A stretch of 64,000 nt of DNA from Myripristis murdjan (GCF_902150065.1 NC_043987.1:1689386-1753385); one strand, 5' to 3'. Positions 1 to 64,000 are shown, counted from the stretch's first letter. The notes: generated from the letters alone by a model not told the origin. Translations and numbers: made by a program.

Positions 1-445
1 TGCTTTGTGATTGGCTCAGGCTAATTCAGTTTAGGCTTGCACAATCAATATGAGAACACACACAGTGGCAATGTGCAGTAGATTTCTAAAGAAATCATCG
101 TAACATCCTGAATGTGCTGTTGCATGTCTTGTAAGAACGATATTTAATGCCAATAAGCCTTTCCTGAATAAATAAAGGTTAAATATTTTTTTAAAAATAG
201 AGAGAGGAAAGAAAAAGTTGCTGTGTTCACAAAGACACAAAGAAATTATTACCAAGAAGGCAATACTGTAGCCACAAACAAAGCCCATTCATTAAAAATC
301 TCTGATAGTTTCAATGCTTGACAAAACTGCTACATGCTGGAGGGTGTTTTTGTGTGGATTCAACTTTAGTAAGTAACCTGTTGAGTCACTTTGTAAAGTA
401 CCCTCCAGGAAAGAGTGGTGCAAATGATGCATTACTAAGCTGAAT

Positions 446-446
<1 letters not shown>

Positions 447-489
<43 letters not shown>

Positions 490-490
490 C

Positions 491-539
<49 letters not shown>

Positions 540-545
540 CTGTGT
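447..545. repeat. Compound (AC)n ... (TG)n dinucleotide microsatellite
   Basis: (ac)17 then (tg)22; explains track ORFs 292..657, 386..592 and 435..620. Confidence 0.95.
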
Positions 546-2440
546 GTAGTGTATATGTATATGTATGTATGTATATAAAAAGTTGGTAGCATGCGTCAGT
601 CTGGTTTCTTTCAAAAACATGGAAAAAAGAGTAGTAAATTAGCATGAGGTGACCCAAAAATGATCAAGAAACTGGTAAAAAAAAAAAAAAAAAAAAAAAA
701 AGTGTCAAGAAAATGACCAGAAAATGAGCAAAAATGATTTTTTTTTTTTTAAAAAAACTTATATGAAAATTTCATATTTTTTTATCATCTTAATCTTATT
801 ACAGTGAAATTTGTGAAACTTCTGTATACATGGGCGGAATTAGAAAAATAGCAACAGGAAATAACTGTTAATTAAGGGACATTAAGTTCAATTTTGTTTA
901 GAAAGGCAGATGTGATACAGTTTGTACTAATGCTGTTTTGTAATCACTGAGGAGTGAACATAGATTGCAAAGAAACTTGTCATTTAATGGTGAAAAAACA
1001 AAGCATCCACTAGTTGGATTTCATGTATTTAAGGTCTAAATTTAATGATTAATTTTTGGACTTGATCAGCTGTTGGACTCTCTCTTGTGGCTGACCTGGG
1101 TACGGCTGGTGGTGCTGCAGGATGCTGAGGTCATGCTGCCCAGGGCCAGGGTACCCTGGTGCATCAGACACCTCAGCCTGGAGGCCTGGGCCTTCCTTTG
1201 GCGCAACTGCTCAGACTGGGTGTGCTCACTGTGGGCCCCCCTGGGACGATCACTGTCCAGTGGAACAGAGCTCATGCTGTTTGCCTGCTGAGCTCCTCTG
1301 CTCAGTGTTTGTCCACAGACCTCCTGCTTTCCCAACACCTACGACACGCCAAACATGCCACCACTTTGTTTTCTTGTTTATGACCAGAGAAAACGTTACC
1401 AGCATTCAGAATTCAGTTCTAACATATGCAGTTCTATTTAGTTGCAGAACGTAAAGGGGCAGAAGTTTTTGGGAGACTTGCCCGCCATTCAGCTCATGCT
1501 ATATCATCTGTGTTTCCTCAGTGCACTCTTAGCTCCAGCAGTTAGCTCCATGTTAACATGTACACTACACTGAGTGATGGTAGACTGTATGCCAACATTT
1601 TAGCATTCACAATACTGAGTAATTTAAATCTTATTTATTTATTTATTTTTGCACAGACACCTGAGCATTTCAGAGTTTGCACTTTCTTATGGGTTTTTGA
1701 AGGCCTATTTATTGTGTACATTTCTGTGTCTGCTAGCCCCCAAGAGAAATAAAAGACTGAACTGATCTGAAACGCGGCTTCATGCTCACACTTTAGCATA
1801 CTATGTTAGCTCAAGTATGCATTCCCCCCCCCATCAAAGCGAAGGTGGTCATTTTGCCTCATTGGTTACGGTTAAGGTTAGGGTTGGGGTTAGGCTGAGT
1901 AAAGGGTTATGGTTAGGATTAGGCATAAGTTGGTCATTGCACATTTACGCGTCTTTGTACACACTTTCGATGTTTTCATCAGGATGGGGGACATTTATTT
2001 CAGTCAGTACTTAGCACACCTACTGAGCGCACATTTCAGCACCATGGACAGCACCCCAGCACACCAAAAATTGTTGTCCCGAAAAATCCACCAAAACATT
2101 GTTGAAAACATTATAATAACACTAACAAACACAAAACACAAGGGCTGCATTAGTGTAATATAATATGTAATGATTGTCAGATGTCTTTTAAAAGATATAA
2201 TTTAAAATTGCATACTATCATTCAAAATAGAGTAAACTTTTAGCATGGAGCATGACTGGAGCTAAAATATATACTAGTGATATGTGGATGGCTTTGGCAT
2301 CTTGTCTCCTACACTTGATGGCTATGTTCATTGTGGAGTTCATTGTGGAGTTGTGCTATGAAACACAAAACCCTTAATCTGTCTTCAGTTTTATCAGTTC
2401 TTGAGTTTTGTCTTAACATCCTGCCTCACGGTGTGGCACT

Positions 2441-3035
2441 GTGGCAGACAGGATGACGTTGCAGAGGGTGGAAAAGTCTGTGCAGAGGACAACTGGCTGC
2501 AGCTTACCACCCATCAGCAACATCTATAGCACCAAATCTAGAGAGAGAGCCATCTGCATTCTCCATGACCCCACCGACCCTGCACACAAACTGCTGACCT
2601 CCCTCCCCTCTGGTAAGAGGCTGCACTGCATCCGGGCAAAAACATCCAGACTGAAAAACAACTTCTACCCGGATGCAGTCAGACTACTGAACCACTCCCT
2701 CCATATACTGTCCTGTCCGCCCACTTTAACAATCTGCACCCTGACTCTGCTGCTGATGGCTGTTGACTGTTGTTGGTTGCTGACTGTTTCTCTGTTTTTT
2801 TTTTGTTTTTGTTTTTTTCACTCCGTTGCTGTCTTTGCACTCTGTTGCTGCTAGTATACATGTGCAATACTGTACTCATAGTCAGGTGTTTATTGTTATA
2901 TCTTATTTATTTATTTACCATTAATTCTTTTATTCCACTGCACACACACCGAGACCTGGGTAACTGTGTTTCGTTCACTCATGCTTCATGGTTGAATGAC
3001 AATAAAAAAGTCTGAAGTCTGAGGTCTGATCTTGC
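2441..3035 (+). mobile_element. LINE (L2/CR1-like) 3' fragment: C-terminal ORF2 remnant plus a 3' tail ending in short tandem repeats (gtctgaagtctgaggtctga)
   Basis: Track ORF 2441..2854 (...HDPTDPAHKLLTSLPSGKRLHCIRAKTSRLKNNFYPDAVRLLN) matches the C-terminal tail motif widespread in teleost LINE ORF2 remnants. L2-type elements end in short STRs. Confidence 0.5.
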
Positions 3036-3904
3036 ATTTCCCCTGAACACACACTACACTCCTTAATGAGCTCTCCAAGACTGAACTACTATTTTCAAGA
3101 ACAAATGGCATCGATTTGCAAATTAATTAGAAAATGCGGTTCGGCATCTCAAATTTTCTGAATCCATTGACAGAACTTCTTGATGAGTGATACTGGGCTT
3201 TAAATAAACTTGAACTTGAACATGCTCGGGTTCCAGTTAAATGAGGGGATTCTCTTTTCCAGTGCAGGTTTCACAAAGACTTAGTATATTTCTTTAAGGA
3301 AGGTAAACATTTCATCTGAATGCTGTATTTATGCAGCAGAGGTAGCTCAGGTAGGAGAAAGCTGCCAGACTCCACTTTGGGCGACGGCTAATTTATGTTG
3401 AATTTCGCTACTTCGTCTGTCGTCTGACCTCCAGTCAGTCTATACGGTTGTTAGCTTAACTGCCCAGTGAAAAGCTGAAGTTGTGCACTCCCTCACACAG
3501 TCATTGACATTGTGACGTTAGAGAAAGGGTTCATCTCAGCTCCGACACAACTCAAACCCAGACCCAAACAAAACGTCCAGAAATGGGATCCAGTGTTTGG
3601 TTATAGAAATGACATGACAGTTGCGAGTTTGAGAGGGCTGGGGGGGAAACAGCAGCAAGTTGAGGTAAAAGCTAGGCCACATTTAAAAACACACAGATGT
3701 AGCTTGGCAAAACTATGACAACTCTGAATGAAAACGGCAACAGATCAAATGAATTAGACCAAATGTCACGGAATTGTGTGTTATTTCGTGCATCACTGTC
3801 TGGAATACGATGCAACGTTGATAACTGGGTAATTTTCAAAAAATGCACTGAGTAACATTCTATCACCGCATGCTTCTATTAAATGTCATTTCACAGTCAT
3901 GGAA

Positions 3905-4075
3905 TTTGGCACCCTGGCAGCTGGTAGAGTGCATGTACCATGTATCAAAGCTGGGTCCCCACCACAGAGGCCTGGGTTTGACGCCTTTGCTGCATGTCAT
4001 CCCCTCTCTCTGCCCTGACTTCCTACTGTCAATGTCCAATAAGACAGAAATGCCAAATAAATAATCGAACAGACG
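3905..4075 (+). mobile_element. tRNA-derived SINE copy 1 (core ...CCTTTGCTGCATGTCATCCCCTCTCTCTGCCC...CTGTCAA...AATAAA)
   Basis: Shares head, core and tail with three other copies in this window (9108-9273, 48221-48376, 56984-57170). Confidence 0.55.
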
Positions 4076-5452
4076 ATTATTATCAGACAATTAACAGACG
4101 ATGATTATCGATTATTCTGAATTGTAGATTCCCACTGGGCTTGCTGGTGGCACTAAAGGGAATGTCACCAGAACTGGCATGTTTCATTCTCTAAGCGACC
4201 TGAATCTTGTCCCCAAATTTCATGGCAAACACCAAATACACCAACTGACCAACACATGACCTATAGTCTCTCAAAAAATTAAACAAGGTGAATAGAAATT
4301 AATGAGCACAGTTGTTGTCTTTGTTTCCCGGTTCACATAAATAACATAACAATTGATTTTGAAATATGTAACGCACAGTCAAGAAAACATTCTAATATTA
4401 ATCTGTATGAACAACAAAAGCAGTTACAGTCACTGGTCTGCTGCTTACCCAAGCTGAGGCTGAGACTGCGTGTGGAGCTTCTGCTGTCATGGTGACAGGT
4501 AAACAAGAAACTTGCAGAATGACTTTACAAGCACTGAGAGCCATCTGTTTTTTTTTTTTATGTTGATTTACAAATCAATTATTACTCATGCAATTTCAAG
4601 AAATGATTCTGCGCTGGGTCTACAGGGATGATTTTCTCATTGCACAGTGCTCCTTTCTTTTTCTTTTCTTTTTTTAAAGTAAATTTCATTGAATGTATAT
4701 TGACAATAAAAACAACATAAATTGATGGCGTTGCTTGCCCACAGTTACATTGTTTCATGCCCATCCCCCCAATCACAGCAAGCTTCCATACGAACCTGAA
4801 GGAGAATTAAAATATTTGTGCATTTAATTTCTGTGTTTTATATGACTAGCCCACGTGTTTTTCTCATAAAAATATATAATTCTAAAACTCTGAAACTCTT
4901 TCTAGCGGTTCACCTCATTATGTGATTAGTTGTTGCTTTCTGGGAAGAAAAAAAACATCTTGCATGACATAGACACTGACATTTTAGCACCTCAATCGCA
5001 AGATCATCATTCAACTTTATGTATAGCTTTCTTCCTACTATGAACTACAAAACTGAAGTTTAGTCACTCTTTCCAAATAGCTCCATCATATCATTTTTAT
5101 GATATTAAAGACAATGGACCTGTCCTCCTGGATTAGCTGGACTCTTTCCATATTTCTCAAAAGGCAGAATTAAAGCACATTTATATTTTAGGCATCCTGC
5201 CAAAAGATCTAATAATGATATTTTTAGTAATTTCTTGGCTAAAATACAGAGTTTAACTGTACTTCATTGTGTTTCAATATCACAGAAAGCATTTGCACTC
5301 TGCACCCATAAGCCTTTCCACAAATATAGGGCTGCCAAACTTCACACTCAGTCATATCTGATTTGATGGGCCGGACCTGCATGATGACTTTCATTAAGCC
5401 ATGGACCCCAATTTAAAGCGACTTTGTCCTAGAAACCCCAATATGAAAAAAG

Positions 5453-5692
5453 TACAGTTAGGTCCATAAGTATTTGGACAGTGACTCATCATTTGGCCCA
5501 AAACAATGTATAAAACTGCCTGTGATTCCTAAACAGTCAATGCCATATTTTTGTTCAACCCCTTAAATAAATCTGAAAGTCTGCGCTTGAATCACGTCTT
5601 GATTACGCCATTTCAAATCCACTGTGGTGGTGTGAAAGGGCAAAATTATCAATATTGTGTCACTCTCCAAATACTTATGGATCTAACTGTAC
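5453..5692. mobile_element. Tc1-like MITE of about 240 bp with 27-bp TIRs (TACAGTTAGGTCCATAAGTATTTGGACAG ... CTCCAAATACTTATGGATCTAACTGTA), flanked by TA
   Basis: Terminal inverted repeats read directly. They start with the TACAGT typical of the Tc1/mariner superfamily. Confidence 0.6.
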
Positions 5693-7168
5693 CTTTTGTA
5701 TTAAATTTGTATTAAATTGTTTAGCCCTATGAAGCCTGGGTAAATTTCCTTGATTTCCTTCAAGAACACAGAGAAATTGGTGATGAGCAAATTACCAAAA
5801 AAACAAAACAAAAATTTTTTTTAAAATGGCAACAAAATACAAGAAAATTACCAGAAAATTTGCTAATAAGTATTTTAAAACTAGAAGAGGGCACTCAGTA
5901 GAGTGCAAATCTTTTCCAGGCGTATCTCCCCTCTCCGGCGCTCTGACTTAAAAAATCACACGTTTTTTTTTACCTGCTGAGCGGGTTCAGAATAGGGTTT
6001 AAAATATGCAGGCTGTGCCTCACTATTTTCCCTTTTCTGGTGCTTGTATTTTTAAAGTTTTGATTTGTTGCAGCCACAAGTGGTCCTTTATCATACAGTC
6101 ATAACTGTGCACAAAAAATATATATTAGGCCAAGTTGTATGTGAGATTAGCTGTAGAAAGATAAACACACAGACAGATACGCATGACCAGACACATGATC
6201 CCCTCCAGGCTGCTGGCTTGTAAAATTTACAAGAAAACTACAGTTATTAAATGTTGTAATATAATTATTGTCAGATCCGTTATTTCTAAAGGTTTGTGAG
6301 AGGTGTCTGAATGATGTCACACTGACACACAGACTGAAAGTGGTGAAATTAAAACATCATGTTAAAGTAGTTTGTGGTGTTATGTCCGACACTGAAGCTC
6401 TGAGGACTCACAACACCAGTTCAACTGAACTATTGCTTCACAACTCGCTGCATTGTGGAAGTTACCATGTGCACGATGCCGTCTGAAGCAAACACTGCTT
6501 TGTTCACTGGGAAAGGTTTTCAACCATTAGGTCAGGATCCTGCTCAGAACCAAAGCTATATAGTAAACTGAAACAATGCATGGTTGTAGTTGCAGTAGTG
6601 TGTATTGTTTCATCAAAACCAGTGAATTTGATGTCATTTATATAGTGATGAATAGTGATGAAAAGGGAGTTCAGAGATGTTTCCAGGCGTGGGAATCCTT
6701 TGAACTGATCTGTCCTACTAGGTATTGTAATTTACAGTAGACATCTGAAACATTGTGGCATATATTCCAGAATGTGCATAAAGGCATACGGCAGCCTACA
6801 ATAAAAAAAGAAAGAATGAATATAAATGTAATACTGCATTACGCTCCATAGGGGCAAGGGTGGAAAATTACCCCCAGCATCAATTCACAGTACAGATTGT
6901 TTTCTTACTTTTTGTTCTGTTTTGTGTTTACAAGTTTGATCGTGTTTATATATTATTTAAACTCATATAGAAAGCAATGAAACTGGTGATAAGCTTTGTA
7001 ATTCTGGATTTATGTGTATGAAACTTATCATACAGAATCAGTAAGTTTATGAAATTAATGTTAGAGTTATGTTCAAAATAAGTAATGACATTTTTACATT
7101 CAATTTTAATATTATGACTAGTTTTACACAATATATGTTCTTTCATTCGAGTCTAAAAAGGTATTAAT

Positions 7169-7219
<51 letters not shown>
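7169..7219. repeat. (GATA)n microsatellite immediately upstream of the fus promoter
   Basis: About 12 tandem GATA units. Confidence 0.95.
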
Positions 7220-7241
7220 GGAACTGGAGCTCGTTTGGAAG

Positions 7242-7275
7242 TGACGTCACGTATGGCCTCGGCTCCATCTTCCGG
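7242..7275 (+). promoter_or_regulatory. fus: fus core promoter: perfect palindromic CRE/ATF site TGACGTCA (7242-7249) and ETS-like CTTCCGG (7269-7275), about 85-115 bp upstream of the fus ATG
   Basis: Motifs read directly from the sequence. They lie just 5' of exon 1 and are flanked by (GATA)n. Confidence 0.45.
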
Positions 7276-7358
7276 TTGGGACTTGGACTCTCTGGTGCTA
7301 TTGTAATAACAACGATTTCCAAGGCTTTGGACTAGAAACCCCATTTTCATTGGCCGAA

Positions 7359-7371
7359 ATGGCGTCTAACG
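7359..7371 (+). CDS. fus: fus exon 1 (MASN + 1 nt of D). Kozak gaaATGG; donor GTAAGA at 7372
   Basis: ATGGCGTCTAACG|gtaaga. Joined in phase to exon 2 gives MASNDYSQ, matching the FUS N-terminus MASNDYTQ. Confidence 0.85.
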
Positions 7372-7996
7372 GTAAGAAACGTATCACCTATCTGCAGTTC
7401 TGATGTCGCAGCGTTTAATGAAAAAGTCGAACAATGCTCTCAAAGTGTTTAGTGTTAACGTTAAGGTTGCCTTATGTTACATTTTTGCACTAACGTTACC
7501 GTCGGCGTCAAGTAACGCAAGCTAAACCAATGACCTAACGTTAGGTCGAGCGGAGGCAGTAAAATGAGCACTGCTTTAAGAGATTAGCTGGCTTTAAGAA
7601 TAGCACGGCGGCTTGTATTTCTTTTGTTCATTAAAACCTCTCGAAGCTTGCCGCCCGGCTGTGCCGGCTAGCAGCCATGCTATCCCTCCAGCCTGCCGTG
7701 CGGGCTCTGCTTCCAGTCGTTGGGCTACTGACCTAGATAGTTGTTTTTGGTGGATCTGCCTCAGTATCGGACATGGGACTGTTGTGCATTGTTTTCAATT
7801 GGATGTTGACAATATGCCGGTGTTCATAGCACTGTGGAGAGTTATCCCGATACGTGCCATTTTTCCTTTTCATAGAAACATCCCTCCTTTGAAATGTATT
7901 AGCTAGCTTGGCCTTGCCTAGCTGAAGCTAAATATGACGTGGTAACTGCATAATTCATGTTGTTTTGGTGGAAGATTATGGGAATATAACCAGTCA

Positions 7997-8050
<54 letters not shown>
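7997..8050. repeat. (TATC)n microsatellite in fus intron 1 (reverse complement of GATA)
   Basis: About 13 tandem units. Together with 7169-7219 it forms an inverted pair bracketing exon 1. Confidence 0.95.
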
Positions 8051-8857
8051 AACAATAGACCCTTTTGACAGTAGCCACTTTGAGATAAAATAATAGGATA
8101 AACCCAGGTTTTCCTTATGACATTAATTAAGGTTCCATCCCATTTAGGTCTAACACATGGTGCCTCAGTGGAGGCTCTGCTGCACTGTAGTGGAACAGAA
8201 CATATGCTTACCATATTAATGTGATTGTTGTTAAAGTTTCATAAAGCTGTGGTTATCTTAAAGGTCACAGTGATGTCAAGTTTGAAAAACTGGTCTGACT
8301 GCAGTGAAATGGCTGCTGTGGGGGCTAACATCATCACACATGAATCAAATGTGGCTCAGTAGTCTCAGCTTTCCAGTCCAACTCCAAGACTGTTTAGGCC
8401 CCGGTCTGCACAAACACACCATTTTGCCACAAGAACACATTTGGACTGCATGGTTTGTGGCCCAAACTGCATGGGATTAGAACCCATTTTCATTCAGAGA
8501 TCTGGAGGTCAGAGGTCAAGGGATCCTTCTGAAAATGACCATGCTAGATTTTCCCTCACCATAACTTTGGAGTGATATTTACACCCCTAGCATGACATGC
8601 TGGGCACCAATGGATTCGTTATTCATATGATGCCAATCTTGGCTTTAAATTGATTTTGAAAAAAAAATCAATGAAAAAAAAAAAAAAATTAAAAGGTTGT
8701 AAAAAAAGAAAAGGAAAAAAAATCACAATACTTAAGTGAATTGATTTTGTTCCCACCACTACTGCTGTGACAAAGGACTGTTGCTGCTTGTCTCGTCATA
8801 TTGTATCACTTTATCACAGTATCACTTTACTGTTTTTTTCCCCCTCTCTCTTTCTAG

Positions 8858-8882
8858 ATTATTCCCAAACACCTGCCCATGG
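8858..8882 (+). CDS. fus: fus exon 2 (..DYSQTPAHG)
   Basis: Acceptor tttctag|, donor |gtaagt. Phase is continuous from exon 1. Confidence 0.8.
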
Positions 8883-9107
8883 GTAAGTCCTTTGTTATTG
8901 GTCTAACAAATTTAGATTGAATATGTTGGAGGGAATACACTGTGAAATAGAATTAGCATATTATTCTGTAGTGATCCTGGTCAGTGAAATTAGTAACATT
9001 TTACCTGTGCTATTCACTAGGCCCAAGGTTCAAGCCCTGCTATTGACTCTGTAGTCAGGCAGCTTGGATCCTGCCTATCCCACCTATACAGCAGTGTAAA
9101 CCATTGT

Positions 9108-9273
9108 GCTTTATTTGACAGTCACAGTAGAGAGAGAGACAGGATAGGTGGGGAGAGAGAGGGAATGACATGCAGCAAAGGGCCTGAGGTCACACTCGAA
9201 CCCAGGACGCTGCGATCAGGACTCAGCCTTAACACATGGTGTGCACTCTTACCTGGTGAGCCACTGGGGTGCC
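9108..9273 (-). mobile_element. SINE copy 2 (minus orientation) in fus intron 2
   Basis: Reverse complement carries the tRNA-like head GGCACCCCAGTGGCTCACC...GGGTTCGAGTGTGACC and core CCTTTGCTGCATGTCATTCCC. The tail rc matches ...CTACTGTGACTGTCAAATAAAG. Confidence 0.55.
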
Positions 9274-9390
9274 AGTGTACACCATGCTGAACAAGAAATA
9301 CACTTTAACTAAGAACACGTAACACTTTTCCTGCATAAGGTGTGACTTTATGTGCGGCCTGTCAACCTGTTTTCCCTTTTCTCCATGTAG

Positions 9391-9548
9391 CTATGGCTCC
9401 TATGGCGGTGGGACTAACCAGGGCTATGGTCAGTCCTCTGGCCAGAGCTACAGCCAGCAGGGCTATGGAGGCTACAGTCAAAACTCTGATAGCAGCTCTG
9501 CCTCCTACAACCAAGGAGGCTATGGCAACTATGGGCAACCTCAGTCAG
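9391..9548 (+). CDS. fus: fus exon 3, SYGQ-rich low-complexity domain (GYGSYGGGTNQGYGQSSGQSYSQQGYGGYSQNSDSSSASYNQGGYGNYGQPQSG)
   Basis: Acceptor ccatgtag|, donor TCAG|gtatac. FET-family [S/G]Y[G/S]Q composition. Same frame as track ORF 9350..9592. Confidence 0.9.
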
Positions 9549-10811
9549 GTATACAACCATCGATAACTGTCCTTAACCACATATTTAGCTAGTACATGGT
9601 ACAGTGTACCATGAGGGCTTGCTTGGAATTGCTTTGAATCCAGTGTGTATTCAACCTTGTCAAGATGGCAAAATCTAAATTTGATATAAAGTGACTGCAG
9701 TACAGCAGTGTGCCAGCTAGCTCACTGCATTGCACACTATGTCAGAAAAAAATTAACACTTGGCATAGTGGCCTGGAAACAGCTTCAGGGACTACTCTGC
9801 TGGTCTGTTTCCTTCATGGTTTTCATCTTTCTTAGCTGCCACTTCTGTTTTGAGTGGTGACTTTTCTGCAGATGACATTTTTCCGGGGGTAATTTTTTGC
9901 TTTTCATGTTCCCTGCTGAATATTTTGATTCAGCATGTGGAAGAAGCCTCATGGAGGGATTAGTTATGACAGAAGGCTAGGCTAAGGTTAGGATTAAATA
10001 TCAGTGTGTCTTGGTCAAAGTCAGGGTCACCCAAAGGTCAAAATTTGCATTTTGGTATTATCTCAAAAAATGGAACATCGTACATAGATGCAGCTAGGAT
10101 CATTATGTTATGTCTCTGTTATCTTATGTCTCTTGTTCTTATTAGTAATGTTTATCAGTACTGGCTAGAAACTGGTCCATTTTTTGTGGTGATTATTCAT
10201 TCAAATTGTATTCACTCAAGCTTATTTCCCACAGCAAGCTAAATGTTTCAAGAATCTGTAAAATCTGTTAAAATATACAATTGGTGATTAAAGCTATACT
10301 AAGCGATTTCTGGCCACTAGAAGGTGTTAAACTCCACTTGTAAACACACTGCACAGTCCTGCTTCTGGGTTCATTGTAGCTTGGTTGTACAAAACCGAAA
10401 GTTAAAACAAAAAAAAAAAAAAATGTGGATGGAAATGAAGGCTATATTTGACCCTCACCAGGCTATTGTTGGATTACTTGGATTTTTTGTCTATGAGCAC
10501 CAATCCCAGCCAACTACGTGACATGGAAATGGTATATCTTGAGAACTTAACAGGGTTATTTACTGGATTTTTCTATATTGGTTGTGTGCCATAACAGCTC
10601 ACCATAACAAATTCCTAATACATGTTAATGTACCGTATATGACAAGATAAGTCACTCTGATTCGGATTCATTATCTTCAAAAGTCTCCAAAGAACAAGTT
10701 GGTCCTACTTCCTTTTTATAATTTTGTGGAAAATGAATCTGTAATCTAATATTATATTTTATTGCCACTGTTACTATCCTAACTCCTACTTTGTCTCATC
10801 TCTACTCCTAG

Positions 10812-10983
10812 GAGGATATGGTTCTCCACCGCCAAACCAAAGTGGAGGTGGCTATCCACAGTCCAATCAATCCTATAACTCTGGAGGCTATAACAGCAGC
10901 AACCAGCCATCTCCCAGCAGCTACAACCAGCAGTCATCCTACTCCAGTTATGGCCAGCAGCCTTCTGCCTCCTCGCCTGCAGG
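10812..10983 (+). CDS. fus: fus exon 4, LC domain (GGYGSPPPNQSGGGYPQSNQSYNSGGYNSSNQPSPSSYNQQSSYSSYGQQPSASSPAG)
   Basis: Acceptor ctcctag|, donor GCAGG|gtaaga. The frame has no Met, so it is absent from the ORF track. Phase is consistent with exons 3 and 5. Confidence 0.85.
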
Positions 10984-12448
10984 GTAAGACGCCATCACAG
11001 CTACTGATTCCTGCAGGAGTTCTAATTACCTATCTTAGCCTGTCATACGTTTCTCTGGCCAGGTATTAGCAGTAGTATCATTAAGACTGGCTTTTTTTGT
11101 GTGAAATCCCCTCCACTGGAAACACCCTGAAATGGTACGGCTGATGGTGTAAGGTTACAATATAGGGCCCGGTATTTTCAAGGACTTCAGTGCACAGTTC
11201 TGTTTTGATACCATGGGTCGCAGTATGCTTCAATACTTGACCCTGTATGGACATTTTACTCCAGGTAGGTTGCATCTCTGCAATATGGCGGCACTGAAGG
11301 TGGACGGGTTCTTGGTAGCTTCACATTTAATTCTTCTCAAGTCTTTAGCAATTTGCATCTTTTTTTCTCCACGTTTCTTGCGACCTTGTTGACTATTTGC
11401 AACAAAATGTTTGATTGTTCAGTGATCATGCCTCAATAGCTTAGCTACTTCAAGAGTGCTGCATCCCTCTGTGTTGCAGTTTGATTGTAAAATTAACCTG
11501 CTGTCACTTTCGGCACCATGGACAGTGCTGCGGATGATCAGCGGAGAAGCCGCAGCTGTGAGCATCAGTGGGTCAAGGCTCATTAGGGCCTGATGTGCAG
11601 CACCTGAGTGACGCCACTGAGAGAAAGCCACTCTCGCTAGACAATAACTTTGTTCCACCTCCCCTTTCCCCTGATTTTAAAGTCGTTAACTAATAGGAAA
11701 TAAAATATATATTTTTTTTTACTTGCAAAATCGATTCCTCTTGATATCTGCACCTCACACTCTGAAAGACATTTTACAGTTTTTGACTTTGTTAAATCTC
11801 TTTTTTGGCCCATTTTGTCTGAGGTAAAGAAGCTGCATAATAATTATGCACACCTTGATATAGGGTGTTGGTCACTTCAGGCAACACCCTCCCTCATTAC
11901 ACAAACACACATCACCTGATGATGCTTAAATCCAATTAGCATTCGAGTTTATATAGCTTCGAGTTGGAAAATATGCATGAGAATGATGATAGGATCAAAA
12001 TACTCACTTGCCTAATAATTGTGCACGCAGTGTAAGTAGACCTACACATAATTAGGAAAAGAAAAGAGTATTTAATGGGAAATTTTGATGGCACCGTTTG
12101 CATATTTGCATATTTAATACCAAATGTTGAGTTTACAGATTATGTTACTTTTATTTTATTGTCACTCCTTTTTTTGTATTTGAAAAATGCCTGTCTGTGT
12201 TAAGGTTTCTTGGATCTGCTTTAATAGTTTCTGCCATTATTATGTAACAGATGTAGTTTGGTTTAGAGAGGCCCGCTGTTTTGTAAGATACAAGTATCAA
12301 TATCTTTGTTTGCAGAGTCAACAATTAAAAAAAAAAAAAAGAATCATAACTTAGGGGTATATATTTTTTATCTCATTTATTTTTTAATCCATTTATATTT
12401 TTTAAGTGTGGGTATTTATGATGCTATCCTCTGCCCCACCCTTTCCAG

Positions 12449-12684
12449 TTATGGTGGAAGCTCCCAGACCCCTGGCTATGGCCAGCAACAGAGTGGGGGG
12501 GGCTACAGTGGCCAGAGTGGAGGTGGGTACAGTGGCAGTGGGGGCCAGACTGGTGGCTATGGGAACAACGGCAGCCACCAACAACCATCCCAGCACGGGG
12601 GATCTCCCTACAGCCAGCCTCCCAGCTACAACTCCCCCCCTCCACAGAGCTATGGTCAGCAGAGCCAGTATGGCCAGAGTGGAG
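12449..12684 (+). CDS. fus: fus exon 5, LC domain (YGGSSQTPGYGQQQSGGGYSGQSGGGYSGSGGQTGGYGNNGSHQQPSQHGGSPYSQPPSYNSPPPQSYGQQSQYGQSGG)
   Basis: Acceptor ctttccag|, donor GGAG|gtgagg. Overlaps the correct frame of track ORF 12306..12809. Confidence 0.9.
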
Positions 12685-13126
12685 GTGAGGAACATCCTAG
12701 AACGTTTATTTTACTCTTACTTTATTTAGAATATGTAGTTTGTGTAGTGAGTATGATGACAACAGCACACTTTGGTGTTTTGGCTTCAGTGTCATCACTC
12801 TTGCTGTGAAATGACACAATGACTAACATGATGATGATGATGATTATCATCATCATCAACATAATCATAATCATAATAAACTATACCCCTTAAGTCACAT
12901 TGCTTGTGAATATTATAATTTGTGGTGAAATGTGTCTCTTCTCACCTTGGGCAAGAAGTAATATGGCGAAAATGCGAAGGTGTTAAAAATTTTGACAAAA
13001 AGTATTTTAGCAAAAGCTCCTAAACTTGTCGATACACACACAGTTGGGACTGACTGAACATTAGTTTTTATTTAGCCTTTTTTAAATCCTTAATGCATCA
13101 CCCGTGCTGCATCATTTTTGTATCAA

Positions 13127-14114
13127 GTAGGGGAGAGTGGGGTAATTTGTGCCAAGGGGCAAGTAGTGCCACCCCTGTTATCTAGAAAACCATAGAAGAA
13201 GTTGGTCATGTGACCACATATTTTTGAAGAGGCATCCATTTCACTCATCCTACAAAGAAGGGAGACACATGGCTTGAGAGGTAAGCACATTTAAGTTCAA
13301 AAAACATTTTTTGCCCTCCAAAGTAAAATTTCTATGATCAAGGTTTTTTGATTGCTGTGTTTGAACAATTACAGAAAACTTTGAAAACAGTTCACACAGG
13401 TTTTAGTACTTTAGTAAGCTACACCATGAGTCTATACAGTTAGCATGATGTTAGCTCAAAACAGCTGGGGGATGCATTTTTTTTCAAAATGGTGGGCTTG
13501 GGGTAATTTGTGCCAAAGGGCCTTGGGGTAAGTTGTGCCAGTGGCACAACTTGTGATTATATACTATATATTACTTAATTGTATTTTATTGTTATTGTAC
13601 ATTGTCTTCTTACCTTTGATCACTAAAACTATTCAGATTCAGATGAAGATGATTTGCAGGTGCTCATTTTGGAATTTTTATTTTGTTCTGGGTATGTGTT
13701 CATGTGGTGCTAGGCCTTGTTATAGAAAAGTGGCCTGTGGTCTTGTTAAAATAAGAAATAAATGTTAAATAAATAATTTTGTATTGAATTTGTTTTGCTT
13801 TTATGTAGCATTATCATTTGTGAGATTAAAATGATCTGTTTTACTTCAATTATCAATGGCACAATTTACCCCAGTGTATTCTCTCTAATGGCACAATTTA
13901 CCCCGCACTGGGGGCAAGTTGTGCCACAAAACCACTTTTTTTTCGAAAGCTATATTTCTCAAACAGTTTATATAAGATCCAAAGTGATTGTTCCCAGGGA
14001 TGCGCAACATCCTAAACTATATGTGCATATTTTAGTTGGAGGCATTACTGTAATCCCCTCGCTTTGAAGGCACTTTAAGTAAAAACTGGCACTACTTACC
14101 CCACTCTCCCCTAC
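13127..14114. mobile_element. Non-autonomous DNA transposon of about 1 kb in fus intron 5 with 25-bp TIRs (GTAGGGGAGAGTGGGGTAATTTGTGCC / GGCACTACTTACCCCACTCTCCCCTAC) and multiple subterminal GGCACAA(T/C)TTACCCC repeats
   Basis: TIRs and at least six subterminal repeat copies are visible at 13136-13160, 13498-13550, 13856-13925 and 14088-14114. No transposase ORF. Confidence 0.55.
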
Positions 14115-15127
14115 TCACCGTGTGCTTCCTTCAATTCTTAGAGAAGAAAGTTTTACTCGATAGCCTTCATGGTAAACTTAATATTCCAAAAATGCCAGGA
14201 TAACTCTGACTTGGCCTGTAATTTTACCACACAAACTGCTTGGACAGGCGCACATGTGCTCACATGCTTGTGCATGCATGAGAGGATTTTGCAGAAGTGG
14301 TCTTTGCAGCAAGATTTGAACGAAAATCAGCATCTGTAGGAAGTATTGAGCCTAGGAATGCATTGGAGACAACATGATGAGTATGAGTGTTTTAATCTGA
14401 ACTTGTGATAGCTTTTTGCTGTTGTCAAACCTCTGATCCCCCTTTTTTCCCCATTGGACCAGAGATCTTGGTCTGAATACTAACTGGGTTTAACATCTTT
14501 AAGCTGTGATCGAAACTGATGCGTACATTTTGAGATGCAACTTCAACACTATTTGTAACAGGACCAAGAAACTGTTGAATTTATCCTAAAATCAAAGCAG
14601 ATTCAAAAACAAGAAGTAAAGAATGGGTAGTGTTTGACTGTTGACAGTTGTAAGATATTCTGTCCTGACTGATGTCCTTAGGTTTTAGGACAGATACAGA
14701 AGAGTATCACCAGCGTAGCAGTGGAAGCTAGTACTTTCAGTACTGTGGTGTCTGAAATTCTTTGCACATTACCAGGACTAAGACTACTAAGACTTTTCTA
14801 AATTCACTTTATCCATAATCTTGGTGATAAACTGAGAAATTAATAGCTGCAAGAATGTAATAATAAGAAAAAGCACATTACTCCCTTGTATAGTTCAAGG
14901 GCACAACAGAGCTAAAAAGCTGGATGCTAAATAAGGATAAAGGAATGTTACTAACTAATAGATTGTTTGTGATTTACCTGCTTTTAAGCATGGCCAAGAA
15001 CAACAGCAGAAGCTGTGTTTTGATTTATATGTCTAATGTTTTCACTGTATAGTCAAAAGGCTTGCCCATGCTGTCCAAACAAGGTGGCAGACTTGTTGAA
15101 GTCTGATTGTCCCAATTATTTTCTAAG

Positions 15128-15320
15128 GGTATGGACAGGACAGCCCACCAATGAGTGGTGGAGGTGGAGGATACGGTGGCCAGGAAGGAGGTTATGGAGG
15201 CCAGGATGGCCGTGGTGGCAGGGGCCGTGGAGGTGGATATGGAGGTCGCGGTGGCGGTGGATATGACCGTGGTTTTGACCGAGGTGGCAGAGGAGGACCA
15301 AGAGGGAGAGGTGGCATGGG
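15128..15320 (+). CDS. fus: fus exon 6, Gly-rich/RGG1 ([65 protein letters not shown])
   Basis: Acceptor tctaag|, donor ATGGG|gtaagt. Matches the FUS RGG1 region (...RGRGGGRGGRGGMG...). Confidence 0.9.
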
Positions 15321-18300
15321 GTAAGTGTTTAAAACTCTCCTCTGTCTGTATGTGCATCAGATTGTGCTGGACTCAAAGTCAAACACATGAATTCTGTGTA
15401 GATACATCGGAGGTCTTTCTTCACCTTTGGTCAACTGTGCACAGTGTTATATTAGACCAATGCTAGCACTGACTAATAACAGCCTACTGGAGCTGTTGTG
15501 AGCTGTTTTTGTTCAAATGTATTTTTACTTGTTTTTCATCACAGAATTTGTAAGTTGGGTTAAGCCATTCACTGGGCTCCTGTTTGCAATGATGACTAAA
15601 TATTTAATTGTGTGTTTAATTTTTGCTAAAAGCAGCATAAATGTGCCTTTTTTTTTTTTCAAAAGATGTGTTCACCCACATTACAAGTGTTTCAGTGTAT
15701 AACCGCAAAGTACTAACCTGTCGAGAGTGAATATATGACATCAACTATTCATTAGCCCTGTGCCACAATTTTGGATTTAAGTGCGCCCAAAGCCATCATA
15801 TGCTGAGTGGCATATGACCAGGCCTTTATTCTACTGAAGGAGAAAGAATAATAGCCACAATATAAGGCTGCTGGTGCATAAACCCTTATCAGTTGAAAAC
15901 AAAACAGCTTTTCAATGGAACAAGTGAAAGATGAAGCAAAAAATAGTACTGGTGGTTGCTGTTTTGGTTTACTACTTTCAGCTCTGGCTTCCTTTAAACT
16001 CTCCAAAGTTTTAAGAAACTATACTGACCTTTGGAGTTTGGCTCACTATTGACCTTACCAAATATGTGATGAGAGTTTTGGCACCAAATTCCTTGGTGTC
16101 TCCTGTAGCTCTGTCTGATGGCCATGCTAACACTTTAACATATAGGGTCCTGTCTTGCGTCAGAGTCCCTAAACCCATAGGCATGGTTTGAGCGTTACGC
16201 CAGTTAAACCAATGAGTGTGCCAGGTGCCACTGCCTTTAAGGGCAGGCTGCGCTATACCAAATTCTCAAACCGAAACCCATGATGGAGAGAGGAAGGTCA
16301 CGATTTAGTACTATCTCTGCCATTTTCTCAGGGGTTCAACTGAGGCTAAAGCAAGGTGACTTTTTATAGGCCAGTTAATTGGGGAGGTGGAGCCGCATGT
16401 GCACGTCCACATGTGTCCAAGTGGACGCGCATTGAAGCCGCCTGGGCGCGCTCTCGTAAAAGCCCAAATGGGTGGGTGGTTCTGAGGACCCGCTATACGC
16501 TTTCCCTAAAGTGTGTGCTCAAGATAACAATTGTAGGAAAAGAGCATAAACACGCCCACAGACACACCTCCAGGCACAAATAACGGAGTCAGCATAATGT
16601 ATAGCTGGTAGTGTGGCCGCAAGATACCGTTTAGGGATAGTGGAAGCTGCTGAATGCACAATTCACTTGTAGCGGGTAGTGGCAACGGGTAGCGCAGTGT
16701 GAAAGATAGAGCCCATAGTATGTTAAGTAATTGGAGGCACTTGAGATTATTCTAAGGGTGCTTTCACACCTAAGTCTACTTCCTTGGGTCAGACCTAATG
16801 TAAGACTGATACATTGTTTTGTTTGTTACTTGGTCCGGTTGCTTTCACACTGCCGAATAGCAGGCCAGCCTTTTGGAAAAGTTTGGTCTGGACTACAGTT
16901 CACTTGATGTGTTCACACCTGTCTAAAAGATTCAAACTTAACAGAAAGTCTGTAAAGTCTGGAAATTATTTATCACTTCCTAAAAGTGAAAAAATTGCAG
17001 CTTGTTGCAGCTCTGAGGTCAGATGATCAGTTCATTTTAATGGCCAGTCTGACCCTGCCACGCTTGTTTTGCAGACTCATACAGTGGATACAAAATCCAG
17101 AAAAAAAAAGTATTTCCACAAAAATATTTGCATTGTTACTTTGAAATGGACCTCATTAATGATAATTTAAAATAGATTTTTGTCTCCAGATGTTCTGAAT
17201 CTATAGGCTGCAGAATGCAAAACCAGTACTAAATTTGGATACTAAAAGGCTTGTCTTCATGCACAGGATAATGGTAATTGCTTATGTTACCTAATATACT
17301 GTACCTTAAAGCATGTGCACTGGGCAGAACTATCTCACAGCAAAATGATATTTGTGACAGTCGTGTTACTGGATATTGGCTGAAGTGACCGATGAGCCCA
17401 ACTGCCAAAATATTGATGTTGGACTTGAAAAGTACACTATGCAAAACTGTTGAGGATCAATTTAAGTGAGGACTGCTGGGACTCGGCTGACAGAAAACAT
17501 CAATGAGTCGGTCCAAACAAGGACAACTGTTCAGACTGAATCATTAAATTATGTCTTCGCTTCAATTGACCCCTAGTAATTTTGCATAATGCACCTTTTA
17601 AATAATCAAACTAAAGAGAAACAAATTACATTGTGACTAAACACACTTGCATATTCAACAACAATCACGTAAGTACTTTTAATCCCAGAGCTGCACACAT
17701 CATCATATCCTCTGAAGCCTGGAAATTATACAGCTCACAATTATGGGATTTCTTCTTCATCATCTTTTGGAGATTTTAGACAATAAATAACATGAAAAAA
17801 TAAATGTAGAGTAAAAGTAACAGGATTACAAATTCATCAGTGTTAGATTCTTGCTTGCAGCAATTGAGTTTCAGTACATCCGAAGAATTATAGGCCTCTA
17901 TTAAAAATAGTAAAATAGAAATTGTATATTATTGGCTACTTCTGGTGTAGACATTTTTCACAGCAACCATTTTGACTTGAAATTGCAGGGTAAGCACAGG
18001 TCACAAGACATTAATAAAGGTTCTGTTCCATTTTTGTCTAACAGAACGTTCCAGTGAGCCAACATTTTCTTCCTTGTTTTCAGATCAAAATGGTTGCTGA
18101 GAAAAGGGTCTTTTAGCTGGTTTTCCAGCTTGCTACACCGGACTGGTTATGCTATTTGAGTGTGAATGCCAGTACAAAATCTATCAGACAAACAAACATG
18201 CATTTTTGCAATTGGGTTAATCACCTTGTACAGTAGTTAGCTGATATTTAAACTGCTATGTATATGAGAAACCCAGATTTCATAATCGGGTTAAGCGACT

Positions 18301-21300
18301 AAGAGAAAGCTAGTTAAGACAGCAAAGAATTTCTGCTGTAGAAACCTAATCACTGGGCCACATAAACTCAGGCGTTAACTAAAACTTCTGACTGACTTTT
18401 TATTTGTGTGCATATGCAGTAATTAGAGAGCAGATAAAGAAATTGACGCAAAACACACGTCTGTCCTACTGAGTTGGGGAGAATAAATCTTCACCATCCT
18501 ATATGGTTGTTGAAGAATACTTCAAACTTCTAAAATTTGTCAACTTTACTAATTATGAAAATATAAGGAAAAAACATCTGCAGCAACCTGGTACAAACTG
18601 CAGAGTTGTATAAAAAGTGAGCTACCTGACCCGCTGCTGCCTGGAGTGCAGCGGCAAAGCTGGGGGAAGTCGCAGCCAGAGGCTGTGTGTCTGCATTGTG
18701 GCGGCTCTGCAGGCTGCAGCATTTGTGTTAGCAGTGGCCAAAGGAGAAACCTGATTGCTTTTCTTTCTTTTATTACGAGCCGCCAGCATTGCCATGTTTA
18801 GCTGGACTGACTAGTGGTATGGTGATGTCACACAAAGAGAGCGCTCCTCTCGGCTCTTGACAAAGTGGGATTGTAAATCAAGTCATTGATGTGTCTCTGG
18901 CCATCATACACCTTTTGAGCCAAGACCAAGATTAAACTCATTATGTTTGGTTTCAACAGTCAAAACAGGAAAATGACTGTTAAGACAGGTCTGTGAGTCT
19001 GTGACGATCTTCCACTAAGCAAGTGATGGGGGCATGCATCAACCAAGTTAAGACTGCCTACACTGTACACAGACTCTTAAGACTGTGAAATAGTTTTAAA
19101 TAATGCCTAATGTAAGGTTGACATTAATATAGTACATCTCTAATTCCATCAACTGAACCAAGTGTCAATGTATCACCCAGAGGTTACCAGAAGACGCCAG
19201 GTGTATTTCCACAATACCTGAGTCACTAACTGAGGTTATAAACCACACACTTTTCAAAGTGGTCAACAAATTATGCAGGGGTCTGGAATCTGCGATTACA
19301 TAAACGTTGAATTATCCACCTAGTTGGGTTTATTAAGTTAGAGGCTTTGTGGCTGAATGGTGGTCTGAAACTATATTTGTGACTTGTAAATCTGTATTAT
19401 GATGAAAACTAGGTTTACACAAAAATGAGGATATTTCTGTGCAGACAGTGACTGTGATTTTTTTTTTTTTTTTTGGGATGTGAATCATGTAAAAAAAATG
19501 CCCTTGGTCTCAGCTGGAACAGCATGCTAAAAAGTGAAACTTTGAGCCTTGGTTTATCTCAGTGTTCACTGAAAGTTTCTGACATGGGCAGACCAGTGGA
19601 CCTGCTAAAGCTTTTTACAACTGGGGTGATGACACTCCCAGCATCATTTGCCACAGCTCTGCTTAGTGTGTAAGTGCTGCCTCTGCAGACTTTGCGGATA
19701 CACAGTGACCGTTTCACTCCACCCAATTTCAAGTCATCAAAACACAACAGTGCTGCTGCTTTTAGGAAAACAAATTAGGACGACTTTATTATGGTGATTG
19801 AATACTGGTATGAAGAAGCTTAAAGTCTCTCAAAGTTCATTTTCATATCGCAGTGGAATTAATGGAAAACTGACTGGCTAAAAGAGAGAAAAAATTATAT
19901 CCAACTTCTGCTTTAGGAGAAATTAGCTGAAACATGAAGTAGCCTACTTAATATCCTTTTCTGAGATTTTTTCTATTCTGGTGTGTGTGAATAGGTGCTT
20001 ACATCGTAACTGTACAGTAATATAATAATAAATTGATAATTTGATACTAAATTAGACCTGCTTGTGTGATCAGTCAGAATGTGGCTATTATTAATTCATG
20101 AGGCTATTGTAGCTCATAATATGTAGTGGTGCATAACAGCACAATGGCCACTTTGGCACTGTCAGAGGACATTACCAATACAACACTGTGAAAAGTCTGA
20201 TTTTCTTGCTCAGGGTGATTTACATTTAGTCCAAATGTGATTAACAGAGGTGTGCCATCATCCAGTTTAGGCAAATTGTGGGAGTGGGCATTCGACTTGT
20301 GCAGTGTGCACATACCCAAGATAAGTGGTTTTGCTAAGGTTTTGTAAGTTTAATGCAAAATTTAAAAACACCTTGTTATTTCTATGTAAAACAAAAACAG
20401 TGAAATATTTCATCCTCAAATGAGCCTTCAAAGTAAAACGCAACAAAACCAAGCAAAGAACAATAAATGCATGTGCGTATTCAGGTGAGCCTCTTACTAG
20501 ATAAGCTGGACACAGGCAAATAGCCTGTTTGTTAGACCTCTGAAACAATATTTACTGGAGGTTTTTATTTTGCTGTGGTTCTGTATTGTGTTGCATGTTG
20601 CAAGTGTTGCCTGGTATGCAAGACTCTCTTACAGTCTTGTAAACAGTCTCTGGATTATGGGTTGTTTTGTTATCATTTTCTTCTGTAATTGGAAACCTGA
20701 AATGCTTCCAGGCAGCTTTTGTAAAGCTGTTTTTCAGTTCGTCAAGTCACTGACAGTATCCTCACTGTAGTGAAGACAGAAATCACAGTACAAGAAGATG
20801 ACGGACAATAAGATCACATGTCAAATAGACTTTAATGATCTATAGACCTGAAATGGATTCCTATGACGACTGTGGTTAAATTAACTTCTTAGTAACATTT
20901 TCACAACTATATGTACTATGTACAGAAAAGGCAAAGGTGAACTTTTCTGTTTGCTTATTAACAAATGGTGTTTCTAGCACTAGATACTCGTGGTCTGGTA
21001 TGGTAAGTTGATATCAACATGTTTTGAGTTGGACTGTAAAGATTATTTGAAATGTCTCACAGTGATGGTGATGTTTGTTTTCTATATAAACTCACAGACA
21101 AATGAGTTTGCCATTTCATTCTTTGTTCTCACATCCATAATACAACATAGATTATATCTGCATCCCCTTCCCTTCCATTATAATCTGTGGAACACAATCC
21201 CAAATGTTATGTTCATAATATTACCAAAAGGAGGCAGATGTCTTACATATCAGTTATTACCCCCCTGTTTTGCTTGCAGTTGCCTTACCTCAGTTCTGTA

Positions 21301-22961
21301 CTTTCTATGGTAACATTTTGTGAGAAGGGTTGTAGTTGCTGTACCACGGCGCAACTTGAGATAAACAGACCTGCTGTTGCTGAAGAGATTAAGTTGGTTT
21401 CACATTTGTACCTTCCATGTTAAGTTCCGGGAAGGTAAAGAAGATATAGGCTGATAACTCTCAAAAGAATGTAAACTAACTGATCAAATCAGGATTAAAT
21501 TGAATCTGAGAGCCTAAACATTTATTAAACCCAGGTCTCAGACTTGTGAAACATTTCTTCTATTTGTGGAAACCTAGAAAAATTTGATTTCACTGTTTTG
21601 TCTCTATACAGACCACACCAAACGAGGTCTAGATCAAGAACAACTGTAGATACATTGCATTGAGAAAATCTTTTGAATGAAATCATCACCCCAAGAATCA
21701 AAATAGAATCATGAGATTTCTAAAGATTCCCACGCCTGGTATATATGGTTACATCTACCAAAGCCTGCATAGGCATTAGGGTCATAATGTCCCTTGAGTT
21801 TGCTATGAACATGCCCAGTCAGCTTCAATCAACTCAGAGTTGGTTGGACTCATTGTAATCAGCTGTTCTGAAACCCAGAAGTCAGGATGTGCCGTGTTGG
21901 GTTTGTTCAACTCAGTTTCTTTCAGAGTTTGTTAAACCACCTTCCTGAAATACACCTCGGTGATATTTTACACCGATTGTAATTTGTTGCATGTCAGTGG
22001 CCAGTGTATGTTGAATTCAAAGTAAGCCTTTATATGCTGCCAGTTCAAAGGCAATGCAGTGCTTTTTTCTTCCTAATATATCCTTTTGTCCACAAGAGCC
22101 TGCCAAAAAAAGATTTAATTTCTTCTGTAGTAAGTATACGTGGCTTTGATACTATCCACACCAACATCCACAAAACATTACCATCACCCTGCTTTTCACA
22201 CCTATTATCACCACCTTCCCAACAAGTCCTTACAGGATCATTGTGTAATTCTCTGCTTTAATCAATCTTCAATCTTCTCCTAGGCTTTTACCCTCTCTCC
22301 AGGGTGGGTTTCTGCTCTTAGGCCTTCATTTGGGAAATTGCAAAAGGAAGGAAGTGCCTAGGCAGTTACAATCTATTTATATTTGAAGGGACGATGGTGA
22401 AAGAAAATGCAGTTTGGAAGGATATTAGAAAAGATGTGTGTTCAGTAAAGCCTCAAAGAAAATACTTGTTTGAATGTTGCTGCAGTTTGTAATAACAAAC
22501 ATGTTGTCTGAGATCTAACCATATATCCAACACCCGTCCTGGAGTCAAAGGTATTAGGTTTGGTTTGGTTAGTTGATGCCCATCAAATTATAGGGTTGCG
22601 TTAACATGGACTTACTCAAGTCACTAAGAGACATTATTGACTTATTGAATAATTGGTTACACAAGGTCAAATTTCAGCTGCCTATTAAAGAAATTCACTA
22701 AGCAGACAAGGTCATTAAAGTGGCCTATTGTCCACATCCTCACCGTAACAGAACTCTAATAATGGAGAAAATTGAGTTATTCAAGAGATATGGAACAGAG
22801 AGGACTAGGGGTACAACAGGGCAAGTTCCAAGAGGGTGAAGGTGGATTATCTGTATGGAGGGACTATGAGAGTGACGTTTACCCACCCAGAAACCCCTTG
22901 AGAGAAATTGCTGTCAGCACCAGCCTTCAATGCGTGTCGCTTTTCTCTCCCTCTTCATCAG

Positions 22962-22996
22962 AATGGGCGACCGTGGAGGATTCAATAAGTTTGGTG
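22962..22996 (+). CDS. fus: fus exon 7, 35-nt micro-exon (MGDRGGFNKFG)
   Basis: Acceptor cttcatcag|, donor GGTG|gtaagt. Matches human SDRGGFNKFGG. The length is not a multiple of 3. Confidence 0.85.
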
Positions 22997-25900
22997 GTAA
23001 GTGAAAAAAAAACAACTTGAACAAAAGGTTTACTGAGTTAAAACGGTCAAAGTTAATGGGACTGGAGGTTGGAATGCTCAAGATCCCGAAAAGACACGGC
23101 AGCTAAAATTTGTTAAGTACAAATTTGATAAGTGTGGGTATTAAGGAGTTTAAGTTAAAGTTTGCCATTTTGAAATGTATCGTAGAGAAAAGCCAAACAT
23201 TCAAGTAATTGTACACATCAGCAAATGTGGACAGAAAATTACACAATTGCTACCATACATTTCCTTTTAGAGAGGAACAATGGGTACATGAGCACATGTA
23301 GAAAAAATTATTCTGCATAGCATATTGAGGTGGACAAACCTGAAAATATCTAGTATGTTTGGGGGGAATCTGCTGATGCTCATTACTAAGCTAGATTTTC
23401 ACTACTTGGAATCACAGCCATGATGGAGTTATATGGGCTCCTCAACATGCTATGCAAGGCAGAATGTGATATATATAATGTTTTCCATGCCACCGGCTTC
23501 TCAGGTAAGAACCCTCAGTGTGATAAGTGTGAATGTTCTCTCTACTTAAGAGACTGACAGTTTACTCTGTGATGGAATATTTCCAACAGAGGGAGCTGCA
23601 CAGTAACTAAAAGGACTTAGTCATTCCTGTACTTTGTCTTGCCTGTGTGGCAGCCGATTTTCTTGGGAGGGTTGCTGGATGATCTCGATCTGTGTCTGTC
23701 TTGTCCTGTCATGTGCCTGTATGGTGCATGAATCTGAAATGTCTGAAGGGTAGTTTGGAAATCAGGAAAGAAATGAGAAGTTAGAAAAAATTTAGTAGGC
23801 TGTAGAAAAAGGTTGTCATTGTTACAACAGCCTGAAAAGACAATAACTGCTGTTAAATCAGATTTAGTGACTGCTGCAAGTAAATGTTGCAAGCTACATG
23901 TGACCATTTCTACAAAGGAAATCAGCCTTTTTTTTGTTTATCATCTCATGATGTAGGCATTTGGCGTCATTACCGGCTACATAATGCGTGGAAGACAGAA
24001 TGAGTACTAGTTTCCACAGAGATGAGTTGAAAACTGGTTTGATTGATGAAAACTGGTTTGATTGCCTTATGGAATGCCTTGTACCTGTAAGTTAGCGCAA
24101 TTTCAACTGTGAACATGGCGTGAAGTGCTATCTCACCAATACCCCTTTGCAATACGATATGATATACTTGTGTTCATAGTCAAATTTGTTATGAGACATT
24201 GCAGGGACAGAACATCAGAAAAACACTGCATTTTAGTTAGGTTGGGAGAGACCAATTCACCTGGAGGTGAAATGTTTTCTAGGATTTCTACAAATATAAA
24301 TGGTGTTTTTTATTTTGTCTGTTTTTAGTGGTCCCATAAAAACATATGTAAAACCTGCTTGTTTGAGGTAAAAGTACACTTGTACTGGGTGAAACATGGC
24401 GGCTAATGCGTATTAAGCAACTCAACACTGACCCAGAGTGTCACATTCTCAAGCATATGGGAATAAACTAGGTAAAGAAAAGATTGATCGAAGATTGAAA
24501 AGATAAAGATTGTTAATTACTGACATACATATTTACTTAACCGTGTACTGTGATGTGTTATGGGTTCAATGTATATTTTTGGAACTTGATGTTAACACTG
24601 ACCTCAGTGTGCACAGAGCTGTTACAGACTGATCTTTGTCACTGACATTGATCATGAAGATCATTCAGGTTAAAGTCTCCTGCATGAAGCTGCAGGAATT
24701 AGACCCTGAAACATTGCCTGATTTTTTTTTTTTTTTTTTTTTCAATTGCCATGTCCAGCTTGAGCTAAAAATTCTCACATCCATTTATTGTCAAAACTGG
24801 TGACCAGCAGACTTGACACAGCTGGAGCAGTGTTGTCTACAACATCTATAATAGCTCTTTTAGATAATTACCATGTTTAGCTTTAGCAGAAACTAAGCCA
24901 ACCTGTTTACTGCATTGGATTTTTTAACAGTTTTGCATATACAATATACAAATCAAAAACCAAAAGGGAACACTACATTTCATTAACATGACAGGCTCTA
25001 GGGCAGTTGGAACTGGCTAAATGTGATTGACATAAGCTATAACAAAGTCGTTCTCATCTTACTCCTGTAAACATGAATACATAGTAAGATATTACTGAAA
25101 TTAGGGCATTTATACATCTAAGACAGCTTTATCAGGTGGTAGATGCTCACTGATATTATATGCCCAGTTATTCTATTAAAAAAAGTTTTTGAGGGAATTG
25201 GCACCCAGAAAATCTAGTCATCGTGTGATAATTGTCTCTCAGACCTGGAATATATTCCATAGAAACTTTTTATAAACCTGCTGAGTCATAGGGCTCAGCA
25301 CAGGTTTGGTTAATATATTCAGTGACTTTCTGGGAATTTCAAAATAATCATTAGCTCACTTCCTCCCTGTAACAGGTGTGTAACCTCCCTGTTGACGTAT
25401 ATGGCTCCACTAGCTTGCACAGCCATTTTTTGCCAGTGAGCCGTAATAGCAGTGATTGAAAGATTGTGGTGACGCTAATGCTTTGGCTTCAAAGTTGACT
25501 TTGGAGACAATGCAGGAGTTATTTCAAAGACAGAACATTCTGTCCAGTGCTTTAAGCTCTGTTGTACAGTGCAGATTGTCCGATGGTGTCAATCAATTTA
25601 TTTGGAAAGGTATTTTTAAAAAACAACAGTAAAAGTTAACACACCAAAGGTGTTGCAGTATAATGGGATGAATGGTAATCACAACAGTTGAAGTTTGTTT
25701 TACAGATGGATGAAGTGTGTATATTACTATCTTTGGTATTTAATAAGTGTTCTTGAGGAAATATTATGTTCTCATTGTGTATTTGAGAAATAACCAGAGA
25801 AGACAGAATAACAGCCATGGTACGTGTGTTCCAAAGACATCTGTGTTTGAAAAAAAAAATCCAGTATTGAAAACCGGATGTAGAAAAAGGAATGAATGTG

Positions 25901-26642
25901 TGATGTGCACATTTCTGCATAACAAACAGTTATGCTGATGATGTCTATGGTGAAAAGGACAATACTGTGGTATGTTGAAACAAATTCCAAATATGTTTTG
26001 TTCTGAAGTAGCCCATGAAGTTGGCATGCTTGTGCAGAGGGAAATGATTTCAATCAGTACTCCAGAAGTACTGTTGAAAATGGATGAAGTATAGGTGAAT
26101 CTGCTTTACATATTGGATCCAAGAACGCAACCTGTATGGCTTTTTGTGCTGATGGTTTTCGCTGTAGTTTGTTCATCACACTGTCCAAAGGAAGTGTCAT
26201 AGAATGAAACATGAGTTTGTTGACTTGTTGGATACAAAAAGAATCAAATACCAAATGGTATGGTAGTGGTATGTTCAGATGCACAAAGTCAAATGGCGGT
26301 GAGTACCCCAGTAATGTGGGTCAGTGTCCCCAGAAATCTGTTTTGTGTTTATGTGGTGTAGAGTGGATAATCATGAATGATGTGACTGAGTGGAATCACA
26401 TCATGTTTGAAAGACTAGGACTGTACATGGGTTTTTTGGTTGTCACATGAATTGGTTGTCATGGAAAGCAACTAAGACAGCACATTACATACAAAGACGT
26501 AAGTGGACTCATGTTAATGCTTTGGTGGGCATTCGGGTGCATGAAAATAGGCAGTGAATGTAGAGTTTGTGAGATAGTGGTGTATGTGTGTTTCCTTGCT
26601 GGTCTTTCCCCCCATCTGACGTCTTTTTCATACCCTCTCAAG

Positions 26643-26684
26643 GACCAAGAGACCAGGGACATGGGCATGGAGGACACAGCTCCA
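26643..26684 (+). CDS. fus: fus exon 8, 42 nt (GPRDQGHGHGGHSSS)
   Basis: Acceptor ctctcaag|, donor CCA|gtaagt. GPRDQG is conserved with human. Confidence 0.8.
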
Positions 26685-27614
26685 GTAAGTGTGCTTCTCT
26701 TCTCAACATTGATGTAGGGTTGATGTTTTCTTCATATCTTCAGCAATTTCCCTCAGACACCAGAGTGGCTCTCAGTAATTGTGAACGTTTCCACATGTGT
26801 GGTAATGTCATAGCTGCAAAACTAAAAACTGTAGTTACAAACTTTACAGCAAAGAGAAAACTTTCCAGGGGAAACGGAATTAAACTTATTGTTTTTTTTT
26901 TTTTAGACAGCTCTGATGGAGCTTAAAATATGTTCACATTTTAGAGATTGTCATTAACATTTTCCTCATTAATGATGTTGTATCTCACCCATCTGCTTTT
27001 AATCAGAATATTGTTTTTTTGTTTGTTTTTTTAATGACCCAGTTCACCTGATGTACAAGGCAGAAACACCACAGCTATGAATGATTAGCACACAAAATGG
27101 AGATAATATGACATGATATAACATGACGTCAGTGACTGTTTAACAACCTGATGGCACCAAAATACAGGGACATACTCTTACTGTAAAGGATTACAATCTT
27201 TTCAGTGACATACTGTCAGCAGTGTTCTGCCGCTGGATTGAAAAAGAACTGAATTTGCACACTAAATTTCCGAGTTAGCATCATTTTAAGGAAACAGTTG
27301 AGTTATAACTGTGAGGATAGTATTACATTGAACATTTTTGCAAAAATAGGTGGCTTGACAGCAGCAAAGGAATGGCCAGTGTTCATCTGACTGGAATTTG
27401 GTACAAACAAAAGACGAAGACGAAGTCCTTTTCTATTAATACCACTTACAGGCAGGTGGGATGTTCATGGGGAATGAGTGCTGGTAATGCTTAGGACTAG
27501 CCACAGTTGCATACAGTATAGGACAGTAAATGACATAATTGTGAGTTCAAAGCAGTGACGGGTCCAGTATCCTTTTGCCTATTGACTGACATATGTCCTA
27601 TTCTTTTCATACAG

Positions 27615-27724
27615 TGCAAGACCAAGATAATTCTGACAATAACACCATCTTTGTGCAAGGCCTGGGAGATAACTACACTGTTGATTCAGTGGCAGACTTT
27701 TTTAAGCAAATTGGAATCATCAAG
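27615..27724 (+). CDS. fus: fus exon 9, start of the RRM ([37 protein letters not shown])
   Basis: Acceptor ttcatacag|, donor AAG|gtaccg. Near-identical to human [33 protein letters not shown]. Confidence 0.9.
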
Positions 27725-28181
27725 GTACCGCAAACACAGCACATCATCAACACATTTCTGTGGCTTCAGTCATGTACAAATAATCACTGACTTTTCGATC
27801 TGTTTCCAGCTGATGATCATACATTGGACTGTAATTGAGAAATCATTTTTTCAAAAAATATAGAACAGTGAGCTTACTAATTAGAGCAACGAAAACAGCT
27901 CTAATTGTTGTCTAATCCTTACTGTCATTTCAGAGCTTTTTTGAATATCTGTATCCATTATTTGTTTGCATGTCAAAAAACTGAATAAAGTTTTTGGTTC
28001 CCATTTGCTAATTGTTTTGTTGTTAAAATCGCAAAAATAATGAAAGAAAGGTTATATATGATTAAGCTATGTATTTTAAAAAAATACTTAAAAATTTGAA
28101 AGTGGATGTGGGCTATCCTTCTTGTCTGATATCCACAAAGCAAACAATTTTGTTAAGTTAATTAACTTGCCTTTTATGTGA

Positions 28182-28421
<240 letters not shown>

Positions 28422-29660
28422 TAAAATAAAAATTCATACCTGGATACTTCATGAAAGGAGTCTCGCAAAGTAACTGATTATTTATATCTAATGTCCATGA
28501 TCAGATGTGTGTTACTGAGGAAGTAACATACATCAGAATTACAAATAGCCATCATCGGTTGAAAGACACCTAGAGCTTGATTTAAAGGGAAGCTGGTAAC
28601 CAACTCCAAGACAACCAATCTCTACAATTCAGCTCAGCATGTCTGTTGCTATTATATATAGGCCTGTACTTATAGCCTATGTCAGCCTGTGCAACACACA
28701 GTTAACTGATCTTAAGTCATGCCCCACTTAACACAGTTGCTAGGTTGGACAAGGTTTATGTGCTTCACCATGGAGACAATGAAATTAAGTGGTACACTGT
28801 AAAATGGCATAGATCATTTCTTGAGATAAACTGAAATAATTCCATGAAGTAGCCACAGTAAAGTTCTTCATAAGTGAATTTAAAGTTTGAAAAAGTGGGT
28901 GAAAATCCACTTTAAAGAATGAACATTGTGCTGGTCCCAAACTGCTCATCTTTTTGCAGTGTTTTTCTCCAGTCCCTTTCATGTTGAGGGTCTGTTGGTG
29001 ACAGCGGTTACATGTTAGGACCTAGCTAGCCTAAATTAGCTGTCCAGCTACCTGCATAGCCGGGAACGCAGGGCTGTGGTCCGGGTCAGCATAGCCTCCA
29101 ACTATAATATTAATTCTTGATTTGATCAAAAGAGTTTTATGAATCCAAGAAAGCACCTCAAAATCTAGAGAAGCTTCATTCATGTCCATAGAGAAAGGTG
29201 TGTTGTTTGAGGGCAATCTTTGCTAAGCTACGATTGGCTGGTTTGCATTTTTGGGGGACAGGACTTAAGGTCAGTCAATCATATGTGCTATAATATAGAG
29301 CAGTCACATCATATTAAATTAACTTTTTTCATCTTCATGTTTTTTCAAGTAATTTCAAATCAGTGGACAGCCATCATATGTGACTGTTGGTTTTTACTCT
29401 CTATGCAATCAAATCAGTGCAAAGGTGGGACCTGTTATGTGACTCATGAAAAAAAAAAAAGTTAGATCTTGTCAAATCAGAGTTACAGCAACCTAAACAG
29501 AAAGCACAACTCTGATTCGTTGTTTGCCTTGCAGCAAGACAAAATCTGCTTGTTCTCATTCCACAGCTTTTTCCATTACATAATCAGTTTTTTTTTTTTT
29601 GATGTGATATCAGATTATGGCCCTTGACAACTTTTGATGTCTATCTGATCTGTCCAACAG

Positions 29661-29759
29661 GGAAGGACTTCAATGGAAATCCCATTAAGGTGTCTTTTGC
29701 CACCCGCAGAGCAGACTTTGGAGGCAGGGGTGGCATGAGAGGGGGTCGAGGACGAGGAG
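29661..29759 (+). CDS. fus: fus exon 11, RRM end/RGG2 ([33 protein letters not shown])
   Basis: Acceptor tccaacag|, donor GGAG|gtgagc. Same frame as track ORF 29624..29824. Confidence 0.9.
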
Positions 29760-30024
29760 GTGAGCCATATCATGTCTCCACATTCACATCTCCAATTTGG
29801 TTTTTGACGGTTTACATGTTTTGAAAGGATGTTCCATGATTTTTAGTAGCCTCATCTCATTGGTCACTAGCATGCTGAATGGGATTTCAGAAAGTGCTCC
29901 CACACTGGTTTGCCAGAATTTGGTATACCAAAAAGTGGTGCTTATATTGATATATATATATACGATGTATATATATTATGTGCATCGTAGTGGTGGATGA
30001 TGACACTAACCACACATTATGTAG

Positions 30025-30139
30025 GGCCGATGGGTCGTGGCGGGTTTGGAGGGGGCAGAGGAGGAGGAGGCTTCCCAGGAGGCAATGGGGCAGGAGGAGG
30101 AGGGCAGCAGAGGGCTGGAGACTGGAAGTGTTCAAACCC
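30025..30139 (+). CDS. fus: fus exon 12, RGG2 and start of the RanBP2 zinc finger ([38 protein letters not shown])
   Basis: Acceptor atgtag|, donor AACCC|gtgagt. Matches human GPMGRGG...[12 protein letters not shown]. Confidence 0.9.
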
Positions 30140-30454
30140 GTGAGTCCAAATTTGCTGTGTGTGTGTGTGTGTGGTGTTCATTTTGGTTGGAAATTAAAAT
30201 CTTCATGCAGCTGTCTTAATTTTGAAACTTGGACCAATGTGTTTTCTTTTTGCCAGAAAGACTATCAATAAAAAAGAAAAGAAAACAGTAAAACAAACAG
30301 TGGTTGAATCAACGTATTGGGCGACCAATTCTGAGTGGGGTACAGCCATATAATAACATGTCTGTGTTATTGTGTGAGAGAGAGAGGGAGTGAGTATACT
30401 CTTGATGTGTTATTCTCTTGTTGATGTTGACTGACTGTCCCCATTTCTCTGCAG

Positions 30455-30552
30455 TGATTGTGGCAACTTGAATTTTTCGTGGCGCAATGAGTGCAACCAG
30501 TGCAAGGCCCCTAAACCTGAGGGGGCGGGTGGGATGCCCCCGATGGAACGAG
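30455..30552 (+). CDS. fus: fus exon 13, RanBP2-type zinc finger ([33 protein letters not shown])
   Basis: Acceptor tctctgcag|, donor CGAG|gttagc. C-x-C...C-x2-C spacing; [16 protein letters not shown] is identical to human. Confidence 0.9.
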
Positions 30553-30591
30553 GTTAGCCCTTGTACCTTGTTTAAAATTACATCCACTTAT

Positions 30592-30962
30592 CCTGTTAAG
30601 GGCTCATTAAGTCCTTGTGACGGCTGAGGGTATAACTTCTAAATGAATTTATCTTTTCAGATTTTTTTTTTTTTTTTTTTTGGTATGTTATTGAAGTTCA
30701 GTCCAACCATTACTGATATAATTTGGTCAGTAAAATTAAATAATGAACCCTTTACAGACGAGGTTCTATGATGTACCACTCACTTTTATACAAAAAACCA
30801 CCCCAAAATCCAAGTTAGAAGGGGCTGGAGGGAATTTTTTTTAAATGACCATCACTGCCAAAAAAAAACATACCAAAAAAAAAAAAAAAAATCTGAAAAG
30901 ATAAATTCATTTAGAAGTTATACCTTCAGCCGTCACAAGGACTCAATGAGTCCTTAACAGGG
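30592..30962. mobile_element. Foldback/MITE element in fus intron 13 with about 95-bp near-perfect terminal inverted repeats (CCTGTTAAGGGCTCATTAAGTCCTTGTGACGGCTGAGGGTATAACTTCTAAATGAATTTATCTTTTCAGATTTTTT..TGGTATGTT)
   Basis: 30592-30690 is the reverse complement of 30868-30962, including the poly-T/poly-A and GGTATGTT/AACATACC segments. Confidence 0.65.
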
Positions 30963-32076
30963 TGAAAGCTATACATTAAGCTACACACTGAAAGAAAACT
31001 TTTTCTCAAAATTTTTTTAAAATTTCAAAATACATTGAGGAATGCTACTTTTGCACCAAAAAAATTGCTAAAGTATAATCGCAGCCAAAATGCTGGTCAA
31101 AAGAAAAGTAAAGAAAAAAATAGAGAGAATATTTTTTATTTAAAATTGAAATGAGTGGGGCTGGATTGACATCAGATTTTGGGGAGCAAGCCTGATGAAG
31201 TACTGCTGCGTTCCAGGCCACCCGTAACTGGTGATTTACCGGTTAAAAGTGGGCGGGGCTATAGCCAAACCTGTGAATTCATGCCTGTGAACTTGATTGT
31301 GCTCAGCGTACGCCAACTTCCTCGTTTGATGTCACACAGTTTATGTTTTCACCATTGCCGGTTGTAACAAGAATGTTTGTCGGCTATGCCTGGAACGGTT
31401 TGAAGTCGTGACTCGTGACTTTGAAGTCGTGATTCACAGATACAATTCCCCGCTGGAACGCAAGATAATATGCAAAACACATCTAAATCTTCTTGATGTG
31501 TGGAAAGACTTTTGACTCGACAGTATTTGAATTTCCTGTGCTTGACCAGCAACCAAAGAAAGCAAGTGGCTCTGAGGGGGACCTTTTTTTTAAGTCCCAT
31601 TTGTTGATGTGGGTTTGTAGATGCTTGTTCACACATGTAACCTTTTAGAAAGGTCACGAGCAAATTAACAAAAAAATGACCTGATAATTAACAAGAAACG
31701 GCTTAAAAAGTTACAAGAAAACTGAACTTGGTTCAAGACCCATGAATTGCAGTTTGACTTTAAAATTTTTTTCAGTGATTGCGTGTGTCTGAGTTCAATT
31801 CAACTTTGAGTTGTCAGTTGAAATACTAACTGTGCAAATCAGTGCCATTGTAGTTGAGTGAGATAGAGAAATCATAGCATATCAGCTAACACAAGGAAAT
31901 GGATGATAAAGATGTAGCTGCAGCTATCAACAATTTAAAGACATAAAAACTGAAAACACTCAAACTAGATCAACATTTTGTGCTGAAGGCATTTCTGAGA
32001 GGAGAAGATGTCTTTTTTTTTTTCTGCTGACAAAATTTGGCAAAAAATTGTGACTGACTTGTTTGTCTGCCATCAG

Positions 32077-32212
32077 GAGGTTATGGAGGAGAGCGTAGTC
32101 GCGGGGGATTTGAGCGGGGCGGCTTCAGGGGCCGAGGCGGGGACCGGGGGGGCTTCAGAGGAGGCCGAGGAGGAGACAGGGGAGGCTACGGCCCTGGCAA
32201 GATGGACGGAAG
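32077..32212 (+). CDS. fus: fus exon 14, RGG3 ([45 protein letters not shown])
   Basis: Acceptor gccatcag|, donor GGAAG|gtaata. Confidence 0.9.
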
Positions 32213-32724
32213 GTAATACACACTCCAAACAAAACACCTTTAATTCATTTATTTATTTTATTGAAAGATCACTATGATTGTGTGCTAAAGCTTTCTTATA
32301 ACCTTTTTTTTTTTAAATCACTTTGTAATTGTCATTACTTTGCCCAAAAGATTGTAATGTTTGCCACAGATTTGTTGTTGTTGTCAGAGTAGAAAAGCTC
32401 CTAAAACAACCAGTAAATGGTCATGAGACACCAAAACGCTTAACTAGCACCCATGAATTTCCCAAAGTGTTGTAGAACATTTCATTGAATTCATAAAATG
32501 TTCAGAGGGAGTGGAATCATTACTGTATGCGTAGCTTTGGTCAGGGAAAAACTTCCATCATATCAGGTTGTTGGCAGCAGATATTTCATAAAAGGTCAGT
32601 ACCTCTCTGATGTATCAGCAGTCTATTATATAATTGTTAACCGTCCCAAAACCACATGTATGCAGCAAATGAATGGTTTCTTGGTGGATGGCAGTGGTTA
32701 ATGAAATCAATGTTTGTCCTCCAG

Positions 32725-32764
32725 GGCCGACCACAGACAGGAGCGGCGAGACCGGCCCTACTAA
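32725..32764 (+). CDS. fus: fus exon 15, PY-NLS and stop (..R ADHRQERRDRPY*)
   Basis: Acceptor gtcctccag|. The frame gives ADHRQERRDRPY then TAA (32762-32764), matching the human C-terminus GEHRQDRRERPY. Summed exon length is 1602 nt (533 aa + stop). Confidence 0.9.
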
Positions 32765-35425
32765 ATCATCCTCCACGTCCAGAGCCCTGAACCCCCACCC
32801 AGCCCATCCCAGCCCACATGTTTTGTACAACACTATTAGAAGCTGTTCCTTTGACCCTTGTGGCTGATTGTGTAGAGAAATGTTTCAAAGAGATTTCCCT
32901 GTTTTTGTGTTTTCTCTTCCTCATTCTGTTGATTTTTTGTTATTTGACTCACACTTCACTCACATCTAGTCCCCTCTCTCGTCTGCTCTTCTCTCCACAT
33001 CTCTCAAGTTGTGCTTAATGATGAAGTTTTCTTTATTTTTGTTGAAAGAAATGCGAGTTAATTTATTACTCCTGAGCCTTGTGTGAGTCTTTTTGTATTG
33101 TGTATTTGTTGGTTTTCAAATGAAAGTGTTTGTAAGACCCAAACAGTGAGTCTGGCATCCTCATTGAGTTTCACTTGATTGTCGTTATCTCAAAGGATCA
33201 GTTTGATTGTGCCATTTCACATATGTGGTTATAAGCTGCTACATGTCAAACAGGTTTACATATTTTTGTTTCCAATGATGGCAAATGGTAAGTGGACTGC
33301 ATTTGTATGGTGCTTTTCTAGTCTACTGACCACTCAAAGTGCTTTACAATGTTTTTGCCTCACATTCACCCATTCACACACACACTCACACACTGATGGC
33401 AGGGACTGCCATGCAATGTGCATTGGCTGTCCATCAGGAGCGGTGAGGGGTTCAGTATCTTGCTCAAGGACACTTCGACACACTCTGGAGGAGCCGCCCC
33501 AGTGATGCTTCCTCATTGTTGCAGACACTTGGTGGTGGAACGAGTTTTTATGTGAGACTTAGAAGAGCCTTCCTGAAACAAAAGATTTTCCCTTGCATTG
33601 GCAGTCACTGTCTGGTTAGTTGGAACAACATAGTTTCTTTGACATCAACAGGTGGCCCACCTGTGGTATATATTGTTCACCTTATAAAACGTGTTTTCTT
33701 TGATGACTATTGAAATGCTGAATCACTACATTTTAAAAGCTTAACTGTGCTCCCTGTATGCTGTTGTATGCGAGGTGTGACACATGGAGATGAGAAAACA
33801 AGCTCTATAAAATTGTTGGCACATCATTGCCAAAATTCCAGGGTTTGTCTGACTTGAGTTTAAATCTCTAATACCCTCAAAACATATGTGTAAAACAACT
33901 TCCAGAGTACCTACTTGATCTTAAATTAGTTTTCCATATCATTTATAGCTGTTTGTATTGAAATCCTTTTCTCCACATACATGATTTTAATTGTAGTGCA
34001 AATAAATGTTCATATTGTCACACAAATTATTGTGATGTGGGAACAACGCACACATCAGGCCATAAATTAAACCCATATCAAACACTACAGACATTATTAA
34101 TCAACACATGAGGCTGTTATGATTGATAATATCATAATCAGAAATACTAAATCATCTTTATTAACTGGATAAGTTGCTGTTGCTCAAATTTTCAAGAGAA
34201 GAATTATAAAAAATAGAAAAAGAAATCAATTGAAAAATATTTGCATTAGAAATTTGAAAGTATGTGCATTATGTATAAATCTGGCTATTAATCCTACAAA
34301 AATTTTTACCCCAATGAATACAAATATATAGCAGTTACTAATGGCTATGATAATTGCCAATATGTCCCAAAGAGGTTGCATAAGAGCTGTGTAGGCATTG
34401 GTTGATAAGGCTGGGCATTTCAAATGCATAAAGGCCATGTAAGCAGGGATTAGGAAGCTTAATGCACGTTTTCAACAATGGAATGCTGCCCTTCCACTCC
34501 AGTTTGTGTTTTGAAAACGATTTGTGCCCCATCAACATGACTCGACACTTGTGCAAGTGTACATGCTGGTATTTCTCTGCCTGTCTCACCACACTTCCGT
34601 GTTCCTTAAACATAATCTGAATGTCCAGCTACAAACAGGTAGGTCCTGTTTATGCGCAGTGAAACAATCCAAAAATACATCATCGTCCTCAGAGTCTCAT
34701 GGTTGAGAAAACCATTCCATTTGTGGAAAAGTTGACATTAATAGATGCAGTAGGTAAAGGAATAAGCCACAAAGCTTTACCCTGTGCAACATGATAGTGG
34801 TAGTGGGTGTTGCTTGATGACAGCCTCCCTTTAAAATGAACTCCATTTCACAGGTTTAAACCACAAACAACATCACATATGGTTAGCTTGAATGACTGGG
34901 GCATTTTGACAAGTTAATGCCCAAGCAGCTGACCAGAAGGTGAATGAGGCCAATTAAGTTTGACACACCTCGGTCTTTGGTTCAATGCAGCCGTCCATAG
35001 GAGAAACCTGTTTCTCCTATGGAATTCCCATGCACAGACAGAATTGTGTTGTTTAACAATGGAAACAGTGACGAGCCTCAAATACGTACACAGCTCATCT
35101 CTTTAAGTGCCTCATGATGGATGGATGGATGGCTGTACTTTATTGATGGAAATTCTTGTGTTCCAGCAGCAGGCTGTCCAAACATTGCACAGGAACAAAT
35201 GTAGGCTACCCCAAATATACCTCTCAACTCTAGAAGAAATGTATATCTTTAGAAAAAATAAAATTAAACAAAATAAATACAGTGGATAAATACAAGGAAT
35301 ATAAGAAAGAGAAAAAACCCTATAAAATAAGTAATAAGTAATAAAAAATAAAATATACTTAAATATATATATAGGATATCTATAGACCTTTCACCTTTGA
35401 ACCTTTGCTCATACTATATGTATAA

Positions 35426-35465
<40 letters not shown>

Positions 35466-35562
35466 GCTTCTTCAGTTCTAATAGAGTGATGGGGAGTCCC
35501 AGCTATTTGACCTCTGTGGGGACGCTCTCCAGATCGTTGACACCACTGGATCATTGACTACG

Positions 35563-35905
35563 TTTACATGCACACCATATTCCGGTTCGGGTCAATATTC
35601 CGGTTAAGGTAACTGCGCTGCGGCAACTGGAATATTCCGTTTACATGTTACTTGGCATGTTCCCATGTTTCGGTGTATTCTACTCTCTTCCGTAATGCGA
35701 CACTCAGCTGCGGGGGGGCAGCAGTACGTCTATAGGCATCTGGTCTGCCGGAAATACAGAAGAAGAAGTCTTCTGTATCTTATTCGGAATTCTCTCCAAC
35801 CGGAATATGACCTTAATCAGGTTCGGTGAGTGTTTACATGACTCGTGCGCAACCGGAATATTGCGGATATTCTGAATAATACAGGAATATGGTGTGCATG
35901 TAAAC
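35563..35905. mobile_element. MITE of about 340 bp with 22-bp TIRs (GTTTACATGCACACCATATTCC ... GGAATATGGTGTGCATGTAAAC) and internal ATTCCGGTT-type subrepeats
   Basis: TIRs read directly. Internal repeated CCGGAATATT/AATATTCCGG motifs. Confidence 0.6.
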
Positions 35906-36353
35906 TTACTCATTGGTGCTCCTCCCTGTTGTGACGACTGTCTTTAGTGTTGGTGGAGACACTTGACTCTAGGAGTGAAAGGTGATTTTTAGGGTCACAA
36001 AGGGTCAAGCGTGAATGTTCCTCCTACACTGAAAGATGGTTTTGTTATCTTAATTAACATAGAGCCACCCTAGTTAGGTGAACCTATTCAACATAGTTCC
36101 CAGCATAAGTTGCCATAGTAACCGAGCTTGAACTATGTTGAAATTTCCATTATGGAACCAAAACAACTGAAAATCAGTCAGACTAACCAAAGTAAGTCTG
36201 GCTAGTTTAACAGAAAGAACAAATGACTGTGCGCTTGCAAACAATAACAGACAGTTCTGAACAGTTTCTGCAGAAAACTTCAATGGCTAAAAAGATCTGA
36301 CCTGATAACAACATGAACAAATTTATTTTCAACCTCACACCAGAGTTCTGCTT

Positions 36354-36704
36354 TCACCACTTAGTTGGTAGGGCTGGCCTCTCCTGAATCATGTTGATCA
36401 GTTGGCCTTCAGTTTCTTCATTCCAGATGGCTGTGTTATTAACACAATATTCAGATATTAGATAGTTCCAATAAGATGCAGATGAAAAATAAGAGGATCC
36501 ATCTTGACTTTGTTGTTTGCTTGCTTTTGTCACTTCTGTTAATCTTCTTGAGGACTGATTAGCTAAGCTGAACAGCCAATCAGAGTGATCACTCTCACCA
36601 GTGGGCTCTGCTGCTGAGTCAACATCCTCAATCAGCTGAGAAGCCACGGTCAAAGGTCTAACTAGCGCCAGCGGTGCAGGACACACTGCAAAAAGTAGGG
36701 CCAA
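36354..36704 (-). other. ORF fragment with a MADF/Myb-SANT-like N-terminal motif (…IWNEETEGQLINMIQERPAL…), probably transposon-derived (for example the Harbinger Myb-like protein) and truncated
   Basis: Track ORF 36354..36704 (−). The W-x-EET-x-LI-x5-P-L pattern resembles the MADF domain start. Immediately terminated; no splice context. Confidence 0.25.
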
Positions 36705-37339
36705 AGATGCTCACCAGTGGCCAAACACTGGCTGACTAAGGGCTTGATCTCCAAGTAGATTGGAGCATGGGTTGACTCAGAGAAAGTCACATTGATTGAC
36801 CCACCTCCAAACTCTGATTTTTTCACCCATAATACTACTGGTCGTTTGTGTGTCCAACACAACCAAGGATCCTAACTGAGTTTGCACTGGTATTGTTTCT
36901 TTTGTGCCAGCACCTAATATTTACCCATTCTGTGACTCCACCACATGATGCCTTGTTAGACCGGCCTGTCCCCTTCAGTGTTCAGGAACTGACTGTGATG
37001 ATTACGTATGGCATTTTGCCTTACAATTTAATTAAATTACAAGGCCAACACAGAAAAAATAGTGGTTCTAAATGGGGTTTTTTTTAAGACTGTGTGGTTC
37101 CATGAAGAACAGTTAACCAGGAAAGAGGCACTTTATTCAGTGGACATTTCCTCATTTGAAAAAAACAAAAACAAAACATTTGAAAAGGGTTGTTCGTCGA
37201 ACCACCAAAAGCTGTTTTCAAAGGTTTTTTTTTTTGGTTGAGAACCTTTTCAACACAACCTTCAAAGAACATTTTGGATGGGTTTTTCAAGCACCTTTGG
37301 TTTTTGTTTTTGTTTGTTTTTTGTAAGGTCTAAAAAAAT

Positions 37340-37800
37340 CAGAAATGGCTTTACTACATATCACCACTATGAAGAACCATTTTCAGTTCCAGTTGGTACT
37401 TTTATTTTACAAATTAACTGCTGTTTCAATTTCTCTTCTCTTTTCACTGAAGTCACTAAGGTTCATTGCTCAGAGAAATGATTTTATGTTTTTATTATCT
37501 TTGAGGCGCCTTCGAACCGTTTAAGGAGGGGGTTTAAGAACTGTGGGATGGGTCTGAAATGTTGTTTGTGGAACCTCAAAATGGTTCACTTATGGCATCA
37601 CTCTGAAGAAGAATTTTCAGTTCCAGTTGATACCTTTATTTTTCTTTAAGAAATGAGAATCTGCTGTTTCCATTTATTTTTTCCATTTAGAAAATGATCT
37701 AAAAGGTTTTCTGTGGAGCCAGAAAAGGTTCTCCTACATGGCATTACTCTGAAGAACTATTTTTGGTTCCAGATGGCACTGTTGTTTCCTCATATGGATC
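37340..37800. repeat. Tandem repeat block, unit about 240 bp x about 2.5 (recurrent ...CATCACTCTGAAGAAGAATTTTCAGTTCCAGTTGATACCTTTATTT...)
   Basis: Three diverged copies of the CTGAAGAAC(C/T)ATTTT(C/T)(A/G)GTTCCAG(T/A)TGG(T/C)AC segment, at 37368, 37606 and 37750. Confidence 0.5.
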
Positions 37801-38448
37801 TAAAAGGTGCAAAGGAAAATCAAATATGGTCTGAATTCCTGCAGTGGTTGGCAAGACGCTGGCTTGTGTGGTATGAAGTGGAACAGGTGACTGGGCGTGC
37901 CTGCCGCAGGTGACACTTTGTCGACAACACAAAGAGGTGTGTTTGTTTGACAGAGTTGGGAGGCGGAGAGGAGACGTTTATTTAAAGCAGACTGGCTTTG
38001 AGTTGGACATGGATCTGTAGTGATGGCTGTGTACAAGCTGCTCAGTGTGGCAACGCTGCTGATTTTACTGACACGAGGTAAGTGGCTCCTCCATCGCCTT
38101 TCCATCACTACACAGCTCAGTCTGTGAGGAACCGCTAGGTGTGCTGAGATCAAAGTCACTGTGCTTATTGCATATAGAGTTGAGTCAAGTTCAGATAGAC
38201 AATTCTAATTTTCACTTAATTTCTTTTAAAAACATGGGGGAAAGCGATTTTCAAATTAGCATTTTAAAAAAAGGCAAAATTCCAAGACAATCAGCCAAAA
38301 ATTACAATATATTTTGAAAACTACAAGAAATCTGTATTTAGAATTATTACACTGATGTATTTAAATGTCAGATCAGTGATGCTAGGTCAGATTTCTTGAG
38401 TTTAAATGTTTGTTTAAATGCCTCAGGCATTCCCAAGCATCTAACCCA

Positions 38449-38645
38449 GGGGTTGGCAACCATGTGCCATGGAGGGCTGAGAGGCTGCAGGTTTTCATTC
38501 CAACCAAAAACTCCACCAGGTAATTTCACTGATTACTTTCAAGCAGAGAGGAGAACTGATCAGTGAAATCAGCTGGTGAAGTTTTTGGTTGGAGTGAAAA
38601 CTTGCAGACTGTCGGCTCTCCATGGCACATGCACCAACCCTTGAT
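38449..38645. mobile_element. Hairpin MITE of about 200 bp, near-complete palindrome (GGGTTGGCAACCATGTGCCATGGAGGGCTGAGAGGCTGCAGGTTTTCATTCCAACCAAAAACTCCACCAG ... reverse complement)
   Basis: Left half is the reverse complement of the right half, with a few mismatches. Confidence 0.6.
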
Positions 38646-39075
38646 GAGAATTTTCTTGTCGAGGGCTAGATGCTGTTCCAGGCTAAGGAACATGGCCCCA
38701 GAATTCACAAGCAGTGAACCCTATACATGTATTTAGGCTAAATTCTTGTGGTGAGTGATGAAATGCTGTCAAGGGTTGAACTATTTAGTCCTTTGAAAAC
38801 GGAACAAATTCACTTGATTTCTGTCAGAAACAAAGGGACAAAGGCCATGAGCACATTTGCAAGAAATGACCTGAAAATTATCAAGAAACTAAAGCACAGG
38901 GAAAAAAAGTAAAATTCAGTTAAATGCCTTTGCCCTATGTGTGCTGGGATTGGCTCCAGCACCCCCACGACCCTAGTGAGGATAAGCGGTTTAGAAGATG
39001 AATGAATGAATGAATGAATTCAGTTAAAATTTTTTACATTAAAAATATTTACCAAAAAATTCAAAAATTAGACCT

Positions 39076-39115
39076 AAATTAAATTAAATTAAATTAAATT
39101 AAATTAAATTAAATA
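39076..39115. repeat. (AAATT)n pentanucleotide repeat, preceded by (GAAT)n at 38996-39018
   Basis: Read directly. Confidence 0.9.
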
Positions 39116-41734
39116 AATTTTTTTTTTTAAATGAAAATGTGTAAAATTGTACTGGAAAATTGTTACTTGATAGAAAAATGAAAATATATATAAATAAATA
39201 CATAAAATTATAAACAGATACAATGAATAAATGTGTGAATTACAACGGCATATTAGTGCTATTGTAGGGAGAAAAAAAATTCTGGAGACATAAATTTACA
39301 CAAAAAAACTTGGATATTCTCTGAGGTGGTAAATTTATGAGAAAAAGCTCACAAGTTTATGAGGAAAAAAAATAGAAATTTATGAAAAAAAACATTCTTT
39401 TCTATTTTTTTTTTTCATCAAGGAACCAAGGACCAAGAACCAGATTCAGTGCGTAGAGTGATGTGGTTCCTTGACCAAAAAATAAGCAAATGTTCCAAAT
39501 ATTTTCTCTTAAATTTGTAAAGTTTTGGGCCTTTTTGTGTAAATTTACCACTTTAATCGTAGAGAATATCTGAATTTTTTCGTGGAATATTATCCCCCTC
39601 CTCTGGCTCTGCAATTTTTTATTTTTTCCCTGCAATGGCCCTTATATGCTGTCGTATACAGGCAGTGACCTATAGCTGACTTTTGACATAGTTCATTTAA
39701 ATAAGCAAGTGTTGAGTGCTCTCTTTGAATAATTTCATAGATGTGAATAATTTCTTTTTTGGAAACATATGATTATTATAAGAAGCATGCCCACTTCTGT
39801 CGCCCTGTGCTGCTCTTGGAGGAGGTTTTGCTCCATGGATTTGGCCAAGATCTGTTGGGTTTCTGTAAAACACCTTGAGATAACTTCTGTTATGATTTGA
39901 CGCTATACAGATAAAACAGAATTGAACTGAATATGAGGATTGAGCCATCCCTGCTTCAGGTTGAATGAACTGTATACTGCAACTTGACACAGATGGTTAA
40001 GGTTGGAGGTATTTTCCAGCTGGGCTGTCAGGTGCTACACGTTGTCTCCAGGAGTCAGGGTTTACACAACCTGGGAGTTTGTCCAGCGGGCAACAAATTA
40101 AAATGCCTCTGGAATCCCATCTATATACAGTCATAACTAGCACACCTGCAGTGAAGAGGACATGTGAACACCAGAGAGAAGTGTGCTAATGTGCACATGT
40201 TTGACAAGGGAAATGTGGCAGCCTTGTGATTGCAAGACGTTTATTTATTTAGATCACTCAAAAGGATTAAGGAAGTAACTCAGTGACTAAATGAGATCCT
40301 TCCTGTCAGTCTTTCTAACGTGATGTGTTCAGTAATTACTACTCATTATAAGGAAGTTATGCAGCCAATGGGTGTCTTTACCAAGTGGGTGTGGCCACAT
40401 TGCACTGTCTATGACTGCAAAGCATTCTTTTAAGAATTTGGGACCCTCCATAATTATTATTATTAATTATTACAAGGCGTCCCATAAGTGAAAAATGCAG
40501 GATGTGCATTGAGCTTTTTGAGCGACTTTATAAAACTCTGCTAACAAAGACAGTCAACAGAGACAGAGACAGGGTCGGGGCAAGCCGGTGTGTGTGCTGT
40601 GACAGACTGAGCTGAGTGTGTGTGTGTGTGTCTGTGTGTGAGAGAGAATGAGAGCGAGAGAGAAAAAGAGAGAGTTTTAGTAATAATTTTGAATTTTACT
40701 ATTTTAATTTGTGATCTTTTTGACATACAGTTTCTACTGAAAGTATATGACTTCTGGCAGAAATGGCTGGTGAGCCACAGCTTGCAGACCTCTGGTGTAA
40801 TGTGTGTAATAAAGAGAAACTGATACAGAGAGAACAAGTAAAAGCTAAACTCAACAGGGTTGTGAGTTTTATGGTTTATTTTCTTAACTGTTCTGTACCA
40901 GATTTGAATCAAGCAGTAATTAATTAGTAATCTGTAACATGTTTGACAGTCCAAATGGCTGCTGAGGAGTCTCTCCTGAGTTTTGCTCAGCGCACAGCCC
41001 ATAGTCTGGAACAGGGGAGATACGCCTAGCAGAGATTTGCACTCAGTGTACTCTTCTAGTTATTTCTTTGTTTTTCCACCTCTGTGTTTTGTCACACACG
41101 GAATACTTGTAGCATGGAATTTAATTTTTACAAACATTTCCTGGTGGCAGAGATCATTTGGTTAACTGAGTCACATGAATGGACCCCAACAGCTATTGTT
41201 TTTCTGGCTAGTAATGTCCAGAGTATGGTGACGGATGACTCATCTGAACAAATCACTTGAACTCTCAGATTTGCATTTGTCTTTGTAATGAGGCTCTATG
41301 CACTGCAGTCCTACTAGAATATTCCATTCTATGTGCAGGATCTTTTGGAGGAAAACCATAGGACAATGAAGAGACACCACACGCATACATACAGATAGCT
41401 GGAGAACAGTGAGAAAGTTATTTAATTATAAAGGCTGAATGATGAGCTGTGATGATAATCTGATTCTGTGGAGATATACCAAGAGTGCTGCTCTAGGACC
41501 AGACATAAACTTTTTTATGATATGATGTAACAGGCAAAACTGATCAGTACTCAGTGTCTTGTTCTCCCTCTCATGTGGGCTGATTTGGGTTTTAGAAAGC
41601 AAAGCAAAGCAAAGTAATTAGTAATTACTTACTTTTGAGAGAGTAATTAGTAAAGTAATGTGACTGCAGTTTGTAGAGAGTAATGAGTAATTTACTTAAT
41701 TATCTTTTTTAAGTAACTTCCTTAACACTGATTA

Positions 41735-42400
41735 TAGTGTAGTATAGTAAAATATAGTGTTGTATTGCATATTGTAATATAAAGTAGTGTAGTATTGTGT
41801 AGTGTAGTGTAGTATATGATAGTGTAATGTAGTAGCATAGGGTAGTATAGCATAGAATTGTATAGTGTATTATAGTGTAGTTTACTAAAATGTAGTATAG
41901 TGTATTATAGTGTGGAGTATAGTATTGTATCATACAGTATAATATAGTATAGTGTAGTATAGGACACCGGGGTGTACTGTATAGTGCTGTAGTCTATACT
42001 GTAATATAGTTTATTATAGTTATAGTATTGTGCAGTCTATTATAGTGTAATATAGTATAGTGTCATGTACTAGTATGGTATAGTATTGTATAATGTATTG
42101 CAGGGTGGTATAGTATAGTGTGATGTAGAAATATAGTGTAGTATAAGATAACATTGCATAGTGTCATTTAGCAGCAAAATATAGTGAACTATAGTGCAGT
42201 ATAGTATTGTGTGGTGTATTGCAGAGTAGTATAGTATAATTTAATGTAGTAGTGTAGTATATATTGTATAGTGTATTGTAGCATAGTACAGTATTGTGTC
42301 ATGTACTGTATTGTAGTATGGTACCGTATAGTGTAAATAGTATAGTGTAGTGCAGGATAGTATAATGTGTCACAGTGTAGTGTAGTGAACTATGCTGTAC
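41735..42400. repeat. Cryptic low-complexity satellite of about 670 bp built from degenerate TAGTG/TATAG/TGTAG pentamer-like units
   Basis: Visible as continuous (tagtgtagtatagtattgtatagtg...)n with no exact period. Generates the spurious Y/T/L-rich track ORFs 41709..41933 and 42299..42541. Confidence 0.7.
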
Positions 42401-42401
42401 A

Positions 42402-42737
42402 GTGGCCCCTCGTTTATCGTGGGAGTTACGTTCTAAAAGTAACCCGCAATAGGCGAAATCCGCAAAGTAGTCAGCTTTATTTTTTACAATTATTCTAGAT
42501 GTTTTAAGGCTGTAAAAGCCCTCACTACACACTTTATACACTTTTCTCAGACAGGCATTAACATTTTCTCACTTTTCTCTCTTGTTTAAACTCTCAAAGT
42601 TCAAACCTTCGTAGAAAAAGAAGTCCAGTATTATAGAATGAACGCATTCTGTACTGTACAGGAGACACGGCACGGAGGAGATTGATTGACAATGGTCTAC
42701 AGTCCCTTAGCCAATCAGGACGCAGAACACAATGCGC

Positions 42738-42768
<31 letters not shown>

Positions 42769-42850
42769 GCATGCAAAATTGCACTAAAAAAAAATCCGCG
42801 AAACTGCAAGGCCGCGAAAGGTAAACCGCGTTATAGCGAGGGACAACTGT
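42402..42850. mobile_element. Tc1-like MITE of about 450 bp with roughly 30-bp imperfect TIRs starting TACAGTGGCCCCTCGTTTATCGTGGG / ending CCCTCGCTATAACGCGGTTTACC..; contains an internal poly-A
   Basis: Reverse complement of 42803-42850 (TACAGTTGTCCCTCGCTATAACGCGG) aligns to 42402-42430. Abuts the cryptic satellite. Confidence 0.5.
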
Positions 42851-45800
42851 ACTATACTACACTATAGTTTTTGGGAACTATTCAAAGTAACTGCAGTGAT
42901 TTCTGTCAAAATGTTTCAAAAACCTTAGCACACAGTGTTTGTTAAAATGTCGGTGGAGATTCTCAGTCATCCAGGTCATGATATACATGTAACAACCGGG
43001 GATTCCCTGCCAGTCAGCCAGAACGGAAGAAGCTTCTTGGAGGAGAAGCGAAACGTCTTCTGAAATCCTACTATCAAGTCCAGTCGACTTTGTTCAAACC
43101 TTACTTGTTGTTTGTTACTGTTGTACGCTGAAACAGCTGAATCTGGTGAAAACAGGCTCAGTTATGTGATCGCTCCCTGAGGGTCAGTTTGTTGCTTTAG
43201 ATTATCTCAGTGCCACTGTAGAAGAACACAGTATGGACTGTCATTATTACAGATGGTGGGGGCCAGGACACAGTGTGTCAGGGTGGCTGTGGATGGAAAC
43301 TGCCTCAGTGAGCTTGCACTCTGGAAAAGGCTGTGCTGTTTTGTCACATCTCCTGTCCTCTGTGAGACAACATGTGGAACTGGTGCTACTTTTCAACAGA
43401 GGTGGAAAGACTGCTTCCTATCCAAGTAGTGCTGCTACTTTGCTAAAAATGTTGATATTCTGCATTTAAAATCTTCACACAGATGAATTACTTTCAGTGT
43501 TACAAGTGATCTTCTCCATGCAATTACAAACAAAAGGATGGGAGCACAGAGTTGAAACTGTGGTTTTTCGAACTGGAAAAATTAGAATTGACAAATTAAA
43601 GGTGACAAAGTAAAGGCAGATTCCGCCTTCCTGCTTCACTATGACTTTGCATTTCAGCACTGATAACAACCACTGTGGAAACTTGGCATTTTCACGGGGA
43701 ACATATTTCCTGTTTGGCTTGAAAGACCAACTGTGAACAACGCGGGTATTCAAGGCTGATGTTGTGTGAAAACATGTGATTACCTCACTTAGACAAGGCA
43801 GTAAAACCAGTTGTATGAAATGACAGATGCTTTGTTGCTTAATCAGCAGACAGCTCTGATAATAGCACATTAGTCAAGACTCTAAGCCTCTGTGGTGACA
43901 TTTTATATCCTTGAACACACAATATAACCATCATACGTCAAGTTCAGGTCATTTAAGGTCAGTACCCTTATTATCCTTAAAGGAGATTTCATTTTAGGAC
44001 AATAGGACAGCAAATTACATTGTATCCTTTTACTAGTTCCACTTACATAAAATTCCTGACACACAACAGGCACCCAGAGAAGCAGTCAAAGAGTGAAGCA
44101 GACTTGCTTGCATCTTGTAGTCTGGAAGTTGAGGATATAAAGGGTATCAAGGGTATAAAGGTCCTGAAAAGATGTGATGTCTGCTTTTCAGCACATCATT
44201 GTCCTGTGTTAGTCAGCATACCTTGTGCTGTATCTTCTCAACACAGGATATACCACTATTGTGTTGACAAGCACAGTTCAGCCTTCCATTCCAAACTGAA
44301 CAGCACACTGCAGCCACCAGCACCCCCCCTCATTGTGTGTGTACTTGACAGAATGATCTGAACCTGTCTGTTTAACTGCTGTTTGTTTTCTGTTTTTCAG
44401 GGTCTCACTCACAGTTAGATGGTAAGTCAAAGTTTCTATTGGCATTTTTTCCGTATTTGCTTCCCGCCCACTTCTGGTTGCCCAATGTTTGCATTTCAGA
44501 AGAGCGTTGAGAAAGAGGTGTCACATTCCAAACACCATCAGGACTTAATCTTTTAACAACTGCTTGATAATAAAACTGGACTGCCGTTGGTGTAATAAAA
44601 CGTGAGGCCACCACCGTGCCATGTTGCATTGGCATGCCCGTGTTTTCTAACATTACTGACAGACGTGCTGTAATCACCGGATCTATAAACTCTAGCTCCA
44701 TCAACACACACTGAGGTTTTCCTCTTGAAGTGATTTCCATTCATGAGACAGACAATCTGTCGGCTATGAGCATTACTGAATGAAATTTTTAAAAAAAAGA
44801 AAAAAAAAAAAGAAAAAAACATTTGATTTGACCTTTGTTAACAGAGAGGTAACACTTGGCATGGTAGTCCTTATACTCTTATGCTAATTATTTGTATTAA
44901 GAAGGAATTTAGGAAAGGAGGAAAAAATTAGTAGAACATTAGCAAAAAAAAAAAAAAAAAACAACAACAACAAAAAACACAAAGACCAAAAAAAAAAAAG
45001 TTTAAAAATGCACAAGAAAACAATATTTATAATTATTAAAATAATATATTTAAATGTCAGGTCAGTGATGCTGGATCAACCTCTGAATTCTTGTGTTTAG
45101 AAGCTATGAAGGGCTTTCAGCAGCGTCTAAGAGGAAAAGGGCACATAAGCTCTGTTGGATCCTACAGTGTGTATTGTATTTCACGTTTGTCAGCAAATCA
45201 CACACATCTCCAGATTTGTTCCCAAAAATGTGGTCAGCCTAGCCTCGCTGCCACATGAACACTACGCTAGATGGCAAGATTGCTGACAAAAGATTCAAAC
45301 GCTCTGCACGTTTCAAGTGACAGAAACACTGATAAATGATAAGGCGTGTTTTCTGACAACCACTCTAAAATATCTCTGTCTAAATCTCTAAAATGTCAGC
45401 ATGTCAGCATTTTAGCTGGCAAACAAACATAGCTGCTGGCAAGCAAGTTAGTTAAGATAGCTTAGTTTGTTTACAGATGACTGAGACGTTCTGTAAAATA
45501 GTGTTATTACTGCTGGACAGCAAAACGACAAGCATTGGTTTCCCATTTGCTTTCCTCTTTCCGTTTTCTTTTTTCAACACACTGTGCATCTGTGAGTGTA
45601 CCAGTAGGGGGCAGCTTCAGCTGTGGTCTATTATTAGTCTACTACTGAAGGAAGAATGAGTAGGATTTGCAAAAAACCAACAAACAAACAGACAAAATTA
45701 TAGACTGATAAAAAAAATAATCCAGCCAATCACAGTGCACAGTGCCAGAAGGACAGCACAACATCCAATAGGAAGCTATGCAAATTGCTGACGTGCAAAA

Positions 45801-46382
45801 AAAAAAAATCAAGCATGGTGAAGCGTCAACCGGACAAAGTTTGTTCCACAACAAGAGTGAATCTGGGGTTGGCTTTCACACGCTAGCAAGCACTGAGGAA
45901 GAGGATGAAGATGAAGAGCAACACGCTGTCAGCCTGGTTTCTGTAGGACAGAGAGGTGCCAGTGGGATCATTTTTTTTCCCAGGACAGTGACAGTGTCTA
46001 TTCCGTTGCTGGTGGTTAGCTTAACCAGAGAGGTGGGGCCAGCTTTGAATGCTGTGTTTCCAAACCGCAACTGACAAATCCTACTCACTCTTCCTGTAAG
46101 TTATCCATCCAAGTTTATTCTAGATTAGTGCTGGATTAGTTCTTCTAAATAAGTGCAATTCCATACAGTCATACACATTCACATGTGGAGCTGACCAGCA
46201 CAACCACAGCTCTCTACCATCAGCCACTGCAGTGCCACAGGAACACCCACCATGGTGGCCACCACAAGAACTGGCCTGGTCACACCAGTCTGGGCGATCG
46301 AATAGAAAAAAAATGTTGTCATTGGTTGGAAATTAAGAAGACTGAAAGTCCAGCATCTAAGTGCAAGTGAATGTGGCATGAA

Positions 46383-46417
46383 TCTATCTGTCTGTCTGTC
46401 TATATATCTATCTATCA

Positions 46418-46477
<60 letters not shown>

Positions 46478-46487
46478 GTCTGCCACC
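46383..46487. repeat. (TATC)n/(TCTG)n microsatellite about 130 bp upstream of protease exon A
   Basis: At least 20 tetranucleotide units. Confidence 0.95.
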
Positions 46488-46619
46488 TTGTAAAACATAG
46501 CCCCCCCCTGCCTCTCTGTAGCTCGGGCCCTGTGCAGTGGCCGGCCTGCAGGCCTCACAGTGGCACTTAAAGAAGGGGAGAGTGTTGCACATCCACTTGT
46601 TTTTCTCCCTCTGTCTCAG

Positions 46620-46782
46620 AGTGTGGTCAGCCTCGCCTGAACACCAGGATCGTTGGAGGGCAGGACGCTCCTGCAGGGAGCTGGCCCTGGCAGGCCAGCA
46701 TCCACGAATTCAACAGTCACATATGTGGAGGATCTCTCATTAACAGTCAGTGGGTGCTGACTGCTGCCCACTGCTTCTCAAG
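46620..46782 (+). CDS. Serine protease gene, exon A: activation site and His region of domain 1 ([53 protein letters not shown]). Exact acceptor (46620 vs 46622) and all upstream signal-peptide exon(s) are unresolved
   Basis: S1-family hallmarks R|IVGG, WPWQ and TAAHC (His codon 46769-71). Donor TCAAG|gtgagg. Confidence 0.8.
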
Positions 46783-47572
46783 GTGAGGGCGCAGTGTGTG
46801 CACTTAACAGCTGAAACTGATGCAGTGTACAGTCTGATCTTGACTACATATTGTTATTTCTTGGACTTCTGTCAGTCTCACTCCTGCCTTAATTCAGACT
46901 TGTCTTGTTCTTGACTGCTACTGTTTTTTGAAAACCTTTTCTTATCTGAAAATATTTTAAAAGTGGAATTTTAATGGTGATCCTTTCATTTTCTATACAA
47001 CTATTTAAAGGATGATACCAGTGATTTTCCATGTTTAGCCTAATATGTACAGATCAGTTTCCTAAATGCAGCCACACTGTTGTGTTATGATGACTTTAAG
47101 TTGGGTGGAGTGTAACGCTCTCTCCACCAGGAAACAGACAATTATAAATTCCATTGTTTATGAGTGGTGGTGGCTTTTATAGCTACAGAACAAGAACATT
47201 ATAAGGTGGGTGTTTCAACCAAAAATTCTAATTTGAAAGTCAAGAGATTTGTATTCCTTGTTTCTCAAAATGGTTTGATGCAATGTAAAATGTGGGGAAA
47301 CTGTAATAAAAAGGCTAAACATTAAAAATCACGGGTAGGGTCCTTTAAGAGATTTTATATATAGAAATGTAATAGTCTTCAGATTTATTTTGTATTGATT
47401 AGTTGTTAAAGGGTGTAGTAGATATGTCCTCCAAAAATGTAGAAATCATTATTTGAAAAGCTGGAAAACCACAGTGTTTTTTTTTTTTCTTTCTTTGGTC
47501 TCATCTTTGGAACTGACATGGATTTGACTGAGTTGGTAATGAATACATCCTGTTTTCAATACCACCCCCCAG

Positions 47573-47841
47573 CGACAACACAGCCGATTTCATCATTTAT
47601 CTGGGCCGCCAGAGTCAACAGGGATCCAACCCCAATGAGGAGTCTCGCACATTAACACAGATCATCCTTCATCCCGACTACAACAACCCCGCCAATGACA
47701 ATGATATTGCTCTCCTCAAGCTCGCCTCACCTGTGAATTTCACCGACTACATTGGCCCTGTCTGCCTGGCACAATCAGGCAGCTCCATCCATGCTGGGAC
47801 TGATAGCTGGGTCACTGGCTGGGGCCACATCCGATCAGGAG
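47573..47841 (+). CDS. Serine protease exon B: Asp region of domain 1 (SDNTADFIIYLGRQSQQGSNPNEESRTLTQIILHPDYNNPANDNDIALLKLASPVNFTDYIGPVCLAQSGSSIHAGTDSWVTGWGHIRSGG)
   Basis: Acceptor cccccag|, donor GGAG|gtaata. DIALLKL motif with catalytic Asp codon 47703-05. Phase continuous with exon A. Confidence 0.85.
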
Positions 47842-48220
47842 GTAATACAGCCACATTCACAGTGGGTTGAGAGACAGGAAGATAGCATCCATTCTTTTTC
47901 AGTGAAAGATAAAGACAGTGCTAAGCATTCTGTCATGATGACAAGAGCCACGCTTCAACTTGTTGTCCACCACAAAATTCAAAGTTTTGTTTTTTCTTTC
48001 AACTAGGGCAACATAACTAGATCTTCTTCTGGGTCCATTTCTTAATCACTCTAATGAAGCCCAAATCTTCTAGTAGTTTCCCAAATATCCAAATATTCTC
48101 AAACAATTATTAGAGTTACAAGCATACCCAGATGTACCCAATATATACTTTGAGAAGAGAATACTTAGCACCCCTTGTAGTGGCTTTCCTTTTTTTAAGA
48201 TTTTTTTTTGGTGGGTATTA

Positions 48221-48376
48221 TTGCTTTACTAGCCAGTCACAGTAGAGAGAGACAGGAAAGACAGGGCATAGAGGGGGGATGAAGGCAACAAAGGCTCTGG
48301 GCCGGATTCAATCCCAGGCTGCTGCAGCTTAGCCTCAGTTTTCGGTGGTATGCACTCTGTATGATAAGCCACCTGT
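48221..48376 (-). mobile_element. SINE copy 3 (minus orientation) in a protease intron
   Basis: CAGTCACAGTAGAGAGAGACAGG tail rc and CAGCTTAGCCTCAG...TGCACTCTG head rc, homologous to 9108-9273. Confidence 0.5.
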
Positions 48377-48854
48377 TGCTTTCATTTCCTTTCATTCCAC
48401 GATGATATGAAAATGAACTTTAGCGACCTCAAACTTTTTTCACACCAGTATTCCATCACTGTAATAAAATCATCGTCCACATTCATTTTCCTAAAAGCGG
48501 CAGCACTGTTGTGTTATGATGACTTGAAATTGGGGCGGAGTGAAACGTTCCCTCTGCCAGAAAACAGTCCCCAGGAAAACATGTTTTAATCAGCTAGTTA
48601 ACAGTTCCGTGGTTTATAAATGGCCATGACCTTGTTAGCAGCTAAAGCTGAATATTGTAAATTGGTGGTTTTAACCAAAATTTTGATTATATGTTCTGAA
48701 CTCTTTAGAACCACCACATGATTTGAAAAATGGTTTGTTGACATGTCAAATATGGTTAAACTGGCCAGTAATCTGCTGCCTGTGATTGAAAACATTTTTC
48801 TAAGTGTATCTTTGTATGAGTGTTTTTCATCAGAGTAAATCTCTCTCTCTCCAG

Positions 48855-49443
<589 letters not shown>

Positions 49444-50879
49444 TAGATTGACAGATTGAGTAGTATAATAATGGACATAAAAGGAAGTGGTTGAAAAATG
49501 AAAGGTGCAGCCACAGAAAATCAAAAAAAGAAAACCACAATATAATACAAGGCCCAATTAAACAAAAACATTAAGACAGAAATCAAAAGATTTTTTTTCT
49601 CTCCCTCCCTCCTCTCCCTCCCCCTCTTCTCAAAGAGGGTGCAAAAGAGATGAAAAGAAATACAAAGTTAAATATAAAAATAAATAAACTAATGAATAGA
49701 TGAAGTAAATTTTAAAAATGATTGAAAATATTGTACATAGGTAATCTTGTGCAAAGCAATGTCATGCTTTTTATATTGCTATGAATTTTTTTTAAATAAT
49801 ATGATACCTAATTGGTAACCAATGTAAGGACTTTAAGGGCATTTATGCCTGATGAAAATCCTCCCAGCAGACTCAAAGAAATATGAAGCCTGCTTATTAT
49901 TTTTTATGTATTATTAAGAGATGTTTCCCTTGCCCTAATAAAAAAAAATGTCAGTATGTCACAAAAATAAAGAGGTAAATCAAAAGGAAGGTAAACTGAC
50001 ATCCAGTCAGCAACCATCATAAGGAAAATAAGTATAAACAAAAATCAATTATAATGTTAAAAAATATTCATTTAGGCCTTTTCCCCTTTAAAAGACTCCA
50101 TCTCTCATAACTAATATAAGTTTAATGCTATTTACTATGACGCAAAGCTGTGATTTGTAAACCTGCACCACTGACAGAGCTGACTTTGGGTTTCACTCCA
50201 ACCAAACACTGCACCCAGTGATTTTAGTTTAGTACCCTGCTCTCTGCTTGAAATTGAACTAAGTGGTAGAATCTCTTGACCATGACATCACTCATGTATA
50301 TGATGATTTTATGACATAAAGATAACCAAAGTATCAAATAAGCCATTTTCACACTACACTTTGCCCTGGGCTAACTCACACTTGCAACTTAGAATGTGGT
50401 ATATCTCCATTCTTAGCCCAGCACTAACTAAACCCCACTCCAGAGCAGGGTTATCCCTGATTTTCTAGGGATATCCTCCAAAACGTCAGGGAGAATGTCT
50501 ATAGAGTGAATCAAGGTTAGAATTAAGATTTGAACATCCAAGAATATTAATAAATATTAATAAAAAGACTTTATCACCTTATTTAAAACCTCTGCCTAGA
50601 GCCCTGTATTATGTACATTACATTGCAGTTAAGTCACCATGATGGTCTTTTCCTTAAATGTTTCCAAAGAAACAGGAGATAAACACCTGAATTGTGAGCT
50701 ACTGTGGCTTTATAAGGCATACTGAGTTTACTGTCTGTCCTTGCTGCAATTGCTAGAAATTCATTGTCACTTATAAATTTTAAAAGGAAAGAAATATTGA
50801 AATAAACCTAACAGAACTTGTAAAAGGAGTTGCCGGAACTGATGTAGATTTTAAACCTTTCATTGTCCTTCACTTTTAG

Positions 50880-51051
50880 CTGTGGTCTGTGGTCGTGCTC
50901 CTATGAACTCACGGATTGGTGGGGGGAGTTTGGTGGAAAATGCAGGTGTGTGGCCGTGGATGGCCAGCATCCAGAAGAATGGAAGCCATGTGTGTGGTGG
51001 GACTCTGGTGGCAGAGGAATTTGTGCTAAGCAGTGCCGATTGCTTCTCAAA
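50880..51051 (+). CDS. Serine protease exon E: start of domain 2 (PVVCGRAPMNSRIGGGSLVENAGVWPWMASIQKNGSHVCGGTLVAEEFVLSSADCFSK); catalytic His replaced by Asp
   Basis: Acceptor cttttag|, donor TCAAA|gtaaga, the same intron phase as exon A. LSSADCF aligns to LTAAHCF (GAT at 51038-40). Confidence 0.75.
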
Positions 51052-51420
51052 GTAAGACATTGGGGGTTGATTTATTAAAGGATCACACCAGTGATTTTGA
51101 ATGTTTGGCCTATTTACTACAATTCACCCACATTTTACATTCCAACAAACCATTTTGCAAATCAGGCAGGGCAACTAAAGATTTTGGACCTACAGTTTTT
51201 CTATGATGTCAAGTCTTTTTCCATTCCAGTTCTCAACATGCATTGGTCCAAGCACTCCTTTTTTTTTTCAAATCTAGATGCCCTGAACTCCAAAAGCTGT
51301 TCACTCATGTCTAATTTTCCATGTTTAATTACTTCTTAAAGTTATTTCCACTCACGTTGAAGCAAAAATTCAGTGAGGTTTTATACATATATGGCCAATC
51401 AGGCTGTCTTGTCTTTCCAG

Positions 51421-51674
51421 TTTCACCATGGCCTCTGAATGGACTGTGATCTTGGGTCGCCTGAAGCAAAACGGATCAAACCCCTTCGAAGTGACACTTA
51501 ATGTCACAAACATCACTCTGAGCAACCTGACCACTAACAATGTGGCTGTCCTGCGTCTGGCAACCCGACCTAGCCTGACGGACTACATCCAGCCAATCTG
51601 TCTAGATACTGGACTAACCTTCAGTGTTGGCTCTGCATGCTGGGCCTCTGGCTGGAGCACAGAACAAGGAGGGG
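51421..51674 (+). CDS. Serine protease exon F, domain 2 (NFTMASEWTVILGRLKQNGSNPFEVTLNVTNITLSNLTTNNVAVLRLATRPSLTDYIQPICLDTGLTFSVGSACWASGWSTEQGGG); catalytic Asp replaced by Asn
   Basis: Acceptor tctttccag|, donor GGGG|gtgagt, the same phase as exon B. NNVAVLRL aligns to NDIALLKL (AAT at 51539-41). Confidence 0.75.
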
Positions 51675-52103
51675 GTGAGTCCACAACCAGGGCTACTTTT
51701 GAGAGATGAAGTTACTTGGAGATCTGAAAACTTGTCAAATTTAGTGACTAATCCTGACTTCAAGTGCAATGTCGGAGCCTTGATGTTTGCAATGACCAAG
51801 TTGCTAAGAGTGGTTTGCCAGAAAAACTGTGATGCTTTGACTGATGTTCAACTCAACCAATGAGAACATTTCTGCTCTGCTCCATGATGTGCTTCACTAA
51901 AACTCAATCTAAAGGAAAATCTGAAACCCAAGTATAGCATAGATTTTTCATACCTTGTTGAATTTGGACTATTGTCAAAATGGAAAATGGTTTTGACACC
52001 AAGACTTTGGTTGATGACATTTTTGCACGTTTATGAATATGTGTGGTTCTGATTAAGGCATCCCACTTTCATTCACTTTCCTCTTGTTTCCTTCTGACCC
52101 CAG

Positions 52104-52201
52104 TGGAACAAGTTCTGCAGGAGCGCCAGACCACAGTGGTGGATTGTGGGAATGCCACATCAAATGACAGCATTTGTACAGGAACTCTAACTCTGCAGCA
52201 G
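52104..52201 (+). CDS. Serine protease exon G, domain 2 (VEQVLQERQTTVVDCGNATSNDSICTGTLTLQQ)
   Basis: Acceptor gaccccag|, donor CAGCAG|gtagga. Paralogous to exon C (LQEV...C...ICAG). Confidence 0.7.
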
Positions 52202-53770
52202 GTAGGAATTACACCTCAGAAAATCTTAAATTAAAAAATCTTAGGCTTTAAGAAGTATGACAATATTTTAAATACAGTCTATAAATCTCTTGATGTTTAA
52301 TGTGCACTATCTAATACAGGTTTACTTTAAAGTACACTACACACAGGAAAAATAAGGGTGCCATCTGGGGCCAAAAATGTACCATAGGTCAAAGTAATGC
52401 CATAGGACAACCTTTTCTGGTGCCTCAAAGAGCAAAAAATCAGTTCTTTGAGGAAAGTACATTCATTACTCCAATGAAGAGAGAAGAGAAAAGCTAGATT
52501 GAAAACACAGTAAATTCTAGTTTCTTACAAGAAAATCGAAGGTGCCAACTGGAACTGAAAACAATTCTTCATAGTGGTACTGTTATGATAGCAAAAAGAA
52601 CTTTCAGACTACAGGTGGTTGTTCTTTGAGGTGGTGCTGAAATGGTTGGAAACAATTTTATTAAATATTTAAAGGACCCCACTGAAGATTTTGAATGTTT
52701 GGCCCATTTACTACAATGTCTCCATATTTTACATGGCAACAAACCATTTTGCAAATCATGGCACTAAAGATTTTTATCTTTAGATTCTTATTGGCATTTA
52801 ATCAAAATCCCTCCATTTGTACATCAGATTTTTTTTTGTTGAGACACCCACCTATTCTACTTCTGCAGCTAACCATAAGCCCTTTTCATATTTGTGCCCT
52901 AGGCCTCCTTAGCCCTAGGTTAACTGAGCCTTGAACTAATTATTCAAGCCTAAGCCCAGGGCTTAGGTTAGCCTCAATTCACACTAATACTTACTAACCC
53001 ATGCCTAACAACCCTTGCCTTAGCCCTGGATTAAGGATTCATCCTTGAAAATCAAAGCCCAGGGTTAATGTCCTTAGCACAGTTTTGATTGAACAACAAA
53101 CAATCTGTTGCTTTTCTAAGGATTGTATTGCTGCTGTTCTAACCTTGATTCTAACCATGATTCACATTAGAGACCTTGACCCCTACTTGTTGGGGATAAC
53201 TTGGGGCTAACCCTATTCTATAGCAGAGCCAGCAAGCCCCAGGCTAAAGTCAAGGTTAGTCCACTTTGGAATGTGCCAGAAACATGCCAGTGTAGGCCAT
53301 TTTCACTGCACAAAGAAAGCTTTCTCACTAAAACTGTGCTTTCACGTGTTCTAAGGACAACCCACCCCAGTAAACCCCAAGTACCCAGTTAGCCCTGGGT
53401 TAATAAGTGATAGTGTGAATCAAGGCTAACCTATGCCCTGTGCTACAGATAGCCCAGCACTTATTTAGCCTAGGGCTAAGGAACTCAAGTTTGAAAAGGA
53501 ACAGCAAAGTGCAGTGTGAACAGCCCCAAAGTTGTCATCAGTCATAAATCAGAGAACTGATAACTGGCTCTGTAAAGCAAATGTTTTCCTGGAGGACTTT
53601 CACACGGTGACAGAATACTGGTGTCAAGAATGTTCAAAGTCTCTGAAAATTCGTTTTAATATCATAGTGGAATGAATTGAAAACAATGGCTAGATAAAGA
53701 GTAGGAAAAATGATTTCAGAATTCTAAAATCTTGTCCATGAAAACATACAAACCCTGTCTGTTTACTTAG

Positions 53771-54103
53771 GGCGATGCTGGAGGTCCTCTGATGTCTAAG
53801 CTGGATGGTTCCTGGATCCAGGCGGCGGTCTTAACAGTCACAGGCAGTGACAATAATCAAACACGAACAAGAAATGGCTCACCAATGGTTTTCACCAAAA
53901 TGAGCGCCTACCAGGAGTTCCTTCGAAGCACAATTGGACCCTTCTTATCTCCAGCCACCAACGTCACAAGCACAAACAGCACAATGACCACGGCCGCCCC
54001 CACCCCCACCACTGAAAATGGCACTTCTCCTCTTCTTCACTCTCCCTTCTTGCTTCTCTTGTTCATCACCTCCATATACCTCCTCCTGTGCTTTGAGAAA
54101 TAG
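53771..54103 (+). CDS. Serine protease terminal exon H, domain 2 (GDAGGPLMSKLDGSWIQAAVLTVTGSDNNQTRTRNGSPMVFTKMSAYQEFLRSTIGPFLSPATNVTSTNSTMTTAAPTPTTENGTSPLLHSPFLLLLFITSIYLLLCFEK*); Ser195 replaced by Ala, followed by a hydrophobic GPI-signal-like tail
   Basis: Acceptor tttacttag|. GDAGGP (GCT at 53777-79). TAG stop 54101-03. C-terminal 20-residue hydrophobic segment after a small-residue stretch. Summed exons A-H from TGT 46622 are 1695 nt, in frame. Confidence 0.75.
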   Translation, partial: GDAGGPLMSKLDGSWIQAAVLTVTGSDNNQTRTRNGSPMVFTKMSAYQEFLRSTIGPFLSPATNVTSTNSTMTTAAPTPTTENGTSPLLHSPFLLLLFITSIYLLLCFEK

Positions 54104-54445
54104 GGACTCTGTCTTCCAATACCTCAGAGCAATCTCTTAGGATATGCCAAAGTTAGATTGTGATAGTTGGATGCAAAAAGTGCTGCATACACAGAAATTT
54201 GATTAAAAGGATGGGTCACCCATTCTGTAAAATGTGACATTATTTCACTCCCCCCTCTAGTGGTTATGACTCTTCAGTGCTGGAAGATAACTGACAAGTA
54301 ATGTTGCAGCTAGCCTCTTCTTTTCCTCTGCTCCCCCTCTATCACACGCAATATTTTATGGTAATTTTTACACCATTTTGGATTGTTAAACTTCTGCTAC
54401 ACATTGTCAAACTTTGTTTATTAAATAACCTGAATGGATTAAGGT

Positions 54446-54481
<36 letters not shown>

Positions 54482-56589
54482 CAAAATGTTAGCTGGGGGG
54501 AAGTCCACCTCTGTGGCAGGAGGCTAACAGTTAGCATTTGGAGCATCCAGCCAGTATCCAGCACTCAGTAACAATGAGAGGAAGAGAGCACCACTACTGT
54601 CCTACAGAACAGCTGGGGGGGAGTGAAATAATATCCCATTTCTCAAAATAGGTGAACTATACTTTTAAAGGGGCATTAAACAAAGACAGCTTGCTCTGCA
54701 GCAGGTTATGTTCAGGGAATGTTTTAGTAAAGGAGGATAAAAATCCTGCCTTCCAGAGGGTCCAAAGGACCTTTTGAAACAAGCTTTACTACAAAATATT
54801 TTTTACATAATTAGATATCAGTAGCATTTGACTTGAATTAGACAAGCATTACAAATAAATGCACTGCTGGATTAATAGATTGTAAGAAGGACTATCCACA
54901 GGCTGACAGTGACTCAGTGTCACATCGCAGAGCCGTATCAAAGAAAAAAACGAATGCTGTGCCATAATGACAGGCATTTAGAAGCCTATTCAGCTAGCTT
55001 TGTCATCCTGCAATCCTCTCTGGCCTTGTGCTTTTGTATCACTCATGTCTCTATTTTAATAATTTCATGTGCAATTTTGTTTGCCACACTTTTACAGTCC
55101 ACTAGGGTTGGAAATTGCTGGCAGTTTATATAACAGATTTACTTGTAGTCTACTGTTTTTTGATCATTTTCTACTTTTTTATTCCTAGTTATATTCTCAT
55201 ACTCTATTTCCCTTTCCTCACTGAATTGTGCCATTTTTATCCTGCTGTTAGGTATTGTGTATCACAGAGATGCTGTGCCTGTATTGAGCTGGCATCACGA
55301 CATAAAGCACTGACAAAGTAATTGTTACATATCTGGTGTTGATCACCCCTCACATGTTTTATGCTAATTTTGTGCAGATAAAGTGATACTTGTTACTGGG
55401 GGTGTAACAATTAACCAGCCGTTCAGTTTGTATTGCGTATTTTGGGTCTCGATTTTGGTTTGATTTGTTTTGTACATCAGGGGAAACCCTATTGTAACTA
55501 TTTGTAATGTTCTCTGTATTTTGCAAAGACAAAATACAGAAAAAATTGCAAAATAACTTTTTTCATTCCAAGATTTGGGATAAACAAATAGTCTTTCAAA
55601 GATAAAAGTGTAAGTCTTCAGCTAAGTGTGTGGCTGTATGGCTCTCATACAGTGGATGTGTATGTAACACTGCACTTTGTAGGCTGTATTGTGGACTGTA
55701 TTGTGGATTTTTTTATGATTTGGTTTTACACCCTTATTTATTACATTTGTAACACTTTGAAACTTGAACAAATTCATTTTGTTTCTTTCAGAAACATGGG
55801 GGAAATGGTGATTAAGCAAATTACCGCAACATTTAAAAAAAGAACAGCATATACATGAATAAAATAAAATCATGAGGAAATTAGCATAATATGAGCAAAG
55901 GTAAATGATTTGAAAAATACAAGAAAGCTATATTTATAATTATTAAAATGAGATATTCGAACATCAGCTCAGTGATGCTGGATCAGCATCTGTTTTTTGT
56001 GTTTAAATGCTTATGAAACTTTCGCACATATACATGAAGGAAAAACAAAGATTCCTTTTTTTTTTTTTAATTTGCTGTGGGAAAAAATGAAATCATTTTG
56101 CTCCTAGCAATAGCACTTATGCATTTTTAGAAATGTATGTTAAGGATCTCAGGAATTTCTTATCTTAAATGGGCAATTGGTGGTGAGAGAACTTGGTGTA
56201 AATGAAGACATACTGTAAACAACATGGCACTGAATCCCGTTTGATCTGTGAATACTCATGCTGCACTTAAAATCAGTTGGTCTTAATAGTTTCCCTGTAC
56301 ACTGTCATTGAATAAAAACATTCTGTGAACAATAATAACAATACTAATCATAATAAATAATCACCGTATGATTCTACTCCTCCTTTTGAATGATGTACAA
56401 ATTTGATGTACAAATTCTTTGTTGAACTGACTTCATTACATTTTTTCTTATATTGTTATATATCTTATACATGCTTGTCTATGGATATTCTCATTTATCC
56501 AGGTCATCGTTCTCTTTGGGCAAACTGAATCGTAGGCAACTGGACTTGTATTTGTCTTAGTTTCGCGTTTCGCCTCTTATCCAAGGTGC

Positions 56590-56651
56590 TTCATCAGTTC
56601 GTACACATCGGATCCGATGCGTACGAACTGATGAAGCACCTTGATGAAACA
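56590..56651. repeat. 62-bp near-perfect palindrome centred on GGATCC (AAGGTGCTTCATCAGTTCGTACACATCGGATCCGATGCGTACGAACTGATGAAGCACCTT)
   Basis: 28-bp arms with a single mismatch; read directly. Confidence 0.8.
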
Positions 56652-56983
56652 CAAAGAAAACATATACATGCTCTGCCATCCAGTTTGCATATAAACAATG
56701 AAAACTATTGGGGAGAATAAAGTATCGATCTTGAATGCCTCCTGTGCACAGTTTAACAACATCATTTGTGATATTGGGCTATACAAATGAAATTGACTGG
56801 CATAGGCCCACTGGTTACTCGAGTGCCGCTACTGTCCCAGGGCAGCGAGTGGGACAGGACAGCAAAATGGTCTCCTCACGGCGGCTATACCAGCCAGAGG
56901 AGGTGGCCTTTCTCCTGCAGGCAGAGCAGGGGAGAGCTGTCTGCTGCTTGCTGGAGAAAAACTCTGTAAAAAGTGTCAGAGGC

Positions 56984-57170
56984 TGGGGCGCCCCAGCCCG
57001 GTAGCTCACTTGGTAGAGCACATACCACCTGTTAAGAGTCCTGATCACAGCATCCTGGGTTCAAATCCGACCTCAGTCCATTTTCTGCATGTCATCCACT
57101 CTCTCTGCCCTGCCTTTCCTGTCTCTCTCTACTGTGACTGTCAAATAAAGCAGAAATGTCAAATGTCAGA
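56984..57170 (+). mobile_element. SINE copy 4 (plus orientation): tRNA-like head GGTAGCTCACTTGGTAGAGCAC...GGGTTCAAATCC, core CTGCATGTCATCC, tail CTACTGTGACTGTCAAATAAAG
   Basis: Most complete copy; defines family orientation. Confidence 0.6.
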
Positions 57171-57214
57171 GACTGATATCAGTGGTGGAAAGAGTAACTA
57201 CAAACTGCTCCTCA

Positions 57215-57480
57215 AGTACAAGTACTGTTCCTCTGCTGATATTTGACTGCAGCAGAAGTAGAAGTACTGTTCCTCTGCTGGTATGTGACTGCAGTAGAAG
57301 TAGAAGTACTGTTCCTCTGCTGGTATGTGACTGCAGTAGAAGTAGAAGTACTGTTCCTCTGCTGGTATGTGACTGCAGTAGAAGTAGAAGTACTATTCCT
57401 CTGCTGGTATGTGACTGCAGTAGAAGTAGAAGTACTGTTCCTCTGCTGGTATGTGACTGCAGTAGAAGTAGAAGTAGTGC
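57215..57480. repeat. 42-bp minisatellite x about 6 (CTGCAGTAGAAGTAGAAGTACTGTTCCTCTGCTGGTATGTGA)
   Basis: Exact tandem copies. Produces the repetitive track ORFs 57182..57643, 57212..57502 and 57243..57485. Confidence 0.9.
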
Positions 57481-59477
57481 AGTAAAAATGTCCTGCAGTC
57501 AAAGTCCAAAGTGTCTCATTTCAAATGTCCTGGCAGTAAAAGTGACTGAGCTCCTTTTTCCAAACAGTAACTGTGTTAGCTGGGATCTTTTCCATGCAGT
57601 TAGAAAAGGAGGAGAGAACACACTGCAAACTACATGCTTTTAAAGGGGCATTACACTCAACTGAGGTGAGGATCCTGTAGACTCAACTGACACATGGGGA
57701 ATAAGCACATCATGTGATGCTTGAGTCTACATGGTTCTCAGTGTCCACACTTATTCTACAGTTTTTGCCGGTTCAGTCTCAACGGACCTCGCTGCAGTTG
57801 TTCATGGTGCAGCTTTTATTAAGGAGTGGCAAAAACTAGAACCAACAAAGTCGGGTTCCTCTTCTCATATTTGCTGACCTTGAGACTGTCAAAGGTTCCA
57901 CAGTCTGTCACTGATCATTTGTTCTCTGCAATGGATCTAATATAAAATGTAGTGAAGGACAAAACTCAGCAAAACGTGCTGAAGTAAAAGTTAATTTACT
58001 GGCTTAAAAAAATACTCCAGAAAAAGTACAATAAACAGTGACATGAGGAAATGTATTTAGTTGCTTCTACCACTAGATCTGCAATAAACTATTTTAGACC
58101 AGTGGTCAGACATGAAAACATTTTTTTTTTTTTTTTCAAAAAATGAACTGCATTAATGAGAACAGGGCATCCAGCGCACAGCCAAACAGTGGAGACAAGT
58201 AAAGTAAGACAAGCTTACAAAAATAGATGAAGCCTGGAGCTCCTGCTGCTCTTCACAGCTGGCTGTTAGTCCAAGTTACTCTTTTAAGCTAATTATGCTT
58301 GTCAGTACACTCCTGATCAAAATCTTAAGGCCAGTTGAGAAATTGCAAGAATTTACATTTTGCACTGTTGGATCTTAAGAAGATTCTAAGTAGAGCTTCA
58401 AAATGCAAAAAGAAGAAATTGGAGTGAGACAAAAAAAAAAAACAAAAAAAAAAATTTGAGTAAGCAATTTATTGCAAACAAACTGAAATAGGCTGTTCAT
58501 CAGCTGATCAAAAGTTTAAGACCACAGCCTTTAAAAGCCCAAATCTTGGCAAAAATGTGGATTCAGTGTGATTTTCTGTCAGGTATCCACACTGTCATGA
58601 CCTCCTGATGGCAAAGGCAAAAAAACTCCAGTCCAGTCCAGTCCAGTCCAGAGTCCAGTGCATGCACATGAATACCATTATTAGCCATATCTAATGAGAA
58701 ATAAAATCTGATAATTAGTTGTATACCTGTTTCATTCTTTTAAATAAATAATTAAGACACACAAAAGTTCTGATATTACAGTACATCTTTGCCATTGAAT
58801 TTATGATGAAGTAAATGTGCGAGAACTGTTGTAATTTTAAAGTGTGAGAGAGAATACACCAATTGCAGAGCGTGGGAATTCATGTGAGTTGACACTGACA
58901 GCAGCAGGGCAGAGGTCAGAGGAGAAATTCACATGATCCTTACATAAGTCTGAGCCTTGAAAGTGAGTACCACTGGCGGTTCTGGGGAGGAGACAGCAGG
59001 GGCCAGTGCCCCCGAGTCTGGACCCCGCTGTGGCCCCCCCTCCGAACAAAGATTATACATTGTGATGCGGCTTTCACATAGCGTGTGGTTTGGGCCGCGC
59101 TCTGCCAAGTCTGCTATGACGGCGCAGACTTGCGCAGAGCAGCGTGCACACGCGGGCCATTTCTTCTTGTGGTTGTTGGCTCTGTACAGGACACTTTAGA
59201 GATGCTGTGTCAAACATAGGAACATCAGGGGGACGGTGCTGTTATTTCCTATTACTGACAAAGAAATGAGACAAATGAACTGGAGGGAAAACTGGTTCAC
59301 TGCAGCCACAAAGAATTGAAGATATGTTACTTTTTAATTTTTTTTTATTTATACATTAATTCATTTTTTTTTTTATCGTTGGGAAACAGGTACTGGAGTA
59401 TTTTAATAATAATACTGGAGTATTGGAGCATTTTAAATTAAAAGCTGAAACTGAAAAAACAAAATTGGAAAGGACAA

Positions 59478-59482
<5 letters not shown>

Positions 59483-59520
<38 letters not shown>
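59483..59520. repeat. (CA)n microsatellite
   Basis: Read directly. Confidence 0.95.
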
Positions 59521-59522
<2 letters not shown>

Positions 59523-62500
59523 CAGGTCCCGTCCCCGTATCAAGGAGCAGGCGCAGGCGGTATGGTATTAACGGCAACGACCGCAGTCTTCATGTCGGTG
59601 ACCCTGACCAGAAGCCACGGAGCAGTTCTTGGCACATCATGGTGGCGCAGTCTGGACAACAGCACGGTCCTTGCGACCAGATGTTCAGCAGGCCAATGGA
59701 CCGTCTCCATGACAACCGTGATGCAGGCATTGGCTCCTCCTAGCAGAAGAGAGCCTGCATCCGTCAGCATCACCAGTCTGTGGACCCTCATAGTCCAGTA
59801 ATTTTAGCCCAAAATTGGGGTCAACCTAGGACAAATTGCAAGAGAAGCAAATTGCAAGAGTTTTTTTCTCTTGCAATTTGTCCTAGGTTTTTTCCTAAAA
59901 TGACTGGACTAATAGTCTCTGCGCAGGCTGCACCGACCACCGGAGACCGGCCTGAGGGGCACACCTGCTGTGCAGCTAGCAGAGCCAGCTGGAGAGCCCG
60001 CCTGGGAAAGGCGAGACTCGCTTGGTCTTTGCTCAGTCTGAGAGCAGATCCAGCAGATGTGGACACCCCCCCGCTGAACTTGGAGAGCGGACACACACTG
60101 CCGAGCGGCCAGCCCTATACAGGCAGCCTAACCTGGTCTCAGACCAGCCGAAGGCCAACTCCAGCATGTGCGACACACACCTGCTGCCGAGCCGGCTTTT
60201 TATGGCCTCTGCTGCTCCGGCCAGTGACGTCACCAGTCAACCAGATGATGAGGACGCACGCGCAGCATAGACAACACCTGGGACAGTGCTCAGTACTTTA
60301 CAGTCACCTGCACAGATACGTGTTTGTGACGGACGGCATGACGTCACAATGGCTACAGCTCTACATTCTGCATTGTTGATTGTTTTTTGTTTGTGTCCAC
60401 GGACACTGAGTATGCAGGTAACACATCCGCTCAGTTAAAACAGGCTGTGGGGCTAGAGTTTGAAATTTGGTCTCAGCCTCAGTTGATGCTGAAATGACGA
60501 TGAAATAGTCTGTGTGCGATTAAGATGAACATTGTTATGAGGTGAGACAAACAACTGTAACTGTAGAGTGTATGGACCTTTTGTTTTGCCACTTGTGCTC
60601 CTTGCTTGAGTTTGTACTGTTTCCAATGATGTGCAGTGTGTTTCCTGTCATTGTGTGTGTTGTTGTTGAGCCTTGCTTTGTTCTAGCACCTCCAGCAGGC
60701 CAAAATGTTGTAGCAGCTGTAGTGCTGGTTGAAATTTTCTCTTGGTGTGTTTTTATCAGGCGGTAACTGGAACCAAGTTCCATAATCCGAATGCAGCTCT
60801 GTTTACACAAAGGCGTTCATCATGAAAGGCACGCATGCACAGCGTGCACGTATGTGGCGCTGGTTGCTACGCGACTGAAACAGACGCTAGGAAGTAGTTT
60901 TCCGTTGTGGCGCAATTTTTCTCTGGTGGACAGCACAGCAGCTTCGGATGCACCGTGTAAAGAGGCGAATCCATTTTTTAATTTATGAATTAGCTGAACT
61001 AATGCTTCTTAATAAATTATGTTACATGAACGAAGGCTGTATTTTTTCTCATTTCATGTGATTTCACCTGTTACCTGTTGTGTGTGTGACTTCACATAGA
61101 ATTTTATAATAAATGTATGACTATACTGCATTGTCTTTGCAAGAGTAGTGCATATCTCATGATGTCAATCATCTAGATTTCTAAAAATAAACGCAGACCA
61201 GTGTGCTCTTGCGCTCCGTGATCACATACACAATGAATGGCTGAGCCAGCCGCGGTCTGTGCCGTGCGTGCTCTGTGAAAGCCGCTTCAGAGCGTTGCAC
61301 CGCTGGAAACGGCGGTCAGTTTTGTTGATCTACGGTGAAAACAGCGAGCTCGAAAAGTCAACCACCTGATGAGAGGCAGTCAGAAGCAAGAAGCGACTAC
61401 CATGAACAATATTTTATTGTTACAAGGTAGCAGTAAGCTTTTAGAGTGTAAATATGATGATGATTTATTGATGATGATAAGAAGACAGTGGTGTAATGAA
61501 GATGTGATGATGATGTTGATGAAACTGCCTGATAAAGATTTTAGAAGCAGGAGTTTGTACTAAGTGAGGAGTTTGTCTGTACTAAATAGGATGTCTCCAC
61601 TGTTTCTGTCTCTTATACTTGTGTCTCAAATGTGATATTTTGAACCATTCAGTTTGGTTACAATGGGTAATCACTAGTTTTATGGGGGAAAAAAAATCAG
61701 ATATAATTTTGAGTCTTTGTCTTTTTTGCCCCGGGTTGAATGTGCCCCTCTGACAAAAGCCCTGGCCCCAGCCAGGCCCCTTCAGTAAAATTGCTCTAGA
61801 ACCGCCACTGGTGAGTACATACATTTTCATTCACAATACAATAGCACCCCTGATAGAAGAGCAGGACCATAATTACATGTGAATATTCCTCAGAAAATGT
61901 AACGTATAAAAGGCTGCTGATTCACACTAGAACAAAATATCGGCATTCTGGTTGCTTTGGGATGTAGGGCACTACCTGTAGAAGACCATCTGTGCAAGTA
62001 TGAAGTAAAACCAACCAGCAGATAGAAAATGACAAAGGATTGACCTGGATGTCCCTCTTTCAGGGCAGGCGTTTTTTTTTGTTTGTTTTTTTTGTTTTTT
62101 TTGTTTGCACTTTTTTTTTCTTTGTGGTGAGTCACTTTATTGATAAATTTCATGACCTTTGCAGTAAAAGTAAAACTTGGGACAATCCATTTCATGTAGG
62201 GGACATCTTAAAGATGTGAAAAACAGTCCTGTTTGTTCTACCCCGGGTAGGGGTATATCCTAATATGGGGGGTTTGGTTTCTTCACTAAACAAATCGCTC
62301 TAATGTGCGTCTAGTTTGATCCTTACAGGCACCCGTCCGATTCTATGGCAACGCAGCTGCTGTTTGTTCACACGCTAAACCGTTGGCCTAAGGCTGGCAG
62401 AACAGTGTCTGTAGAAACAAAGAGCCAACTCTCCTCATTTCAACAGTTAGAGAGTAAAAGTGTGAAAAATGTGAGTGTATCTGACTCGACCAGCTCGCAC

Positions 62501-62729
62501 AAGGTAAGGACAAGAGGTTTGCAGCACAGTTAGCGTTAGCTCTCTCTCTAGCACAGCGTTAACTAGCTAACGTTAGCAACCCGGCGCCATGAAAACACAA
62601 ACAACTGAAGCGTGAAGACGCACTAACTAACGCTATGTAAACTTTGCAGACTGTAGCTGCTCTACAAAAGTGCCTGTGCCCTCCCCCAGCCGGAAAGTGA
62701 CAGAGATGTGAGGCAGCCGGGCAGGAAGA

Positions 62730-62756
62730 ATGTCTTCCCAGGAGGAAGCAGCGGTG
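62730..62756 (+). CDS. Candidate first coding exon of a small transmembrane protein (MSSQEEAAV)
   Basis: ATG in Kozak context gaagaATGt. Donor GTG|gtaaga. Phase 0, matching the next exon. Confidence 0.35.
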
Positions 62757-62859
62757 GTAAGACAGAGCTCCGCCGCGTGTGTGCAGTCTGGGCGCTGCCA
62801 CCGAGCAGCACCCCTCTCTAACCGCCAACACCACGCCTGTGGCTCGTTTTGCTCCACAG

Positions 62860-62970
62860 GTGCTGCCGGTGTGGGGACTCGTCCTCCCTCTTCCAGCTGT
62901 ACTCATCATTGTCGTTGGCCTTTACATGGTCGTCCTGGCGGTGGCGCTGTTGGTCCGACGCTGCCTCAAG
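62860..62970 (+). CDS. Candidate exon 2 encoding a single TM helix plus basic stop-transfer (VLPVWGLVLPLPAVLIIVVGLYMVVLAVALLVRRCLK). The 3' boundary is uncertain; the frame stays open to about 63077
   Basis: Acceptor gctccacag|. 25-residue hydrophobic stretch followed by RRCLK. Possible donor AAG|gttggt. Confidence 0.35.
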
Positions 62971-63076
62971 GTTGGTGCTGCTGCCTCAGTGACAGCAAGT
63001 GGCTGTTGCCGCTGTCCTCACTGGTTGATCGAAGCCGCTGGCAGGGGCGTAGTGGACACGGAGGAAGTTGGGGGGC

Positions 63077-63078
<2 letters not shown>

Positions 63079-63156
<78 letters not shown>
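63079..63156. repeat. (TG)n microsatellite (about 39 units) in the putative intron of the TM-protein gene
   Basis: Read directly. Confidence 0.95.
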
Positions 63157-63158
<2 letters not shown>

Positions 63159-64000
63159 TCCCCCTCTCATTTCTGGAATCTGTCCCTTCTGTCTGCTGCT
63201 CTTAACTGCACCCATACACTCTTGAGTCCAGGTACCCAGTGGATTGTCTGCTGTATAAAATCAGAATCAGAAATACTTTATTGGTCCCTCAGGGGAAATT
63301 GGGTCAGTTGCAGTGGTTCAGATTCTCAAGAGAAGAATATTTTATAAGTGTAAGTGATATTATAAGAAAAAGAAATAAGAAATATAAAAATATGGACATT
63401 AGAAATTGGCAAAAAGGATGTGCCTTATGTATAAATGTGTGCATTAATCCTACAACATATTACAACAATAAATGCAGAAATAAGAAATTGAGCATATGTA
63501 AAAGGTATACCTACACCATATATATACAGGGATATTGCACTGTCCTATATGTGTACAATTACTGACTAGTGAAACAGTTAAATAAGCCATTTAACCAACC
63601 TGCCTCAAACCTATTTCATCTTCTCTTTGTTAATTGTATCTTTGTGTTTCTCCTTTTTAAAATGTGCGTACAAGCATTTTTCACAAGCATGTAACCCTTT
63701 GAAACAGTGGGTATATTAATTAAAAAAAGAAAAATCCCACAATTAAGAAGATTTATTAAAGGAAAAAAAAAAATCAAAATTTAGCAAACAAATTACCAGA
63801 TAATTAGGAAAATGGTCCTGGAAAATTAATTTGAAAATACCAAGAAAAACATTTACAGTTATTATAAATATGTATTTAAAATTAAATTACAAGGATATTA
63901 CCACAAAAATGTATAAATAAAATAAACTTGCCTTACCCCTCACAAAAAACAAGAAAGTTAATCAGAAAAAAGACACTGTGTTTATAAATGAAGTAAATTC

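Follow-up and report, generated by a model that had tools for sequence, protein, structure and literature searches.

The beta chains of HGF and MSP are S1 pseudoproteases that need zymogen-type cleavage, and tryptase gamma is anchored at its C terminus by a transmembrane segment. Prostasin (PRSS8) is generally regarded as GPI-anchored, also in the background given in PMC3431340. Among proteins with several S1 domains, human polyserase-2 (PRSS36) is described in PMC1435904 as having one active and two inactive domains; according to the same account TMPRSS9 (polyserase-1) is membrane-bound with activity reported for its first two domains only, and PRSS53 (polyserase-3) is secreted, non-glycosylated and has the triad in both domains. 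Here we analyse a 64,000-nucleotide stretch of the Myripristis murdjan genome (the window; NC_043987.1:1689386-1753385) that contains a gene in which a domain with a complete catalytic triad is followed by one in which all three triad residues are replaced.

A ten-exon gene next to fus

The complete gene is on the plus strand and has 10 coding exons (Table 1). Its 590-residue conceptual product is identical letter for letter to RefSeq XP_029914919.1, annotated in Myripristis murdjan as 'serine protease 27(-like)'. The first-pass annotation of this DNA had placed eight of the exons, A to H, correctly, with AG/GT borders at every intron and matching phases. It missed the first two coding exons; the true start is 8.6 kb upstream of the position it gave (46620). 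The A–H product that it put at 565 residues has 564 and a stop. Entry phases run 1, 2, 1, 0 through exons A–D and again through E–H, and the breakpoints align between the two domains, falling after CFS(S/N), after the GG/SG that precedes the 140s loop and just in front of GD(S/A)GGP, as had been claimed. A search with Pfam Trypsin (PF00089), proposed earlier as a check, matches two stretches of the A–H product (E = 6e-107), including a full-length match at residues 10–238, and the domains share 35% identity with each other (E = 3e-41), so that chance resemblance can be dismissed.

Table 1 Coding exons and residues of the two-domain protease gene (coordinates of the window)
Feature	Coordinates	Strand	Content
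Exon 1, coding	38023..38077	+	ATG and signal peptide MAVYKLLSVATLLILLTR; donor GTAAGT; leaves in phase 1; placed by tblastn with orthologue N termini, full CDS = XP_029914919.1
Exon 2, coding mini-exon, 21 nt	44401..44421	+	Encodes GSHSQLD, start of the propeptide; sea bass has the same 21-nt exon
Exon A, domain 1	46620..46782	+	Propeptide Cys27 (46622-46624); activation site Arg35|Ile36 (46646-46651); H76, His57-equivalent (46769-46771)
Exon B, domain 1	47573..47841	+	D124, Asp102-equivalent (47703-47705); C144, Cys122-equivalent (47763-47765)
Exon C, domain 1	48855..49000	+	C-N-C motif (48917-48925); D215, S1-pocket Asp189-equivalent (48989-48991)
Exon D	49090..49351	+	GDSGGP with S221, Ser195-equivalent (49096-49098); domain 1 ends here, followed by a C-terminal extension like that of prostasin, with invariant Cys291 (49306-49308); linker
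Exon E, domain 2	50880..51051	+	Tether Cys309 (50888-50890); retained activation-type site Arg317|Ile318 (50912-50917); Asp359 at His57 position (51038-51040)
Exon F, domain 2	51421..51674	+	Conserved N-glycan cluster NGS/NVT/NIT/NLT; Asn403 at Asp102 position (51539-51541); Cys423 (51599-51601); Cys436 (51638-51640)
Exon G, domain 2	52104..52201	+	Thr477 at Asp189 position; Gln479 at Cys191 position
Exon H, end of domain 2	53771..54103	+	GDAGGP with Asp194 kept and Ala483 at Ser195 position (53777-53779); Ser489 at Cys201 position (53795-53797)
Exon H, C-terminal part	53771..54103	+	Ser/Thr/Asn-rich stalk; candidate omega region N563-S566 (54017-54028); hydrophobic tail F573-F588 (54047-54094); TAG (54101-54103)

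Three Ensembl/UniProt models of this gene leave out exon H or stop within introns. They end in the D–E intron (about 49592-49705), in the G–H intron (52521-52574) or by reading through the exon G donor; they lack a start codon and contain odd junctions such as a GC-AG micro-intron at the 5′ end.

Orthologues of 570–620 residues with the same layout occur in dozens of fishes, annotated as zgc:100868, polyserase-2(-like) or TMPRSS9(-like). The fus gene lies directly upstream in Myripristis and sea bass and, judged by consecutive locus tags, in Scortum. In human, PRSS36 (16p11.2) and PRSS8 are neighbours of FUS, and the fish orientation relative to FUS differs from the human one; because PRSS8 and PRSS36 share the same FUS block, synteny cannot tell them apart. 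We consider it likely that zebrafish zgc:100868 and the Myripristis gene are orthologues, that the Myripristis gene represents in fish the PRSS36/PRSS8 (polyserase-2/prostasin) locus beside fus, and that its product, a 590-residue secretory protein, acts by the mechanism proposed below. The earlier suggestion that the protein may be undescribed does not hold: its exact sequence is in RefSeq, it is widespread among ray-finned fishes and it is of polyserase kind, so that this is a tidy, ordinary gene of low novelty. The suggestion was right solely in that no functional study of the gene was found in the literature searched, and the gene is functionally unstudied in that sense.

An active-type domain fused to a pseudoprotease

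The signal peptide and short propeptide are followed by a prostasin-like trypsin-type zymogen domain, a conserved cysteine-containing extension and a Pro/Thr linker. All four motifs reported earlier for domain 1 (R|IVGG, TAAHC, DIALLKL and GDSGGP) are seen in the translation. The triad H76/D124/S221 is complete, and Asp189 (D215) and the R35|I36 activation site are present. So are the disulfide cysteines 42–58, 168–182 and 191–220 and a propeptide–Cys122 pair; the 136–201 pair is missing from domain 1 in teleosts, and the cysteines of the exon C C-N-C region are invariant among 45 aligned orthologues. The best solved relative of domain 1 with its extension is human prostasin (E = 7e-64 by sequence), which also ranks first for domain 1 in Foldseek (target-normalised TM-score 0.88, 42% identity). 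Judged by these residues, domain 1 is an active-type member of peptidase family S1A (chymotrypsin fold). The AlphaFold model contains two S1 barrels; most 10-residue block means exceed 75, and a few blocks in loops lie in the 50s. The linker (299–321) and stalk (543–573) score below 50, a terminal helix spans 573–587, and the predicted orientation of the domains relative to each other is unreliable (pTM 0.53).

Domain 2 contains the expected SADC, NNVAVLRL and GDAGGP motifs as well as R|IGGG. Codons GAT (51038), AAT (51539) and GCT (53777) place Asp, Asn and Ala at positions 57, 102 and 195, bearing out the claim that the whole triad is missing. We compared 77 related C-terminal domains from teleosts and bowfin, with gar included in the trees. 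Position 57 is never His (0/77) and position 102 is Asn in 76, and Ser195 is still Ser in 56, making the Ala of Myripristis a minority state; loss of all three triad residues is not the family state. The Asp189 position is Thr in 64 and the Cys191 position is Glu, Gln or Asp in 71. With Thr477 and Gln479 at these sites, domain 2 has lost the S1 pocket and the 191–220 disulfide. Among the same 77 domains Arg15 is kept in 69, Ile/Leu/Val16 in 67 and Asp194 in 65; none lacks the tether cysteine or Cys122. Ser in place of Cys201 is found in Myripristis alone, leaves Cys436 unpaired and may point to local relaxation or to an error in sequencing. Domain 2 carries 10 N-glycosylation sequons, against 1 in domain 1.

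The D–E intron is the longest within A–H (1.5 kb) and one Ensembl model stops inside it, as would suit two separate genes, or a gene and a pseudogene, joined by an annotation artefact. This is effectively refuted, because exon D continues in phase without meeting a stop, exon E has neither an ATG nor a signal peptide of its own, and the join of 49351 to 50880 recurs in the RefSeq model, in a sea-bass gene with the same 10 exons (55, 21, 160, 269, 146, 265, 172, 254, 98 and 330 nt), in an alignment of 45 orthologues whose linker cysteine is invariant, and in an intronless 2170-nt transcript contig (run SRR31573548). That contig encodes the whole 584-residue grouper orthologue, and its blastn blocks stop at the exon A–H borders. 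No other region has a dN/dS as low as that of the linker (0.125). The in-phase continuation of exon D into E as a single gene, claimed in the first-pass annotation, thus stands, with junction evidence from two other species, grouper and sea bass. The in-phase exon chain, the exact RefSeq protein and the orthologous contig together give what defines a polyserase, at least two S1 domains translated from a single gene as a single polypeptide. Highly improbable, too, is that domain 2 is a decaying relic without a function of its own, tolerated only as a spacer. It has lost its triad, its S1 pocket and one disulfide, species differ at Ser195 and in the 220-loop, and Cys201 is additionally lost in Myripristis; yet its dN/dS (0.211) is equal to that of the active domain (0.233), its identity is 47–70% back to bowfin, with motifs such as GRLKQNGSNPFEV and NIT and the Asn at the Asp102 position invariant and the Arg-Ile site and Asp194 retained, and its predicted structure is a well-folded barrel. 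No lineage-specific acceleration was seen in exon H, which is equally conserved in Myripristis, Polymixia and Centroberyx. Domain 2 has been under purifying selection since before the bowfin/gar–teleost split. With an S1 fold, replaced catalytic residues and conservation in that state, it is an S1A pseudoprotease (non-peptidase homologue).

The C-terminal tail and a proposed mechanism

The layout of a GPI signal (signal peptide, small omega residues, polar spacer and, up to the C terminus, a hydrophobic tail) can be recognized here and in most orthologues, in line with the earlier description of the tail. Under a strict home-made rule applied to sequence, 60 of 77 related sequences pass as candidates, and most of the others fail only through one Arg in the tail. 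The putative omega site in Myripristis departs further from the textbook pattern than does 'TSGG.PAHS', the form found in most orthologues. The sequence is consistent with GPI anchoring, which would put the protein among GPI-anchored serine proteases such as prostasin and testisin.

The same segment might instead be a type I transmembrane anchor kept in the mature protein, since it is 16–23 residues long with a mean hydropathy around 1.9–2.7, is a helix in the AlphaFold model and has a precedent in tryptase gamma. We regard this as unlikely, because the hydrophobic run is the end of the protein in nearly all orthologues, with only Glu-Lys after it here and no basic cytoplasmic stop-transfer tail, because a small-residue cluster 5–10 residues upstream gives the classical omega/spacer/tail layout, and because prostasin, the closest solved relative, is described as GPI-anchored. 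It is also quite doubtful that the mature protein is soluble and secreted like human polyserase-2, its tail removed or non-functional or isoforms without exon H or domain 2 predominating. PMC1435904 reports human polyserase-2, whose tail is similar, as an extracellular glycoprotein, and the Ensembl models end at the intronic and read-through positions given above. However, those models are the ones with no start codon and odd junctions, whereas exon H is in both the RefSeq model and the grouper transcript, is as well conserved in Myripristis as in Polymixia and Centroberyx, and encodes a tail whose hydrophobic character is conserved across bowfin, gar, teleosts and mammals.

If the protein is GPI-anchored, it would enter the ER and have its tail swapped for the anchor near N563–S566, as in prostasin. 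A trypsin-like activator would cut Arg35|Ile36, the propeptide being held by Cys27–Cys144, and domain 1 would then act at the epithelial surface, cutting its substrates on the C-terminal side of Arg or Lys. Domain 2, lacking catalysis, may serve as a heavily N-glycosylated pedestal, as a module for binding or regulation placed between membrane and enzyme, or as both, a role suggested by its conservation. Because it retains Arg317|Ile318, Asp194, the Gly193/196/197-Pro198 frame and the Cys309–Cys423 pair, it is probably subject to zymogen-type cleavage too. It would then stay disulfide-tethered to domain 1, so that cleavage would switch the conformation of domain 2 and not release the enzyme. 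If this is right, a soldierfish cell-surface protease pairs one working and one permanently dead domain.

Relationship to other S1 proteins

The fish protein resembles PRSS36, as described in PMC1435904, in its signal peptide, its active trypsin-like domain with R|IVGG followed by inactive S1 domain(s), and its heavy (here predicted) glycosylation, which agrees with the polyserase-like architecture proposed in the first-pass annotation. PRSS36 of human, gorilla, opossum, platypus, echidna, mouse, cat and dolphin also has a short hydrophobic tail after small residues; the tail therefore does not set the fish protein apart. Further likenesses are the FUS neighbourhood, observed here on the fish side, and the NCBI name 'polyserase-2' on many fish orthologues. 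PRSS36 differs in having three domains where the fish protein has two. The fish dead domain has lost His57 and Asp102, and here also Ser195, and keeps its Arg-Ile activation-type site, whereas mammalian d2 misses only His57 and d3 only Asp102 and both are without an activation motif (sequences compared here; PMC1435904), and the human protein is published as secreted. The two-domain fish protein, with Arg317|Ile318 kept, does not have that layout.

A phylogeny of each domain had been proposed; the neighbour-joining trees made here use distances only and include long branches and few outgroups. In them the dead domain of fish clusters with the active domains of fish (69%) and mammalian d2/d3 form their own clade (95%), which suggests that the pseudo-domains of fish and mammals probably arose independently. 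The trees give no support for joining fish d1 to PRSS36 d1, and they do not show domain-by-domain orthology with PRSS36. Nor do they join fish domain 1 specifically with prostasin, with which coelacanth d1 groups at 82%. The fish protein shares with prostasin an Asp189 trypsin-like specificity, a propeptide cysteine tether and a C-terminal hydrophobic signal, and has a C-N-C motif where crystallised prostasin constructs have C-N-S or C-N-A; prostasin differs in being a single protease domain with no pseudoprotease module.

TMPRSS9 and PRSS53 likewise carry several S1 domains per polypeptide, and fish orthologues are often auto-named 'TMPRSS9-like' and the bowfin one 'PRSS53'. TMPRSS9, however, has an N-terminal type II anchor, an LDLa module and released domains; the fish protein, with its N-terminal signal peptide, C-terminal anchor signal and no LDLa found by Pfam, fits neither description. 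We also rejected the type II transmembrane serine protease class, as the hydrophobic N terminus is short and signal-peptide-like and Pfam finds Trypsin-type domains only. The beta chains of HGF and MSP share with domain 2 a dead triad, a retained Arg-Ile/Val site and Asp194. By analogy, the 'activation domain' of domain 2 might become ordered upon cleavage and so form a binding surface, not a catalytic site; there is no specific sequence relationship and there are no kringle or PAN domains, and cleavage of domain 2 and a ligand for it are hypothetical. The bowfin protein has three domains, active, active and dead.

A ten-exon gene for a two-domain serine protease

The first-pass annotation placed eight protease exons, A–H, on the forward strand at 46620–54103, with A–D encoding a trypsin-like domain with an intact triad (domain 1) and E–H a paralogous, triad-dead domain (domain 2). 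This chain is borne out by the sequence: all eight exons have AG/GT borders, their entry phases run 1, 2, 1, 0 and then 1, 2, 1, 0 again, and the 564-residue translation is stop-free up to the TAG at 54101–54103. Using orthologue N-termini we located two further coding exons, the second a 21-nt mini-exon. The full ten-exon CDS encodes a 590-aa protein, whose numbering is used for residues such as H76, and an exact-sequence look-up identifies this product as RefSeq XP_029914919.1, 'serine protease 27(-like) [Myripristis murdjan]'. The D–E join is already present in the RefSeq model. Pfam Trypsin matches the product twice (E = 6e-107), and the proposed paralogy of the two domains is upheld by 35% identity between them (E = 3e-41). 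The window contains no S1 domains besides these two.

Coding exons of the protease gene, in window coordinates
Feature	Coordinates	Strand	Encodes	Basis
Coding exon 1	38023-38077	+	MAVYKLLSVATLLILLTR	located with orthologue N-termini
Coding exon 2 (21-nt mini-exon)	44401-44421	+	GSHSQLD	located with orthologue N-termini
Exon A	46620-46782	+		exon chain rebuilt from sequence
Exon B	47573-47841	+		exon chain rebuilt from sequence
Exon C	48855-49000	+		exon chain rebuilt from sequence
Exon D	49090-49351	+		exon chain rebuilt from sequence
Exon E	50880-51051	+		exon chain rebuilt from sequence
Exon F	51421-51674	+		exon chain rebuilt from sequence
Exon G	52104-52201	+		exon chain rebuilt from sequence
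Exon H	53771-54103	+		exon chain rebuilt from sequence

Database searches found more than 100 fish proteins with the same layout, under inconsistent automated names: TMPRSS9 or TMPRSS9-like, polyserase-2 (PRSS36) or polyserase-2-like, zgc:100868, PRSS27, PRSS48 or PRSS48-like, PRSS53 and prostasin (PRSS8). Mapping the sea-bass protein to its locus recovers the same ten exons, with lengths of 55, 21, 160, 269, 146, 265, 172, 254, 98 and 330 nt, compared with 55, 21, 163, 269, 146, 262, 172, 254, 98 and 333 nt in Myripristis. In run SRR31573548, a Logan contig of 2170 nt encodes a 584-aa grouper orthologue without interruption and is therefore transcript-derived; its blastn blocks against the window end at the borders of exons A–H. 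The D-to-E junction, which the first-pass annotation wanted checked against transcripts, thus has transcript-level support from an orthologue. The RefSeq join, the sea-bass exons and the grouper contig together lead us to reject an arrangement of two separate genes, or of a gene and a pseudogene.

UniProt/Ensembl fragments of the same Myripristis gene are named Zgc:100868 (zgc:100868 is the zebrafish orthologue). Exon H is absent from all three of the models A0A667Y196, A0A667Y8A4 and A0A667YJ42, which among them end in the D–E intron (~49592-49705), in the G–H intron (52521-52574) or by read-through of the exon G donor (52202 onward). They may be artefacts of gene modelling, or else they hint at soluble isoforms that lack the tail or domain 2.

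The first-pass annotation thus read the sequence correctly, but its suggestion that the protein may be undescribed does not stand, since the locus is already annotated, widely conserved and of a known kind. The practical change is very small: RefSeq already annotates this gene correctly, and fishes have many S1 genes of the polyserase type.

The putatively active and the dead S1 domain

We infer that domain 1 is catalytically competent from its R35–I36VGG activation site, its H76, D124 and S221, and its Asp189 (D215; positions 57, 102, 189 and 195 follow chymotrypsin numbering). Cysteines for the 42–58, 168–182 and 191–220 disulfides and for the propeptide–Cys122 pair are all there; both cysteines of the 136–201 pair are missing, as they are in other teleost first domains. 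A C-N-C motif (48917-48925) is invariant, and the domain is followed by a conserved extension, NQPGF.TF.S.G.D.DL..C, with an invariant Cys291 (49306-49308). The motif and the extension cysteine leave over one extra cysteine pair, which probably staples the extension onto domain 1. By sequence, the best solved relative of domain 1 plus extension is human prostasin (E = 7e-64), which likewise ranks first when the AlphaFold model is compared by Foldseek (42% identity, target-normalised TM-score 0.88). In human prostasin constructs that have been crystallised, the position of the second Cys in the C-N-C motif is Ser or Ala.

Domain 2 lacks the catalytic and S1-pocket residues. As originally proposed, the codons read GAT (Asp) at 51038 for His57, AAT (Asn) at 51539 for Asp102 and GCT (Ala) at 53777 for Ser195. 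We aligned 77 related C-terminal domains, from teleosts with two or three S1 domains and from bowfin; in trees, the gar domain falls in the same clade. None of the 77 has His at position 57 (Asn in 38, Asp in 21, Ser in 6, others in 12), position 102 is Asn in 76/77, position 189 is Thr in 64/77, and position 191 is Glu, Gln or Asp in 71/77, so that the 191–220 disulfide is lost in domain 2. Position 195 is Ser in 56/77 and Ala in only 8/77. These states indicate that the pseudo-enzyme condition is ancient and that full triad loss, as in Myripristis, is a derived minority state. The pseudoprotease domain is older than the bowfin/gar–teleost split.

Much else is kept in domain 2, including the activation site (Arg15 in 69/77, Ile, Leu or Val16 in 67/77), Gly193 (64/77) and Asp194 (65/77), and Gly196 (77/77), Gly197 (75/77) and Pro198 (77/77). 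The pre-domain cysteine and Cys122 are present in all 77. N-glycosylation sequons number 10 in domain 2 versus 1 in domain 1, and the NIT and NGS sequons of domain 2 are invariant or nearly so. Cys201 is replaced by Ser (TCT, 53795-53797) in Myripristis alone, being Cys in the other 76, which leaves Cys436 (the Cys136 position, 51638-51640) without a disulfide partner. TGT is one base away, and the Ser could reflect true divergence of this lineage, polymorphism or an erroneous base.

Domain 2 is under purifying selection equal to that on the catalytic domain: Nei–Gojobori dN/dS between Myripristis and sea bass is 0.211 for domain 2 and 0.233 for domain 1, with 0.125 for the linker and 0.765 for the stalk and tail. 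The conservation of exon H in Myripristis matches that in Polymixia and Centroberyx, and decay of this exon specific to Myripristis was rejected on that basis. The AlphaFold model contains two S1 barrels, with 10-residue blocks mostly above 75 and a few loop blocks in the 50s, a disordered linker (299–321) and stalk (543–573), and a terminal helix (573–587). The domain–domain orientation is unreliable because the pTM is 0.53.

C-terminal tail and family placement

The C-terminal tail is conserved. Nearly every orthologue has a Ser/Thr/Asn-rich stalk, a small-residue cluster (typically TSGG.PAHS), a short spacer and 16–20 hydrophobic residues that reach the C terminus without a basic cytoplasmic tail, a layout that looks like a classical GPI signal. 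Under a strict home-made GPI rule 60/77 pass, a single tail Arg lying behind most failures; the rule is crude, and its site call for Myripristis, the implausible omega triplet 'APT', was set aside. Mammalian PRSS36 tails are comparable, with 'ASGSP..' and 10–13 hydrophobic residues (human, gorilla, opossum, platypus, echidna, mouse, cat and dolphin). Human polyserase-2 has been published as secreted (PMC1435904), and the shared tail raises the question of whether secretion fully describes the human protein. One reading, which the conserved tail suggests but which we hold unlikely, is that the whole PRSS36 family, human included, is GPI-anchored instead.

Neighbouring genes were worked out from the window sequence itself. 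A tblastn search with a human FUS sequence maps fus to 9374-32213 (+), on the same strand as the protease and ending ~6 kb before its ATG. Its identity is given by database matches (77-97% for FUS-named proteins versus 63-68% for TAF15), and it contains QGSY-rich, RRM, RGG and RanBP2 zinc-finger exons and a PY-type C terminus. fus also lies directly upstream of the orthologue in sea bass and, from consecutive locus tags, in Scortum; the 10 kb that precede the bowfin gene did not show it. In human, FUS adjoins PRSS36 and PRSS8 at 16p11.2. Ten long ORFs from both sides of the gene had no Pfam matches; 54104-64000 contains no recognisable gene, its long ORFs lacking Pfam matches, and tblastx of the window flanks against the sea-bass locus gave no similarity. 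The sea-bass downstream flank carries an SUI1/eIF1 gene.

In neighbour-joining trees with 100 bootstraps, the fish dead domains, including those of bowfin and gar, form a clade (100%) that groups with the fish active domains (69%), and mammalian PRSS36 domains 2 and 3 form a separate clade (95%); fish domain 1 has no specific grouping with PRSS36 domain 1 or prostasin. The gene thus belongs to the PRSS36/PRSS8 neighbourhood and encodes a protease of the polyserase kind. The fish pseudo-domain is probably of separate origin from the mammalian ones, as judged from long-branched trees built by a simple distance method, and ray-finned fishes seem to have evolved an 'active protease on pseudoprotease pedestal' independently of mammals. 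Only His57 is missing in human PRSS36 domain 2 and only Asp102 in domain 3, and neither has the Arg-Ile site (alignment; in agreement with PMC1435904), whereas the Myripristis dead domain keeps Arg317–Ile318. In this family domains duplicate readily and catalysis has been lost repeatedly. TMPRSS9 identity was rejected, as the protein is without a type II anchor and an LDLa module. Adjacency to fus, the architecture, the resemblance of domain 1 to prostasin and the conservation of the tail give grounds for describing the orthologue group consistently, as a polyserase of the PRSS36/PRSS8 locus that is probably GPI-anchored.

Domain arrangements vary among relatives. The gar protein (Lepisosteus oculatus polyserase-2-like isoform X1) has a dead triad in each of its two S1 domains, domain 1 reading TAAICF, YDNIAL and GILGSP; a Pro/Thr/Ser mucin-like repeat of ~230 aa separates them, and the same hydrophobic tail follows. 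Three-domain relatives (850–980 aa) with the dead domain last occur in many species. The order in bowfin (Amia) is active, active, dead, and in the Lates three-domain protein the first two domains also have Ser195 replaced by Gly, with His57 replaced by Ser in domain 1.

Possible mode of action and alternatives

The protein would enter the ER and receive a GPI anchor near N563–S566. Cleavage at Arg35 would activate domain 1, with the propeptide still tethered through Cys27–Cys144, and the enzyme would then cut at Arg/Lys on the cell surface. Domain 2 may serve as a glycosylated pedestal, as a regulatory or binding module, or as both, and is itself probably cut at Arg317 while staying disulfide-linked via Cys309–Cys423. 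A further step, that domain 2 is a cleavage-activated pseudoenzyme that once cut acts as a binding or allosteric module controlling the adjacent GPI-anchored enzyme, strikes us as unlikely. Its zymogen switch would consist of Arg317–Ile318, Asp194 and the disulfide tether, and the cutter would be domain 1 or a matriptase-like partner. The analogy is with HGF and MSP, in which receptor binding requires activation cleavage.

Four less likely alternatives were weighed against a GPI-anchored active–dead pair. The likeliest of the four is that the C-terminal segment is a transmembrane anchor: the predicted terminal helix is hydrophobic, which speaks for it, and the basic residues of a cytoplasmic tail are missing, which speaks against it. 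A secreted form or soluble isoforms come next, with the published status of human polyserase-2 and the Ensembl/UniProt models on one side and tail conservation on the other. Less likely again is that domain 2 is a functionless relic, a reading that has the dead triad to set against a dN/dS as low as that of domain 1. Two separate genes are the least likely, given the joined exons.

Only two features might be worth experiments: the activation site that persists in a dead domain conserved for so long, and the GPI-like tail shared with mammalian PRSS36. An old dead domain with purifying selection and a zymogen-type site lends itself well to the question of how a dead S1 domain functions beside a live one, and zebrafish zgc:100868 would be the obvious model. 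We found no functional study of this gene in the literature, and fish polyserases appear there only in biomarker mentions. zgc:100868 appears in it only as a differentially expressed gene, in transcriptome papers (PMC11140123, PMC3364249): it forms a co-expression hub together with irg1l and noxo1a, where it is called unannotated (PMC11140123), and is cold-induced along with mmp13a (PMC3364249), its induction accompanying epithelial stress and inflammation genes in these studies. 'TMPRSS9-like' is used as a salmon gut-inflammation marker (PMC4911373), a gene that may or may not belong to this orthologue group.

The gene and its downstream flank also hold several repeats. An interspersed repeat occurs in four different introns, in copies that are 75-84% alike, two of them direct and the others inverted (47256-47353, 48699-48763, 51070-51184 and 52669-52761), and the G–H intron measures 1.57 kb in Myripristis versus 123 nt in sea bass. 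Intron 1 contains a degenerate 5/15/30-bp array (41733-42386), and (ATCT)25 at 46382-46481 ends 140 bp before exon A. Beyond the coding region, a long T run (54450-54482) follows ATTAAA near 54420 in the likely 3' UTR region, and a 42-bp minisatellite of 6.3 copies (97% match) lies downstream at 57214-57476.
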